Shown: positions 1 to 64,000 of the stretch, piece after piece
Layout of the letters: every line of letters starts with the position of its first letter
Numbering within the stretch: position 1 is the stretch's first letter
Source: Marsupella aquatica
Taxonomy: Eukaryota > Plantae > Marchantiophyta
Assembly (NCBI GenBank): GCA_973895155.1
Contig: OZ316895.1
Location: 6,158,687-6,222,686, forward strand
DNA length: 64,000 nt
Reading direction: 5' to 3'
Program-made: the position numbers and the translations under genes
Notes under the pieces: generated by a model
What the model was told of the DNA's origin: nothing
The model's database searches: none
The model's input: only the letters and a program-made list of their open reading frames with translations

Positions 1-144
1 CTAATGCCCTTACGTAATTTCGTTTCTTTCTGTAAATTGTCTCTTAACGTCACACCCGAACTCCATGATCTATACGTACAAAAACGGTGTCGGTCGAAAT
101 CTACGTTTCGATATCGTCAGACCAGTAGTAGTCACATGTACGAG

Positions 145-310
145 AGCGTTGGAGCGTACAGGCCGCAAATTATGTGCCAGTCAACTGCGGCGGTTTTCTC
201 AAATCAAAAAATATATGTCGGGTGGTATCCCAAAACACATATACTTTTCGGTTTGAGCAAACTGCCGCCGGTGACTGGCAGAAAGTTTGCGGCCTGTACG
301 CTCCAACGCT
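145..310. repeat. Inverted repeat / fold-back (74-bp stem, 18-nt loop) derived from GDSL exon 5; candidate hairpin RNA or proto-miRNA
   Basis: 145-218 pairs with 237-310 without indels: 64 Watson-Crick pairs, 3 G:U and 7 mismatches. The outer 25 bp (agcgttggagcgtacaggccgcaaa / tttgcggcctgtacgctccaacgct) are perfect. The right arm matches 30307-30374 (gene A exon 5) at roughly 84%. Confidence 0.9.
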
Positions 311-519
311 GAAAACACAAACCATTCTGATTTTGATCTTGTCTGCGATTGAATATCGATTCCTATATAGTTTCTCGATCGATCTGGTTCTGATAGTCCA
401 TTTGCAATTTTAAGGTTCGTCAACTTTGGAACAGTAGTAATGTTCAGTACTCAGGAGAAAATGACGTTTGACGGTTTGGCAGACGGTCAGCGAAGAGCGA
501 GTGGTCTGGTGTACAAGAT

Positions 520-1435
520 CTGTTTAAGCAAACTTTTCAGATCTCTGATCCATGCTATTTGTCGGGTCTCATGCAGGTGATATCTTCCAGGTCCCCTTTC
601 TTCCTGCCTACCTTGATCCACAAACAAACGGCTCTTCATGGAGTGAACTACGGTTCAGGAGCGGCTGGCATTCTCGATGACACCGGAAATAATTTTGTAA
701 GCTCGTCGCGAAACTGCCTCGATCTCGCATGCAGTCCATCTCGGTTATGAATCGAGGATTTCCCTGCGCACTGCTGTCTTTAGTTTTAGAGCTATCTTTC
801 GAACAACATACCCACGCGCGCCATCAACAACAAACGGTTATTTGCCCCGGCCCTCGAGGTCTGGCCGCGTTTTCAGCAGAAAAGGTTGGTTCACTGATTG
901 ACTTTTGTCCGGCCTGTAGATCAAGACCGCGCCTATGGATAAGCAAATCGCTTACTTCATGCACACTTTAGACGATATCAATCACCAATTGGGAGAAAAC
1001 GAACTTAGGACGCGTGCTTGTCAGTAATCACTACTTTTCGGTAAGATATGCAACAACGACTTCATTAACAGGTACTTCATCTCAACAACAAATACCAGCA
1101 GGTTTTACACTCGTGCGGATTTTACTTCGATTCTCCTTGACAGATTCAATGCGCAGTTGTCGGTAAGCTCGTCAATAAATTTTTCAACCAGGTTCTAAGT
1201 CCTCAGGAATATCAATCGTAGGGGTAATTGATCGATTATGATTGTTGATGTACCTACGGTTAAAGGTTCGAGAACCTTAAGGCAAATACGCTTTTTAAAG
1301 TATTCCGAGCGCTCCCCGATCGAGATGCCCTTTCGTTTGAAATTGGGTTAGAGATCATAGATTCATTTACATCAGACGATTTCTTCACAGTTTGTTTTCA
1401 GGTAGAGTGCTCTTCTCTAGCTAGCAGGCAGAACA
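520..1435 (+). pseudogene. GDSL lipase pseudogene fragment, paralog of gene B: end of intron 1, exon 2 (577-696), intron 2, exon 3 (920-1162), part of intron 3
   Basis: Colinear with 34472-35365, including introns. Retains the GVNYGSGAAGILDDTG block II motif. Exon 2 is 120 nt versus 128 nt in B (frameshift). Exons 1, 4 and 5 are absent. Confidence 0.9.
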
Positions 1436-1654
1436 TACCCTTCTTACCCATTTTTCCATTGATTATGAATTACTCTGGTTTTGCTTTTGAGATATGCATT
1501 GAAATAGTGCATTTTAGGAAACATGAAGAACCAAAACCACGATCTGCATACTTTGGGTGGGTATTTGAACGATCCTTGGTTGGTCACTCTACTCATCCTT
1601 CCTAGAAAGCGTTTTTGATGTACTCAGCTACTGTAGCCAAATTGAGAAACTCCT

Positions 1655-1950
1655 CCCGCAGCATCCTTCATTCACCACCGTAAACCCTGCAACCATATTG
1701 ATTCGAAGAAGATATGGAAGATATGGATGTAGTTAGAATATTGCACAATCTGGATTCAGTTCTTAATGCTTCACATCTCTGAGCTTCATTCCTCGGTCAA
1801 CATGGGAACTCTAACTTCTAACACTTTGTTTATAGAAATAGCCCATGAAACTCACTGGGAAGCTAAACATCTAAACAGAGTCGCCATGCTAAAACTCTCA
1901 TCCAAGCTAACTAGATCCAAAGTGTGCCAGCTGCGTAAGAAATCCAGGGC
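1655..1950 (-). pseudogene. Fragment of a gene A paralog: start of exon 5 plus intron 4
   Basis: ccgcagcatccttcattcaccaccgtaaaccctgcaaccatattgatt... aligns with ~30379-30675. Confidence 0.85.
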
Positions 1951-2109
1951 CGAGTTATATGGCCGGGTCATATGGCCGGGTTTAATTCTATCGATCGATC
2001 TCTATTAAAACCGACTTACACGTAACGAACTGGCAGTGCATTCAGTTTAGCACTTATACTAAGAAGCAGCCTCAAACACAGATATGTGACAATCAGAGAG
2101 TAGCTCAAG

Positions 2110-2310
2110 ATCATAGCCCTAGTATTCGCCTTGTAGTTCTCCAGCTAATTTTTTTCCGGGGATGACCCACTGATATCCCTGGAAAATAATCAGCAGGGGA
2201 ACTATCAGGGGGAATACTAGCAGCTTTAGGATGACGGCTATCATCTTGAGGTACTGTCGATTGCACTTCCCCGTTGTCAGCACCGCCAACACCATGAACC
2301 AAACAGACAC
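2110..2310 (-). pseudogene. Fragment of a gene A paralog exon 1 (signal peptide and start of the S/P-rich insert), frameshifted
   Basis: SVWFMVLAVLTTGKC and QDDSRHPKAASIPPDSSPADYFP lie in different frames. They match SVWFIVLVVLTTGKC..QDDSPTAASLP at 32520-32620. Confidence 0.85.
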
Positions 2311-3479
2311 GCCAAACTGTGGAAAGCCATTGATGGTAGTGAGTTTCTCTCAGCGCCAACAGTACTGTTTCTAAATTCTTAGGTGTAGGTTTCTAAAACT
2401 TTGGAATCCTTCTCTCGATGGCTAATGGCCTTTTCTGATCTCCTTCTGTCTTTTGGGCGGTTGTTTGGGCCAAACCGTTTTGGGTTGGACCTGATGGAAA
2501 AAGAAGGGAGCCAGAGATCGAGCATTGTATTACTTGTCAACTGTATTGAGAATATGCAGTATGCCGTCACCATTGATGTCCTCCTGCACCAGGCTTTGTT
2601 GCCCTTGTGCATGTGAAGACATTTGAAATTGTCAAACCAGCTTACGTCTACAGTAGTGTCTAAATTATTTGGATGTAATTTTATTTCTTTCTCTAGTTGC
2701 CAGAGTGTATTTTTAGGTTCGTCAGACTAGCTGATTTTTTTTGTCTTGGCTGGATGCACTTATTTTTCGCCTTTGGAATTGCCATCTTTGAGAAGAATGC
2801 AGGATATCAAGCTTTGGTCCAGTATCCAGGGAAGTACTCAATCAAGAACTCAATCTACACTGAATGTAGACATTCAATTCTTATATTCTTCTGACTTACT
2901 TGATTAGTTCTGCTGTTTTGTGCAAGATGAGTAAGTTATAGAAGCCGCCCCAGTTTCTCTAGCTCTGCCGTCCTCGTCGTTCAAGTATTAATTAGCATGC
3001 ATACTTCGGAAAGGCTCTAGTAAGTTTTTTCAAAGTTTCAGCTAATTAGCTATTATTGTAGAGAATTTAGGAAGACTACAATTAACTCATTGTACAAATC
3101 ACGGCTGGTTATATACTCACGGTTTTATCGGATGTGTATGGATGATTTAATACAGTTGTACTCTCAATTAAAGTGATTCAATTCATATGCCCCTACACTT
3201 AACAGCTTCAGCTTCTACTCGTTGTCGTCATGAGCAGATTGGTATTGGACGGGCTGGGCTGTTTGACCAAACCCATTGTATTTGCAATCTAATGTCTCAT
3301 TGCAAACGGTAGAAGGAGTCGATTCCCATCCAATGTCTACGTTGACTTCCCGTCTGGCCTTGTCTGTTAGCCAGAGGTCAGTTGGAGGTAAAAGTTTGGA
3401 AATAATTTTTGTTTCCTACAACCTGCAACTGCTGACATATAACTAAGTATAGTTCTTGGGCCAAGGGAAATCGACCAGA

Positions 3480-4175
3480 GGATAATTGCACATCAGACAT
3501 AATCTTGGATTGGCCTAACAATTTTGTATGGGCGCTCCTCATACTTCATAGCATTTTGCACTGCTTCAAGGGTAGACATAGCTAAGTTATGCAGGAAAGA
3601 GATTAAAATTAGAAATAGGTAACACTACCCGCACTAAAATTCATCATCCGGCGCATCATGTTTGCCATCTTTAGGCCTCCACCATTGGAACTTAAGAGCA
3701 TATGTCATGTACTAGGAATTCAATCATATATTCAAAGATGTTTGGCGCCAAACCAGCTCAATTGAACAAAAGCATGCATGATTGTATGTTTGGTATACAT
3801 GGTGGAGAACGTTTTTACATGCAGCTCACACAGTGTAGAAGCAATTGTTGCTCCCTGGCCTTAGGAAGATAATGGTATGTGCCAAAACTAACCCAAATGA
3901 ACAAATCTATGTCTGATTGGATGGTCTATAATATGAAAAAATGTATCCATTTGGACAAGCAATTGGACACCCAACAGTGGAAGAAGATCTTGGGTCCTAC
4001 CAAAAACTTCTTATGAACATTCTAAGTACTGCAAAAGGGGTATCCTTACAAGAACTTCTAACATAAACTCCTTAGAGGGGAGGCCAGTAGGTTAGTTGGG
4101 AGAGGATTGAAAAACAAATTGGTGCATTGGGAGAGACAATCGCTCCAGTAAATACTTGGGGGTTTAACTTAGTGT
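3480..4175 (+). mobile_element. Heavily decayed non-LTR (LINE/L1-like) ORF2 relic
   Basis: Near 4115-4170 it reads KLVHWERQSLQ*ILGGL, resembling the L1 'LVxWxxIxxPKxxGGLG' motif. Many stops; boundaries approximate. Confidence 0.35.
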
Positions 4176-7100
4176 ATATTTTGGGGTACCATGTGCGATC
4201 CTAGCCTAAATAAAAATATTTATTTTATAAAAAAAAACTTCCTAGAATATTTTCCATTTGTGTTCTTTAAAGCCGATCAGTCAATCAAACATGCTCTATG
4301 TGTTCTTCCACAAAACTTTGGAAGTCTCCCACCACACCCATTCAAATGGGCCTATAATTTGTTGCACGTGATGTGTCACTTCCACGGAAGTGACACACTC
4401 AAGCATTTTCAATATTAATGATCTATTTAATTTTATAAAAAGTATATATTAAAGAATATTCCTGAGGAAAACTTGAGGTCATCCTGAGGAAAACCAGCAA
4501 CAGTCTCAAAGCCATGCTTGCCATTAGTCGCTCGGCCAACTGAAGAAAACTAAGCAAATCAAGCGGTGCACGGATGAGCTGGACTTTATCCTGGCTCCCT
4601 AGGTGACTTTGGAGGTCCCCTGTGTTCTGAATTCCAACTAGTTTTGATAAGTATGTATTCCTTTAGCTTTGCCAGTGATTGCAGCAGCACCCTGGGCCCT
4701 TACTCCGTGTATATTAATGGAACCGGCCTGTGAACGCCCCTCCCCTCCAAACCCCTTCAGTACTATTTTTTGCCCTTTTAAAAAGCTCTTATTAGTATTA
4801 ATAAATTACTTTTGGGTCATTAAGAAAGCCCTTTAGGCTATTATAATCTTCATCAAAATGACATTAAATGTGCTCTTCAGGTGTTATAAAAAAATTATGT
4901 CAAAGAGATTCTAAGTCAAATAGATTGGAATAAACATTTCACATTATCAAAAGCAAAAACAGGAACAACATATTCTTTATGTACACACTTCCTCGCAAGA
5001 TGGTAGGAGTCAAGGCATTTAAGAGTCAAACAAACTCATACAAGTATCCAAATTTAAGTTGTAAACATCCTACGCTGTCATCTATGAAAACCGTAAGTCC
5101 ACATTGCACTTAAGTTTGTCCCATAGTTTGTTGAGCATATTCATCATCGTTTACAGGAAAGTTATCCTTTGAGTCTAAAGCATTGGAAAACTTATTACAT
5201 TTAAACCAATTCTTTGATCACTAGAAGTGATAAATATCCACCGAGGTACATAAGTGACTCTGGATTGAGACTCTCTCTCTATCACTTGTGGCATCATAGA
5301 ATCCCCGTCTGACGCAACACGCATTGAACAACGGTGTCAACTTGACCTCCTCCTTCTTTGAGGGCCCTACAAGGCCATATATACCCCCACACCGTTTGAT
5401 ATAGAGCATCAAAGAGATCAACGGCAGACCATTTTGGTCATCCATAAATGGTAAACGAGACCCCCTAAAGGCAAAATTTCCCCTATCCCCAAAAAATTCA
5501 AATGTATTTGCACACCCCAAACCAAGGATGCAATGACACGTGGATGAATGAGTTATTGACGTGTGACGGCCCTATATGCTTTACCCTTACATAAAACTAC
5601 TCGAACCCTATTTTTAGATCACCTTGGTTCATTATAACATGGAACCCAATAAAACAAAGGGTTGTTACATTATAAGCGATTATAACTATTATTCAAAAAA
5701 GGTATTTAAAAACCCCTTGAGTTGTTCGCACGGGGGGTCCCATATTAGTTAAGCTAAGGGCCCAGGGCAGCAGCATCGTGCACCATGGCAATGCCGGGGC
5801 CAGAAACATTAGCAAGGATGAGCCTAGTTCTTTGGGTAGGAAATGCCACAGACCTGGTCAACACAGTCAGTCTGTTGGCGATGACCGGGCCTTTATAGCA
5901 GACAAAATCAGAGGTATCACTGGCGATAATTTTTAATTTTTAGTTCAATACAAATAGTGAGCACTACAGGGACAATAGGGATTATGAGATGAGTAGTTCT
6001 GTGTGTACGCTCCCCCTTTGGACCACGGTGGAGTAAGGGGACCTTTGGGATTTTTGGACCTGCTGGCCCAATTGAGGGCTCCTGGTCTTAGTTGGGGGGG
6101 GGGGGTATTTTGGCCCGGGGAGTGTGGCCTTCCCCCTCCTCACATTTGTACTGAACAACATCTTTAACTTTACAAAATTTTAAATTACTAACAACATCTT
6201 TTTATTTAAACCACCACTGTTCATATAAAAGGAGAAGTGTCTAAGACTTCTCATTTTTTCACATTTCTCTCCTCTAGGGTGATTGAGACTTCGCTTCACA
6301 ATTATTTTTAGACAAAAAGTACACAAATGACCAATGGAACCTGATGGATCCAGGTTTTGTCATGGACAGTGGTGCTTTAAAGCCACATCTTTCAACTTAA
6401 CTACATACTTTTCTTATAAAATAACATCATTAATACAACATCTCTTTACTTAACTACATCTCTGGTGACATGACACATTTTTACTTAACGGCATCTTTGA
6501 CACAACAACATATGTTTACTTGAGGACATCTTAGACACCACAACATCTTTTAATTAGCATTTTTATGGAACAATATATTTTGTGCACCACACAATTATTG
6601 AGCTATTCCACTTTTTAAATACAACTATACATACACTTGGAAAAAGGCATGCACTACGATAAAAAGCTAATGTCCATAGGTAGCTAAAGTCTCTCTCTAA
6701 GTGTACAATCCCTAAGTGCAAAACCTGGATAATTGCAAGGTGTCCAGTTCTTTGATGTATGTCTTTCCCACAAGCGTTGTAAGTTTGCACATATTTTTTA
6801 AATGAAAAAGGGCAAAAACACTTTTGCTAAATGAGAACTTTGTAAGTGCAACCCTTGGATAATTATAGATGGACACGTATAAGCAAGTGCATAATTCCAT
6901 CAAATTACACTTACTAATAAGTGCATTGCAGTTTTTTGTAAATTAAAAATTACACTTATGGGGTACAAGATTAGGTCAATTCCCTTGAGAGCCTTGTCCC
7001 CTCCTGGTCATTTCTCAAGTTCCTTGGGTTCCCCTGTGTCTCTTGCGGTTTTTCTCCAGATCAACTGGGTGGGAAGGGCGTACCCTTTTCCGCAAGGACT

Positions 7101-7904
7101 CCTCAGCACTTTTGGTACCAAGAGATATGTGTGATCTACTCCAAATAATGGCAATAACACCAGAGTAGTCAGGGCCAGGCCCACACTCCACAAATCTCTC
7201 CTCCAAGTGATAATATTCTCTACTTGCTTCTATCAACTCTTGGTTATGATCTCTCTTCTATTACACTATTATGAACACACTCACATCCCCATCTGTGCAT
7301 CTATATAGTATCAATGGATCCGACGACGCAATAATTGTAGTGTACCCTTCTTCCCCAAACTTTTGTGTAAAGACCTGCCTAATATCTACCTTCCTCTTTA
7401 CTATCAACTTAATGCTCATCGTAGAACGCAAATTCAGAATCTGCGGACTCTCATTCAAATCAATATTGACATTCATACTTCTTATTATGCTTACTAACTA
7501 AGAGAGGTTCAGCAACAGAGCCGTCCCTACTTGATCACAGGTTCGTGGACATTATATCTATGGTATTGGCGGCATAGCCGACCTTTCCAGATTCAAAGCT
7601 CCATCTTCAAGGTACTCGAGTGGTGGCAGTGCCTTCCATGACCAAGAATCAAGAAACTTAGAACCCTTCCACCATAGAAACCAACGGCATAGCCATTTCG
7701 TTAGTCTTAGAACCAATGTTCAAGCATTCCTCCAATACAAATGCACAAAATATGCGCTCTATGCACTCTCTATTCTCACACTCATACACTTGAAATGCTG
7801 GAAAATAGACTCTCCCGGGAGGGCGAGCCTCCCTCTAATTTATAGTTGGAGCCATGCCACGCTGTCTCTTTACAAGAGTATCCTAGAAGATACTATAATT
7901 AACT

Positions 7905-8075
7905 AGAACTTACTAGAATTTACTTTTTACCACGGTAAATTCTAGAACTCACTTTTTACCATGGTAAATTCTAGAAGTTACCGAAATTTACCTTTTTACT
8001 ATGATAAATTCTAGAAGTTACTATTTACTACGGTAGATCTTAAAAATTACCAAGATTTATAATTTTACTTAGTAA
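7905..8075. repeat. Degenerate ~30-35-bp tandem repeat (ttttaccayggtaaattctagaa)
   Basis: Four to five copies visible, e.g. near 7925, 7953, 7994 and 8024. Confidence 0.75.
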
Positions 8076-8560
8076 AACCTAAAATCCCTTTTTTATCACA
8101 AAAACCTCTACTTTTATATTTTCACACAAAATCAAGTTATTCTCCATATAATATAATTCTCTTACGACAACGAGATCCAATGAAATAAATCCCCTCTTCT
8201 TTGAAAAACAGGAGAGAATGTTTAGGGACAATGAAAGTAATTAATAGGTTCAAAAAACAATTTCATAGGGATTAATGGGGAGTAATAAAAGTTATTATTT
8301 TAAGATTTTGGCTTAAAAAAATTATAAACATGTGGCACATCTTATGTTTTGGAAGCCGAGATCGCTTTTATGGAAGAAGTAAATGAAGGAGTATTAGAGA
8401 CGGAATTTTAATCCAAAACAAAGGGTATAAAAGAGTCATATCAATTTTTTTAAAACAACAGAGAATGATGTATAAATATTTTACTTTCCAAAAAAAAATG
8501 CACAAACCCGTGTATGTGGGTCTAGTTGGGATGTGTTCGTAACATTGAGCTTTAATTTCC

Positions 8561-8673
8561 AACCATTTTTCTATCAATTGGACTCTACGAAAAGGCAAAA
8601 TTTGTTTGTTGCCAAACAACCATTTTCCTATCAATTGGACTCTACCGAAAGGCAAAATTTGTTTGGTGCCAAA
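8561..8673. repeat. 57-bp tandem duplication
   Basis: aaccatttt..ctatcaattggactctac..aaaggcaaaatttgtttg..gccaaa at 8561 and 8618. Confidence 0.85.
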
Positions 8674-9099
8674 AAATTAGGAAATTTGTTCCATTTTTAT
8701 TAATAGAAATGAAATTAAAATTGGGCAAAGTTGTTTTAAATTTTGAGGTCAGCTTGGATCTGTTAGGGTACTAAGATTTTAACAAAGTATGTCAGCATTG
8801 ATTGTAAATTTAAAAAGCACAAACCTCGGCACAAACATGATCTCAATGATAAAGTTGGCTTAGTCATCTTTGGTGCACAAGCAAGTTTTGCTTGATTGGT
8901 GGGGAATCACACTCCTACAATCCGCTTAGAGTTCTCACATGAAAGTTCAGAAGAGTTGCACACAAGGAAGTTCAAAAAGGTTGTTACTTCAAGCCAGCTA
9001 ACATATATTAATTGTAATTTTTTCATACACACATGCCTCAAGAAGCCCAAGAGGAAGCTTTGTTTGTATTCACTTCAATGCTGGTATACTTTGTTAAAA

Positions 9100-9540
9100 T
9101 CTTAGTATCAATGAAGGTCAAAGTCGGGAATAAAACAATGCAAAGCTAACCATTGATTAGTTTTCCAGAGATAGTCACAAATTGGGACACAACTGCCTTC
9201 TAAGTGGAAGAAGCTTTATTTGTGTCTTTGTGGAAGAATTTGTATTTATATTTGGACTTATCCAGTCAATGCATGGATTGCACTACTACAAATACTCTGA
9301 ATAAGTCTAACTTGATTTGAAGGTTCTTGTATGCTCTTGTTGCGTACTACAGCCTTAGGTCAAATACAAGCTTGAGGGACACCAAAAGGAATGATAGAAT
9401 TGGATACTTTGTCGATCACTATTTTGTGTTAAATAATGACATTCCAACCCATTTTCCACCGTTGATTAAGCAAAGGAACCTGGCTAGTTTGGAATCATCC
9501 AATGGTGAACATCTTGTGAGTTTCTTATAATGGGATGTTT
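9100..9540 (+). mobile_element. Decayed LTR-retrotransposon integrase relic
   Basis: Fragments FPEIVTNWDT (compare PxxIVSDRD) and GEHL..EF-YN-like sequence, spread across frames with stops. Confidence 0.35.
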
Positions 9541-10054
9541 GTCACCATCCTCAAGTTAGCCGATACGCTCTCCCTCCCTTGAACAGCGAGCGGGAGTGGG
9601 CCAGCCAACCAGGACTCAAATCAGGAGGGGTGGAGTGGGGCAAAGTAAGAGACCCAATCCACTGTCAAGGGTTGGAAAGGGTGTTGCACTTACAGTAGAG
9701 GACATGGACGACAATCCAATGGAAAAACCAGGTTAGATGTTCAAGACATTCAAAATATTTCAAGCTAACTATAGCTAGTTTCCTTAATCAACAATGGAAG
9801 AAGATGACAAGAAAACTGGCAAAGTATATATTTAGATTATGCAATTTTCAATAGTTCAAGTTGAGATGAAATTCTCAAATCAATAATAGTAGTTTTTCTT
9901 TTTTTGTTTCCCTTTTTTTCTCTCACTCAACTTGGAATTTTTGAGCTTGCCATCAAGTTCAACACTATTTTTCTTCATTCCCCATTTTTATTAAGAAATG
10001 GGAACAATTAAGTGTTGCAAGGACTTGGGGGGAAATCTTAGTTGAGTTTTTTTT

Positions 10055-10265
10055 TTTACAATGTTATATAATCCCTATAAGTAACCAGCAAGGGCTCTAC
10101 AAAAATATTTGAAGTTTGGGTGATTGGATATTATGCAAAACTAGCTCAATACCAATCAACCAAAACTTCCCAAATATTGTCAAATAATGTCCAATCATCC
10201 AAAACTTCAAATATTTGTATAGAGCCCTTTAATGGTTGATTATAGGGATTATATAACATTGTAAA
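10055..10265. mobile_element. Palindromic MITE-like fold-back element (~210 bp)
   Basis: tttacaatgttatataatccctataa pairs perfectly with ttatagggattatataacattgtaaa. Pairing continues inward (agggctcta..aaatatttgaagttt / aaacttcaaatattt..tagagccct). Confidence 0.8.
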
Positions 10266-12993
10266 TGGGTGATTGATATTGAGGTAGTTGTGCATAATAT
10301 CCAATCATCGTGTAGTGGGAGGAGTGTCTCGGTGGATCTGATGGCACCAAAAAAGTTTATGTTTTGATGAAGTGCTACGATTTACCCACACTCCTTCCTC
10401 ATTTTATAAAGGACAAAAGTTAAAGAAAAAAGGGGGATTTAGGGGGGGGGGAACTTGTACTGTAGTGTTTGATGATGATGATTTGGTGGAGAATAGATGT
10501 GGAGGCGTGGAATGGGGGGAAAGTTAATTGCACTCATTCACTTTGGCATGGTATGGTTAAGCAAAATGGGAGACATGCATCTATTTTGGCATGACATGAA
10601 TGCATGGACATTATCTAATTACATTAGTTCCCATTTTTGTCCCACATGTGTTCCCACATGCAAAGTATCTAGATGCTCCAATCATAAACATCCAATGGCT
10701 GAGAATTGAAGTGATACTTTTGTCCCACCTAACTCTTCACACAAGTACTCACACATGATAAGAATCTAGATGGTCCAATTACATAGATCCAATAATTAAG
10801 AATTTATGAGATGACATGGATTTTTCCCTGAATTTTCAAAATTACAAGAGTCTCTAACTAGACCCGTAAATAATACTTATGCAAAAAATCCTCAAATAAA
10901 AAGTAACCACAAAATCATGAATAAAGTTTTTTCGACTTGTGCGCCAAAGAACAAATTGCACCGCCACCAAAAAAATGATTGGACACCAAACCAAAAAAAT
11001 GCCCCATCAAGGAAACTGCACCCATGTGAACCTATAAATTTTGGGATGAGATTTTCACACAATGTACTTTATTTTTACATGCAAAAAAAAAACACCCTAG
11101 CATTTAGGGACCAATGGGGAGATAGCCAATTATTACATTTAATTATGGTTATATGTACATGGATTTCACTAGACATTGTATTGTATAGTATACATGTAGC
11201 TCTTTGGTATGGAATCAATCATGCATTATTTCTACAACAGGTTGTGGTTACTTGGGTGGTTACCTAGTTTAGGAAGGCAGATAAGCCAAGTAGCCTGACC
11301 ATTCATTTGTGTTCGGTTTATTGGCATGGATAATGTATATTGCCAAAGAATAAATAAGTGAGGTTACAATTATTGCTTGGTGAGAACAAGCAATTATTGT
11401 ATCAAAAATGTATCAATTAAATTAAAAACCCTTTGTATATTTTTTAGTAACTTAGTAAGTACCTTGCTGATTCATATTTTTGTGAAAATTAGATATTTAA
11501 ATATCTTTAGTACAGTCAAGTTTTGGTTGTAATTAGTAGCCCAATGATATTAAAACGATTAACCTTCTCTTGTTTGCATCTCTTTCTAAACATCCAACCA
11601 ATGATTCCCCAGGGTAGAGTCCAAACCATCTTCTACTCCTACTAATGTTCATAGAAGAGGATGATTTATATGAATGAAGGTGATATTGGATTTCCTTCAT
11701 CTACACTTAGTATTGAGAAATTCCTCAGTCCGACTATGGTACCACTTAGAGTGGATAAACTTGAAGTTGAAAGGTATGAAAGACTGAATTTGCAGACCTG
11801 GGGTGATGATCAAACCTGCTCTACAATTAACCATTGCAATAAGAAAAGGAAAATGAGAAGATTCCACTCATATATCCTTGGAGTTCTTAGCTAGTGGGAT
11901 CCAGAATGAGATGAGTTCATCCTTGACTCATAAGAACAATCAAGAAATTATGGTGAAGGTAGCTTTTGATGATTCAGCATGTTATAGATAAATTAACCAT
12001 AATTTGTTACATTGTGCACTTGGGGGCATTATTTCCCGCCTTGGAGAATCTCAGAGCCATTTCTGCAACTATGATAGCTCTTGGGCCATAACAACACCAC
12101 TACCCTCTAGCCCTAATACTTTCATTGACACAAAAATCCACAGAGGGTCCTTTGCTATTGATGATGAATTTTTATTTGTTGAACCTATGATGGAAGAAAA
12201 TGACAAAGTTCATAGGCAATCAAGGCCTAATTAACTTGAGTATGAGGTATTGAGATTTCATTTTGAGACATGTGATTATGTAGCAAATATCAAACTTAGA
12301 GGGAGGACGACCTACTCAGGTTCAAATTTATTTAGCTCAGTTATATTGGCATGACGGTTGTTTGTTATCATCCAAAGCTGAGGAGAGAGCACTCCTCATA
12401 GCTAAATGTTTGAACCAAAGGTTACTAATGAGACTCACTACAAAGTTGCTTGCTTCTACTAACAATTTTACTTCATTGTTAAACCTATGAAGATACCTGA
12501 GATATTAAAACATGAAGAACCAACTAGGAAACCAGATAGAGATGATGCAAGAGAGCCAAAGAGCTCATATTAAGTGCCCTATCTTTGAGGTACCATCCCC
12601 ACAATACAATCAATTTTTACAGTATCAACCACTTTGATTCTTGACTACATGATGATTCTAAAGAACCCAAATGAAGGCTAATTTACCAATGCCTCCATCT
12701 CATACATCTCTTGTACATACATAATTTGAATTCACTAGATGCTGCCATTTCTGAGGGAGATATTATTCTAGTCAAGGATCATGTTGATGTCTCCACTGAG
12801 ATTGACAAGGATATTTTAGCTCAGTTCAACTCACCAAATGTGCATGTTGATTGATGTGACACGGGTAACGTGTCACTTGACCAAACCCAGGTCGTAGATT
12901 AGGACTTATACGGTCATTAGGACCGTAGCCATAGCGTAGAATAGCACGTATAGCCGTCAGTTGCCATTATGATTAGATTAGGAGTAGGTTAAG

Positions 12994-15722
12994 ATGACCG
13001 AATAATTACGAGTTCAGGAAAGGGATTATTACGCACGACCGAGGTATGGTGGCGGCAGCGGAGTAAAAATCAGTTAGAAGAATCACGCTTGGACCGAGGC
13101 GCCGACTTCAGCTCTTTATCAATGACCGAACGGCCTGGCCTTCTCACGCTCGGGCTCATCCTGGCACCTCCATAAGAGAGGAGCCGATGGCACTGCGGGC
13201 CATTTGCTCATGTCTACCTTTTTGGAATTTGCGGACGTTGCCATCCACTCGCCTTTCTGATTGAATCAAATTGACCTTTACGAGGAGATTATCGAGGGAG
13301 AAGAGCGGATTGTGGTGAGATTTAGTCGGGACGAGCGAGGCCTCCAAGAGACCAAGGACCAGCCGGGTGGGAACGCGGACTCAACGAACCGGACTACGAG
13401 GTTAGTATGACCCTCACAGCCTTGGGATTTTGGACCTTGTTTGGCGAGGTAGGTGCTAAGTTCTCCGAGACTTACTAGTACTCTTGTCCCGAGAAAACCG
13501 CTTACAAACGAAGGTACGCGAAGCTGGTAACCAAGGTAGCACTGGTTAATTGCGAAAGGACAGCCATCACCAGGGATTCTAGCTACAACGAGCTGCGAGA
13601 CTACATCACCGAACTATATCTCAGCGAGGAAGAGCTTAGATCGGTAGCAGAGGCAATTCTTGAGGTCCAAGTGAAGTTCTTTAAGCTAAAAGGCAGCCAG
13701 CGGCTTACTCCAGCGGAGTTCGACAAGATTCCGGGGTACCTAGACCAGCAGATCGCAGCCGAAAAGCACCAAGAAGATATCAGCAGACAACGGGAAGCGG
13801 CGCGTAATCTTACGTTCCTCGGGGAAAGCTCCAACGCCTTCAACTGGGATATGGCTACCCCAATACCACCAGTGCCTCAGCCGATGACCACTGGCGTACC
13901 ACCAAGCCGGTCCCAAGTCCGTTCAGTGATCAACACTGAGTGTTCTTCGGGTTCCGAGCGAGTTAGTCCGCAACTCGAACAGCGTCCTCGTAAGCGGCCA
14001 AGGACTACGACGGCCCCAGAAGCAACAACGCGAACCAACACCGCGCCTGTACCTGCCTTGACAAACCCCCCGACCAACCAGACCCGACGACCCCCGGATA
14101 ACCTGAAGTCCAACCTGTTACAGATAATCCGCGTCCCCGAAGTAGTCTGGATCGCAATCAAGAAACTCGAGCATGCGGACTATGTTAAGGAGCATCAGTT
14201 GGAGCAGTTCGCTCACTTGCTATGGAGACCGTGCGCCGCCCCGCCGAAGGAGATTTGTGAGTTCATCTCCAATTTCAACACTGATGCGTCGACCACCAAG
14301 GTTTCGGGGCAGGCCTTATCACTCACGGAGCATCGGTTAACGCAAATCTTCTGCCTACCAACCGGGCCGGTGCCGGTTGAAATCCGAATTCGGGATAAGG
14401 AGTATACACCGCGGCACTTCAAACCCGAGGGTAAGACGGACAACGGATACAAGCAGGGGGCGTGCACCAACTTAACCTGTATGGAGTGGCTTAACTTCAT
14501 ACGGACTACCCTACACATGATTGAGCCATGATCCGAGATTTCCCTCTGCACGATCGTGCAGGTGGAACAGTACAAACGGCAAAACTGGGCCCAATTCTTC
14601 TACCAAAGATTCTCGGGGGAGCTGAAGTGGGCTCAAGGTGGTATGGCTATTGGAGGGAAGACTTACTTGGGAAGTCATATCGCCATTATCCTCGCCTGGT
14701 ACAAGGCACGGCGGGAGGCCAGAGGAAAGAATATGGCCACCTCAGCCCCGACTAATGTCACCCCCGTCGAGGAGGAGGCAACCCCAAGCACGCGGACTAC
14801 CGTCCCTCAAGAAAACCCCGAGCCGGAAGCCCCGACCAATACTCCGCCACCTCCTCCTGTGGAAATTCCGCCGCCCCCTTCCGTTGAGCCTCCGCTACCC
14901 GCGGTACAACCACCCCCAATCCCTCCACCACCTGAAGAAACCTTCCCCTCCCCAGCACTGACTACGGAGGAGCTCATTGCTCCACCCGAGGAACCACCAG
15001 TGCCCGAGAGGATGGAGGACTACCAAGTAGCCCCGGGGACCATGGCCTACGACCTGGTCCAGAAGTTTAGCCAGACTATGTCTGGGGAGCTGGCGACATA
15101 CATCGGACAACAAGTCTCGGCGTACTTTCAGCCAGCCTTCTTCATGTTAGAGCACGAACCACGGATCGTAAGCCGCTTGGAAGAAGAACTCATGGCGAAG
15201 GGGAATGAGATCGGGCGTCTCCAGATGCTGGTAGAGCACCTTGAGGAGGAGGCAACGACCCGCCGCGAGGAGTTAGTCCGCACCGTCGAACAGAGGGACG
15301 GACTAACCCAGGAGTTAAGCGGAGCGCAGACCAAACTCAAGAAGCTGGATGACACCGTGCTTCAATTACGCTCAGAATCTTCGGCTCGGGTTACCAGCCT
15401 GACCGACCTCAACAAACAATTCCTACAGGCAGCGCAGCAGGTGGCTAGTCTCTCCGCCGAACGAGATAAATTGCTAGCGCAGGACCAGGTCCATCGCGAC
15501 TCCATCGACCAGCTCAACTTGGAGGTAGCGCGGCTCCAGACCGAGGCTGATGAAGCTGCAAACGAGGCGGAGGAAGTAGTACGGGACAACAAGGCTTTGC
15601 AGGACCACGTTACCCTGCTCGTCCTCCAGCGGGGAAAACCAGGGCCCACCTCTAATCAAGGCGGCTTGAGGTCTCGCCCCGACAAGGGGACCAGCCCTGG
15701 TCCAACCACTGCACACACATAA
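12994..15722 (+). pseudogene. LTR-embedded accessory ORF, 5' LTR copy (transposon eORF-like central domain, Pro-rich region, coiled coil)
   Basis: ORFs 13671-14531 and 14556-15722 share a frame and are split only by TGA at 14529, which is CGA in the other LTR. That frame is open from 13479. A decayed N-terminal extension can be traced back to ATG 12994. Confidence 0.85.
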
Positions 15723-15980
15723 GGGGTGGTTAGCGAAGGACGAAAGTAGGCGCCGCGCGAGGCGGTTAAGTCAGCGGCATCTTTTGGTGAGGTATAACGA
15801 CAGAATAGCTATCATTAGGCACCGATTAGCGGCAGTAGGAAGAATTAGGGCCGGTCAGTTAGGATCAGCCACTGTAGGATGGAGTCCATCAACGGACTAG
15901 AGTTTGTCAGTAGGCTTGGCCGCTGCCATCCCGATCGGCACACTCGTAGTCGACGGTCAACCAGTCAGTGCAGCGCAGCC

Positions 15981-16038
15981 AGTTAGTCAGCAGGTAGTTA
16001 GTCAGTAGGTAGTATCCCGGAAGGTAGTATCCTCCGGT
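15981..16038 (+). repeat. 15-bp period repeats upstream of the LTR TATA-like box
   Basis: agttagtcagcaggt, agttagtcagtaggt, agtatcccggaaggt, agtatcctccggt. Repeated at ~25899-25956. Confidence 0.75.
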
Positions 16039-16056
16039 TCTCTTCCGCAATTGTAG

Positions 16057-16091
16057 TATTTAGGCTTCCCCTTCCGCTATGGAAGGGGGAG
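16057..16091 (+). promoter_or_regulatory. Putative LTR promoter: TATTTA followed by stem-loop ccccttcc-gctat-ggaagggg
   Basis: TATA-like motif at 16057-16062 with an adjacent hairpin, identical at 25975-26009. Promoter role is inferred, not shown. Confidence 0.45.
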
Positions 16092-16726
16092 AAGGCTTAG
16101 TTATCTCAGCAGAAGAAAGGCGAGGCACAGGGAGTCCCGGCCTGAGTAGGGTCAGAGCGCACCAAGGAGTGTCAAGAGCCAGAGTCGAGCTTGCTGGGCA
16201 AGTGCGAGGTAGGGCCTCGTAGAGACTAGGCATCGACTGCCGTTGGGCCTGCTGACCCCCTTTGAAGTCGAGTCAACCATGTAAACTGATGCTTCGCTGA
16301 GTAAATGTAGTCTTTTCCCTCTAATGTTTTTGAGAGTAACTGGTGTTGTGTGTATGCTTTGTCTGGGCAAAGGCGCCATTTTAAGGGACGTATCGGGTGC
16401 GGACTAATGGTAGGGATTGCGACTCATTGCATGTCACAAGGTCCTGTCACGTCGATGGCTTGAAAAGCCCCAAGCCGGGAGTTAGTCCGCGTCACTAACT
16501 GAGGGAATATTCCAGCGGTGGAAAACAAATATACCTATGACAAGTACGAATTATGCAAGTGTTATACCAGTAAGTATATCGGCTTAGCCTGACTTAGGGC
16601 TATTAAAGGTCACTACACACCTCCTTGCCCAAACCCTCACCCCTACTGGTGGTCGAGGTCGCACCATGACACTAAACTGGATTTAAGGCCCAGGTTAGGG
16701 GCGCGACATACGGCGACCGGTTTTTT

Positions 16727-16744
16727 TGGCGCTAGATGGAGGGG
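16727..16744 (+). other. Primer-binding site, probably tRNA-Asn
   Basis: tggcgctagatggagggg matches 17/18 the complement of the plant tRNA-Asn(GUU) 3' end as I recall it (TGGCGCTAGAAGGAGGGG). It lies 18 nt downstream of the LTR end. Confidence 0.75.
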
Positions 16745-16823
16745 GCACTCATTTTGCCTTACGAGTGGAGCCGTGTAGTGAGCTAGTAACCTTTGATTTC
16801 ATACTCGATGTGTAGGAAGGGGC

Positions 16824-19800
16824 ATGCCCCTTACCCGGTCACGTTCTGCGTATTTACAACAACCGGATGGAGCACCAAGTTTGGAAGAGAATACCGCATC
16901 CGGGAGCTCGGCTTCCGAAGCGGGATCGCGTGTTGTGATGGGTACCCAAGCACCAACGGCGGGAGGAACTCCACCGGTTCCACCAGCCCCGCAGGTACCA
17001 GGTGCGTTGCGGCCCCCTGCGGCTCAGAACGTGTCGCAGCGATCCCGGTTTCACTATCGACCCTTTAAGGGACGACCCACGGACGACCCCGATGAATGGA
17101 TAGCTGAGTTCGAGGCCACGGCCAAGGCGAATGGCGAGGAAGCCATTAAGCTAACTATCCTCCCAGGCGTGCTACGAGGAGAAGCGCGCCCGTGGTATAA
17201 CTTACAACCCCCTGGTTTCACATGGGGCCAGTTCCAAACGGCGTTCTTGCAAGAATTTTGGCCCGTGGGGATCGAATCTCGGGCCCTGTCAAAAATCGGA
17301 CGAATGCAAATGGGTAAGCATGACTCACTTCGCAAATTTCTGCAGCGGTTCCAGAAGGTTGCCGCCAAGATTCGGCCTAAGCCAGATGACTCTCTGCTGA
17401 GGAAATGGTTCATCAATGCGCTACCCCAGAGGATGGCGTTCTCGGTGCTAGAGAAGAAGACCACCACTCTACAACAAGCAATTGATAGTGCCGAATCCTT
17501 CAGGGAATCGCACTACGCCTCTCAGCTTAATAGAAGGACCAAGCATAAGAAGAGCAGGAGGTATCATACCTTTAGCAACTCCGACTCTGAATACGATGAG
17601 AAGAAAAGGAAGAAGAAACGACGACATAAGAAGAAGGGCCGGACAAGCTCTTCGTCAGACTCTGATTCAGAGTCTAGTGATTCCCTGTCCAGTAGCCCGA
17701 TGTCAACTGGCTCATCCTCCAGCGAGACCGAGTCAGAGGCTCGTAACCACCGAAGGAAGAAGGGATCACGGTCAGATACGGGTAAACATAAACCGCAAGC
17801 CAAAGTCGTCACCACGGACCAAAGGCCGCTGAGGTAGAAAAGCTGAACGAAATCACAGACCAGCTGAAGGCACTGTCGGTGCACTTGGCGGAAAAACCTC
17901 CGGACAAGAAGAAACCACCGGAAATCCGAGCGCATGCTTGGTGCTCCAAGTGTTATCAGTCGGGACATGTGGTGCAAGAATGTCTAAGATGGAACACTTG
18001 CGTGCACCAGATGGAGTTGGAGCCCGGACAGTCCGAGCCAGAGGGATGCACGATGGAGTACTTCTTCGAGGATCCAGGTGAGGCGGTGTTCCAGATGAGT
18101 ATGACGGGACCTCGCACCCTACGCGGCCACAATCCAGGGTTCCATACCCCTTATCCGTACCCAGTGAATGGGCGTGGCCCCCAGATGACCAGCAATCCAA
18201 GTATCCCACCTAAACCCGGAGTTTGGCGGACCCCGGTTTGCTATAATTGCGAGAAACCTGGTCACTTTGCCCGAGAGTGCACGGCGCAAAGGAAGCAAGG
18301 GGATGGGAGAGCGCTTCCATTGTGCCAGGTCTGTTGAACCGAAGCACATTCCACGTCAAACTGCCCCTTGGTGCTAGCCGCGAAGGCCGGCGCCGTGAGA
18401 GCTGCTCAACCTGCGGCCCCACCAACTACGGATGCAGTAGTACAAATGGTAACAATGGAATGGCAGGACGACTCCACCGAGTGGATCAACCTCATAGAAG
18501 CAGTCGAGCAAACAGGAATGCACGCGGACGACGAGTGCTATCGCGTTTCTACCCGATCATCCCGCAAGAAGGATAAGTACAAAGAACGAGCTCGGAAGGA
18601 TACCCAGCCGGAAGAGGCGGTCACGGATAAGAATAGTCCCATGGAACCAGACGAGCTGGAAGACTATCAGCGGGATAACCCGAAGTTATTCTACCCGTGA
18701 GTAGAGGAACTGGTCAAAAAGCAATTGGAAGCCTACGAGGCCCAAGAGCACGAGAAAGCCATTAAGAAGGATATTGCCGATGCTAAGGCGGCCGAAGAAG
18801 CCGAGGAAGCTGAGACTGCCTTGCAAACTGAAGGCAAGGGAGCAGAAGCATTAAAATCTGCGACCCACCGTCTAACCAATACGACATCGAAAAGGATGTC
18901 CAGAACTGTGCAGCCACAGCCACTGTCAGACAACTATTGCAGGATAACCCAAAGTATCGGCAACAACTCAAAGAGATGCTAATAGGAAAGAGGAGGCGAC
19001 GGCTACCTCGGGTAAGCACCTTAGCCGACTGTATGATGATTTACCAGGACTTAGGAGCGCCGGAAGTCTCTATCAAGATAGCAGGCTGTACTGTTCAGTT
19101 TGTACCAATAGACGGCGGGTCCGGTGTAAACATTATGACGGAGGACACTTCCGTAAGGTTGGGATATACGTCTTATCAACCCACGATGCGTGCCATTCGG
19201 TTAGCAAACAGCGCCAGGATCATGCCACTGGGGACGTTAACCAAGATATCCACGTGGATTGGAGGCCTCGAGTTTTTTCTAAATTACCTGGTGATGCGAC
19301 CAGTCTGACTCTCTTCTTATCCAGTACTGCTGGGCAGACCCTGGTTATACGGTGCCCGAGTTGTTACCGACTGGGGAAGGAAGGAATTACGATTCGGTAA
19401 CCCGACTAAGACGGTGTCCTGGAAGGAAGAAGACTATCAGGGCGAAACGCCCCAGGGACCCGAAGAATATGACTCGGAGGAGGACATCTCAGAAGAAGAG
19501 GTGAATATGGTGGAGTTAATCTCTCACCTGGATGAAGAGGAAGTCTTCGGGGTAAATGCCGTCCGAGAAGCCCATATTCTGAACCAGCCCAGACCAGCGG
19601 CCCAAATCGAAGCACCCGGGAGGCCAGAAGGAGATGATGCGGCAACGGGCGGAGCATTCCCTGGCAGGGTGAGCCCTACGAAGGCAGTTGGCCGGCTGGC
19701 CTTACCCGGTATACCCGAGGAAAACGCTACTCAGACCGCCACTCCTCCCACAAAGAAAAAGGTTACCTGGAGCCCCAAGATTCCGTCCGTAATAGAGGAA

Positions 19801-22800
19801 CCCAAGAAGCTCCCAAAGGAGCAGCCGACAGTCTGGGAACCTGTGGCCTACGATGGCACCAGACTAGAGGAATTGGAAGCTCATCTTGACCGGGCCACCA
19901 AAGACCATGTGGATGTAATCCGCAAGGAACACTATGGCAAGTACACCACAAAGAGGGAGAGAACATTCAACGTCGATTATGGCCTACGAGCGCCAGAGGA
20001 AAAGGCCATCCAAGAACTCCTATCGGAATATGAGGACGTCTTCGCATGGAGTCACCAAGACTTAACCAGGATTTCATCGGCCTATGGCGAACACGTCATC
20101 GATCTAAACTTGGGTGCTCATGCCGTCCGAGAAAGGCAACGAAGACTAAACCCAAGACATTCCATCTTGGTAAAGGAGGAGTTGGATCAACTGATCGTGG
20201 CGGACATCATCTACCCCGTCTTATCTAGCGAATGGGTGTCCCCCATTGTGGTGGTTCCTAAGAAGGTAGGGCATGATGGTAAACCCAAAATTCGAATATG
20301 CCAAGACTATCGGAAGCTCAACGACGCTACTCGGAAAGACCATTACCCGCTTCCTTACACGGACATGGTCCTTGACATGGTAGCCCGAAATGAGGTGTAC
20401 ACGTTCCTAGATGGATATTCGGGTTATAACCAGATTTGGATCAGACTATCGGACCAACTCAAAACCACATTCATAACTGAGTGGGGAACCTACGCGTTCC
20501 GGCGGATGCCCTTTGGCTTATGCAATGCCCCGGCTATGTTCCAGCGAATCATTATGAATATTTTTCATGACTTCTTACAAGAATTTTTGGAGGTGTTCAT
20601 AGACGATTTTGCCATCTTCGGAACAATCGGCCAGCACCCAGAACACCTGAGGCGGACTTTGGAGCGGTGCTGAGAAGTAGGGTTGAAATTACACCCGGGC
20701 AAATGCTTCTTTGGGGTAACGGAAGGAGTGCTACTGGGACACCGAGTGTCCAAACGGGGGATCGAGGTGGACCAGGAGAAGGTGGCCGCGTGGATGAACG
20801 TCCCTTACCCAGCGGACCAGAAGGCGGTGCGATCCTTCCTAGGCTGCGTAGGGTACTACCGACGATTCATTCAGGATTTTGCTAAAATAGCCCTACCCCT
20901 TACGGAAATGATGAAGCAAGACGCGGTCATAGCAATGACTCCCCGTCGAAAATCAGCCTTTGACGAACTAAAAAACCAGCTAACGATGGCTCTGATTCTG
21001 ACTACCCCCGATTGGAACAAGGAGTTCCATGTGTATGTCGACGTGTCTGGGTTCTGCATCGGCTCAGTCCTAAGCCAACTGGACGACGGAAAACGTGACC
21101 ACCCCATTTACTTTGCGAGCCGACAACTGTTTGCCGCAGAGAAAAACTACTCGCCCACCAATCGGGAGGCCTTGGGAATCATCTACTCGTGTAAAAAGTT
21201 TCGCCATTATCTATTGGGATATAAGGTAGTATTCCACATTGACCATGATAGCCTGAAGTACATGGTAAACAAAGCAGACTTAACGGGGAGAATAGCCCGT
21301 TGGGTCCTGCTGCTCCAAGAATTTAACTATGAAGTCAGGGTGCGACCAGGGAAAGCTCACGTAAATGCGGACTTCTTTTCGAGGATCAAAGGCGAATCGA
21401 ACAACGCATCTGTCGATGATGCATTCCCTGATGAAGAGTTATTCCGCGTAGAAACAGACCAACCAACGTGGTACGGGGACCTAATCACCTTCCTCTCGAC
21501 AGCCCGCATTCCAAGTAACATAAACCAAGAGGCCGCGTCGGTCTTTCTGCGCAAGGCTGCACCATACATGATGATCCGCGGACATCTGCATAAGGAAGGC
21601 GTCGATGGGAAGATCCGCAGATGCCTAGATTATAACGAGACGATCATTGTCATGCGAGCTATGCACGAGGAAGAGGCAGGAGGACACTTCACCCCGGTCA
21701 CCACGGCTCACAAAATCTTGGACACAGGTTATTGGTGGCCTACGCTTCATCACGACGTAACTCATTTTATCCGAGGTTGTGACTTGTGTCAGCGTGCAGG
21801 CAAACCTCGCAGGTCGGGTAATCATCCTCTTACCCCGATCTTTCCCCTTGCCCCGTTTGAGAAATGGGGCATCGATTATATCGGACCATTCACTCCTGTA
21901 ACCCGAGATCGGCGTTGCCGGTACATTCTTCTGGCTATCGACTACTCAACTAAATGGGTTGAGGCCTGGGCAACGGTCAAAGATGATGCGGCCACCACCG
22001 CTAGGTTCCTGTACAAACAGATCTTCACCCGCTTTGGACCTCCCTTGGAATTAGTCAGCGACCGCGGGACTCACTTTTTGAACGAAACGGTGGAAAAACT
22101 GACTGACCGTTACCTCGTCAAGCACAGGAAGACTACTCCTTATCATCCCAAATGTAACGGACTAGCCGAGCGGGCTAATGGCATTGTAGGGAAAATCCTC
22201 AACAAAACCGTGGCAGCCCATAAAACAGACTGGGACGACAAGCTTTTCGCGGCGGTCTATTCGTACAACTTGGCATTTAAGACTACTACAAACCATAGTC
22301 CGTATTTCTTGGTATTCGGGCAACACGCGCTAGTACCCGTCGAGTTCAAGGTCGAGACCCCGCGGGTGTGCATCCGCCCCAGACTATCGGAGGCTGGTAG
22401 TTCGTCCGATCGAGCATATAAGATCGACAGGCTAGAAGAACAGAGATTGTGGGCATCGTGACGCGTAACTGCCAAGCAAGAAGCAACGAAGAAACAGCAC
22501 GACAAGGGACTGCGCCAGGTGGACATCACCACGGGAGATCTTGTCCTTCTGTACGACAGTAGGTACATGTACTTTCTAGGAAAGTTACACACACGCTGGC
22601 AAGGACCTTTCGTTGTCCAGCAGATGTACCCGAACGGATCCTTACAGCTATCAACGTACGTCGGCGACCTCTTTCCCAATCGAGTTAGTTACGATCGTGT
22701 GAAGAGGTACTTCCACCAGGACAATGAGCGTAATGATGTTCGCGAGGACGCTTCACACTTAAGTGGGGAGCTATGTGACACGGGTAACGTGTCACTTGAC

Positions 22801-22821
22801 CGAACCCAGGTCATAGATTAG
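16824..22821 (+). pseudogene. gag-pol polyprotein (Gag, three CCHC knuckles, aspartic protease, RT, RNase H, integrase), disrupted
   Basis: Gag: DPDEWIAEFE..ARPWY. Knuckles: CSKCYQSGHVVQEC, CYNCEKPGHFAREC, CQVC*TEAHSTSNC. PR: IDGGSGVNI. RT: RICQDYRKLN, FIDD. RH: DVSG..YFASRQL. INT: GGHF..H..CDLC, WGIDYIGP, VSDRG, AERAN, GPF. Two frame changes (~17820, ~18850) and five in-frame TGA stops. Confidence 0.95.
22761..22770 (+). other. Polypurine tract
   Basis: aagtggggag lies 3 nt before the TG start of the 3' LTR. Confidence 0.75.
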
Positions 22822-25800
22822 GACTTATACGGTCATTAGGACCGTAGCCATAGCATAGAATAGCACATATAGCCGTCAGTTGCCATTATGATTAGATTAG
22901 GAGTAGGTTAAGATGACCGAATAATTACGAGTTCAGGAAAGGGATTATTACGCACGACCGAGGTACGGTGGCGGCAGCGGAGTAAAAATCAGTTAGAAGA
23001 ATCATGCTTGGACCGAGGCGCCGACTTCAGCTCTTTATCAATGACCGAATGGCCTGGCCTTCTCACGCTCGGGCTCATCCTGGCACCTCCATAAGAGAGG
23101 AGCCGATGGCACTGCGGGCCATTTGCTCATGTCTACCTTTTTGGAATTCGTGGACGTTGCCATCCACTCGCGTTTCAGATTGAATCAAATCGACCTTTAT
23201 GAGGAGATTATCGAGGGAGAAGAGTGGAATGTGGCGAGATTTAGTCGGGACGAGCGAGGCCTCCAAGAGAACAAGGACCAGCCGGGTGGGAACGCAGACT
23301 CAACGAACCGGACTAAGAGGTTAGTATGACCCTCACAGCCTTGGGATTTTGGACCTTGTTTGGCAAGGTAGGTGCTAAGTTCTCCGAGACTTACTAGTAC
23401 TCCTGTCCCGAGAAAGCCGCTTACAAACGAAGGTACGCAAAGTTGGTAACCAAGGTAGCACTGGTTAATTGCGAAAGGACAGCCATCACCAGGGATTCTA
23501 GCTACAACGAGCTGCGAGACTACATCACCGAACTATATCTCAGCGAGGAAGGGCTTAGATCGGTAGCAGAGGCAATTCTTGAGGTCCCAACGAAGTTCTT
23601 TAAGTTGAAAGGCAGCCAGCGGCTTACTCCAGCGGAGTTCGACAAGATTCCGGGGTACCTAGACCAGCAGATCGCAGCCGAAAAGCACCAAGAAGATATC
23701 AGCAGACAACGGGAAGCGGCGCGTAATCTTACGTTCCTCGGGGAAAGCTCCAACGCCTTCAACTGGGATATGGCTACCCCGATACCACCAGTGCATCAGC
23801 CGATGACCACTGGCATACCACCGAGCCGGTCCCAAGTCCGTTCAGTGATCAACACTGAGTGTTCTTCGGGTTCCGAGCGAGTTAGTCCGCAACTCGAACA
23901 GCGTCCTCGTAAGCGGCCAAGGACTACGACGGCCCCCGAAGCAACAACGCGAACCAACACCGCGCCTGCACCTGCCCCGACAAACCCCCCGACCAACCAG
24001 ACCCGACGACCCCCGGATAACCCGAAGTCCAACCTGTTACAGGTAATCCGTGTCCCCGAAGTAGTCTGGATCGCAATCAAGAAACTCGAGCATGCGGACT
24101 ATGTTAAGGAGCATCAGTTGGAGCAGTTCGCTCACTTGCTATGGAGACCGTGCGCCGCCCCGCCGAAGGAGATTTGTGAGTTCATCTCCAATTTTGACAC
24201 TGATGCGTCGACCACCAAGGTTACGGGGCAGGCCTTATCACTCACAGAGCATCGGTTAACGCAAATCTTTTGCCTACCAACCGAGCCGGTGCCGGTTGAA
24301 ATCCAAATTCGGGATAAGGAGTATACACCGCGGCACTTCAAACCCGAGGGTAAGACGGACAACGGATACAAGCAGGGGGCGTGCACCAACTTAACCTGTA
24401 TGGAGCGACTTAACTTCATACGGACTACCCTACACATGATTGAGCCACGATCCGAGATTTCCCTCTGCACGATCGTGCAGGTGGAACAGTACAAACGGCA
24501 AAACTGGGCCCAATTCTTCTACCAAAGATTCTCGGGGAGCTAAAGCGGGCTCAGGGTGGTATGGCTATTGGAGGGAAGACTTACTTGGGAAGTCATATCG
24601 CCATTATCCTCGCCTGGTACAAGGCACGGCGGGAGGCCAGAGGAAAGAATATGGCCACCTCAGCCCCGACTAATGTCACCCCCGTCGAGGAGGAGGCAAC
24701 CCCGAGCACGCGGACTACCGTCCCTCGGGCAAACCCCGAGCCGGAAGCCCCGACCAATACTCCGCCACCTCCTCCTGTGGAAATTCCGCCGCCCCCTTCC
24801 GTTGAGCCTCCGCTACCCGCGGTACAACCACCCCCAATCCCTCCACCACCTGAAGAAACCTTCCCCTCCCCAGCACTGACTACGGAGGAGCTCGTTGCTC
24901 CACCCGAGGAACCACCGGTGCCCGAGAGGATGGAGGACTACCAAGTAGCCCCGGGGACCATGGCCTACGACCTGGTCCAGAAGTTTAGCCAGACTATGTC
25001 TGGGGAGCTGGCGACATACATCGGACAACAAGTCTCGGCGTACTTTCAGCCAGCCTTCTTCATGTTAGAGCACCAACCACGGATCGTAAGCCGCTTGGAA
25101 GAAGAACTCATGGCGAAGGGGAATGAGATCGGGCGTCTCCAGATGCTGGTAGAGCACCTCGAGGAGGAGGCAACGACCCACCGCGAGGAGTTAGTCCGCA
25201 CCATCGAACAGAGGGACAGACTAACCCAGGAGTTAAGCAGAGCGCAGGCCGAACTCAAGAAGCTGGATGACACCGTGCTTCAATTACGCTCAGAATCTTC
25301 GGCTCGGGTTACCAGCCTGACCGACCTCAACAAACAATTCCTACAGGCAGCGCAGCAGGTGGCTAGTCTCTCCGCCGAACGAGATAAATTGCTAGCGCAG
25401 GACCAGGTCCATCGCGACTCCATCGACCAGCTCAACTTGGAGGTAGCGTGGCTCCAGACCGAGGCCGATGAAGCTGCAAACGAGGCGGAGGAAGCAGTAC
25501 GGGACAACAAGGCTTTGCAGGACCGCGTTACCCTGCTCGTCCTCCAGCGGGGAAAACCAGGGCCCACCTCTGATCAAGGCGGCTCGAGGTCTTGCCCCGA
25601 CAAGGGGACCAGCCCTGGTCCAACCACTGCACACACGTAAGGGGTGGTTAGCGAAGGACGAAAGCAGGCGCCGCGCGAGGCGGTTAAGTCAGCGGCATCT
25701 TTTGGTGAGGTGTAACGACAGAATAGCTGTCATTAGGCACCGATTAGCGGCAGTAGGAAGAATTAGGGCCGGTCAGTTAGGATCAGCCAACGTAGGATGG

Positions 25801-26623
25801 AGTCCATCAACGGACTAGAGTTTGTCAGTAGGCTTGGCCGCTGCCATCCCGGTCGGCACACTCGTAGTCGACGGTCAACCAGTCAGTGCAGCGCAGCCAG
25901 TTAGTCAGCAGGTAGTTAGTCAGTAGGTAGTATCCTGGAAGGTAGTATCCTCCGGTTCTCTTCCGCAATTGTAGTATTTAGGCTTCCCCTTCCGCTATGG
26001 AAGGGGGAGAAGGCTTAGTTATCTCAGCAGAAGAAAGGCGAGGCACGGGGAGTCCCGGCCTGAGTAGGGTCAGAGCGCACCAAGGAGTGAGAGCCAGAGT
26101 CGAGCTTGCTGGGCAAGTGCGAGGCAGGGCCTCGTAGAGACTGGGCATCGACTGCCGTTGGGCCTGCTGACCCCCTTTGAAGTCGAGTCAACCATGTAAA
26201 GTGATGCTTCGCTGAGTAAATGTAGTCTTTTCCCTCTAATGTTTTTGAGAGTAACTGGTGTTGTGTGTATGCTTTGTCTGGGCAAAGGCGCCATATTAAG
26301 GGACGTACCGGGTGCGGACTAATGGTAGGGATTGCCACTCATTGCATGTCACAAGGTCCTGTCACGTCGATGGCTTGAAAAGCCCCAAGCCGGGAGTTAG
26401 TCCGCATCACTAACTGAGGGAATATTCCAGCGGTGGAAAACAAATATACCTATGACAAGTACGAATTATGCAAGTGTTATACCAGTAAGTATATCGGCTT
26501 AGCCCGACTTAGGGCTATTAAAGGTCACTACACACCTCCTTGCCCAAACCCTCACCCCTACTGGTGGTCGAGGTCGCACCATGACACTAAACTGGATTTA
26601 AGGCCCAGGTTAGGGGCGCAACA
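22774..26623 (+). repeat. 3' LTR (3850 bp)
   Basis: Starts tgtgacacggg, ends gcgcaaca, followed by TSD attga. Confidence 0.96.
22913..25640 (+). pseudogene. LTR-embedded accessory ORF, 3' LTR copy
   Basis: ORFs 23443-24543 and 24561-25640 are separated by a 1-bp deletion (G4 at 24534-24537 versus G5 at 14615-14619). The protein is nearly identical to the 5' copy. Confidence 0.85.
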
Positions 26624-27280
26624 ATTGAGATAGAAAAGTACTCTACAACTCACTAATTTATTACAGTGTGAATATATATATAGAGGAAATAAGTGAAGAA
26701 ATTAATTGATTGTAATTGCTTTCAAAACCATGAAAACAGTATTTAAAGTATCAATCCCGGTATCAATCCATTCTTAATTGTTCATAGCCCTGTTCATAGA
26801 AGGAACAAATGCCAAGTTTTATGAAGTTAAATTATATTTTCTGTTCTCTATTGCAAACTACAAAGTTAATGTCACCTAAATCCTTGAATGTACATCCACT
26901 TCAGTCATCTGAGACAATTGAGTATGATGTTTCTCGGAACAAATGTAAACAAACATGTGATATAATGACCCTAGCTGAGCATTCAGAGGGCACAAGGTTG
27001 CGATATATAGTGATTGTTCTTAGAGTAACTAGAAAGTATTAAAACAATAAAATTATCAAACGGTACCCAAATTTTCTGGAGTAATTTTGAGAAATATCCA
27101 AATGTTTGGGTTCACTTTTGAGAAAGATGCATGATTGAGCAACTGAGAATAGACTAAGTCTACACTAGGAAAAAAGAAGTACATTGCAAACACTAGCACA
27201 TACAACATTTTGCCTTATTACTTTTGTTGAGGCTTCACAAGCCTGCATTTCAATTTTTGCAAGCCACAGAGTTTTTGCCA

Positions 27281-27520
27281 GGGGGGGGTCACTATATGAA
27301 GGGTCATACATGACGTGCGACGGTTTGGGTCATTTATGACCCCCCTAAATCACTTTCTATAAATTTGTACGGCACCAATCATGTGATGACACGTATGCAT
27401 TTTGTAATTAAACAATCCTATATTTCCATAGAAGACTTAATAAGTGTTCTGCCAAAACCATTTAAATGGCCCTATACTTCGTCGCACATGATATGTCACT
27501 TCCATGGAAGTGACCCCCCC
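27281..27520. mobile_element. MITE-like element with short TIRs (ggggggtcact...agtgacccccc); partial diverged relative at ~4190-4400
   Basis: Inverted G/C-rich termini. Shares ccatt.aaatgg.cctata...gtcacttccayggaagtgac with 4338-4396. Confidence 0.5.
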
Positions 27521-27839
27521 GAGGTTTTTGCAAGCCACAGACTACTCAATCATCATTGTATTAAAGACTTTACAAAGCCATAACAGAGCACATAGATCAT
27601 ACCAACTTTTATTGAATTCCATGCAAATAGCTAGGTACCATCATTTTGGACATAATAGCAACACTAACGTTGTGCTGGTCCACTTTGAGGGGGAATCCTA
27701 AAAAATCCCAAGTGGGCAAGGTGCGCCTTCTCTTATGGTTGAATTGGGATGGAGCCCAATTCTCAGTTTGTTTCATCCATGTGAGGTATGATCTTAATTG
27801 TGTGAGTGCAGTAATCAGTAATTAAAAACAGAGCTCCTT

Positions 27840-28345
27840 GCATATCATGAGTATCCCATAGTACTCCAAATATTATAGATAATAGAAGACTAATGAAGAT
27901 ACCAAATTGTACCCAAAATGCCCCATAGCACCCTAGAGTACCCCAAAGAACTCTACATTATCGAAGGGTAGCCAAAATGTCTCTGAATATTTAGAGTGTC
28001 TCAGAGTACCCCAAATTAATATCATAAAATAGACTGTAGTACGTTCTTTAGTTTACCAAAGGGAAAATGACCCCTAATATCATTGAGTAACCTATAGGAA
28101 CCCACATATCATAGAGTACCGTGGAGGACTTAGATTACCAAAGGGTACCCAAAATGCCCCTAATATCATAGATTATCCCATAGTACCCTGGAGTACCCAA
28201 ATATCATAGAGTACCCAAGTGTACTCTTGATTAGCAAAGGGTACCCAAAATGTCACCAAATATCACAGAGTACTCTAGACTACCAAAGGATACCCAATAT
28301 GTCACCAAATATCATAGAGTATCCTATCCTATTACCCATAGTACC
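27840..28345. repeat. Degenerate minisatellite-like array (atatcatagagtaccc / ccaaagggtacccaaaatg)
   Basis: The motifs recur many times with irregular spacing. Confidence 0.75.
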
Positions 28346-29060
28346 CAGCGTAAGTCCGCAAAGTGTCCATAAGCAAATGCTATCCAAAAATGTTCTTGGT
28401 TGAGGAAAGGAAAAACCCACTAACAATTACGAAACATCATAAAACTTGATGTTGTAACAGAGAGTTAACCTGTGTTGATAGATTACCCTATTATATATTA
28501 TTTAAAATTATATATATATACATTTATTTAATGTTGTTCGCTACATATGTAATGGTATCATTCATAACTCCACTCCTCATCAATGTATCTTGACAAAAGT
28601 AATTCTCATTGGCTCCATGTTTGCGGGGTGTATATATTTTTATTCTTTGTTAAATTGTACCTCCAATAATAAATTTCACATCATGCATGTCAGTCAAGTG
28701 TGTGTAAAAAATGTACGCATCTCAAGTGTGTGTAAAAAATGACACATCTCAATCATTTGCACCTCATTCCAAAGTACTTACAAATATTTGCGCATATTTG
28801 AAGTGCTTGAGAAAACTTTGTGGTTGCCTCTTAAACTTGGCCGTTCAAAAACTTTGTAACTTAGAAAGAAAATAAAAGCACACACACATCCATTAATTGT
28901 TGAGGCATTTTATTTCCCATTCCTTTTATTAGGTGTAACTTTTGTCATTTTTTCCTATAATATTAGGTGTAACTTTTGTCATCACCTTACATTACTAATC
29001 TCCTCCGAAATGAGTTCAAAATGAGTTCAAAATGTTTTGTAGTAGATTAGTAATGTGTTC

Positions 29061-29296
29061 AAATGAGTTCAAAATGCTCTAAGATACCAAAAATTAAAGG
29101 GATTCAAAAATGAATTAAAAAATATATAATACAACAAGGATGAGAATAATTTAAAACTTTTTTTCAAGTGATAGAAACTAAAGTCAATGAGATTACAAAT
29201 TAAGAGGGCTACCAAAATGAATTCAAAATGCTCTAAGATACCAAAAATTAAAGGGATTCAAAAATGAATTAAAAACTATATAATACAAGAAGGATG
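29061..29296. repeat. Two ~80-bp direct repeats, period ~155 bp
   Basis: aaatga.ttcaaaatgctctaagataccaaaaattaaagggattcaaaaatgaattaaaaa at 29061 and ~29215. Confidence 0.85.
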
Positions 29297-29508
29297 CCCT
29301 TTGATAAGGCACAAGGCACATGAAAATGACACGAAAAACAAAAATTATGAATAAGGTAAAATCTCAAAAGTGCATTCACTATATAGTACTGCAAATTTCT
29401 TCTCCGTACATCCCACCCAAATGCCGGTTCAACAAAGCTTTAAACAGCTAGGGTGCTCCAGGATCATTAATGCGCCGAGGTCGAGGGTGTCTTTCGTCCT
29501 GAATAAGA

Positions 29509-29705
29509 CCCACAACTCAGCTTTCATGTATCGATGATTGTGTATGACAGCCAGGAAAAATCGGGGAAAAACTTAAACTCGATAAATTCATGACAACAAA
29601 GATCCCGAATAAGCCCCACAACTGAGCTTTCATGTATCGATGATTGTGTATGACAGCCAGGAAAAAGCCGGGAAATACTTAAACTCCATAAATCCATGAC
29701 AACAA
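29509..29705. repeat. ~106-bp tandem duplication downstream of gene A
   Basis: ctttcatgtatcgatgattgtgtatgacagccaggaaaaa at 29521 and 29627. Confidence 0.9.
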
Positions 29706-30170
29706 ATAAGATGTTGCTGTTCAACAGTTGTTTGCATGCTATCTCTCTATGTCATCCATGCACTTACTCGAGATTGAGATTGCTGATTCTTGAACTTTAT
29801 TTGAAGTACACTTGATTTAAATTACCGCCCTTCAATCAAACGCCAGTAGAATCTGAAGAACATTGGGATCTAATGCCCTTATGTAATTTCGTGTTTTACT
29901 GTGAGTTCTCTCTTAATGACGGTAGAAATCTACGTTTCTATATCATCGGACCAGAAGAGCCACATATATGAGACGCTCCACAAAGGGTGGAACGCCATTG
30001 AGAGAACTAAGTCGAAAGACGTCGTAAAACATGGTGCATGTGTATCTAACGAACCTGGACAGTAACTAATCTAGTCTGGAGAGACTCATTGTCTCAGTCT
30101 CGCCTATCAATTCTATGAAGTGGATAGAATCTAGCTTCGATCCAGAGGGCACACAATTTCTAAGAATATT

Positions 30171-32629
30171 TCATTGACGTGGTTGCGCTTTCAGAGCAAG
30201 GAGTTGCTGTACGTTCACTGGCGACACTTCTTTCAGTCCGCCAGTATACATCGCTTTCGCCAAGACTAGATTGGAAGCCTCAGTGGGGTGGTATGCATCC
30301 CAAAATACATATTCGTTTCGGTTGGAGCAAACCACCGCCGCTGGCTGGCACAAAATCTGCGCCCTGTACGCTCCCCCTCCGCAGCATCCTTCGTTGACCA
30401 CCGTAAACCCTGCAACCATATTGATTTTGACGAAGATTCGGATGCAGTCAGAATATCGCACAACCTGGACTCAATTCTTCAATCTACTCATGAGCTTGAT
30501 TCCTGACGCGGTCAACACTTCTGAAATTATGGAAACTTCAACATCTGCCACTTCGTTTTAAAACTAGCCATGACATTCACTGGGACGCTAGCTAAACATC
30601 GATGTCGCAATGCAAAAGCACTCATCCAAGTAACTAATCCAGTATACGGTGCCAGCTGCGAAAGAATTCCAGGGCGGTCAGTAATTGCAGTACTTATGTT
30701 TACACGTCACTGTAACTCCCACGACCCTGCCTAGAGGGAGAATTTGAAAAGTGCAAGTTATCAATTGTACTCACCATACTTGCTGGGATTGTTTATCAAG
30801 TTAATCAATGAAGTGTACGAGTCGCCGAGCAAATACATAGCATCTGACAATTCACTATTTAGGTCTTGAAGCATGGACAAAACCAGAGCGTTGAAATCCT
30901 GAGCCTGAGCGTTTACTGAGGACACACAGGTGGGCTGTCCAGATATGGCCAACTGATGAGGAATGCATCCAAGAGGCCCAATTCCAGACACGAAGAACAT
31001 TCGAAATCCGGAGCCGTACAATTCCTGCAGCAAATGGTCACAAATCTCGAAATGTCAGTGCGCGAGTTTACCGAGTAGATTGCACTTACGCTATTGCATT
31101 GAAGTAAGGTCACCAGTACAACCGCGGAATGCAGAAATGAGTAAATGCTAGTAATTCTTCGCCATGGTTGGCATACAGAAGTGACTGTATTCATATTGAA
31201 CAACGGATCATGTTCAGAAGGCACGAAACAGATAGTACTTCGGCTTAGCAATGGTGGATCGACCACTGCTATTAAATTCGTACCATGAGTTGCCTGCGGA
31301 AGGAGCTGATCAGCAAAACGTTGAACTGTGCGGGAGTATACTGGGTTGAAACCGAATCACCAAGCAAGTAATTGTTGATATAATCGTTGCTGCCCATGAC
31401 GATAGAAACAAGGGATGAAGCCAACAGAGTGGTAGTCGTATTCTTCCCAAGCAGCGCTTCCAGTTCAGGCAACGTGGTGTCTTGGAAGAAACTGATCTGC
31501 TGATTCATGCATATCCTATTGAGCTGCAGGTGAAAAAGGTGATTAGCTAGTTTCCGCAATCGATCTCGCTACTAGACCGATTCACAGCCGTAATTAATCT
31601 AAACTTTAGCAGAACTTAAACAGGTTCAAGTTACAGAATTCAGAGTCAAACAAGTTAGTGGACAACTCACGAAATCTGCTCCTGTCGCATCTAAGATACC
31701 GCCAGCTCCGGAGGCATAGTTGACACCACGGAGAATTCCTAAACCAGTTGTCTGTGCGTCTAGGAATGGCGGCGGATAGGGAACGCCGAGTATGTCACCT
31801 GAGCCATTTGCAATACGTACTCTTGGATCAGCCAGACTCAATATTAATTCTGACTTCCATCATACCTCTTGGATTGCATTATCGGTAGCGAAAAAAAGCG
31901 CTAAATGGGCATCTTCTGTATATCGCTAGCTAAGTTTAATTTGTTACGATTGCACATCTAAACGCCATCTCCCACAACGACAAGTGTTCTAACTACACTG
32001 ATCGACAGGGAACAGAAGACAGTGCACAGAGTAAATTGCTCACACACGAAAAATGAAGGCAGGTCCGTCAAGAAACATTGAGAATATCGATCTACAAAAT
32101 TCCTGTGAGAAAGATAACACCTACATAATATGTCAATCACGGTGCGCCCATTGCAGAATCGTCCGGTTGGTCCACCAGGGAAGTCGATGCCATTGAAGAG
32201 CATGTTTGCCTTCGCTAGAGTCTGAATGTGGTTGTTATTTCCAGAATCTACGAGTGAATCCCCAAACACAAACACAGCCGGCGGATTACTAGTACTAATA
32301 TTAGCGGGAGAGCTAGCAGCTGGAGAACTATCTCCAATTGAACTATCATCAGGAGAACTCTCAGCTGGCGATGTAACAGCAGGTGAAGCGCTGTCAGCCG
32401 CAGGAATGTCGGCTGGAGAGGTATCAGTAGCTGGAGAACTGTTATCTGGACTGCTATCTTTAGGTGAACTACCAGATGGAGAACTTGCAGGAAAAGTATC
32501 ATCTGGAGTATTGTCAGGGATATCAGTGGGAAGACTAGCGGCTGTAGGGCTATCATCTTGAGCCACTGTCTGACTGCACTTCCCGGTTGTCAGCACGACC
32601 AACACAATGAACCAAACAGACAAGCCCAT
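30171..32629 (-). CDS. GDSL esterase/lipase (SGNH), gene A, 453 aa, secreted, with S/P/D-rich N-terminal insert; exons 32629-32125, 31798-31671, 31523-31284, 31024-30775, 30409-30171
   Basis: Motifs [49 protein letters not shown] and FWDAYHPTE. All introns are GT-AG. Exons sum to 1362 nt in one open frame. Hydrophobic signal peptide. Confidence 0.95.
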
Positions 32630-32749
32630 AGATCTCAGCGAATTTGGGCAAAATGCTGCTCTCGATGGAATTCGTCGACTGATCACTTTCACAATTCGGG
32701 CCCTCGATCACAAGACCTGGAAGCCATGGCACGCAGGATCAAGCATCAG

Positions 32750-33346
32750 AACCAGAGAAAACTGTATGGTAATCGACATTCAATCCCAACAAGATCATGA
32801 TCAGAATACTGATGAAAAGTACACCTACTAGGCTTTGTAAGACACCCTGCCGATTAATGCTCGACACCAATCACATTCATCTGCTTTGTAGTGGGGATGA
32901 GGAAGCCTCTGTAGTTATCGTATTCCGTTCTGCCAAACCACCAAAAGTCATTTTCTCGTGGAGTAATGAACTTTACTACTGTTCCAAATCTCTAGCGCGC
33001 AGTCATGTGGAGTTTATCGAGCTTTAAATTGCTGATCGAGCATCCGAACCCGAGCAACTGTACAGAAATCGAAATTCAATACCAAACAAGATCAAGGCCG
33101 GAATGCTGATGAAACATACACTTGTTGGTAGACGGCGGCGGCTCCGTTGAGCTCGAGACTTGCAAGACGCCCTCCCGATTAATGCTTACAGTCACGAATC
33201 CCCTTCCTCTTGTTTGTATTGGGGATCATCTGACAAAGTCTCTGTGGTTATCGTATTTCGTTCCACCAAACGGTTCATCGTAAGTTCTCGTCGAGTCCCG
33301 AACATTAATTGTTCCAAAGTTATAGCGCGCGGCTTCAAATTGCTGA
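32750..33346. repeat. Diverged ~300-bp tandem duplication in the region between divergent genes A and B
   Basis: 32755-33035 and 33052-33346 share aactgta..aatcga.attcaat..caacaagatca, ccgattaatgct, gttatcgtatt.cgttc, tgttccaaa..tagcgcgc and aaattgctga. Confidence 0.8.
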
Positions 33347-34142
33347 ACCTCTGGCGTTGTAAACTTTGGTACTCAGGCCATACTTCTTGTTAGTTGCGTG
33401 AATCCTTTGAATATTCCGTTGTGTATTCGTTGGTGCAATCCGAAGCTTCGGGCAGCGAAGAGCGAGCGGTCTGGTATACAAATTCTTTGGTTCGAGCGTT
33501 ATGCCAGTTGGAACTCAGGCAAATCCGATCGGCAGGATCGTGGGTGTTTCGATTTTTCGTTTCATTTGATTTGTCCTGCCGCCGTTAAGTACCTTAGCCG
33601 CGTGGACGTTGAAGATTTTGAATATTTTCTAGTTTAAATCATCTAGTGACGAAGCTCGCGATACCTTACCGGCAAAATCCTCGTGGCCGCGTGGACGTTG
33701 GAGATTTTGAATGCCTCCTAATTGTTTCGATTTTCCAAATGTCTTTTTCTTCCTGTTCCGTAGCTTCTGGTGGCCTGGATGTAGTCAGTTGGGCCTCGTG
33801 CTGCATACATTCCGAAGAGCCGACGGAGTCTGAGGACAAACATTCCGAGTTTGTGCTTTTGTCAGAGGCTCGACACGGACCAGAACCTGGAGAGACAGTT
33901 AGAGATAGGAAGCGTGCCAATGCGAGAGACATAGTGAGCTTGTGTAGCGAGGTTGTGATCGAATTGCGATCTTTGTGTTACTGGATGTGCTCTTGATTTA
34001 TCGGATTTTGACCCGAGATTTTCCTTTCTGGCGTCTACTCATTACGACCCCGTGTCAGTCTCTTTCACTCAATTTTGTAGACGCTACGTATCTGATTAGT
34101 TGAATTCCATTGTACGCTAACATCTGCATTCAGTGGTCAATC

Positions 34143-36039
34143 ATGGATCGACGTCTTGTGGTGAAATGTATGTGCGTCTACGCCCTGTTAAGATTGATGA
34201 CATCAGGCGTCTCCACGACTGCGCTAGATGTGCCTCCGAGACCAAAGTACCCGCTAGCAATATTTGCATTCGGGGATTCTATGATAGATCCGGGAAACAA
34301 CAACTTCATTCAGTCCCTAGCGAAGGCGAATATCCTCTACAACGGCATCGACTTTCCTCTGGGACCAACTGGCCGCTTCTGCAATGGGCGAACCGTGGTG
34401 GATGTCATATGTATATTTCAATGCTCCCATTCTTGCAAGTTTTTGTCGGAATTTGTTCACGAATTTCTGCAGTTCAAGCAAGCTTTTCGGATCTATGATC
34501 CATGCTTTCTATCTGGTCCCATGTAGGTGATATTTTCCAGGTCCCCTATCTTCCTGCCTATCTTGATCCACAAACAAACGGCTCCAAGATTCTTCACGGA
34601 GTGAACTATGCGTCAGGAGCGGCTGGCATTCTCGATGACACCGGGACGAATTTTGTAAGCTCGACGGAAAACTGCCTCTGACTAGTTTGCATGTAGTCCA
34701 TCTCGGTTATGGCTCGAGTATGTCCCTGCATTTAGTTTTAGAGCTCTCGTTCGAACTACATACCCGTCAGCAAGAACCGATTGGATTGCCCGGCCCTCGA
34801 GCTAGGTCCCGTCGCGTGTTCAGCAGAAGAAGTTGGTTCACTGATTGACTTTTGTCCGCCCTGTAGATCGCGACCGTGCCTATGGATAAGCAAATCGCAT
34901 ACCTTAGACACACTTTGGACGACATTAATCAGCAATTGGGAGAAGACGAATTCAGGACGCTTGTGAGCAAGTCACTACTGTTTATTGAGATAGGCAACAA
35001 CGACTTCATTAACAACTACTTCCTTTCAACAACAAATACCAGCAGCCTTTACACTCGTGCGGAGTTTACTTCGATTCTCATTGACAGATTCTCTGCGCAG
35101 TTGTCGGTAAGCTCGTCACTAAACCTTTTCAATCAGGCGCTAAGTCTTCAGGAATATCAATCGTAAGGGTTGATCGATTATGACTGATCTACTGTTAACC
35201 TGGACATCAGGTTCGAGAAACTTTTTAAAGTAGCTGTTCCGAGTGTTCCCCGAGATGCCCGTTTGTTTTAAATTTGCTGAGAGATCTTACAAGTAATGTA
35301 CTTCAGACGATTTCAGATTCACAGTTTGTTTCAAGGTAGAGTGCTCTTCTCTAGCTGGCAGGATTCCCAAAACACATAACGCGGTACTTGCAGGCATTGT
35401 ATTCATTAGGCTTCCGCAAAGTGTTCGTTGCTGGAGTCGGGCCCTTGGGATGCATTCCGCACCAGTTGGCCATTGCTCAATCGCCTCAATGCGTACAGAC
35501 AATCAACAACCACGTCCAGGAGTTTAACGATGGATTGAAGACACTACTGGATCAGCTTACAAGCACGCTTCCTGGCGTAATATTTTCGTTTGGCAATACC
35601 TACGGTTCCCTAATGTCCATCATTGCCGATCCCGCTGCTCATGGTACTATTCACCTTCAACCTCGCCGGTGATGAACTAGAGCATGAATGAACACGCAGT
35701 TCGAATCATTTGCGTAGAACTTGAAGCGAGTTTTTACAGCCAGCTGGTTCGGATTCCAGACGAGCAGCTAATGTTTTTGAGATGTCATTAACCCTTAATT
35801 AACGGATGTGCACAGGTTTCCAGGTTGCGAACGAAGGCTGCTGTGGAAGCGGTTTATACAGAGGCCAATTTTCGTGTCAGATGACGGCATTGATTTGTTT
35901 CAATCGGGACCAGTACGTGTTCTGGGACCCTTACCATACCACTGAAGCTGCCAACGTGGTCCTGGCAGACGAGCTTTATAACGGTGGGCCTGATCAGATC
36001 TCCCCAATCAACTTACATCAACTCATCGATCTGCCTTGA
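34143..36039 (+). CDS. GDSL esterase/lipase (SGNH), gene B, 369 aa; exons 34143-34410, 34527-34654, 34867-35106, 35394-35643, 35816-36039
   Basis: Motifs FAFGDSMIDPGNN, GVNYASGAAGIL, GNNDFINNY, GPLGCIP and FWDPYHTTE. GT-AG introns. 1110 nt in one frame. Confidence 0.95.
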
Positions 36040-39000
36040 TCGACATTAAGGCGTTCTGACATCGGACTGTCAGGCGAAGACTTGGAAGCGCGCATGACAA
36101 GGTCTTGCGATTTGACCTAAGCCGGTCGTCATTCACACACTGCTTTGGTTTGTTCACTATTTCGATTTCAAAGAGCGGAGCGGACTCGCATTTTCTAATG
36201 TACATTTGAACCCAATGGACTTGAGTAGATCATCTCAAGTGACTTAGTTGACTCCGACCTTTCTAGCTATGCACCATGCTCTTCTTCAGCATCAGATTTC
36301 TTGTAGCTGAAAGGGCTATGTGGACTCAAGTATCTAGACCTCGAGTAACATGACTAGCACTGCACCAGCTTTTTGGTAACTGGAACGACTAAGTTTGCAC
36401 AGCTAGCTCAGGACTCAAGACTGATCCAGCACCCGGACGAGGAGCTCGATCGAGATTACTTATGTAGACAGGGGTTCATGTAAGCAATTGAAGTCGATTT
36501 CGTTACTTCGAAGTACATGATAATTAAGCAAAATCTCATTGCACATGCATACTAGACCGCGCGCAGGACAATTGAAGTTCGTCACGGTCCATTCAGCTTT
36601 AATTGTGACATTTCTGTTAATTTGAGAAGGAGTGAGCCAACTCGTGCAAACGCGCGTGCGCGTAGCATCGATTGAATGCGACAGAAGTCTTTATCTGATG
36701 TTTCTGGAAAGCTGTCACTAGAAAACTTCTCACATGCACATGCTTCCTCCGTGATTTGTGAAACTCTTGCTTGTATCAACCCGAACAAGAGAGCAAAAGC
36801 CGGTCGAGTACGAGATCTTGCGCTTCGGATTAACAAGTTCTGTGCCCATGAAGGTTTAATATTTGCGTGACGGAGTAGTGAGCTTGATTCACTTTCCAGA
36901 TCGACTGAAGAAGTCCACGAGAATTGCATTAAGCCAAAATAGTTTCCAGAACAGATCTGTACGGTAGGAAATCAATCTCCGCAATCTCCGGAAAATCCGC
37001 GGAGGTCACGATTCTCTGCTTTCATGAAGTTGCGAGAAATGAAGGACAACAATGAGTGTAGGTTGTTGGTCTTTCATGTGAACAAACTGTCGATCGATAT
37101 TGTCCAATTTTGACGAGAACCCTGTGGTGTCTAGCCTAAAATTGATTTCATGAATGGCTGAGGAAGAAAACATGCCCACTGTTAGTGCTCCTAGAAGCTC
37201 GGCTGCCTTAGTAAATGTACTCATAGTAATAGGGGTTGAACCGACCATACCAGTAATGGCTTTTCCTATCAAACTCCCATAAAAGGTGAGAGACCCATCC
37301 TCTTAAAGAAAGCCAACCACCTTAACCACCTTACTGTAAGATTAAGATTAGAAGTTTAGGCCCAATCTAGAAATTCAAAATCTAGCAATCCGAAAAGATG
37401 CATTGGCAGCATGTGGGCTTTGGGTCTGTGGCAATGACCCACACTTTCCTGTAAGTTTAGGCTCAAATATATAAATCCAGAAATCTGAAAACTGCAATTG
37501 AACATATGCGTACTTTGGGGAGGACCCACTTTCTTCTAAGTTTAGGCACGAATCTACAAATTCCAAAATTAAGAAATCCAAAAAGTTACAATTGAGACAT
37601 GTGAACTTTGGGCCTCATGTGGCGATGACAGGTGCATTTGGGGTGGTGAGAAGTCAAGAAAATGGATATATGCTTTGAGAGGAAACCATAAATTTTTGCT
37701 TTATGGGCAGGTCTAATTGAGATTGAGGTGAGACCCAAACCCCTGCCTTATGGGCTTATAGGGCGGTTCGTCCCCCTATTCTTTGAAATTGGTAACTGGG
37801 TCACATAACCAGAGTAATGGGGTCCCCCCACCAAGATAGCGTGTTGAACAGGAGATTAAGACCAAAAGTAGACAGATTGTACTGGTGCATGGTGGATGAT
37901 GGCATAGTGTACGATGTACAAACAACTCACTGGCTCTGTTGCAAAGATCATGTTGAAGGCAAAGCTGTTCGTGCTAACGGGGTCCCAATTATACATGCTC
38001 GTCAATTTAGGTCCTACAATCCTGCTGTGTGGTCATCCGCGACACTCTCGATCCATCCTTAACCATAGTAGGGAATGCAGCTTTTCGAAGTGATTGAAGA
38101 CATTCGTTACCCCTTGGGACATGAACTCCGTATAGACACTCACAACTGTATATAGCCTCCTCATCCATCCGAGGCATATGTTTCTGATCTTCCAGGATAG
38201 TAATTACAATCTAGTCAGGGTGCATCGATCAGATGCTTCATCTTCCGCGCAACGAATACTTCTGACAGACAACCCAGCCAGCAATTATATTAACATTCTG
38301 ATCCTCACTATGGTGTCTGTTACCATCCTCACATTTCAAAAGATGACATTCGAGATGCTAAGTGCGTAGAAAAAGTCAATCGAACAATCGGCTTCGCTGT
38401 GGTCATCGCAGGCCTCAGCCCTTCGTGATGCCCCATCATATGCCCTTTCATGCAAGGCCAACAAAAAAAATGCTTTCGACAATAGATGCTAGCTATGCTG
38501 TTGGTACACAATCATTAGCCCAGTAGGGGTAACTATTGATTTATACTATGGTTCTCCGATCCGGGCACTTCCTAATCATTCACCGATCATTGATGGAGGA
38601 GGTTTCGTCTGTTCGAAGCTCGTCTGTACGTACTACAGAGGTCTCTCTGGGACAGTGGGACTGCGCCGTGACTCTTCCAAGGATTGCTCGCAGGTACTCA
38701 TGCACACCGATCAGTGATTCGGTGTTCACAAGTCGCCCACGGTTTTTGCTGTCAGTACTCTGTTGTGAATTCAGAAGTCATCAACTCTCGTGCAGTGGGT
38801 GACCTCTCGAGCTCTCGGCGAATGTACTCAACCCGTACTTGTCAGCAGTAGACCTTTGATCATACTTTGATTTGCATTCCTGTTTGACCTCACGATATAT
38901 ACAATCTCTAGACAAATCGTTTCGAAACGTGATTTTGCGCGTTCAATAGAAGCAATGTCATCGTCTGCTGTAGTTCACCCATTTATGGTGACCGGGTGTG

Positions 39001-39679
39001 CATCGTTATTGGCTCTCGAGTTCCTGTCTTTCTAGCGCACGCCACACAATAGGAGTTCTGCCTTTCTTTACCTTTCCCATTTTACGTCCTTCCTCACTCT
39101 GTCACTGATCCGGTTTAGAGTATGACATTAAGTTGAGAACTGTCCATATATCCTGACTTAGTGCACTTAACAAATTTTCTCTGACTGTTTAATGTTTAGT
39201 GCATTTATGGAGGTGAAAAATGCACAGGCAATATTTGGATGGGCGCATTATGGAATTTGTCCTCTACTTTTATTCATAACAGCGAAACAAGAAGTCCCTT
39301 TGGCTTTTATGAATATGCACTTGGTGATTTTCCTATTTGTAAAATTCAGCTTATTTAGGAAGGAAAATGCACAACAACATTTGGCTTAGCACAATATGGA
39401 ACTTATCCTGTACTTTCACTAAAATAGAGAGAAAATGGAAAATCTATTGGGCTTAGAAGTGTATTATGTGTTGTACCAGCATTGTGGAGGGACAGTAGCC
39501 CCTCATTAAAGCCTCGGCTAAAGCTGGTGGCCCACAAATGAATGCCCTATAAACAGGACGTTACTACAAATTTATGGTTATAGACAAGAGAGAATTGCTT
39601 AATATCATGGTCAAGTGAACCTAGTGTGGATTCACTAGTCACCTACCATTAGTGAACTTAGAATGACACTTCTGTATAT

Positions 39680-40250
39680 AGTGAATCTAAATTTCATGTT
39701 TTGTCTTATTCAGATTTTTTGTCCAGTATTTTGATTTTAATGTGCCTTAACAAAGTGAATCATTTGTATCAATTAGAGTTTGAATTAATTTGGACCCCTT
39801 TTAATTATAGTAAATTTATAGTATTTTTAATGTATTTGGCTCCCCCCATAAATGTTTAATTTTTTCTTTTCAATCATACCTTAGTGAATTCTCTCTTTCC
39901 TCATGAGAGTGAGAGAAATGAATTTTTCAGAAACAATGTGCACATCTGGTGTACTAAGTTGGCCTCATGGTTTTCTTTACAAACTTTATGGTTTTAATTG
40001 AGTTTACTGTCATTACCTAGAGGCAAAATCTGTACCATAAGTGCACAACTCTTACCTTTGTACTTTCTTGGTCATTATGTGCTTTTCTTTGCATGTGTAC
40101 TTATGGTTTTGTGTGTTATGTCACTCACTCTAAATATTAATTTCTTGGCATATACTTTACATCTCTTTATCATGAAATAAATTAGATGAATTGCATATCA
40201 CTACAAGACAAGAAAAAATAGGCCTGTTCCAGGATCAACATGCTACAATC
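39680..40250 (+). mobile_element. Dispersed ~570-bp AT-rich repeat, copy 1 (probable non-autonomous TE fragment)
   Basis: Colinear with 61405-62032: ttttgtcttat.cagatttt, gtgaatcatttgtat, catatcactacaagacaa, ccaggat.aacatgcta. Confidence 0.8.
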
Positions 40251-40620
40251 ACTAATGGTTAGAGCCAAAATTGTTGTAGTACGACCATCATGGTGAAGTG
40301 GATCTCAAGTGGATTCACTTGTTCCCTGTCAATATGGTTAGAGCTGACAGTCTTCAATTGGCTCTACAAGGATACTAAATGAGTGAATCCACCCAATCAT
40401 TTAGTATCATGATAGAGCCAGTTGAACATTGTTGGAGCCCATGGTGGAGTAGACTCACTCATTCACTATCACTTATGGTTTGAGCCAAAATTGTTGCGGA
40501 CCATGATGAAGTGGATTCACTTGTTTGCTATCACTTATGGTTAGAGCCCAAAATGTTGCAGACCATGGTCAAGTGTGTCTTGAGTCCATTCAGTCATTTG
40601 GAACTTAAGCTAGGCCAAAA
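40250..40620. repeat. Degenerate ~60-bp tandem array (atggttagagccaaaattgttg..ccat.atg.agtggattcactt)
   Basis: Five to six diverged copies, with a related unit at ~39605-39660. Confidence 0.65.
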
Positions 40621-43600
40621 TGTTGGCTCTACTTTGTATGAGGCCTAGATTGACAGGATGCAATGCTCAATTATGCCGTTAGGCGTTGGTTTTCCAGAGC
40701 ACCATAATTACTTGTTTGATTGCTTGACTTTTTATTATTTAAGTGTTCATTTTGAGGCAAACGAAAGTGTTGGCAGCCATTGATTACCAGGTCTTTCGAT
40801 CATAGAATCTGACTGAACCAATCTTCTTTCTTTCCTCCTTCTCAATCCTTTGTGCTACATCCTTCACCCTCAAGTTAAAATTTATATCATCCGGGGCCCA
40901 GAATTCTCCTGCATACATTGGAATGTGGTGCTATTGTCCCTGATTACCCTATCTTGGGATACATGACCCACTTTTGCAATCCTGCCACTGTTGACTTCAC
41001 TCCATCAGTCAATGTTTGATAACTTTATATTTCAATGAAATCTCAAGACATAGAACTATATATAGTTACTCAAATGAGATTGAGTGCAAAACTAACTAAG
41101 GTGGTTGCTTCTGTTTCTTCCTCCCTGCTTCTGTTCTCCAGGTAGTCATGGTTCCCCTCCTTGGGCTTCCCTTCCACTCTTTCATGCGCCCCTCTCTCTG
41201 GTCATCTGGTTGGGTAGGCCTTTGTTCTCCACTTCTCAGGGTGTGCTCCTCCCTCTAGTCAACCTTAATTGTTCTTTTCTGACCTGTCTCCTTCTATCAG
41301 ACAGGTTTGTGTTTTCTTTGCCGTATGAATAAAGTTTCTGGCCCTAGCCTTGGGCATTTGTGGAAAAAAAATAGCTAACTAAGGTGTACTGTGTGGGTCT
41401 AATAGAGCTTTCATATCTCAAATGAGAACTCAAGATCTAATACTATAATTACAGATGGAGATTGAAAACCATTGTCCTTGCAGTTTCATTCTAATAGAGA
41501 TGCAACATAGTTTTTTATCCCTCAATGGAAACTCAAGCTAGACCTAGTACTATTGTTATGAATGAGGCCGTCAAAGGGTGTACTTGTGTGGTTCTAATAG
41601 AGCTTTCATATCTCAAATGAGAACTGATTGACCACCTAGTAGTACATTGTGTATATAGTACAATAACAAATGAGACTGAAAATTATTGTACTTGATTGGT
41701 TCTAATATAGCTGGAGCACACTATTTCATACTCTCAAGTGAGCCCAATACCTGTGCATAACACCAAAAACTGTAAGAAAACCGTCAACTCTAGACTAGAA
41801 AACAATGCGGAACATGAGAGCACTCAATCTCACACTACACCAACAAGACATCACGATCATGGAGAAACTCCTGAAATATCCATAGCTCATGAGATTGAAC
41901 ATGACTCTAAAGGATGAGGAAGAGAATGCTCTCCCTCCAACCTATACCCCCCAAGGGGGACTAAGATGTGTGGGCCTAAATAAATAGATCTTATCCTGAG
42001 TAATCCAAGGTAAACTAATCCTAGTAAGGCCAACCTAACTAAAGTCAGGAACTCGAGTCAATTCCTAACAAAAACTGTTAAGGTAAGAGTGACAAAGAAG
42101 CTCACACAAGTGAGGCAAAGAATTTGTTCAGACATCTGATGTGCAATCAGTGCAAGGGTGTGTCTTCAAAACAAGGAATCCATTTGAGGCAAGAAGTGTA
42201 GTGGAGGCAAGGTAAACTTTTTGAGCCTTGAACAGTACATAAGTTATAGATTGAGTTAGATATATAGTTAGAAAGACATTGTAATTTAGTTTGGTTTTGA
42301 CTGTAAGCCATGCACAGTCTTGGGCAAAACCATGGATGGTTCTTACTTAGTCTATTTAAAATGTAGGATCAAATGATATTAGTAAATTGTAGGCGTTTAG
42401 GTGTGATAGGGTGTGCGATACCACTATAATAGGGCCTTTCAAAGCTTGGAAATTATGGATGATGACATTTTGTCATGAAGAAAAGGTCATAATGTTTTCA
42501 CAAGATTGTGACTGTACAAGTTTTTTTTTTCTTTCACCTGCCTCCTGTACCACACTGTCAGGCAGCCCCAAAAGTCTCCTGCCTTATTTTTGGTCACCAT
42601 ATTGCAGCATGTGTCTTGGCATCCCGGAGGCTTCCCGAATGTGTCCCAATCCGGTGCAAGGAGGGCAGGCAGGATATTTCCAGTGTGCAGAAGTGCATCT
42701 CAAAGTTTCTCTTCCCTGGTGAGTTTTGTGCCCGGAATGCCACAGACCCCATTGTGGGACTAAGAATTTTGTTCCCCACCAAAGTCACCTTTCAAGAATC
42801 ATTGCCATTCTACTGATGTGACCTGCCTCAAACCAAAAAACCTTTGGGTTGATTTCTCCCGGAAGTTGAGTTTGAGTTAGGGTTGCAGCCTGGCAGTTGA
42901 CCAAATAAAAATGAACAACTTTGAGAGGGCCTATTGTAAGGTCATCATGGGATTGAGGACACGGACATCACAACGACAAAGTACCACGGGGCTGGTTGAC
43001 TGTGGTGCACCCTAGGGTTTAGAGGGCACCTTGACGCCTTGCCGGGCACGTCAAATGTGCAAGGACCAACAAGTATCTTTTAAAAATCTGGCCTGGTCAG
43101 GAGTTGTTTCCTTGCAGGGGCCATCAAGTCCTCATCAAGTTTTTTGTTTTTATTACTTGACACATTATTATGGTCCCTGCTTATGCGCCAGCAACGCTCA
43201 AGTGTTCTGTACAGGTTCTCGAAAAGAGAGCTATCCAAGGACCAACTCCCCTTAGACCAACAATTACTGTCCTATGTGAGTTCTCCAAAAGTGGGTCCAT
43301 CCAAGCATCACCTTCTCACGGACCCCTATGTAGTGTTTTTATTTTGTCGAAAAGTGTTTAATGCGAGCACGCTCCATTAACTGTGGGAATGGTCTAATAA
43401 TTTCCTTCAACTAGGACTAAGTACATCATTTATTGCTGCTCTCTCAGATTCCTGAAGGAGATGGATGGCTGATATCTACGGTCAGTGTCAGCTGTCCATT
43501 CTGGATTTCTGGCCCACATTTTGAATGGTACAAGATAAGATTTATTACAGCTGACGCGGTTGTACTTCCTAATGGCAGGGATCCAAATGTGGGGAGCGTT

Positions 43601-43940
43601 TAAAGTTTAAAAACGTTTTCGCTGTTGCTCAGTTTTTAATTGTTGAAGCGTTTAATAAAAATGACTCGTCCGAGGCAAGGTCTGCTACCCACTGTACTGT
43701 ACATCCTTGGACTGGAGAATGCAAATCAGATCGCACTATTAGAAGGAAGATATACCATTTCACCACTCAGTCAGCTCAGATTTCAATTGTAGGTTGGTAC
43801 GAGGTGAGTGAGAGGCAGTGCAGTTGATTGAGCTGCAGCTGCATTTGCTTCAACATTAGTGCCCGCGGCGTCATCGAGTGAAACTCAGGTTGCCTCACAC
43901 ATTCCGTGCATTTGACTATGTGAGATTTCCAGCTCCGCTA

Positions 43941-44259
43941 GTGAATGAAGCGTGCTGTGTGTCGTGCTGAGGAGCTCCATGAGCTGCGTCGACCCATGAA
44001 ACCAGTAGAGCTCTGTTTGCCGCAGCTGCTAGAGAGCTCTTTAGCCTCAGTGTACGTGCGAGCTCGAGGTTTGGTTGAACCTCTACAGTCTACTGAAAGA
44101 GATTTCGGTTGTGAATGAAGCGTGCTGTGAGTCGTGCTGAGGAGCTCCATGAGCTGCGTCCCAGCTCGTGAAACGCATTAGAGCTCTGTCTATCGCAGCT
44201 GCTGCTCTCTTTGGTATCAGTGTACGTGCGAGCTCCGGTCTTGATCGAACCTCTACAGT
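43941..44259. repeat. ~170-bp tandem duplication about 0.8 kb upstream of gene C
   Basis: gtgaatgaagcgtgctgtg.gtcgtgctgaggagctccatgagctgcgtc...tcagtgtacgtgcgagctc...gaacctctacagt at 43941 and ~44111. Confidence 0.9.
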
Positions 44260-45080
44260 GGTGAAAACAAATTCGGTTTTTGAGGTATTCTGGCGTCGCA
44301 CTCTTTAAACTACTATCTAGACAACAACACTGTTACAGTCGATGTCTTGCATTCTGCCAGACTGCTGATTCAGATGAAGAAACGCAACCGGGTGGTGTTC
44401 CATCTCAGCTGTGAAGAGAACTTTATTTAGTCGTGAAAGAAGGCTGTACAGTAGTAGTGTAGGAAATATCAAAACTGAGTTTAATTCAACTCGTTCCCCA
44501 TATCAGTGCTCTAAACTTCTTCGGGTGAGACACTCGGACTATCTCGTACATCGATTGTAGGGGTCATCCATTAATTTTTCGATGTGAGGGTACACACGAA
44601 TGTAGTTTACTTTCTAGGTTTTTGATTGATATCTTGGCTTAGCTTGATAATGTGGATGCGTGGTTCAAAGTAGGGACATCACCGGACTTGAGACAGTTAC
44701 ATCAGGACTTTACCCACCGCTAGGATCATGAGAGAAGAGCATAACTTTACCTTGCCCCAGCTCAGGCTAGTCGAATCTCTTTCTAACTACCCCGGCAGCG
44801 AAACCACGTCCTTAAGTTCAAGTTTAGACCTAAGTCAGTCTCGCATTACATCTCCAAATGTCTTGCTATTGAAGTGCATCTCAATGCACCGCTAGCATTT
44901 CGGGCCTGAGTTATCAATATTCACTCTATTTTGTATTGACGGAGTATTGCCTTTCGTTTGCTGGTAACACTCTGGCTGCATCTGTCGAAGCATCTGAAAG
45001 TTGCGTACTCATGCCACGTAAATATTTACGCCCTGGCTTGGATGCAGGTCCTGCGAAGTCCAGAAGCATTGAAGCTCGAC

Positions 45081-46915
45081 ATGGGTCCCGTGCACGTGAA
45101 GTTCGTTGGAGCCCTTGTACTATGTTTGAGCGTGAGCTCGGTGGTTCGAGGACAGGTCCCACCGCCCTCAAAGATTGCTTACTTCATCTTCGGCGACTCG
45201 CTAGTAGATCCTGGCAACAACAACTACCTTCCGGCTGCGTTAGCTAAAGCTAACTTCCCCCAGAACGGAATAGACTTCCCTGCTGGACCGACAGGGCGAT
45301 TCTGCAACGGGCGCACTGTCGTGGACATTGTTTGTATGTCAGGACTCTTCTCTATGTCTACGTAGTTTTGCAAGTACTGACTCTATTCTTTTATCTGCTG
45401 ACGTTGTCCCCTTGTTCAGGTTCATTTCGGTCAATGCGTTTGAATGTGTGGGTTGTAGTCTTGTTTTGAGGACTTGGAGCTGTATGACCTCATCTCTGTT
45501 TTCTTGAACTTGCTCTCAGGTGATTTTATTGGCGTTCCGTACCCACCCCCTTACTTAGCGCCAGCTACGAAGGCTGGTCAAGGCATTCTACAAGGAGTGA
45601 ACTATGCTTCAGCTGCCGGTGGTATTCTGGATGCAACGGGTGGTAATTATGTAAGAGTCTCCCCTCCACGCCACACCGAACTTCTCCTTCCACTAGTGAA
45701 GGACGGGCGAAAATTTCTTGAGGCATTGGACTGTAGCACTCCTGCCATTCGTTCCCTTGCTCTTCCCGAGAAATCTAAAAGCCTCTCGGATGTCTCTCTA
45801 TGCACCTGTGTTTCTCATATGCATTTTCTGTTACAGTGGCAAGGTGGAATGGATGTGTAGAACTGCGCGAGAATGACTGATGGGTACTCACCAGTATTAG
45901 GTGTGGATGGAACATGCAGATTGAACGCATTGGGATGAATAAACAACTTGAATTCTTCACGAACACCCTGACCCAACTGCAGACGCAGATAGGAGTAGCA
46001 CAGACGAATACCTTACTGGCGACAGCACTCTGCACCCTTGTTATAGGAAGCAATGATTTCATCAACAACTACTTGCTGACAGACACAAACACCAAATATC
46101 AGTACGACACCCGTCAGTACAACATCCTTTTACTCAACAACTTAAACCAGCAGTTGACGGTAAGATTAAGTCCAAATCAATAACTTTCTTCTGCCAAACT
46201 AGATGTCCACAACATTGCGCCTGAGTCAATGTGATGACGCTACCGGGGTCACTAGATTTGGTCTAACTCACGGCAGTCGTTCTGTTTCAGACTCTGTACA
46301 ACTTTGGCTTCCGTAAGTTTACAGTATCGAATGTGGGGCCTCTCGGATGCATACCCAACCAGCTAGCTATAGCTAAGACGCCAAACTGCGTACTATCAAC
46401 GAACGCCCAAGTTCAGGATTTCAATGCCGGACTAGCCTCTATGCTGCCCCAGCTACAAGCCAGTCTAGCGGGGTCAACATTTTTGTATGCCAACGTCTAC
46501 GACACCGTGAACTCTTTTGTGGCCAACCCAACCAATTTCGGTGAGAGCAGAATCATGGTTCTCCACAGAATTACTCCTTCACTCCGATTTGGAGTGTGTT
46601 GTAGGTGAGAATAGCAGGGGAACTCCCATCGTCATAGCCACTTTCTTTAAATACATGTCAGCTGACTTGGTCTGGTTTTCTGATGCGCCTCCTGCAGGGT
46701 TTACCAGCGTTTTGTCATGCTGTGGATACGGATTATATGACGCACAGGCCCCATGTCTTCCGACGGCAACCCCGTGCACGGATCGAAGCAAATTCATTTT
46801 CTGGGACGGCTTCCATCCTACTGAAACTGCGAACGTCGTGCTGGCGCAGAGTCTGTGGACTGGAGGATTGGACACAGTCTCCCCTATGAATATCCAGCAG
46901 CTTCTGAACCTCTGA
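45081..46915 (+). CDS. GDSL esterase/lipase (SGNH), gene C, 363 aa; exons 45081-45333, 45520-45650, 45920-46159, 46291-46540, 46698-46915
   Basis: Motifs [41 protein letters not shown] and [13 protein letters not shown] introns. 1092 nt in one frame. Signal peptide present. Confidence 0.95.
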
Positions 46916-49900
46916 TGCAACACGAATTGTGTCATGCATACTTTATGGATGAATCATTGTAGGTATATAGTTATGTTCAACGCACAGTGGTGCAAACTGT
47001 CGCATTGACCACTTCAATTTTCGAACCAGTTGTACTAGAGATCTGGAGAACTCTAAATCAATTCTTTAATTTACTGAAAATGATGTCAATGTATTATTGT
47101 TTCGCGTGTAGTCCATAGACCTGCGCCACATCCTGAAGGATAACCAACAAATGCGCCAAAGACCGAAAGGTTTTACGGAGATAATCCGTCTAAAATACTC
47201 TGGATTTGACATGATACACCACATCGAGATTTGAAATTTTCTCTTTGTAGAACACATCCACGAGTACATTATTTACAAACAGGGCTGGTTCTCGCTTCTG
47301 CTTATCTGTTTGCAATTGTGCCTCTTACATAAAATGTCTAAGGAATAGACCAACCATCGATGGAAACTAAAAACTCCAACCATCGATGAGAACTGAAACT
47401 CAGCTCCCTGTTTAAACATATAGTGGACGCTCCTGTTTTCCCTCGATGTTTAGTGCTCCGTTTGGTGCTGGAAAATCGTCGGTTTTATAGTCAACCCTGC
47501 AGGAAAAATTTGTTTTCTGCACAGATGCAATGAACTGCACCTTTGCTCACCTGTAAAACAAGCCGAGCTTCAAGACAGCAGCAGTTCATATTTTACACCG
47601 AGACCTTAAGTACCCTTGAAGTGTCTTTGATCTTTAGAAAGCGTGGCAGAGAGCATTGAGAACTGCATACATTGAGGAAGAAAGCTCCGCAATTCATAGT
47701 ACCAGCCAGGAAGTCCCAGATCTATGGCCTCTTTTGATAATTCAATTGGAACCTCGCGTTCTGAAGGTGTTTGAAATAAGTTCACTCATTTTTAGTTGGT
47801 GATCGGATATGGTCAAAAAGAATTGAGGATGCTCTGCCATTGACAGATTCGGGTTTGCCAGACTGCACGTTATCTTTCTTCATAAACTTCTCCTGTCTTC
47901 AATCCACTTTTATGATGTTCTCTCTAAAGATTTATGTTCTACTGACTACTTATGATTTCTACGATCCTTCATAAATTTGTCAGGAAAACCCTGTATGAGC
48001 ACATGGAAGTACAGGTAGTATCAGCAAAGACGGAAGGGTGAAAGCAAAAGTGAAGCTCATAACCGCAGGCGAATGGCGGAGACGAAATTGATGAAGGGAA
48101 AGCTTTCAATACAAAGCTTCGTTCAGGGACATTGATGTCAGTCAAATGCAGACAATAACACGAGCTCCACTGACTTTAATGAAATCCTAGCCCAAGGCAA
48201 AACAACAAAGATGCTTGCACAGCATTCCAAGCAAGGAGAACACAGGGCAAATTCTTGAGCTCAAAACTTTTGAGTATTACTACTGAAAAGAGAAATTGAG
48301 AAGAGAGAAAAATGGAATGATAGTGAATTCTAGAAGTACAAACGGATGTACTCTAAAGTCTCACCAGTTCAACTCATCTATTATTAGTCGATTCAGAGGT
48401 GCCTTTGCATGAACGCTTGCCCACAAACTAGTTGCCGGTCTTCACCTTTGCTCTGGTGATGAACCAGAGGGAAGCCAAACCTGCTGCCTAAAAATCTCGA
48501 CAGCCTCAAGATTGTAATGCGTGGCTATCATTATCAAACTAGCAAATTGCAGATGTTACGGAAAGTTCACACCTTGTGGAATGGCAGTAATAAACAAATA
48601 TCTGAAGTCATTCCTCCCCCTATTTTCCATCAGATAAGTCTTGCAAAACCTCAAAAGAGGTACTTGCTTTTTCGGACTAGTTTACTTGGATTGGTATGCT
48701 TCCAAGCTTCATCTTTCAAATAATGAACTCGTGCATTCCTCTCTTCTTGTTCAGATTGGAAGAATTGTCGTATTGAATCCGCATAAGAATGCAGAATGGC
48801 TACATTCTATTTCTATGTGGAGGTGCACCATTTGGGGCTTTGTTTCAATTTGTTCGCTTGGGTATTCTCCCTAGATGTGCAGCTTGCCCAAAAGCGCTTT
48901 CCCTTTCAGAAACAAAATTGGCGCCATTTCAAAATCAAAACATTTAGATATTAGAGACTGAACAGAATATGTCATTAAAAGAGTGATGAGAGATGTAAAA
49001 GTTCATAAGTGGAAGCTCAGATAGACACAAAACCCTGCCCGTCAAATGGACTCAGTAACCAAAATTGTCACCAGTGAATTCCAAATCCTTCAGTAGAACC
49101 TGAAAAGGTTGCCATTAACTGGTCAGAGTACCAGAGGAATCTAGTGAAAACCTTCTATTATGGTTAGTCAAATGCATAGTTATCTGTCATTTATGGAACT
49201 GAAGTGTAAAACTTCCTGTGTGAGCAGGCTAAGTAAGCTTAATAAAACATTCCATTGGTGCTCATAAAAAGGTTTCACATGTCATGTGAGCATCTTGTCA
49301 AATGTATGCGTCCATCAGAGCTTTCACTTCTCCTGTTTGGCACTTTTGTGACATATATTACTAAGGCATGCTTGGATAAACTTCACAAACTTGACGAACA
49401 GCACCCAAATGTTAGAATTTGCTTAGATAGTCCACTTTACACCAAAGATTAAGAAATGTGATGTTAATGGATATCTAGCCAGTGAGTATAAACGACCATC
49501 TTCTGAGTTGAATCGCTCAATCTCTTAAGACCCAATTTAGCTTGTTGGAGAGGGCATTGAATGAGCCCAATCACAGTTAGAAAGTGGCTTACAAGCGCCA
49601 AAAAGCAAAGCAAGATGGGTTTGAAGGCATTCTCAACTTGGTACTGTAGCCCAGTCTGATGCCATATTCCTGTCTGTGTGACTCTAACATGAGACCCATC
49701 TGAATTGCATGGTTCAGCGCAAGGTCATGGTTGTCCACCCAGGCTTCATCTTCTCCTTGGTTGGGAAATACAAGTTTTCATCTCACTTTTGACAGTTCCT
49801 GTGGAGTTGTCACTTAGTCCGTCAGCAAAGTAGAACTTCCTGCTACACCTGAAAAGGTTTTCAATGTCAATAAGCATTGAGGCTAATGATTTTCCCTTGG

Positions 49901-51184
49901 ATTTTTAGCTGAAGCAATTTCATGATAAAATTTTGGCAAAATGACCAGAATTAAGTTATGACTGTCTGATGTGATGGTGCTATCACGTGTAAGGTGCTCA
50001 AAAGGGCTATTTATAAGACCCTTAGTTTGCAACTTGAATTCGATCTCTCCAGGCATTCAACCTGGAGGCCTCAGCCAAAAATTTTAATATTTTAGTGAAA
50101 CTGTTCACTTATTATTAAATATGAACAAAAGTAGGCTACACTTTAGGGAAGTCTCAGAGAAATGGAAACCTGGAAGAACCTCCATGTTTGGCAAAAAGAC
50201 TGGGGTATATTTTTGCCACCCGGATGGACTGCAGCAAAACCCTCTTTCTACTCATATACTACATTTTACACGAATGAGTGAGATTAGAAATTAGATTATT
50301 TGGTATCTTTGAAAATTTGTAGGTCTCTCAATTCTTAATGAAATTTAGAATTGGTCATTGGAAAGAAGGTGCCCAGCAGTTTCTAACAAACCCAGGAAAC
50401 AATACTCAGTTGAATATTCATGGAGGTACTGATTGTCAAAGTTAGCTACTAATTAACTGAGTTCTGAAAGTGTAAGGTGTGGACACTGAGTGATGGATTG
50501 TTATTAAGAAATTAATATTCTCTCAATTCTTCGTGAAAACTAGATATATTAGATGGTTGGAAAGATCTTTCCAACCCGCTTCTAAGGAGTGCAAGAAGAG
50601 CCAATTATGCTGCATGGAAAGAGGGATATTGATCAAACTTTGTTGCTGAAGGCTTTTTGGAAATGAGAAGGGTGTAAATAAGTGCAAGTGTTAAAGGTGT
50701 CACTGTGCATGGACGTAGTATGGATCACAGGCTAGGTCCATAGGAGAATCTCTTTCCAAGCAGGAAGACAGGATCCCAAGGGCCATAGATCCAATAAAGG
50801 GGAAAGAATAATGGAAATACCAAGGGAAGACCAAAGAGCCAAATAGTCCCCTACAATAGCAAAAGAACTGAACATTTTTTAGCACAAAAGTGAAAAGCCT
50901 AGTAAAGCTCCCGAGTCAACTAAATAGAACCAGTACAATGCCAAAAGAACTAATAAAAGCCCAATTGAGTAGCCAGCTGAATTCTCTTTCTGAATGACAA
51001 AAGAACCACAGCCCTACTAAGCACCAAAGTGAAATACCCTCAACCAACCAGAAAATAAAGAAAAGCTCTCCAAAGCAAAAAAAAAAATAGAAAAGCCTTG
51101 TAAAGCTCTGGAGTAAACCAACTCATTGGCAAGCTCACAAAAGAGGAATTTGTGTCCCACCTTAGAACAAACCCGGCCCCCTCG

Positions 51185-51210
51185 CCCCCCCCCCCCCCCC
51201 CCCCCCCCCC
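51185..51210. repeat. Poly-C homopolymer (~26 nt)
   Basis: Directly visible; run length may be affected by sequencing. Confidence 0.9.
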
Positions 51211-54200
51211 TTAGGCCCTACTAAATTAGTTTCTATCTATCTAGATGTATTTATCTTTAAAAAGGTTGATACACGTGCGAGATTACCATTAGGTGAAGAA
51301 TGTGTACTCTTTCATCGTCACGACACATCTAAACCCAAAACCACGCCGTACAAGACAGAAGTCACCAAAAGGGACTCTCCAAAGTCTAAAACTCTTTTCA
51401 GTAAAGTTGGATTAAGTTTGATCAAGGTGGCCAAATTCGGGTAGCTTGGAGCGGGGGCAAATAAGAGGCGCGAGAGAATTGCTTCATCGCTTGCTTGCGT
51501 GTTGAAGCCAGAGGGCTGCTCAGAAGAAGAAGGTGAGCTTGAATGACGATTGCGAGAAAGAAAGCAAGCTACAGCGGCAATTAGTGCAGATTGCACAAGT
51601 ACAGTCCAAGAAGGACGCCCGGTAGATTTTCGTACCCATGTGCAGAAGGAGGCCACGAATTCGGGCTAAATGAGCCAAAGAGGAGAGCCCGAAGAGCGAG
51701 TGCGTACCTCATGCGTCTCTCTGTTCCAATTGCTCGCTTTGCCTTTGCACTAGAGGCCAAAAACCGGCATGTACGTTCTCAGGGGCGGCAGCGCGGACCC
51801 CACCAAAGGGGGCGAAGAATGACAAGACTGATAATGACTTGGCTTGGCGAGCAAGCCGGAATCATGATCAACCGATCGATCGTTCGATTCGTTCCGACTT
51901 CGGATTTGTTTATAAACCAACCATCAAGTGCGCAATGAATTATGAATGATCGCTGATCGAGTGAGCCCTCGTAAGTCTTAACCCCGACCTGCAAAGCAAG
52001 CGGGCTCCAGAAGTCTGGACATGGCAATGTACGTAACGACTGAACTGAGCATGACTGTCAAGACGCGAATGCCTTACATAGAGACTTCGAAATTGATGAT
52101 GCAAGCGCCTTTCGTAAGGACTGTAACAGTGTCGCATACACGGTGTTCCACGAGGACCATGATGCTAGGTAGTAGAAAGGTTGGTTTCATTCTACTGTAG
52201 AGGTCTACGTAGACGGAGAGGATGGTAGACACGGTGACTAAACCCATCACAGGAAGGACCTTCAAGACCCTACAAAGTAGGAGAAAGCATGTAGACAAGC
52301 CGGTGGCGTGGACTCTATAGATCCTAGTCAAGCACTTTCCTCATCCACGCCCTTTGAAACCCAATGAAATCCCGGCAGTTGACGTTGCAAAGCGGCGAAT
52401 TAGGATCTGCGAACAGTCCATCTTTATGTCCATCATCACTGCGTCGTGTCTGGGTTTGCAGTTTTGCACGGCGGTGCAGGCCAGGCAAAGGTGGTGGTGG
52501 CTGGTGCCGGTGGGTGCATCATATTATTGAGTACGTGGGTTACTCGGTTCTGTTTCGCTCTTGCAAAGACCCTCCCGCCTCCCTCCCAAGTTGAGATACT
52601 CTCATTGTTAACACATGACTGTTTTGTGACGGTCCGGAGACCTGAAATGTACCTTAAAATCATTATTCGAGTGATTTCAGACCAGACAAATTGGAGATCG
52701 TCAATAACTTATCGACAATAATTTACCAGAACGTACCTCGGCCAGCAATGATGCATTAGATTATCGCCACTCAATCCGAATTCTAGAACGTACTACACAC
52801 TACACACAATTGCAACAAACAGAAAGTCTGCTGGCACTACTTCGGATGTAAATCTGCTCGAATTGAAATACTCATCGAGAGTACGTATGCTGTTCGACAC
52901 ATTTGATGACAACCTGTCAAACCCGCCGAGTCCTTAATTTTGTGGTAGAAACTGTCACTTCAGTAGCTCCAGGCGAAGGAGATCAGGTTCGAGGGAGCTC
53001 CGAAATATATACGGTGGGACACTGCAGCAGCTGCTGGTGACGATAGCCGAAAGCGTCTTTGTCATAACATAGCTGCCGTTCGAAACTTTTAGAAAGAAAC
53101 AGGTGTGATACATGGTTGTTGTCTTAGCCTCATGCTGTATGATGAGCATAACATTGCAGCGTTATAAGCAACGGAAAACTGAAAAGCTTAAGCAACCAAT
53201 GTGATCGATGGTTCACAGTGAATTCAAGCGAAAGTTGAAGCTGAGAAAAGAACTACGGAAGATAATTTGTACAACCAGTTCGAGAAGAATTCGGAAGGTG
53301 GTGAGTTTTCTCACACATAATTGCTCGGATTCCGTTGGCATGACACACTGGGTCGATTGTCGGGAGAGTCGGTCTACTACCATCAATACGGGCATGGAAA
53401 GTACTTGAGAATGCCCGCGCGTAACGTATTGATGGTAGTAGACCATCAATACTTTGTTTATAAAAAGTGTGTATATTTCTTCTACTTGAGAATGCAGGGT
53501 ATAATTCATGGTACCAATCAGAACACCAGTAACTAAGCACAACAAGGGCTCCCCGTTCCCTTATGCCATGAGTTATTCTCCCAAGGTAGGGTAGTCATGG
53601 TAATAATAATAAGACAATAAGAGAAGGAAAAATAAAATGAGGAGAAATGGGACACCCCTTACCTTTTCATTGGGTTTTTTTTTAGGAGGGGGAGGGGGAG
53701 GTAGCCAGGCCAAGAGAAAGGGGGAGATGAGGCCATGAGGACTAGGGGGGATGTCACCCTCCACCTAGGGTTGTGGTAATGAGTGTCTTTTTTTGTTGTT
53801 ATCATTTACTGTATGTCCCTTATTACTTTTGTAACAATATCTTTTTGACATGGACATCTTTCATGCAGTTTCATGTTTCACGCAATGTACAAGTATTGAA
53901 CATGACCACAATAACTGTATGGTCAGGATCACAAATAACATGTCCCAATAATTACATTTTAAAACTTATATTTTCTTGCCTTGCCTTGACATTTTATCTC
54001 ACCATCTTTTTCTCATCTTGATATCTTTTTCTGATCTTGTCATCTTTTTCTCACCTTCATATCTTTATCTCATCATGGCACCGTTTCTCTCCTCGACATC
54101 TTTTCTCACCTTGATTTCTTTTCCTCACCTCGATGTCTTTTTTCACTTCGAGATGCTTTCTTCACCTTCATATCTTTTGTGCAACACTCAGGCATGGGGC

Positions 54201-57200
54201 TAGTTCCAATCTAAACATTCAGGTTTTTGTCTGCCGCAACAAGTTGTTATTCATTAATCTCCCAAATAGTTTTCGTATTCATTTGGAGCATTGTGATTCC
54301 TGATTTTACAAACACTTTCAACATGCCTGGGTTTTGTAGATATGTTGGCAATCTTCCCTATCTACTGTAGTCCGACATGTCAACTTGCAACTACTGTAAA
54401 ACAGAAAGACAGAATAGAAGTCAATTAAATGTTCACAACTACAGTAAGATGACTTCGATACACATAGCAACTTGTCTATGACTATATGACCTTACATCAA
54501 GCCCGTAGTATAATAGGGATGCCATAAGAAGCTCCCAGCAACTGGTTGGCATGCCCTAGTCTGCTAAGCAAGGGCCAAAGTCCTTGAGGGTTTGTGTTGC
54601 ACTGTTGCAATACTTGTTGTAAGTTTTGAGTAAGTTTTATAGATAGTAGCATTTGACAAGACCTGTTATTAAAAAGAACATTTGACAGGCAGTATCAGTT
54701 TTCTTCTATTTGGAAGACAAGGTTTCCAAACACAATATAGTTAGGACTCTCAGGCTTTTGGGTTCTTTGGTAGTATTTTTTTTCCTATTTTTCTCCCGAC
54801 CCTATTCCGGGACTTCAGCCTTAGTTTGGGATCTTGTCTCTCAGTTAGACAATTTATGCTCATTGGGAGAGTGATATACGAGGTGATATATACACTTGAC
54901 AAGATAAAACTCACATCTTTGTAAAATATCATTTTTTATCCAATTAACATCATTTAGATATTTCTCATTTTGATAATAAAAAGTGCTTGGTTGATTGGAA
55001 TCTTCAAGTCAATTGCTCTCCTTACATATTTTGAGGTATAAGTAAGTATTGAAGCCTGCAACCAACTCATTAGGGCATCTCAAAGCTTCAATATGATAAG
55101 CCTTAGCTTAGTAGTTAAGGTTAGCTACAGGAAAAGTTATGGACTACCAAATTGATAAACAAGTTTGTAATTTTTTGCCATAAATTGGTCTTATATGCCA
55201 TGACCATAAATCACTCTAGAGAGTAATGAACAAAACAAAAGTGGCCAAAAGCTTTGAGATGCCCCGTTAAATTGAGATGCAATATACGGGCCAGGCTATG
55301 GGCTACCCATGGATGTATTGCTTTTCAAAGTCTCCAGAGCCCATCCCTCTCTCAAAACTAACCAGCCAACCCATATTAAAAAGTATGGTGTGTCATAAGA
55401 ATGTGAAACGGAGGAAAGGAATATCATTAAAAATTATAATAATAACTACAAAACTTGAACGATTTCAAAGCTTGCTGAGCCCCCCAAGTTCTTGGAGTAT
55501 AGGTGCCCACCAAACTAGAATTATAAATTAGAGTAGTATCTGGATCTTCTGCAAAGCTGAAACGGAGGTATTAATCTAACTGACAATGTATATGGATTGA
55601 AAAGGGAATTAAATCCTGGCAGAAGTGCAATCTAGGATCTCGGCTAGGATGTGTTTACAAACTTGCAGATCGAATCCGCACACCTCCTGGAACAACAGAG
55701 TGAACATGAACCAGCTGTGGTCCCGTGTAGCTGCAGCTGTGGTCCCGTGGAGCTATCGAGCTACACGGCTGATGCGCTATTGATAAAGAAAGGGAGCGAT
55801 GGCGAGGAGCAGTTTGCAGTCAGGCGCCATCAGCTGAACATGCTGAATCTCTCAAAGTAGTCTTTGTCAGTCCTAAGTAAACCACTTCTCAGGCTGCATA
55901 ACAAATTAACATTGGTATCGAACGAAGGCGGTACCATGCAAATTGCCCCTTGCACGTGATTGCACATCTACAATGTCTGAGAACTTGCTGTGTACATCAG
56001 TGCAGGTTCTCATTAGTGGTCAAAAGCTGCTGCAGTCTAACTCAACACTTGACTTGCATTGGACGGAAGCTGGTCGCAATCATCATTCTTTCAGATTCTC
56101 AGAAACGAACCCGGTCCCACGCCTATACGACGAGGATATTTTTGTTCCCATCGATTTCGGCGAAAAAGTTTTCGCCTTAGATATCCTTGTCTTCTGGGTT
56201 GCACGTATCAACACAGGTGGGTTATGTACAGAACTTCTTTTCTCCTCTTTTCTTCACAAAAGGAATTGCGTAGCGTACCGGATTCTCAATACCACCCGAG
56301 AGCACGGTCGTCGACTTCAACGAGCCGACATACAGTAATTGCGACCCTTACTTCCCCGCAGTAGATTCTTACAGATGAACGGCACCACGAAGCGCCCCTT
56401 CCTCGAATAATAGTCCCCGGACGGAGTACAGCACGGGGTCACGGGGTCACACGCGACGAGAAGTTGAAACGGCATCGACATTTTGACATCTTACAGACAA
56501 ACCTTGTATAATACTAGCTTACGGACGAAACCTCGCATGATATTACAGTAAACCTTCAGTATTGCCACGAAACACGACGGACTGTAGCAGGTTTTCTTAA
56601 GAACTCTATTAATTAATTTTGGTAACTTGGATCCACCAAGTTTTGCTCCAGGGACACCAGACATCTAACACTGAGAAGTAACTAAAACATAGATTTCAAT
56701 TCTGGACACAATTGCTAAGTGTGAACTTTGCTGGTGTAAACTTCCCTTAGTTTATTCAATTTTCAAAACCTGGGACCTCATGTTTCAGGCCCTTGGTTAT
56801 CCACCCTATGCCATCAGGCCTGCCTAATGAGGAGGTTGAGGCATAGAATCTCATCAATGTTGGACTGTCACTTGTTCAGTTGAGGACCGGAAACTCAAGG
56901 GTCATCCACATGTAAAACTACTCTTACATTTGCAGCCCTCAACTATGGCATGAGATGATTGACTGAGATTTTCATGCCTACTTTCCCTCTGCAAGCACGC
57001 TTGACAATATCTCATGTGGTGAACCAAGGGCAAAGGCAGGAAACTTTCCAGCACTTGAGATCCTCACATGTGAAATCTTAATATTGAAAAACAATGAAGT
57101 AAGGTCACCAAAGTTGGGACAAGCTACACCTAGAAGCAACTTATGCCCGAACTTAGGGAGAACTCAGGCGCGGGGGTCTCATCATATAGAGGCCACCCCA

Positions 57201-59374
57201 TCACCTGCGACATTTTTAGGTCTGGGACCCCCTAAAATGTAAGATTTGTTATCAAACCCCATAAAGTTAAAATATTCTTGAAATATTTCAAAAATGGTTA
57301 GAAGGACCCTAATGTTCTTATAAGTCTCAAAATTGGATTTAAAAAACCCTATTATTCTTCTGAGAAGTCTTCATTTTCAACCATAAAATGATCTTATCAT
57401 TTGTGGTAAGTGATGTGTCACTTTTGTGGATTGAAATAAAACCCCCAATAACTAAGAGCCTTAATTAACAGAAATGGCTGCTTACATGCAAGGCAAGCCT
57501 TAATGATTGACTACAATCCACAGGGTATAAGTGCATTGTGTCTAAGTGCCTTATGTGCTTAACTACAGGCTGGTCATGCAGTCCTTGATAGAACTTTCCT
57601 TTGGAAAATGCGCACCGTGTGTAAGTGCAGGTCGACTGTCACTAAAGGACAAATACCTAAGTGCACTTCCGTGTGAGCACACAGCAGTCATCATGATATA
57701 TCTTAGCGGCATGTGCAGGGCGATGTTGATATTAACCCAAGTGGACCTGGTTAAATGGGTGGCATTTCCTTTTAGAAATACCGTTCATGTTTTGTTTAAG
57801 CCTGTATGGACCAAGCCCATGAACCAGTCAAACCCCAAGTACACTGATATGTTTACCCCTTCACACATCATTTCATATCCTGAGGCCACGTCATCCTTGG
57901 GCATTGGGCCATTGGCCATTTGGCCCCATTCTTCACACACCCTTCACATTTTCAAAAGTTTTAACAGAACCATTTACCCTTCAACACCTCTTTTGATACG
58001 CAACTGAATAGACTCTTTTGGGGCTCGTTGAAAGAGACTTGGACGGATCTTTGGGATGAGTCTAATAAACCTACCAGAGGATTTATCATACTCCAGAGGA
58101 ATATCAATTTCCAAAGATCACTAAAATCCTTATGGTCCTCACTTTACACTTCTAAAAACATTTCAGCAATTAAATTTGACATCCAATATCTCCCTTGATT
58201 TCCAATATATTCGGTCAGTTTTGGTCCCGATTGAAGCAGCTTTGAAAGATCTTTGCAATTCAAACTTCATTGTGAATTTAACTCCAACAATTTTTGAAAG
58301 ATGCTTGTCTAGTTTTCTTGTCATGTTTCACTTATAGGTGCAAATATGTACCATATAAACAAGAAAAAGAGTTTCGATGCAGTCATCTTATCCGAGCAAT
58401 TATGGCAAACCTGGAGGCGGGGCTCAATTGCAAATTTAGTAACTCTGTACCTCAAATAGACGCGCCACCTAAAGAGGAAACGACATCCAGGCATGTCTAT
58501 AATAGTTAAAACCGTAAAAGCTTTTATGACACTAACTTACAATGAGAAACGCGAATGATACGGAATCAAATGACACACTCGCATAAGACAAAGACCTGCC
58601 GCACATCCAAACCCACAGCGACGAGAGGCACCATTAAGCCGGCGCGTGCCTACCGCATGTGATGCGGTGTTCATCCTGCGGGTGAGAAGGGTGCCACCTG
58701 CGGTTCGAACTCTGCTTCAGCGAGCCAAATGAGGGGGCGTGGCAGGAGTGCTCCGCATGTTTCGGGACCGCCAGAGTAGGGGCAGGAAAGCAACCCTGCC
58801 AGCCAGTTAGCCAGCTCGTTGGACCGTCTCTCTTATACTTTCTGTAATTCTGTCTGCCGGTCTCTTGTTGTACTGTTGCTGTCGCTACTCTATCCGCTTG
58901 TCTACCTTTTCGCACTTGCCATTGGACAAAAAACTGACCCAGTGATCCAGGCAACATTCGTTCGTTTTAGTGGCAAAAATTAGTAAGATTCCAAAAGGGG
59001 GTTCGTCACTTTCTCGAAAATTAGCTTTGATCTTTGTCTCCGGTTAGTCAGTTTTTCAGAAATTAGTCAAACTCTAGCGATTATTCTTAAATGTAGAGAA
59101 ATTTGAATTTAAGTCTAGGAGGATCTGACTGTCGGAAATTAATTGAGAAAACTTAGATAAAGAAGATTCCAAGGTGTTAGCCACCTCGACAAAACTGGAA
59201 ATAACCTTAAAAAATTAAGCTGGACACAATGCACTTGCAATTGCTCAATAATTTCCTAACAAATGTGAGGTGTGGGCCTAAGCGGTAGGACTCGTTGAAC
59301 GGCCACTTTCTACTTTTGCCAGAGTCCCCTGAAAATCTATCCCACCTCAATGAATATATCTCTAACAACTTCTA

Positions 59375-60940
59375 ACTACAATGCCACTAAAGTTGTCCAA
59401 AATTGCAATACTGTCACATTTTTTTCTGTATTTGTAATACTGCCACAGTTTCACTGTGCGCATACAGTACAAAAGACAAGCTTAACCATGGGTTTAGGTT
59501 CTGTCCAGTATGGGACATTCCGTCAACACTGTCCCTCTCGCTATCCGTCACTTGGAAGTGTCTACACACCCTAAACCATGCGCTCAAGTTCTCTGAGGCG
59601 ACTGTCAACAAAAGTCTCCATTCTGAAAACAGTGTTGGGGGGACTTTGTGGTTGACATAGTGTTTGGCGAGTGGAAGTCGGAGCCCAAAGTGTATGTCCA
59701 AGGTCAAAGTGGATGTGCAAACGTCAAAGTGGGTGCGGGAGCTGAAGTCGCATCTTCAGCAGCAGCTAGCATAGACAACCTGACCCCCGCTGAAGTCGTC
59801 CCTTCATTGCCAGCATTGGATACAACAGCTAAAGAGGTATTCCTAATGATCAATCACTTGTGTTCCTGTTTGTGCTTTGGGTAATGATGGAGCTTTTGGC
59901 ACTGTCCACATTGTCATGACCACTAGCTACCGATGTTGAAGAAACAGAGTTTGTTTCAGTGTTTTGGTTACTTCATTCATGTGTCCCACGGTGCCGATTA
60001 AATACTGAATGTTACTAGTCAATGAGGCATAGATGAAATGTGATGTTCGGAATAATCAGAGTCTGGTGTCCACTATTCTTCAATTGTCGGCTCGATCTGC
60101 CTTTACCTGAATTGGCCTACTATTAATGTTGATGAAGAAATCCACTCGACACATAACGGAAAGAACAGAGTCCTGAATAGATTCAAGCGATCAATGCTCA
60201 CATTGCAATTTCTTGTACCATACATTACATTGAGAACTCCACACGAAACAAATCTAGTGCAGCAACAAAAAATTAGCAACAATATTAGGCATTGCACTCA
60301 CGCCACAATGACTTTATGTCAAGAAATGGTTCTACCTGGATACAGCACGAACAGAAAATGCTATTGTAGGAGTGTCAGTACTTGAAGTACTTTGGCGGCT
60401 TTGTTCCGGTGTTCAATGCTGATGTTTGTGACTCCTGAAGAGCTTCGATTTGAATATTGAGCTGCAGCTGCGGAGAACGGCTTACAGGGCAATTGTTGTG
60501 CCTTCGCGCATGTGTAAGCGATGTTGCTTTGCATCGCTTCATCCCTTCAATTCTCTCGTGTTCGTGTTCTCTCTCAAAAAATGTAGCATTCAATGATATT
60601 CCATGCAGTTGCCACAATGTCTGCCATGCATCTTCATCAATTTGTTCCACACCAAAAACTGAAGTTGTCACATTGTCCATGGGATCCTCGATCCAAAAAT
60701 GTCTCCCTGCTCAGGAGACTGACGGAAATGATACCAACACGCACATAACTAACCACCTACTCCACCACGACGGAAGTTCTAACCCTATGCAGTCTAAACA
60801 AAAATTGTAGCGAATCAGCAAGAAACACATGGCAGTCAAGTTCACCAAGGTAACCACATACGAAAACCGTGACATTTTTACAAATACGAAAAAAAGGGTG
60901 GCAATATTGTAATTTTGGACAACTTTAGTGGCAATGTAGT
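59375..60940. mobile_element. Non-autonomous DNA transposon with ~75-bp TIRs and TA flanks; decayed internal coding remnants on the minus strand
   Basis: actacaatgccactaaagttgtccaaaatt pairs with aattttggacaactttagtggcaatgtagt (1 mismatch), and similarity continues for ~75 bp. TA at 59373-59374 and 60941-60942. Internal ORF 60375-60680 and a CGQCQKLHH remnant near 59870-59915. Confidence 0.8.
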
Positions 60941-61404
60941 TAAAGGAATGTGTTCTCAGATGGACCAAGCTTATGAGCCATACAATCCCCATCGACCCTG
61001 AGACTCTGTATTTGCTCACAGTCACTCTTCCGACATCCAATTTTTTTTATCAGCAGACTCTTACGTCCAATATCTGCCTTGATATGTAAGCGACTGCTCT
61101 TGTGATTTCATTCAAAGCTGCTTGGAGAGATGTTTCTAAGAGTCTTGCTCTTTGGGTCAATTCATTAAAGCTGCTTGGAGAGATGTTTCTAAGAGTACGA
61201 GTTTCATTGAGAATTCAACAGGCTACAAATTTTGAAAGATGATTGTCTTGTTTGCTGTCACATTTTACTCTGGTATGATATGTTACCCCTGAAATACTCA
61301 TTTGAGCAGGAGTGAGGGTTTGGCTCCTTTCCATCGCAGTTGCTGTTAAGGTCTATCTGAGTATTTAGGAGACCATGGAAATATATTTTTGAAGTTGCTA
61401 TATG

Positions 61405-62032
61405 GTGAATCCACCTTTCAGATTTTGTCTTATCCAGATTTTGTGTTCAGTATTTTTATTTTAATGTGCCTACACCTTTCAGATTTTGTCTTATCCAAAT
61501 TTTGTGTTCAGTATTTTTATTTTAAATGTGCCTAAACTAGGTGAATCATTTGTATTAATTTGATTTTTAATTAACTTTTGAACCCATTTTAATTTTAGTA
61601 AACTTAGAGTATTTTTGAAGTATTTGGCTCCCCTCATAAATGTTTAATCTTTCCTTTTTGATCATTCCATAATCAGTTATCATTTTTCTCATGAAAGTGA
61701 GAGAAATGAGTTTAAACAATGTGCACATTTGGTGTAGTAAGTTCCCCTCCTGGTTTCGTTTACAAAATTTAGGGTTTGTATTGAGTTGATTGTCTTTGCC
61801 TAGAAGCAAGTGAAAAATCTGTACTGTATGTGCACAACTCTTTAGTACCCTTTGTATTTACTTGGTCATAATGTGTTTTTCTTTACATGTGTACTCCCTC
61901 TTAATTATCACATATTAATTTCTTGGCATATATTTTAGATGTACTTACTTCTTTTATCATTAAAGAAATCAAATAAATTACATATCACTACAAGACAAAA
62001 AAAGAGACATGTTCCAGGATGAACATGCTATA
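61405..62032 (+). mobile_element. Dispersed AT-rich repeat, copy 2, with an internal ~60-bp tandem duplication (61412-61533)
   Basis: Matches 39680-40250; cacctttcagattttgtcttatcca..tattttt occurs twice. Confidence 0.8.
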
Positions 62033-62049
62033 ATAGGAGAATATGGAAG

Positions 62050-62880
62050 TTAGTCCATTTGAGTTTCAACTTCAAGCATCTCTTGTTGGCCAGTAAAAAT
62101 GCAAACATGTTCTTTTTGGGGCTTGAAATCGTAAAAGTATGGAACCATCAGTAGAGATTTCTTTCAGCATTGTAAGGGTAGCCAGGGGTACCCAAGACCC
62201 TACACAACAGACCCTATCCAGAGGAATATTTGAACTAGTGTCCCAAACTGGAAAACCACTTCTCTCCTCACCACACAGCCATATACCCTCCACACTCCTA
62301 TGTGTAGGGTTGTGAAGGGTCTTGGGTACCCCTACACAACCCAGGATCCAACAAAGAGCCTTTCCTGGGTCCTAAATCTTCCCCTCTTTCTTGTGTGAGC
62401 TCTGAAGCATTGTTTCTTGTAACTCCATGCAGGTTTCATTGGTCCATCCAATCGCCTTGTGAACCCTCCAAATCTATAAGACTTCCAGTCCTCCCAAGCA
62501 TCTAGTCAGATGTTGTAATTTATGAGAGCTTTGGTTCAATTTCAAAAAGAATCTTTCCCGGTATTAATTTTCCACTCCCACGTCTCTTGTTCTTACGTTT
62601 TAAATTCCTCGTACCAATTCCTATATAGTATCCTCCTTGACTTGTTGTCTTTGCCTTTAGTTTCCTTTTTCTTTCCATTGCTATCCAGAGACCACAATGT
62701 TTGACACGCTCCTTGGGTGGACAGACGAAACTGTATAGACCGTCTTGAAATGCTACTTTTATTACTTTCATAGCGCCTTTTCTTAGGTGTCAACAAGTGT
62801 TTGGTGAATTGAAATCCGTAGAGCAATTGTGGTGGTCCATACCAGTATCAACTGTCCATTATTGTGTGCTTTTCCTTCAA
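62050..62880 (-). mobile_element. Possible decayed LINE ORF2 fragment
   Basis: The minus strand reads LQHLTRCLGGLEVL*IW near 62470-62520 (GGLG-like). Short broken ORFs; weak evidence. Confidence 0.3.
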
Positions 62881-64000
62881 GAATATAAATCTAACGTCTA
62901 ACATTACAATGGGAAATCACCTGAGTGGGGCCTAGTTGTCAGCTCAGGTGGCCAAGGGTGACTTGTGACCAGCAAGTTTGAGCCCACACACTTCCATGTA
63001 TGGGTTCTGTGCCAAATTTCTTATGGCGTCAAAGCTCTAGGCGCTTGTGGTAGATGCAGGAATTATATTAAAAAAAGGGAAATAACCCACGTATTTAGTT
63101 CCTTGCCTGCACAGAGAGGCGTGACACAACTTTGAGAATTTGACCCTACAACCCCGATTTTGCAAGTCTGACATCCATGGAAAAACAGCTGCAAGTTCTA
63201 GTCCCACCTTTTTCAATTTGTATGTTGATCACTCTTGCCTCCTTAAGTGTTAAAACATGAAAAAGGTCATAATAGCAGTTAGATTATAATCACTCATGGT
63301 ACAACCAGACTCTTTTACAAACCAGCAGGGAATTAATTACTATCAACCCCAGAACACAGCTATGGTTGGAAATGGGTTAAGAATTTCAGTGAATGCAACC
63401 ATTTGAGGCTATGATGCAGAGTAGCCCTTACTTGCAACTTTAACCACTGTCCAAATGTATGTGGGGTGAACTATTGCGAAAGAATGGGTACAGCAATTGT
63501 GTTGAATTGAATTATGTTTAGAATATTTCAGTCTGGACTCCAGCATTGTAAACCCCATGCTGTTCTCCTACATCAAGGACCTTCAAAATTTATTTTATAA
63601 AGAAAATCTTCAAATAGGGCTTGACCAAACATAAAGTACCTTCAAGCATTTATTTTGAACAATACTCTCAAGGGATTGCTTTACATTACATTGATTCGTC
63701 TGAGTGATCTGCAAATCCCCACTTCTTGTTTCCTTTATGATTGTAAGGGCTTTATAACTACACTGTCTAATCATCTAATTCACATCCAATTCATTAAAAG
63801 TGACAAAACAAAAAAGCACACAGAATCTATTATCATAAAATTTCTCTACCCTTAGGAATCCTGTAAATAAATCAACCCCCACCGCCCCTTCGGGCTATCA
63901 CCTTAGGGCAGGAACTTTTCCCCAAAATTCCCTTTTGCAAGAACACTTCATTCAAGTATATAATTCCAATTGAAAGCTACTCTTCAAGGTTTACACTCTA

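Follow-up and report, generated by a model that had tools for sequence, protein, structure and literature searches.

GDSL genes and a scrambled pseudogene in the window

The window, which is the whole stretch of 64,000 nucleotides analysed here, contains three GDSL lipase genes (A, B and C) and a hairpin-forming fold-back close to its first nucleotide (Table 1). The Pfam domain PF00657 was matched by 7 of the 9 pieces scanned, one of them above the curated cut-off. The sole match of gene A exon 3 among 187 candidates was a protein of the leafy liverwort Calypogeia fissa (78%), and in C. fissa, P0001 corresponds to gene A and P0016 to gene B. A leafy liverwort is therefore the likely source of the window. 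A Ser/Pro/Asp-rich linker of about 90 residues, encoded at 32300–32560 between the signal peptide and the GDSL domain of gene A, is common to C. fissa P0001. Between genes A and B there is an old direct duplication (32737–33330, 67% identity), part of which was moved beside the hairpin. A retrotransposon was found at 12854–26623, with two direct repeats of 3.85 kb (97.5% identical) that each contain ORFs of 350–398 aa. Its gag-pol is interrupted by in-frame stops, and from its RT-RNase H-integrase order we take it to be Ty3/Gypsy-like. Further inverted repeats were located at 40347–40432 (a 39-bp fold-back with an 8-nt loop), 10055–10307 (a nested MITE-like set), and 8769–9107 and 59373–60942 (two TIR-like pairs); none of them contained matches to GDSL exons.

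Table 1. Positions of the genes, pseudogene blocks and hairpin parts in the window.
Feature	Position	Strand	Remarks
Gene A 3′ UTR copy (of 29870–29973)	1–145	−	Downstream of the hairpin on the minus strand; 40/47 and 48/57 identical
5′ arm of hairpin	145–218	+	Pseudogene exon 5, inverted; has the sense of GDSL mRNA on plus and is antisense to it on minus
Hypervariable patch of 5′ arm	171–189	+	Partner 266–284; 8/8 well-supported 5′-arm W-type changes
Loop	219–236	.	18 nt; exon-5 continuation (VFWD), 4-nt loss relative to gene A; short microhomology at fold-back point
3′ arm of hairpin	237–310	+	Pseudogene exon 5 in original orientation; antisense to gene A mRNA on plus
Upper register	246–270	+	Best in window allele (21-mers starting 246–250, score 3.0); invariant in W-type; 5–8 in D-type
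Lower register	275–299	+	About 15 bp above stem base; score 2.0 against gene A in D-type, 5.0 in window
3′-arm end	305–310		Non-exon; appears derived from junction with inserted upstream piece
A/B intergenic pieces	323–521	.	323–483 inverted (32929–33105); 484–521 original orientation (33449–33486)
Gene B exons 2–3 with introns, pseudogene copy	522–1428	+	Frameshift, stop
Gene A exon 4 end, intron 4, exon 5 start (GFTVVNEGCCG)	1656–1950	−	Exon-5 part split from hairpin arm
Second fold-back, gene A exon 1	~2078–2274	.	z −5.4; 0/200 shuffles as good
Gene A exon 1 start, copy	2203–2313	−	93/105 identical
Gene A	30171–32629	−	5-exon GDSL lipase, apparently intact; sole gene predicted as a target (site region 30307–30374)
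Gene B	34143–36039	+	5-exon GDSL lipase, apparently intact; arranged head-to-head with A and source of the copy at 522–1428; not a predicted target
Gene C	45081–46915	+	Apparently intact 5-exon GDSL lipase, third in window; not a predicted target

Our analysis showed that the hairpin does not stand by itself: a scrambled pseudogene copy of the gene A/B pair, which occupies 2.3 kb (1–2313) and lies about 30 kb from that pair, contains it together with a second fold-back, likewise derived from an exon. The blocks of the copy follow in the order gene A 3′ UTR, inverted exon 5, exon 5, inverted upstream piece, intergenic piece, gene B exons 2–3, start of gene A exon 5 to end of exon 4, exon-1 fold-back, and gene A exon 1, and the exon 5 piece in original orientation is at 217–304. 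Two stretches of gene A, 29974–30282 and about 30676–32500, are missing from the copy, each replaced by a fold-back. The second fold-back comes from the signal-peptide and Ser/Pro-linker part of gene A exon 1, and its arms, which align with a 15-nt gap, are alike at 70 of 84 positions (83% outside gaps). Many variants were seen inside it, at 2150–2200, in the sequencing runs X1–X4 described below. Compared with gene B itself, the gene B copy had 16, 15 and 19 differences at the three codon positions, with 26 non-synonymous and 5 synonymous codons. This even spread over codon positions indicates that the copy has been dead since about its origin.

At the loop junction the exon extends slightly beyond YVFWD, by a few bases, before reversing at a microhomology of 2–3 bases, and at the stem-base junction the sequence returns to the 3′ UTR at another short match. 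When read by hand, both arms had about seven common differences from gene A, mostly non-synonymous, and both carried a 6-nt piece at the stem foot, apparently from the junction with the inserted upstream piece. These shared differences and the shared piece indicate that the copy was already about 10% decayed and broken when the fold-back arose. A closer intact parent gene was rejected as a necessary assumption because the shared arm differences are of this pseudogene-like kind. A hand reading of 303–328, where the 3′ arm has its foot, also suggested a micro-inversion of about 15 nt within the inverted upstream piece.

Fold-back (snap-back) inverted duplication with deletion and rearrangement by multiple template switches are known mechanisms. 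This locus resembles their products in that a short loop, at a microhomology, links the template to its inverted copy, which takes the place of a deleted stretch, and in that several switches fall within a few kb. Snap-back template switching likely made both the scrambled copy and its fold-back. It accounts for the origin of the hairpin only, not for the clustering of later changes described below.

Structure of the hairpin and its predicted target

An inverted-repeat search of the 64-kb window gave an arm complementarity of 86% over 74 nt each. The two arms of the fold-back (145–310, 166 nt) pair as an ungapped stem of 74 bp, with 64 Watson-Crick pairs, 3 G:U pairs and 7 mismatches on the plus strand and 64, 2 and 8, respectively, on the minus strand. 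The predicted fold of 145–310 had an energy of −111.3 kcal/mol and an MFEI of −1.36. The wider region 100–350 also folded strongly, at −125.3 kcal/mol (z −12.8) on the plus and −124.7 kcal/mol (z −13.5) on the minus strand, and none of 200 shuffles on either strand equalled it. The 166-nt hairpin with its ungapped 74-bp stem, as described in the initial annotation, was thus confirmed both by the pair count and by a z of about −13 on both strands. Among all 200-nt plus-strand windows in the 64 kb, the hairpin was the most stable and the fold-back at 2078–2274 the second most stable. Pairing begins sharply at 145/310 on both strands, and a perfect run of 25 bp at the stem base is not unusual (p 0.13).

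When translated, both arms gave the GAYRxQxxCQ..SN..Y part of GDSL exon 5, which the 3′ arm and loop extend to YVFWD. The identity to gene A exon 5 was 57/68 (84%, against 30307–30374) for the 3′ arm and 54/68 (79%) for the 5′ arm. The translations and the 68-nt match of each arm support the origin of the arms from GDSL exon 5 by inverted duplication that had been proposed, and the match of 57/68 agrees with the earlier statement that the 3′ arm of a plus-strand transcript is antisense to gene A mRNA at about 84%. A MITE-derived hairpin was rejected, the arms being coding exon and their sole matches in the window being GDSL exon 5. An assembly artefact was rejected as well, as one contig of run X2 spans 114–345 and the derived letters of the window at 172 and 186 recur in X4.

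The MIRNA criteria of Axtell and Meyers 2018 (bioRxiv 10.1101/213314) include a precursor of ≤300 nt with ≤5 mismatches and ≤3 asymmetric bulged nt, together with sequenced miR and miR*, 75% precision and two libraries. The hairpin, at 166 nt, is within the length limit, and all 108 of its 21-nt registers in the window allele had 0–5 mismatches (G:U counted apart) and no bulge, so its geometry is compatible with that of plant pre-miRNAs, as had been noted. The structure fits, but the small-RNA criteria are the defining ones, and the locus is therefore not to be filed as a MIRNA. A search of the 64 kb against Rfam gave no match at gathering score, i.e. no known miRNA family; the best of seven sub-threshold matches was structure-driven and reached 35.6 bits, against 83 needed.

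We scanned 54 plus-strand 21-mers of the 3′ arm and 54 minus-strand 21-mers of the antisense arm against genes A, B and C. A mismatch counted 1 and a G:U pair 0.5, doubled at positions 2–13. The score limit of 4 was taken from Fahlgren 2007 (PMC1790633). The best score against gene A was 3.0, which is within this limit, and it was reached by 5 of the 54 plus-strand 21-mers (starts 246–250) and 1 of the 54 minus-strand ones (start 171). Genes B and C scored 8.0 or worse for all 108, so that the suggested regulation of a lipase cluster is not supported; among the three window genes, only gene A appears to be a plausible target. When the 11 observed arm differences were placed at random, the best score was ≤3 in 99.5% of trials (p 0.995). 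Since chance alone gives it so often, the score of 3.0 has no value as evidence.

Identity to gene A is 84% and 79% in the arms, compared with 82–94% for nine other parts of the pseudogene. Being no closer than the rest of the pseudogene, the arms give no sign that the match to gene A has been kept, which counts against the reading of the hairpin as a proto-MIRNA. No 21-nt register scored ≤3 in both of the allelic lineages described below. By the criterion of a miR824-type fate, a guide region should be better conserved than the rest of the arm, and this was not so either with the target or between alleles. The initial annotation had suggested a young miRNA or hairpin-RNA locus. The chance-level score, the arms no closer than the pseudogene and the lack of a register kept in both lineages make a precise, selected miRNA less likely, while a proto-MIRNA or a source of hairpin siRNAs is still a possible reading.

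Plus-strand transcription had been taken as a condition of targeting, but either strand supplies an antisense arm; the pseudogene itself reads in the minus direction, which leads on into the retained 3′ UTR. A palindromic TATATA at 364–369, about 55 nt from the stem base, has no counterpart upstream of gene A, and the density of this motif window-wide is 0.5 per kb; it may be a weak lead for a minus-strand start. Together with the intergenic pieces at 323–521 and the retained 3′ UTR at 1–145, the TATATA at 364 could serve as a hint of a promoter or of transcription.

Alleles of the hairpin and a variable patch in its stem

The allele data were contigs of sequencing runs, none on record as RNA. 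Five runs cover part of 1–2400; X1–X4 were compared over 1–2700 and X2–X5 over 120–335. The hairpin was present in all four runs X2–X5, which come from three studies. Its alleles belong to two lineages about 9% apart, the W-type (close to the window) and the D-type. The D-type differed from the window by 12 letters and 2 gaps in 156 nt, identically in X3 and X4 and nearly so in X5, with three of the changes within 246–251. In the flank at 325–510 it differed by 9 letters and 4 gaps in 190, so that the hairpin is no better conserved than its flank. Watson-Crick pairs were kept at 63–66 of 74 positions in both lineages (D-type counted without indels). This still-paired stem indicates that the fold-back predates the split between W-type and D-type.

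The X2 allele differed from the window at 171, 172, 174 and 186, the main contig of X3 at 172, 173, 178, 179 and 186, and that of X4 at 189. Short contigs added changes at 271, 276 and 285 and an 8-nt loss at 298–305; among the pieces listed, these are probably from W-type copies, judging from depth sums. The 3′ arm is thus not invariant. The 8-nt loss, which removes part of the basal stem in one X3 copy and was also seen in X1, counts against the proto-MIRNA reading. Pairs are disrupted by the majority of the changes, and hardly any compensatory changes were seen. No substitution was found at 145–164 among those listed.

In X2 the hairpin contig had a depth of 53, beside two flank contigs of about 22–29 each, one of which is 10–12% diverged at 1970–2313. 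These depths may reflect two diverged copies of the locus sharing one identical hairpin by conversion, although contig depth cannot settle copy number. The depth ratio of W-type to D-type hairpins was about 4:1 in X3 and X4 and 1:1 in X5, for which local amplification, polyploidy or mixed samples are possible causes. A metagenome scan with a 20-nt basal motif gave one match, an arm-less hit in a contig of 53% GC, which was dismissed as chance.

Across the four W-type alleles, all eight well-supported changes of the 5′ arm fell within 19 of its 74 nt (p 1e-4), a pattern that was noticed before testing and in a sample of four alleles only. With neighbouring changes merged to six events the clustering had a p of 0.003, and in pair coordinates for both arms, 12 of 13 changes lay in one 20-bp window (scan p 4e-5). 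Changes at 165, 170 and 182, seen only in an X5 contig of depth 3.7, were left out of these tests. The patch differed from the window at 4/19 positions in X2, versus 21/1754 in the flanks, and at 5/19 in X3, versus 10/651 (flank rates of 1.2–1.5%); in the main allele of X4 it differed at 1/19, versus 15/1135 (p 0.22). These flank rates refer to W-type-looking pieces only, which are 5/8 (X2), 2/8 (X3) and 5/8 (X4) of the pieces listed. With all eight listed pieces the X3 flank rate would be about 6%, and 5/19 would have a p of about 0.006 by a hand estimate. The changes in the patch are of many kinds, and the opposite arm was not copied. Among changes polarised by hand, neither a strand bias in wobble-type changes (8 versus 6, p 0.79) nor an asymmetry between arms (7 versus 4, p 0.55) was significant. 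The invariance of 190–270 in the W-type is expected from the low flank rate (P 0.29–0.38 per run). A mutation hot spot at the DNA level is a possible cause of the patch.

In plants, base-to-loop processing makes its cut about 15 bp above the stem base, as described in PMC3787264. The patch overlaps the duplex that a cut placed by this rule would give, and also the best ancestral match to gene A. In its register, the D-type scored 2.0 against gene A on either strand (indels ignored), and the W-type 5.0 on the plus and mostly 4–7 on the minus strand. Conservation of the lower stem has been described for young MIRNAs (bioRxiv 10.1101/129684).

Possible explanations and related systems

We propose that the hairpin is a proto-MIRNA or a source of hairpin siRNAs directed against gene A, with a central stem that is being eroded, and we put the probability of this reading at about 0.45. 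The exon-5 fold-back would have arisen inside an already decayed and broken A/B duplicate, likely via template switching. It would be transcribed on either strand, with the minus transcript running into the retained 3′ UTR, and a cut by DCL1 or DCL4, some 15 bp up from the sharp stem base, would free 21-nt RNAs from about 160–180/275–297, which are predicted to silence gene A only. The lower register would have matched gene A well in the ancestor, as it may still do in the D-type (score 2.0), while each W-type allele would have gained its own changes in the patch, loosening the stem and weakening the match.

It is also quite possible that the hairpin is an inert relic, the scar of a multi-step template switch that is silent or without effect and is drifting, its patch being a hot spot or chance. 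Within 2.3 kb there are an inversion, an insertion and two deletion breakpoints that each bear a fold-back, and the two fold-backs, with arm identities of 86% and 83%, are similarly old. The divergence of the arms from gene A at the pseudogene's rate, the D-type hairpin as variable as its flank (12+2/156 versus 9+4/190) and the breaking of pairs by most changes agree with drift, and drift followed by death is the commonest fate of such loci in the account of Fahlgren 2007 (PMC1790633). However, the changes are strongly clustered rather than scattered, they are probably unlike the templated kind expected from hairpin repair, and the stem still has 63–66 of 74 Watson-Crick pairs in both lineages. 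A silent hairpin would be an ordinary scar of rearrangement; the locus is set above one by the clustering of its allelic changes and by its allele series.

A true young MIRNA is unlikely. It would give a precise duplex, with a 21-mer from the plus-strand 3′ arm starting at 246–250 (5′ U at 246–248) and cutting gene A mRNA at about 30316–30340. The score of 3.0 comprises one mismatch and two 3′ wobbles, the duplex has 1–2 mismatches and 2 G:U pairs, and the register 246–270 is invariant in the four W-type alleles, but such a score arises by chance, and the flank rate predicts the invariance. The terminal region of 38–42 nt is near the value of about 42 nt given for short loop-to-base precursors in PMC3787264, and a loose zone (170–174/281–285) lies about 15 bp below the register, but this fit to processing rules was made after the fact. 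Moreover, the D-type, with its three changes at 246–251, scores 5–8 there, and the hairpin belongs to no Rfam family.

We also regard as improbable a proto-microRNA under diversifying selection, in which separate alleles would in parallel have acquired changes in one and the same guide-forming patch of 19 nt, so that silencing of the parent lipase is retuned or disarmed. If this were true, bryophytes would have their own version of the conflict between a hairpin and a GDSL gene known from teosinte, probably one that works without DCL2, and the two lineages would keep different good registers (246–270 and 275–299).

In the teosinte conflict, Pollen Drive, the large hairpin RNA Tpd1 is directed against the GDSL lipase Tdr1 and gives DCL2-dependent 22-nt siRNAs, and cleavage and drive have been shown (PMC11390486). 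Judged by its target, it is the nearest case to this locus. The authors likened the Tpd1 products to a proto-microRNA (PMC11390486). Common to this system and the locus described here is a non-coding hairpin with complementarity to a GDSL lipase gene that lies on its own chromosome; the locus differs in its stem of 74 bp, in being known from sequence alone, and in falling outside the pattern of a long hairpin with DCL2-made 22-nt siRNAs. That it is itself a Tpd1-like selfish element, whose hairpin RNAs would silence a GDSL lipase that spores or gametes require and whose patch would record an arms race, is very improbable: the target family is the same, change is accelerated and allele-specific in the guide-capable zone, and the contig depths (W:D about 4:1 in X3 and X4, 1:1 in X5) hint at several copies per sample, but the Tpd1 hairpin is much longer than 74 bp, the model liverwort Marchantia is stated to be without DCL2 (PMC11799827), the changes move away from the gene A match, and depth is not copy number.

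PMC4788410, a paper on the miRNAs and degradome of Marchantia, does not use the words GDSL or lipase in its main text; its supplements could list such targets. A literature search outside subscription journals and supplements found no small-RNA study of a leafy liverwort, the matches listed concerning Marchantia, and no listed title or opening of an abstract pointed to this locus. Most miRNAs of liverworts are specific to their lineage.

Returning to the proposed proto-MIRNA or hairpin-siRNA source, the closest known systems are young MIRNA and siRNA loci that arose by inverted duplication of target genes, the class of MIR161, MIR163, MIR824 and MIR846 described in Fahlgren 2007 (PMC1790633), where Allen 2004 is also cited. 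As in that class, the similarity of both arms to a single protein-coding family extends far past a 21-nt site (68 nt each here), the fold-back is shorter than 300 nt with scattered mismatches, and flanks from the gene of origin are retained. Unlike in that class, the match to the gene is no better in any one part of the arms than elsewhere in them, variability is raised rather than lowered in the putative duplex zone, and the fold-back, known from DNA alone, arose inside a dead, multiply rearranged duplicate with a second exon-derived fold-back. The birth of MIRNAs from target fragments is already established in flowering plants. Here the parent gene, apparently intact, lies 30 kb away, the fold-back is datable within the decay of a pseudogene, and natural alleles differ exactly in the predicted duplex, which makes testable whether the mismatches that turn a perfect stem miRNA-like come from drift or are selected.

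Follow-up and report, generated by a model that had tools for sequence, protein, structure and literature searches.

Genes encoded in the U3 part of an LTR are known from retroviruses, where HIV nef and MMTV sag are examples. In plants, LTRs are regarded as non-coding, and because annotation pipelines seek extra ORFs internally, genes residing in LTRs are missed or mis-called as host genes. A search of titles and abstract openings found no report of plant LTR-embedded genes, and the subscription literature, mostly outside that scope, may describe such a layout. Retrosat2, RIRE3, RIRE8 and Ogre are plant Gypsy elements that, according to the accessible text of two papers (PMC3485330, PMC6431247), combine LTRs longer than 3 kb with an extra ORF; the same text places these ORFs internally (ORF0 of Retrosat2 upstream of gag-pol) and reports no LTR gene there. 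Athila-type elements (OTA) have a sense 3' extra ORF (PF20167 / PF03078). Excerpts of the literature describe PF20167 as a domain of the sunflower Athila 3' ORF (PMC11728184) and report a two-PPT, internal-ORF layout for Athila4 and Calypso (PMC2829016). The function of the Athila/Tat extra ORFs is a long-standing question. VANCs are transposon proteins that escape silencing by binding DNA of their own family in a sequence-specific way and demethylating it. VANCs, in the available portions of two further papers, are dicot-specific (PMC13547354) and bind short, element-specific motifs (PMC5735166).

The window, by which we mean the whole stretch of 64,000 nucleotides analysed here, contains a Ty3/Gypsy element at 12855..26623, on the forward strand like the other features described below, whose LTRs make up 56% of its length (share 0.5595). 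The 5' LTR (3,854 bp, 12855..16708) and the 3' LTR (3,850 bp, 22774..26623) both run TG..CA, are 97.5% identical and are flanked by the same 5-bp target-site duplication (TSD), ATTGA, on the left (12850..12854) and on the right (26624..26628). Since 66 of the 78 transitions between the two LTRs fall at CG/CHG, a methylation-type decay, silencing pressure on the element exists. A PBS-like site at 16727..16744, which we take to resemble the 3' end of plant tRNA-Asn, starts 18 nt past the 5' LTR end, and a pre-PPT signature (22738-22751) together with the PPT (22761-22773) forms the lineage's LTR-start junction (22738..22773), conserved among relatives. With the LTR pair, its TG..CA ends, TSD, PBS and PPT all located, the claim of an earlier note on this DNA, that a Gypsy element here carries a large ORF in each LTR of about 3.85 kb, holds. 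The coding sequence in the LTRs of MMTV and HIV is likewise doubled by reverse transcription, as the window ORF is present in both LTRs, but sag and nef encode unrelated proteins and belong to animal retroviruses with far shorter LTRs. Very long LTRs and an extra ORF are shared with Retrosat2, RIRE3, RIRE8 and Ogre, as far as the cited excerpts describe them.

The gag-pol region (16797..22821; GAG, zf-CCHC, PR, RT, RH, INT) is broken by five stops and two frameshifts, and its frame crosses the PPT and terminates 48 nt within the 3' LTR. The domain order detected with Pfam, GAG-PR-RT-RH-INT, is that of Ty3/Gypsy, the PR match being weak (E 0.032). Pfam matched no chromodomain after INT on 22462-22818 and pol ends in the LTR, which argues that the element is not a chromovirus; archaeal-type RNase H (aRH) is absent between PR and RT, between RH and INT, and after INT. 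The extra aRH is a property of Tat elements (TatI-III, Ogre, Retand), in contrast to the window element; moss Tat-like elements without aRH exist, according to the accessible part of PMC4408406. Phygy and Selgy have a 4-bp TSD, a tRNA-Trp or tRNA-Ala PBS and no extra ORF, whereas the window element has a TSD of 5 bp and does carry a long extra ORF. The absence of aRH and of a chromodomain and the 5-bp TSD are Athila traits (REXdb), and three relatives (L001-L003) carry TGGCGCCGCTGCC, near the TGGCGCCGTTGCC of Athila, whose PBS is for tRNA-Asp or tRNA-Asn. The element also shares with Athila-type elements a spacer before the PBS and, in sense orientation past pol, an accessory ORF that the locus L009 links to PF20167. 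In Athila-type elements, however, the extra ORF is internal, between pol and the 3' LTR, whereas here pol runs directly into the LTR and the ORF lies past the PPT/TG junction in each LTR, in a host that is likely a bryophyte. The best reading is a non-chromovirus Ty3/Gypsy element, probably of liverwort origin, that belongs to an Athila/Tat-like clade of bryophytes.

The accessory gene spans 13407..15722 in the 5' LTR (771 codons, stops at 13476 and 14529) and 23326..25640 in the 3' LTR (stop at 23395, frameshift near 24533-24537). The earlier note had described the same sense ORF in both LTRs with different lesions, a stop at 14529 and a 1-bp lesion at about 24535, and re-reading of the frames bears this out: the 5' copy has a single stop, at 14529, in the frame 13479-15722, and a gap of 1 nt lies near 24533-24537 in the 3' copy, whose frame has no stop from 23398 up to it. 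Recomputation also returned an ORF open over 13479-15722 apart from these single lesions, in which ATG 13851 would give 623 aa. The likely start is the in-frame ATG at 13407 (23326 in the 3' LTR), from whose Met onwards the homologues P0146, P0153 and P0131 align; in both LTRs, codon 24 of this frame is a stop (13476 / 23395). Because both LTRs share this stop, the gene was probably interrupted already at insertion, and the parent of the window copy moved without a full-length protein; the view that the gene was intact at insertion thus stands downstream of 13479 but probably not for the gene as a whole. With gag-pol and both accessory ORF copies broken, the copy in the window is dead. That the ORF is a real gene is supported by 24 homologues and a confident predicted fold; among 1,000 LTR shuffles the longest stop-free frame was 344 codons (mean 155), versus unbroken pieces of 350-398 codons.

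An upstream ORF of 66 codons (13210..13410), the stop of which overlaps ATG 13407, contains a stop in the 5' copy, is open in the 3' copy (23129-23329) and has no Pfam match, and a simple pattern detected no splice-acceptor-like tract before the accessory ORF. Degenerate short repeats (AGTTAG/AGTCAG/GGTAGTAT) and a TATA-like TATTTA at 16057 occupy 15960..16062, likely the promoter for genomic RNA. The earlier note had placed the ORF in U3 because it lies upstream of this box; the box is present, whereas the U3 position is only suggested, by the box and a T/G-rich tract.

The accessory protein comprises an N-terminal domain, a Pro/Thr linker, a folded core (14088..14726), a Pro-rich linker and a coiled coil. 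The model of the core is confident (pLDDT 92.5). In a comparison with 48,161 PDB chains, VANC21 was its only match with Z≥5 (Z 8.2, rmsd 4.4, 189 aligned; next Z 2.7), with 189-191 residues aligned onto 295-534 of 9LNJ/9LNK, and it was also the sole match of the L001 model (Z 6.5, rmsd 4.3, 200 aligned); Z scores of 6.5-8.2 are close to the tool's stated background for best matches, and identity is 8-11%. Foldseek matches to VANC21 were weak (E 0.3 and TMq 0.51 for the core, E 2.2 for the L001 model), and the ESM Atlas leads for the core were DUF1985 (0.90) and PMD (0.89). Pfam DUF1985, DUF287 or PMD had no match in 23 homologues or the window ORF, searching the PDB by sequence returned nothing real, and no predicted viral structure matched at E<=0.001. 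The core is predicted to adopt a VANC21-type DNA-binding fold, similar to DUF1985 and PMD, and is tied to PF20167 through the L009 ORF, which matches that family at E 2.5e-4, below the cut-off. Modelling predicts features in common with VANC21/DUF1985 of VANDAL MULEs and with PMD proteins, namely the core fold and a coiled coil, to which an enriched element-specific short motif can be added; VANC differs in being the gene of a VANDAL/MULE DNA transposon, whereas the window ORF is a Gypsy LTR gene with no Pfam match. The gene is likely a PF20167/DUF1985-like accessory gene, and its product would likely be a DNA-binding anti-silencing factor. A shared fold by itself proves no function.

The candidate binding motif, TAGTCCG, occurs in ten dispersed copies on both strands of the LTR (13390, 13964, 14176, 14502, 14793, 15274, 15299, 15893, 16400 and 16483, within 13390..16489), versus 0.5 (dinucleotide) or 1.06 (synonymous) expected; any 7-mer reached ten copies in 0 of 400 dinucleotide shuffles and 3 of 400 synonymous ones. 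In seven of ten ORF-bearing elements, counting the window's, a 7-mer particular to the element is strongly enriched (0/150 shuffles), the words in relatives being TCCGGA-type and AATTGGA, while L003, L012 and L042 have weak word enrichment; low shuffle counts (1-2/150, AT-rich words) were also obtained for three of eight controls without a detected ORF. As the enriched word of L001, L006 and L009 is about equally dense in pol and downstream of it, the enrichment in these three may be composition bias. VANC motifs form non-coding tandem repeats, whereas TAGTCCG is dispersed, with six of the ten copies inside the ORF.

Among 47 related loci, nine have the conserved LTR-start junction directly after pol, and in eight of these nine a homologous ORF lies downstream, in the LTR. 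The ORF of L003 and L009 is internal, upstream of the PPT/TG junction, which is the Athila-type layout, and L003 has the two-PPT arrangement of Athila4 and Calypso, as the consulted excerpt presents it. In L001 the PPT is followed by TGTGGGAGC and the PBS is preceded by GCTCCCACA, which marks the TG as the true start of the LTR; the L001 ORF starts 470 bp within that LTR. L005 and L007 extend 3,652 and 3,568 bp past the LTR start, with the entire ORF included, and neither a second junction nor a PBS was found in them after that point. The window core is homologous to the ORFs of the in-LTR relatives (HHalign 96.7%, E 3e-10), which are open over 632-853 codons at 31-45% mutual protein identity, a divergence at which open frames imply selection after the move into the LTR. 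In four runs from two studies, contig depth (which is not copy number) was at least as high over the LTR ORF as over the LTR 3' end and several-fold higher than over gag-pol, the summed values in run X1 being 26,034-50,690, 22,409 and 3,691-15,960, respectively; depth was at most 521 for all 15 best-supported of 144 contig joints. It is supported that the LTR location of the ORF is typical of the window's family as a whole. The proposal that the family moved its accessory gene into the LTR fits the mixture of LTR and internal relatives, but "family" is too narrow, since the layout extends to a wider clade; that it arose only once has a support of no more than 73/74, in a tree without reference lineages. 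These relatives, with internal and LTR layouts, open the move itself to study.

On balance we lean slightly towards a reading in which the LTR-borne gene moved from an internal 3' position and encodes a VANC-like DNA-binding factor that binds element motifs and prevents silencing. The starting fact is the position of the ORF, beyond the PPT/TG junction in the window and eight related loci and before it in L003 and L009. The internal position is probably ancestral, and the ORF would then have passed the junction into U3, perhaps once. In LTR reverse transcription the genomic RNA carries only the 3' U3; one RNA copy would then yield two DNA copies of the gene, each solo LTR would retain one, and plus-strand strong-stop DNA would have to measure about 3.85 kb. 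The putative factor, with its predicted VANC21-type core followed by a coiled coil, might bind its own family's short motif (TAGTCCG here), counter DNA methylation and act in trans on the copies of that family and on solo LTRs. Solo-LTR formation is normally a host route to remove element genes, and here the gene would remain. The broader proposal, that the LTR of a bryophyte Gypsy clade has become a self-contained cassette against silencing, made of a VANC-fold gene and the family's own binding motifs, and that the Athila/Tat "env-like" ORFs are retrotransposon counterparts of VANC, is tentative, possible rather than probable; if true, each insertion would bring two gene copies and solo LTRs would stay both source and target of the factor. 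The VANC-like fold and the per-family candidate motifs make binding and demethylation directly testable.

The layout may be real and the protein not anti-silencing, acting instead as an LTR-promoter transactivator, in the export or packaging of RNA, or as a chromatin tether that targets integration. The PMD proteins MAIN and MAIL1 have roles both in silencing and against it. The PMD/DUF1985 fold, in the accessible part of one source (10.1101/2024.09.27.615353), is common to host factors and transposon proteins of differing effects; the coiled coil and N-terminal domain are unexplained, and the LTR motifs suit a transactivator equally. Such roles are nonetheless rather unlikely in our view, given the silencing pressure recorded in the LTR pair and the modelled core, whose sole structural match is a DNA-bound anti-silencing protein. 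It is improbable that the ORF came to lie in the LTR by chance, through neutral movement of the junction, and that the window's family can now dispense with the gene: the shared codon-24 stop, the neutral divergence of the two copies (21 of 57 differences synonymous versus 0.35 expected, p 0.78) and one contig that joins 13390 to 15683, omitting the ORF, all fit this, but neutrality after insertion is expected of any copy, and the long open ORFs of the in-LTR relatives need selection after the move.

It is very improbable that the element was misassembled, that it is a tandem or a recombinant of elements with short LTRs, or that it is nested and non-autonomous. The 5' LTR junction has no formal bridge, contigs ending 28-29 letters inside the LTR; the 3' junction, however, is spanned by one contig with 0 differences, the TSD is present on both sides with PBS and PPT where expected, no inner terminal repeats were found, the junction signature is present once only, contigs of similar flank copies join 12854 to 26646 as an empty site without the whole 13.8 kb, and the same layout recurs at independent loci. 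An envelope-like role for the ORF, in transfer between cells, is hardly credible. Its orientation and ancestral position are those of the Athila "env-like" ORFs and its coiled coil is long, yet no ORF piece has a hydrophobic 19-mer above KD 1.14, and hence no transmembrane segment, the predicted viral structures gave no match, and the predicted fold resembles that of nuclear factors.

Several candidates were set aside. Near 15793/25711, past the ORF, the sequence was considered as the vestige of an inner LTR start, but 84 of 500 shuffles reached as high a score. A simple switch to the upstream Athila-type PPT is disfavoured, the window junction signature matching the downstream PPT of L003 and L009 and not the upstream one. 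TGGCGCC of L012, considered as a PBS, is located inside the ORF. When the read-through ORF was used in a word-indexed search of proteins, none of 7,987 candidates matched; no longer protein forms were found within 1,587-4,530 aa, and a related-locus search with the single ORF gave 34 pattern matches, 0 confirmed. The Calypogeia split copies CAM6101869/70 and CAM6101879/80, considered as an LTR pair, are near-identical but in opposite order. The homologues from Calypogeia fissa are annotated as "unnamed protein product".

The Ty3/Gypsy element at 12855-26623 is bounded by a 3.85-kb direct repeat whose two copies are 97.5% identical. Both begin with TG (12855 and 22774) and end in CA (16708 and 26623), the element is flanked on either side by ATTGA as target-site duplication, a PBS-like site lies 18 nt past the 5' LTR and a PPT stands immediately 5' of the 3' LTR, so that the large share of LTR described in the earlier note (about 56%, 3.85 kb each) is borne out at 55.95% of 13,769 bp. 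Between the LTRs we count 78 transitions, 15 transversions and two gaps (K2P 0.0247). Of these transitions, 66 fall at CG or CHG sites, a pattern suggesting that the element was formerly methylated. The internal region is a gag-pol with the Gypsy order of domains, interrupted by five stops and two frameshifts. One of these stops may be natural, because three related metagenome loci carry an in-frame stop 5' of a long pol frame (L001 1909-1913, L002 3141-3145, L003 813-817), a position that suggests read-through in those loci.

Each LTR contains the same long sense ORF (13407-15722 and 23326-25640). The frame 13479-15722 of the 5' copy has a single stop, at 14529, and the 3' copy a frameshift near 24533, in agreement with the different single lesions noted earlier; the unbroken pieces span 350–398 codons, against a longest frame of 344 in 1,000 shuffles. 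The earlier claim that the ORF was intact at insertion holds from 13479 onward and fails for the full gene. An in-frame ATG lies upstream at 13407, three homologous proteins (P0146, P0153, P0131) align from this methionine across the N-terminal domain, and both LTRs share a stop at codon 24, counted from that ATG; it is therefore probable that the parent element already carried the full gene in broken form. Since many homologues lack the N-terminal domain, a shorter product from ATG 13851, which would retain core and coiled coil, is conceivable. A 66-codon ORF at 13210-13410 (also 23129-23329), whose stop overlaps the accessory-gene ATG, may serve for reinitiation, be a small gene of its own or stem from an old frameshift. 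Non-coding zones flank the accessory ORF (12855-13104 and 15605-16104), both rich in plus-strand AGTAGG, ATTAGG, GATTAG and AGAATAGC, as though the ORF had divided a single U3; local alignment of the two zones gave no significance.

We retrieved 47 metagenome loci with a pol alignment. The core profile matches five of them at iE <0.01, BLASTP and tblastn link L001, L002, L005, L008, L012 and L035, and the two sets are homologous (HHalign 96.7%, E 3e-10). Of 15 loci scanned, 11 have a 14-nt signature succeeded by PPT and TG, each of them a single time; this junction stands directly 3' of pol in the window and nine loci (L001, L002, L005, L006, L007, L008, L012, L013 and L035, the last a near copy of L007). 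In eight of the nine the ORF is downstream of this junction; the sequence of L013 stops 78 bp past it. The TG is the LTR start, because L001 and L002 extend over the LTR end and the PBS as well, and the LTR ends in both loci repeat the TG start inversely (9 and 7 bp). Past the LTR start, L005 and L007 have 3,652 and 3,568 bp with the entire ORF and no PBS. A short hairpin-forming inverted repeat opens the LTR in the window (12855-12876), in L007 (2525-2546) and in L035.

The signature lies 3' of the ORF in L003 and L009, which makes the ORF internal there. L003, with an LTR of about 1 kb, has a second purine tract adjoining the pol end and no TG next to it, which is the two-PPT layout described for Athila4 and Calypso (PMC2829016). 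Its contig (1-10852) is a closed circle with an internal 745-codon accessory ORF, and it is a good model for the ancestral layout. L042 and L004 are similar, incomplete loci; the remaining 34 of the 47 are short, distant or without a visible ORF. The internal position is likely ancestral, because L009 falls outside the clade containing both LTR-type groups in an integrase tree that kept 25 of 42 rows, long and distant rows being excluded (a quick tree took all 42); a single origin of the LTR layout is possible (support 73/74). The ORF-in-LTR layout is real and common to a clade, and we are highly confident of the architecture as described, with the gene within the LTR. Of the proposal that this family moved its gene into the LTR, the LTR position (window and eight loci) and the internal one (L003, L009) are observed, and the move itself is inferred.

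Contigs from four runs (two studies, two organisms, one of which may be that of the source sample) were aligned to the element. Their summed depth, which is not copy number, is at least as high over the LTR ORF as over the LTR 3' end and several times that of gag-pol; depth at skip joints is at most 521 among the best-supported 15 of 144, and one contig joins 13390 to 15683, omitting the ORF. The 3' junction is spanned by one contig with no differences; at the 5' junction two contigs end 28–29 letters inside the LTR, short of the bridging rule. For a similar copy of the flank, contigs link 12854 directly to the right flank, the element being absent.

U3-encoded genes are known from retroviruses (MMTV sag, HIV nef). 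Such a gene is single in RNA, is doubled in DNA by reverse transcription and persists in solo LTRs. The ORF would have moved past the junction into the LTR, to be expressed from a putative promoter within its first 550 bp or, alternatively, through reinitiation downstream of the overlapping 66-codon ORF, and the protein may bind a family motif and counter silencing. REXdb sorts extra ORFs as 5' or 3' within the element (PMC6317226), those of Retand are found 3' of pol and ahead of the 3' LTR (PMC11963269), and Retrosat2, with LTRs >3.2 kb, has an ORF0 5' of gag-pol (PMC3485330). Our literature searches listed no plant report of an LTR-located gene; subscription papers and REXdb files may bear on novelty.

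Searching 1.84 billion representatives gave 24 matches to the LTR ORF at E<=0.001. Calypogeia proteins are six of the 15 looked up, and two further Calypogeia members lie 6–7 accession numbers from pol relatives, on equally long contigs. The Calypogeia fissa homologues P0132 and P0156-P0160 are listed as host proteins under the label 'unnamed protein product'; the accession numbers of some are close to those of pol proteins. Along the protein, an N-terminal domain, linker and core (14088-14726) precede a Pro-rich linker and a coiled coil; no membrane segment is present. The core model, with X at the stop position, has a pLDDT of 92.5, and its best Foldseek match is DNA-bound VANC21, the anti-silencing protein of a VANDAL transposon (E 0.3, probability 0.75, TMq 0.51). 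VIA-align finds VANC21 (Z 8.2, rmsd 4.4, 189 aligned) as the sole chain with Z>=5 among 48,161, the runner-up having Z 2.7. The L001 ORF, modeled from a separate alignment (pLDDT 78.5), has VANC21 as its sole match (Z 6.5); Foldseek with this model places it ninth. ESM Atlas gives DUF1985 and PMD as leads, and the L009 ORF matches PF20167 under the family cut-off. VANCs contain DUF1985, and the motifs they bind are short and specific to the element (PMC5735166); PMD and DUF1985 are described as structurally alike and PMD-A domains as retrotransposon-encoded (10.1101/2024.09.27.615353; PMC13547354). The fold class is thus already known in retrotransposons; what is new is this accessory-protein family and its LTR location. 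We regard an anti-silencing role of the predicted VANC-like protein as somewhat the better bet; its function is open to experimental testing.

A candidate motif, TAGTCCG, occurs on both strands ten times in the 5' LTR and nine in the 3' LTR, with two copies at the INT end and five in 50 kb of flank; 0.5 (dinucleotide shuffles) or 1.06 (protein-preserving shuffles) are expected per LTR, and some 7-mer reached ten copies in 0/400 and 3/400 shuffles, respectively. The top 7-mer was unmatched in 150 shuffles for seven of ten ORF-bearing elements (window, L001, L002, L005, L006, L007, L009), the weaker ones being L003 (6/150), L012 (71/150) and L042 (147/150); none of eight controls reached zero, three standing at 1–2/150 with AT-rich words. 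The enrichment may nevertheless reflect composition bias, because in several relatives the word is equally dense in pol.

The closest named pol relatives are from Calypogeia fissa (64–69% for most matches), followed by Riccia (48–53%), and the integrase tree groups the window with a Calypogeia protein, L013 and P0005 (support 100/100). A liverwort is the probable host. Neither aRH nor a chromodomain was detected in the element, a combination that, with the 5-bp target-site duplication, matches REXdb's entry for Athila (PMC6317226); since moss Tat-like elements without aRH exist (PMC4408406), the element may be of the Athila lineage or Tat-like.

About 5 kb from the element, a GDSL-lipase-like host gene starts at 31958-32707 (minus strand); its N-terminus is signal-like, and it contains Pro/Ser repeats. 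An inverted repeat at 27282-27345 (GGGGGGGTCA..TGACCCCCC), where contigs reach very high depth and leave loose ends at 27326, probably marks the terminus of a small DNA transposon. Older dispersed repeat pairs (78–79%) and short tandem arrays occupy 522-1428 / 34472-35362, 39692-40249 / 61477-62034 and 28048-29706.
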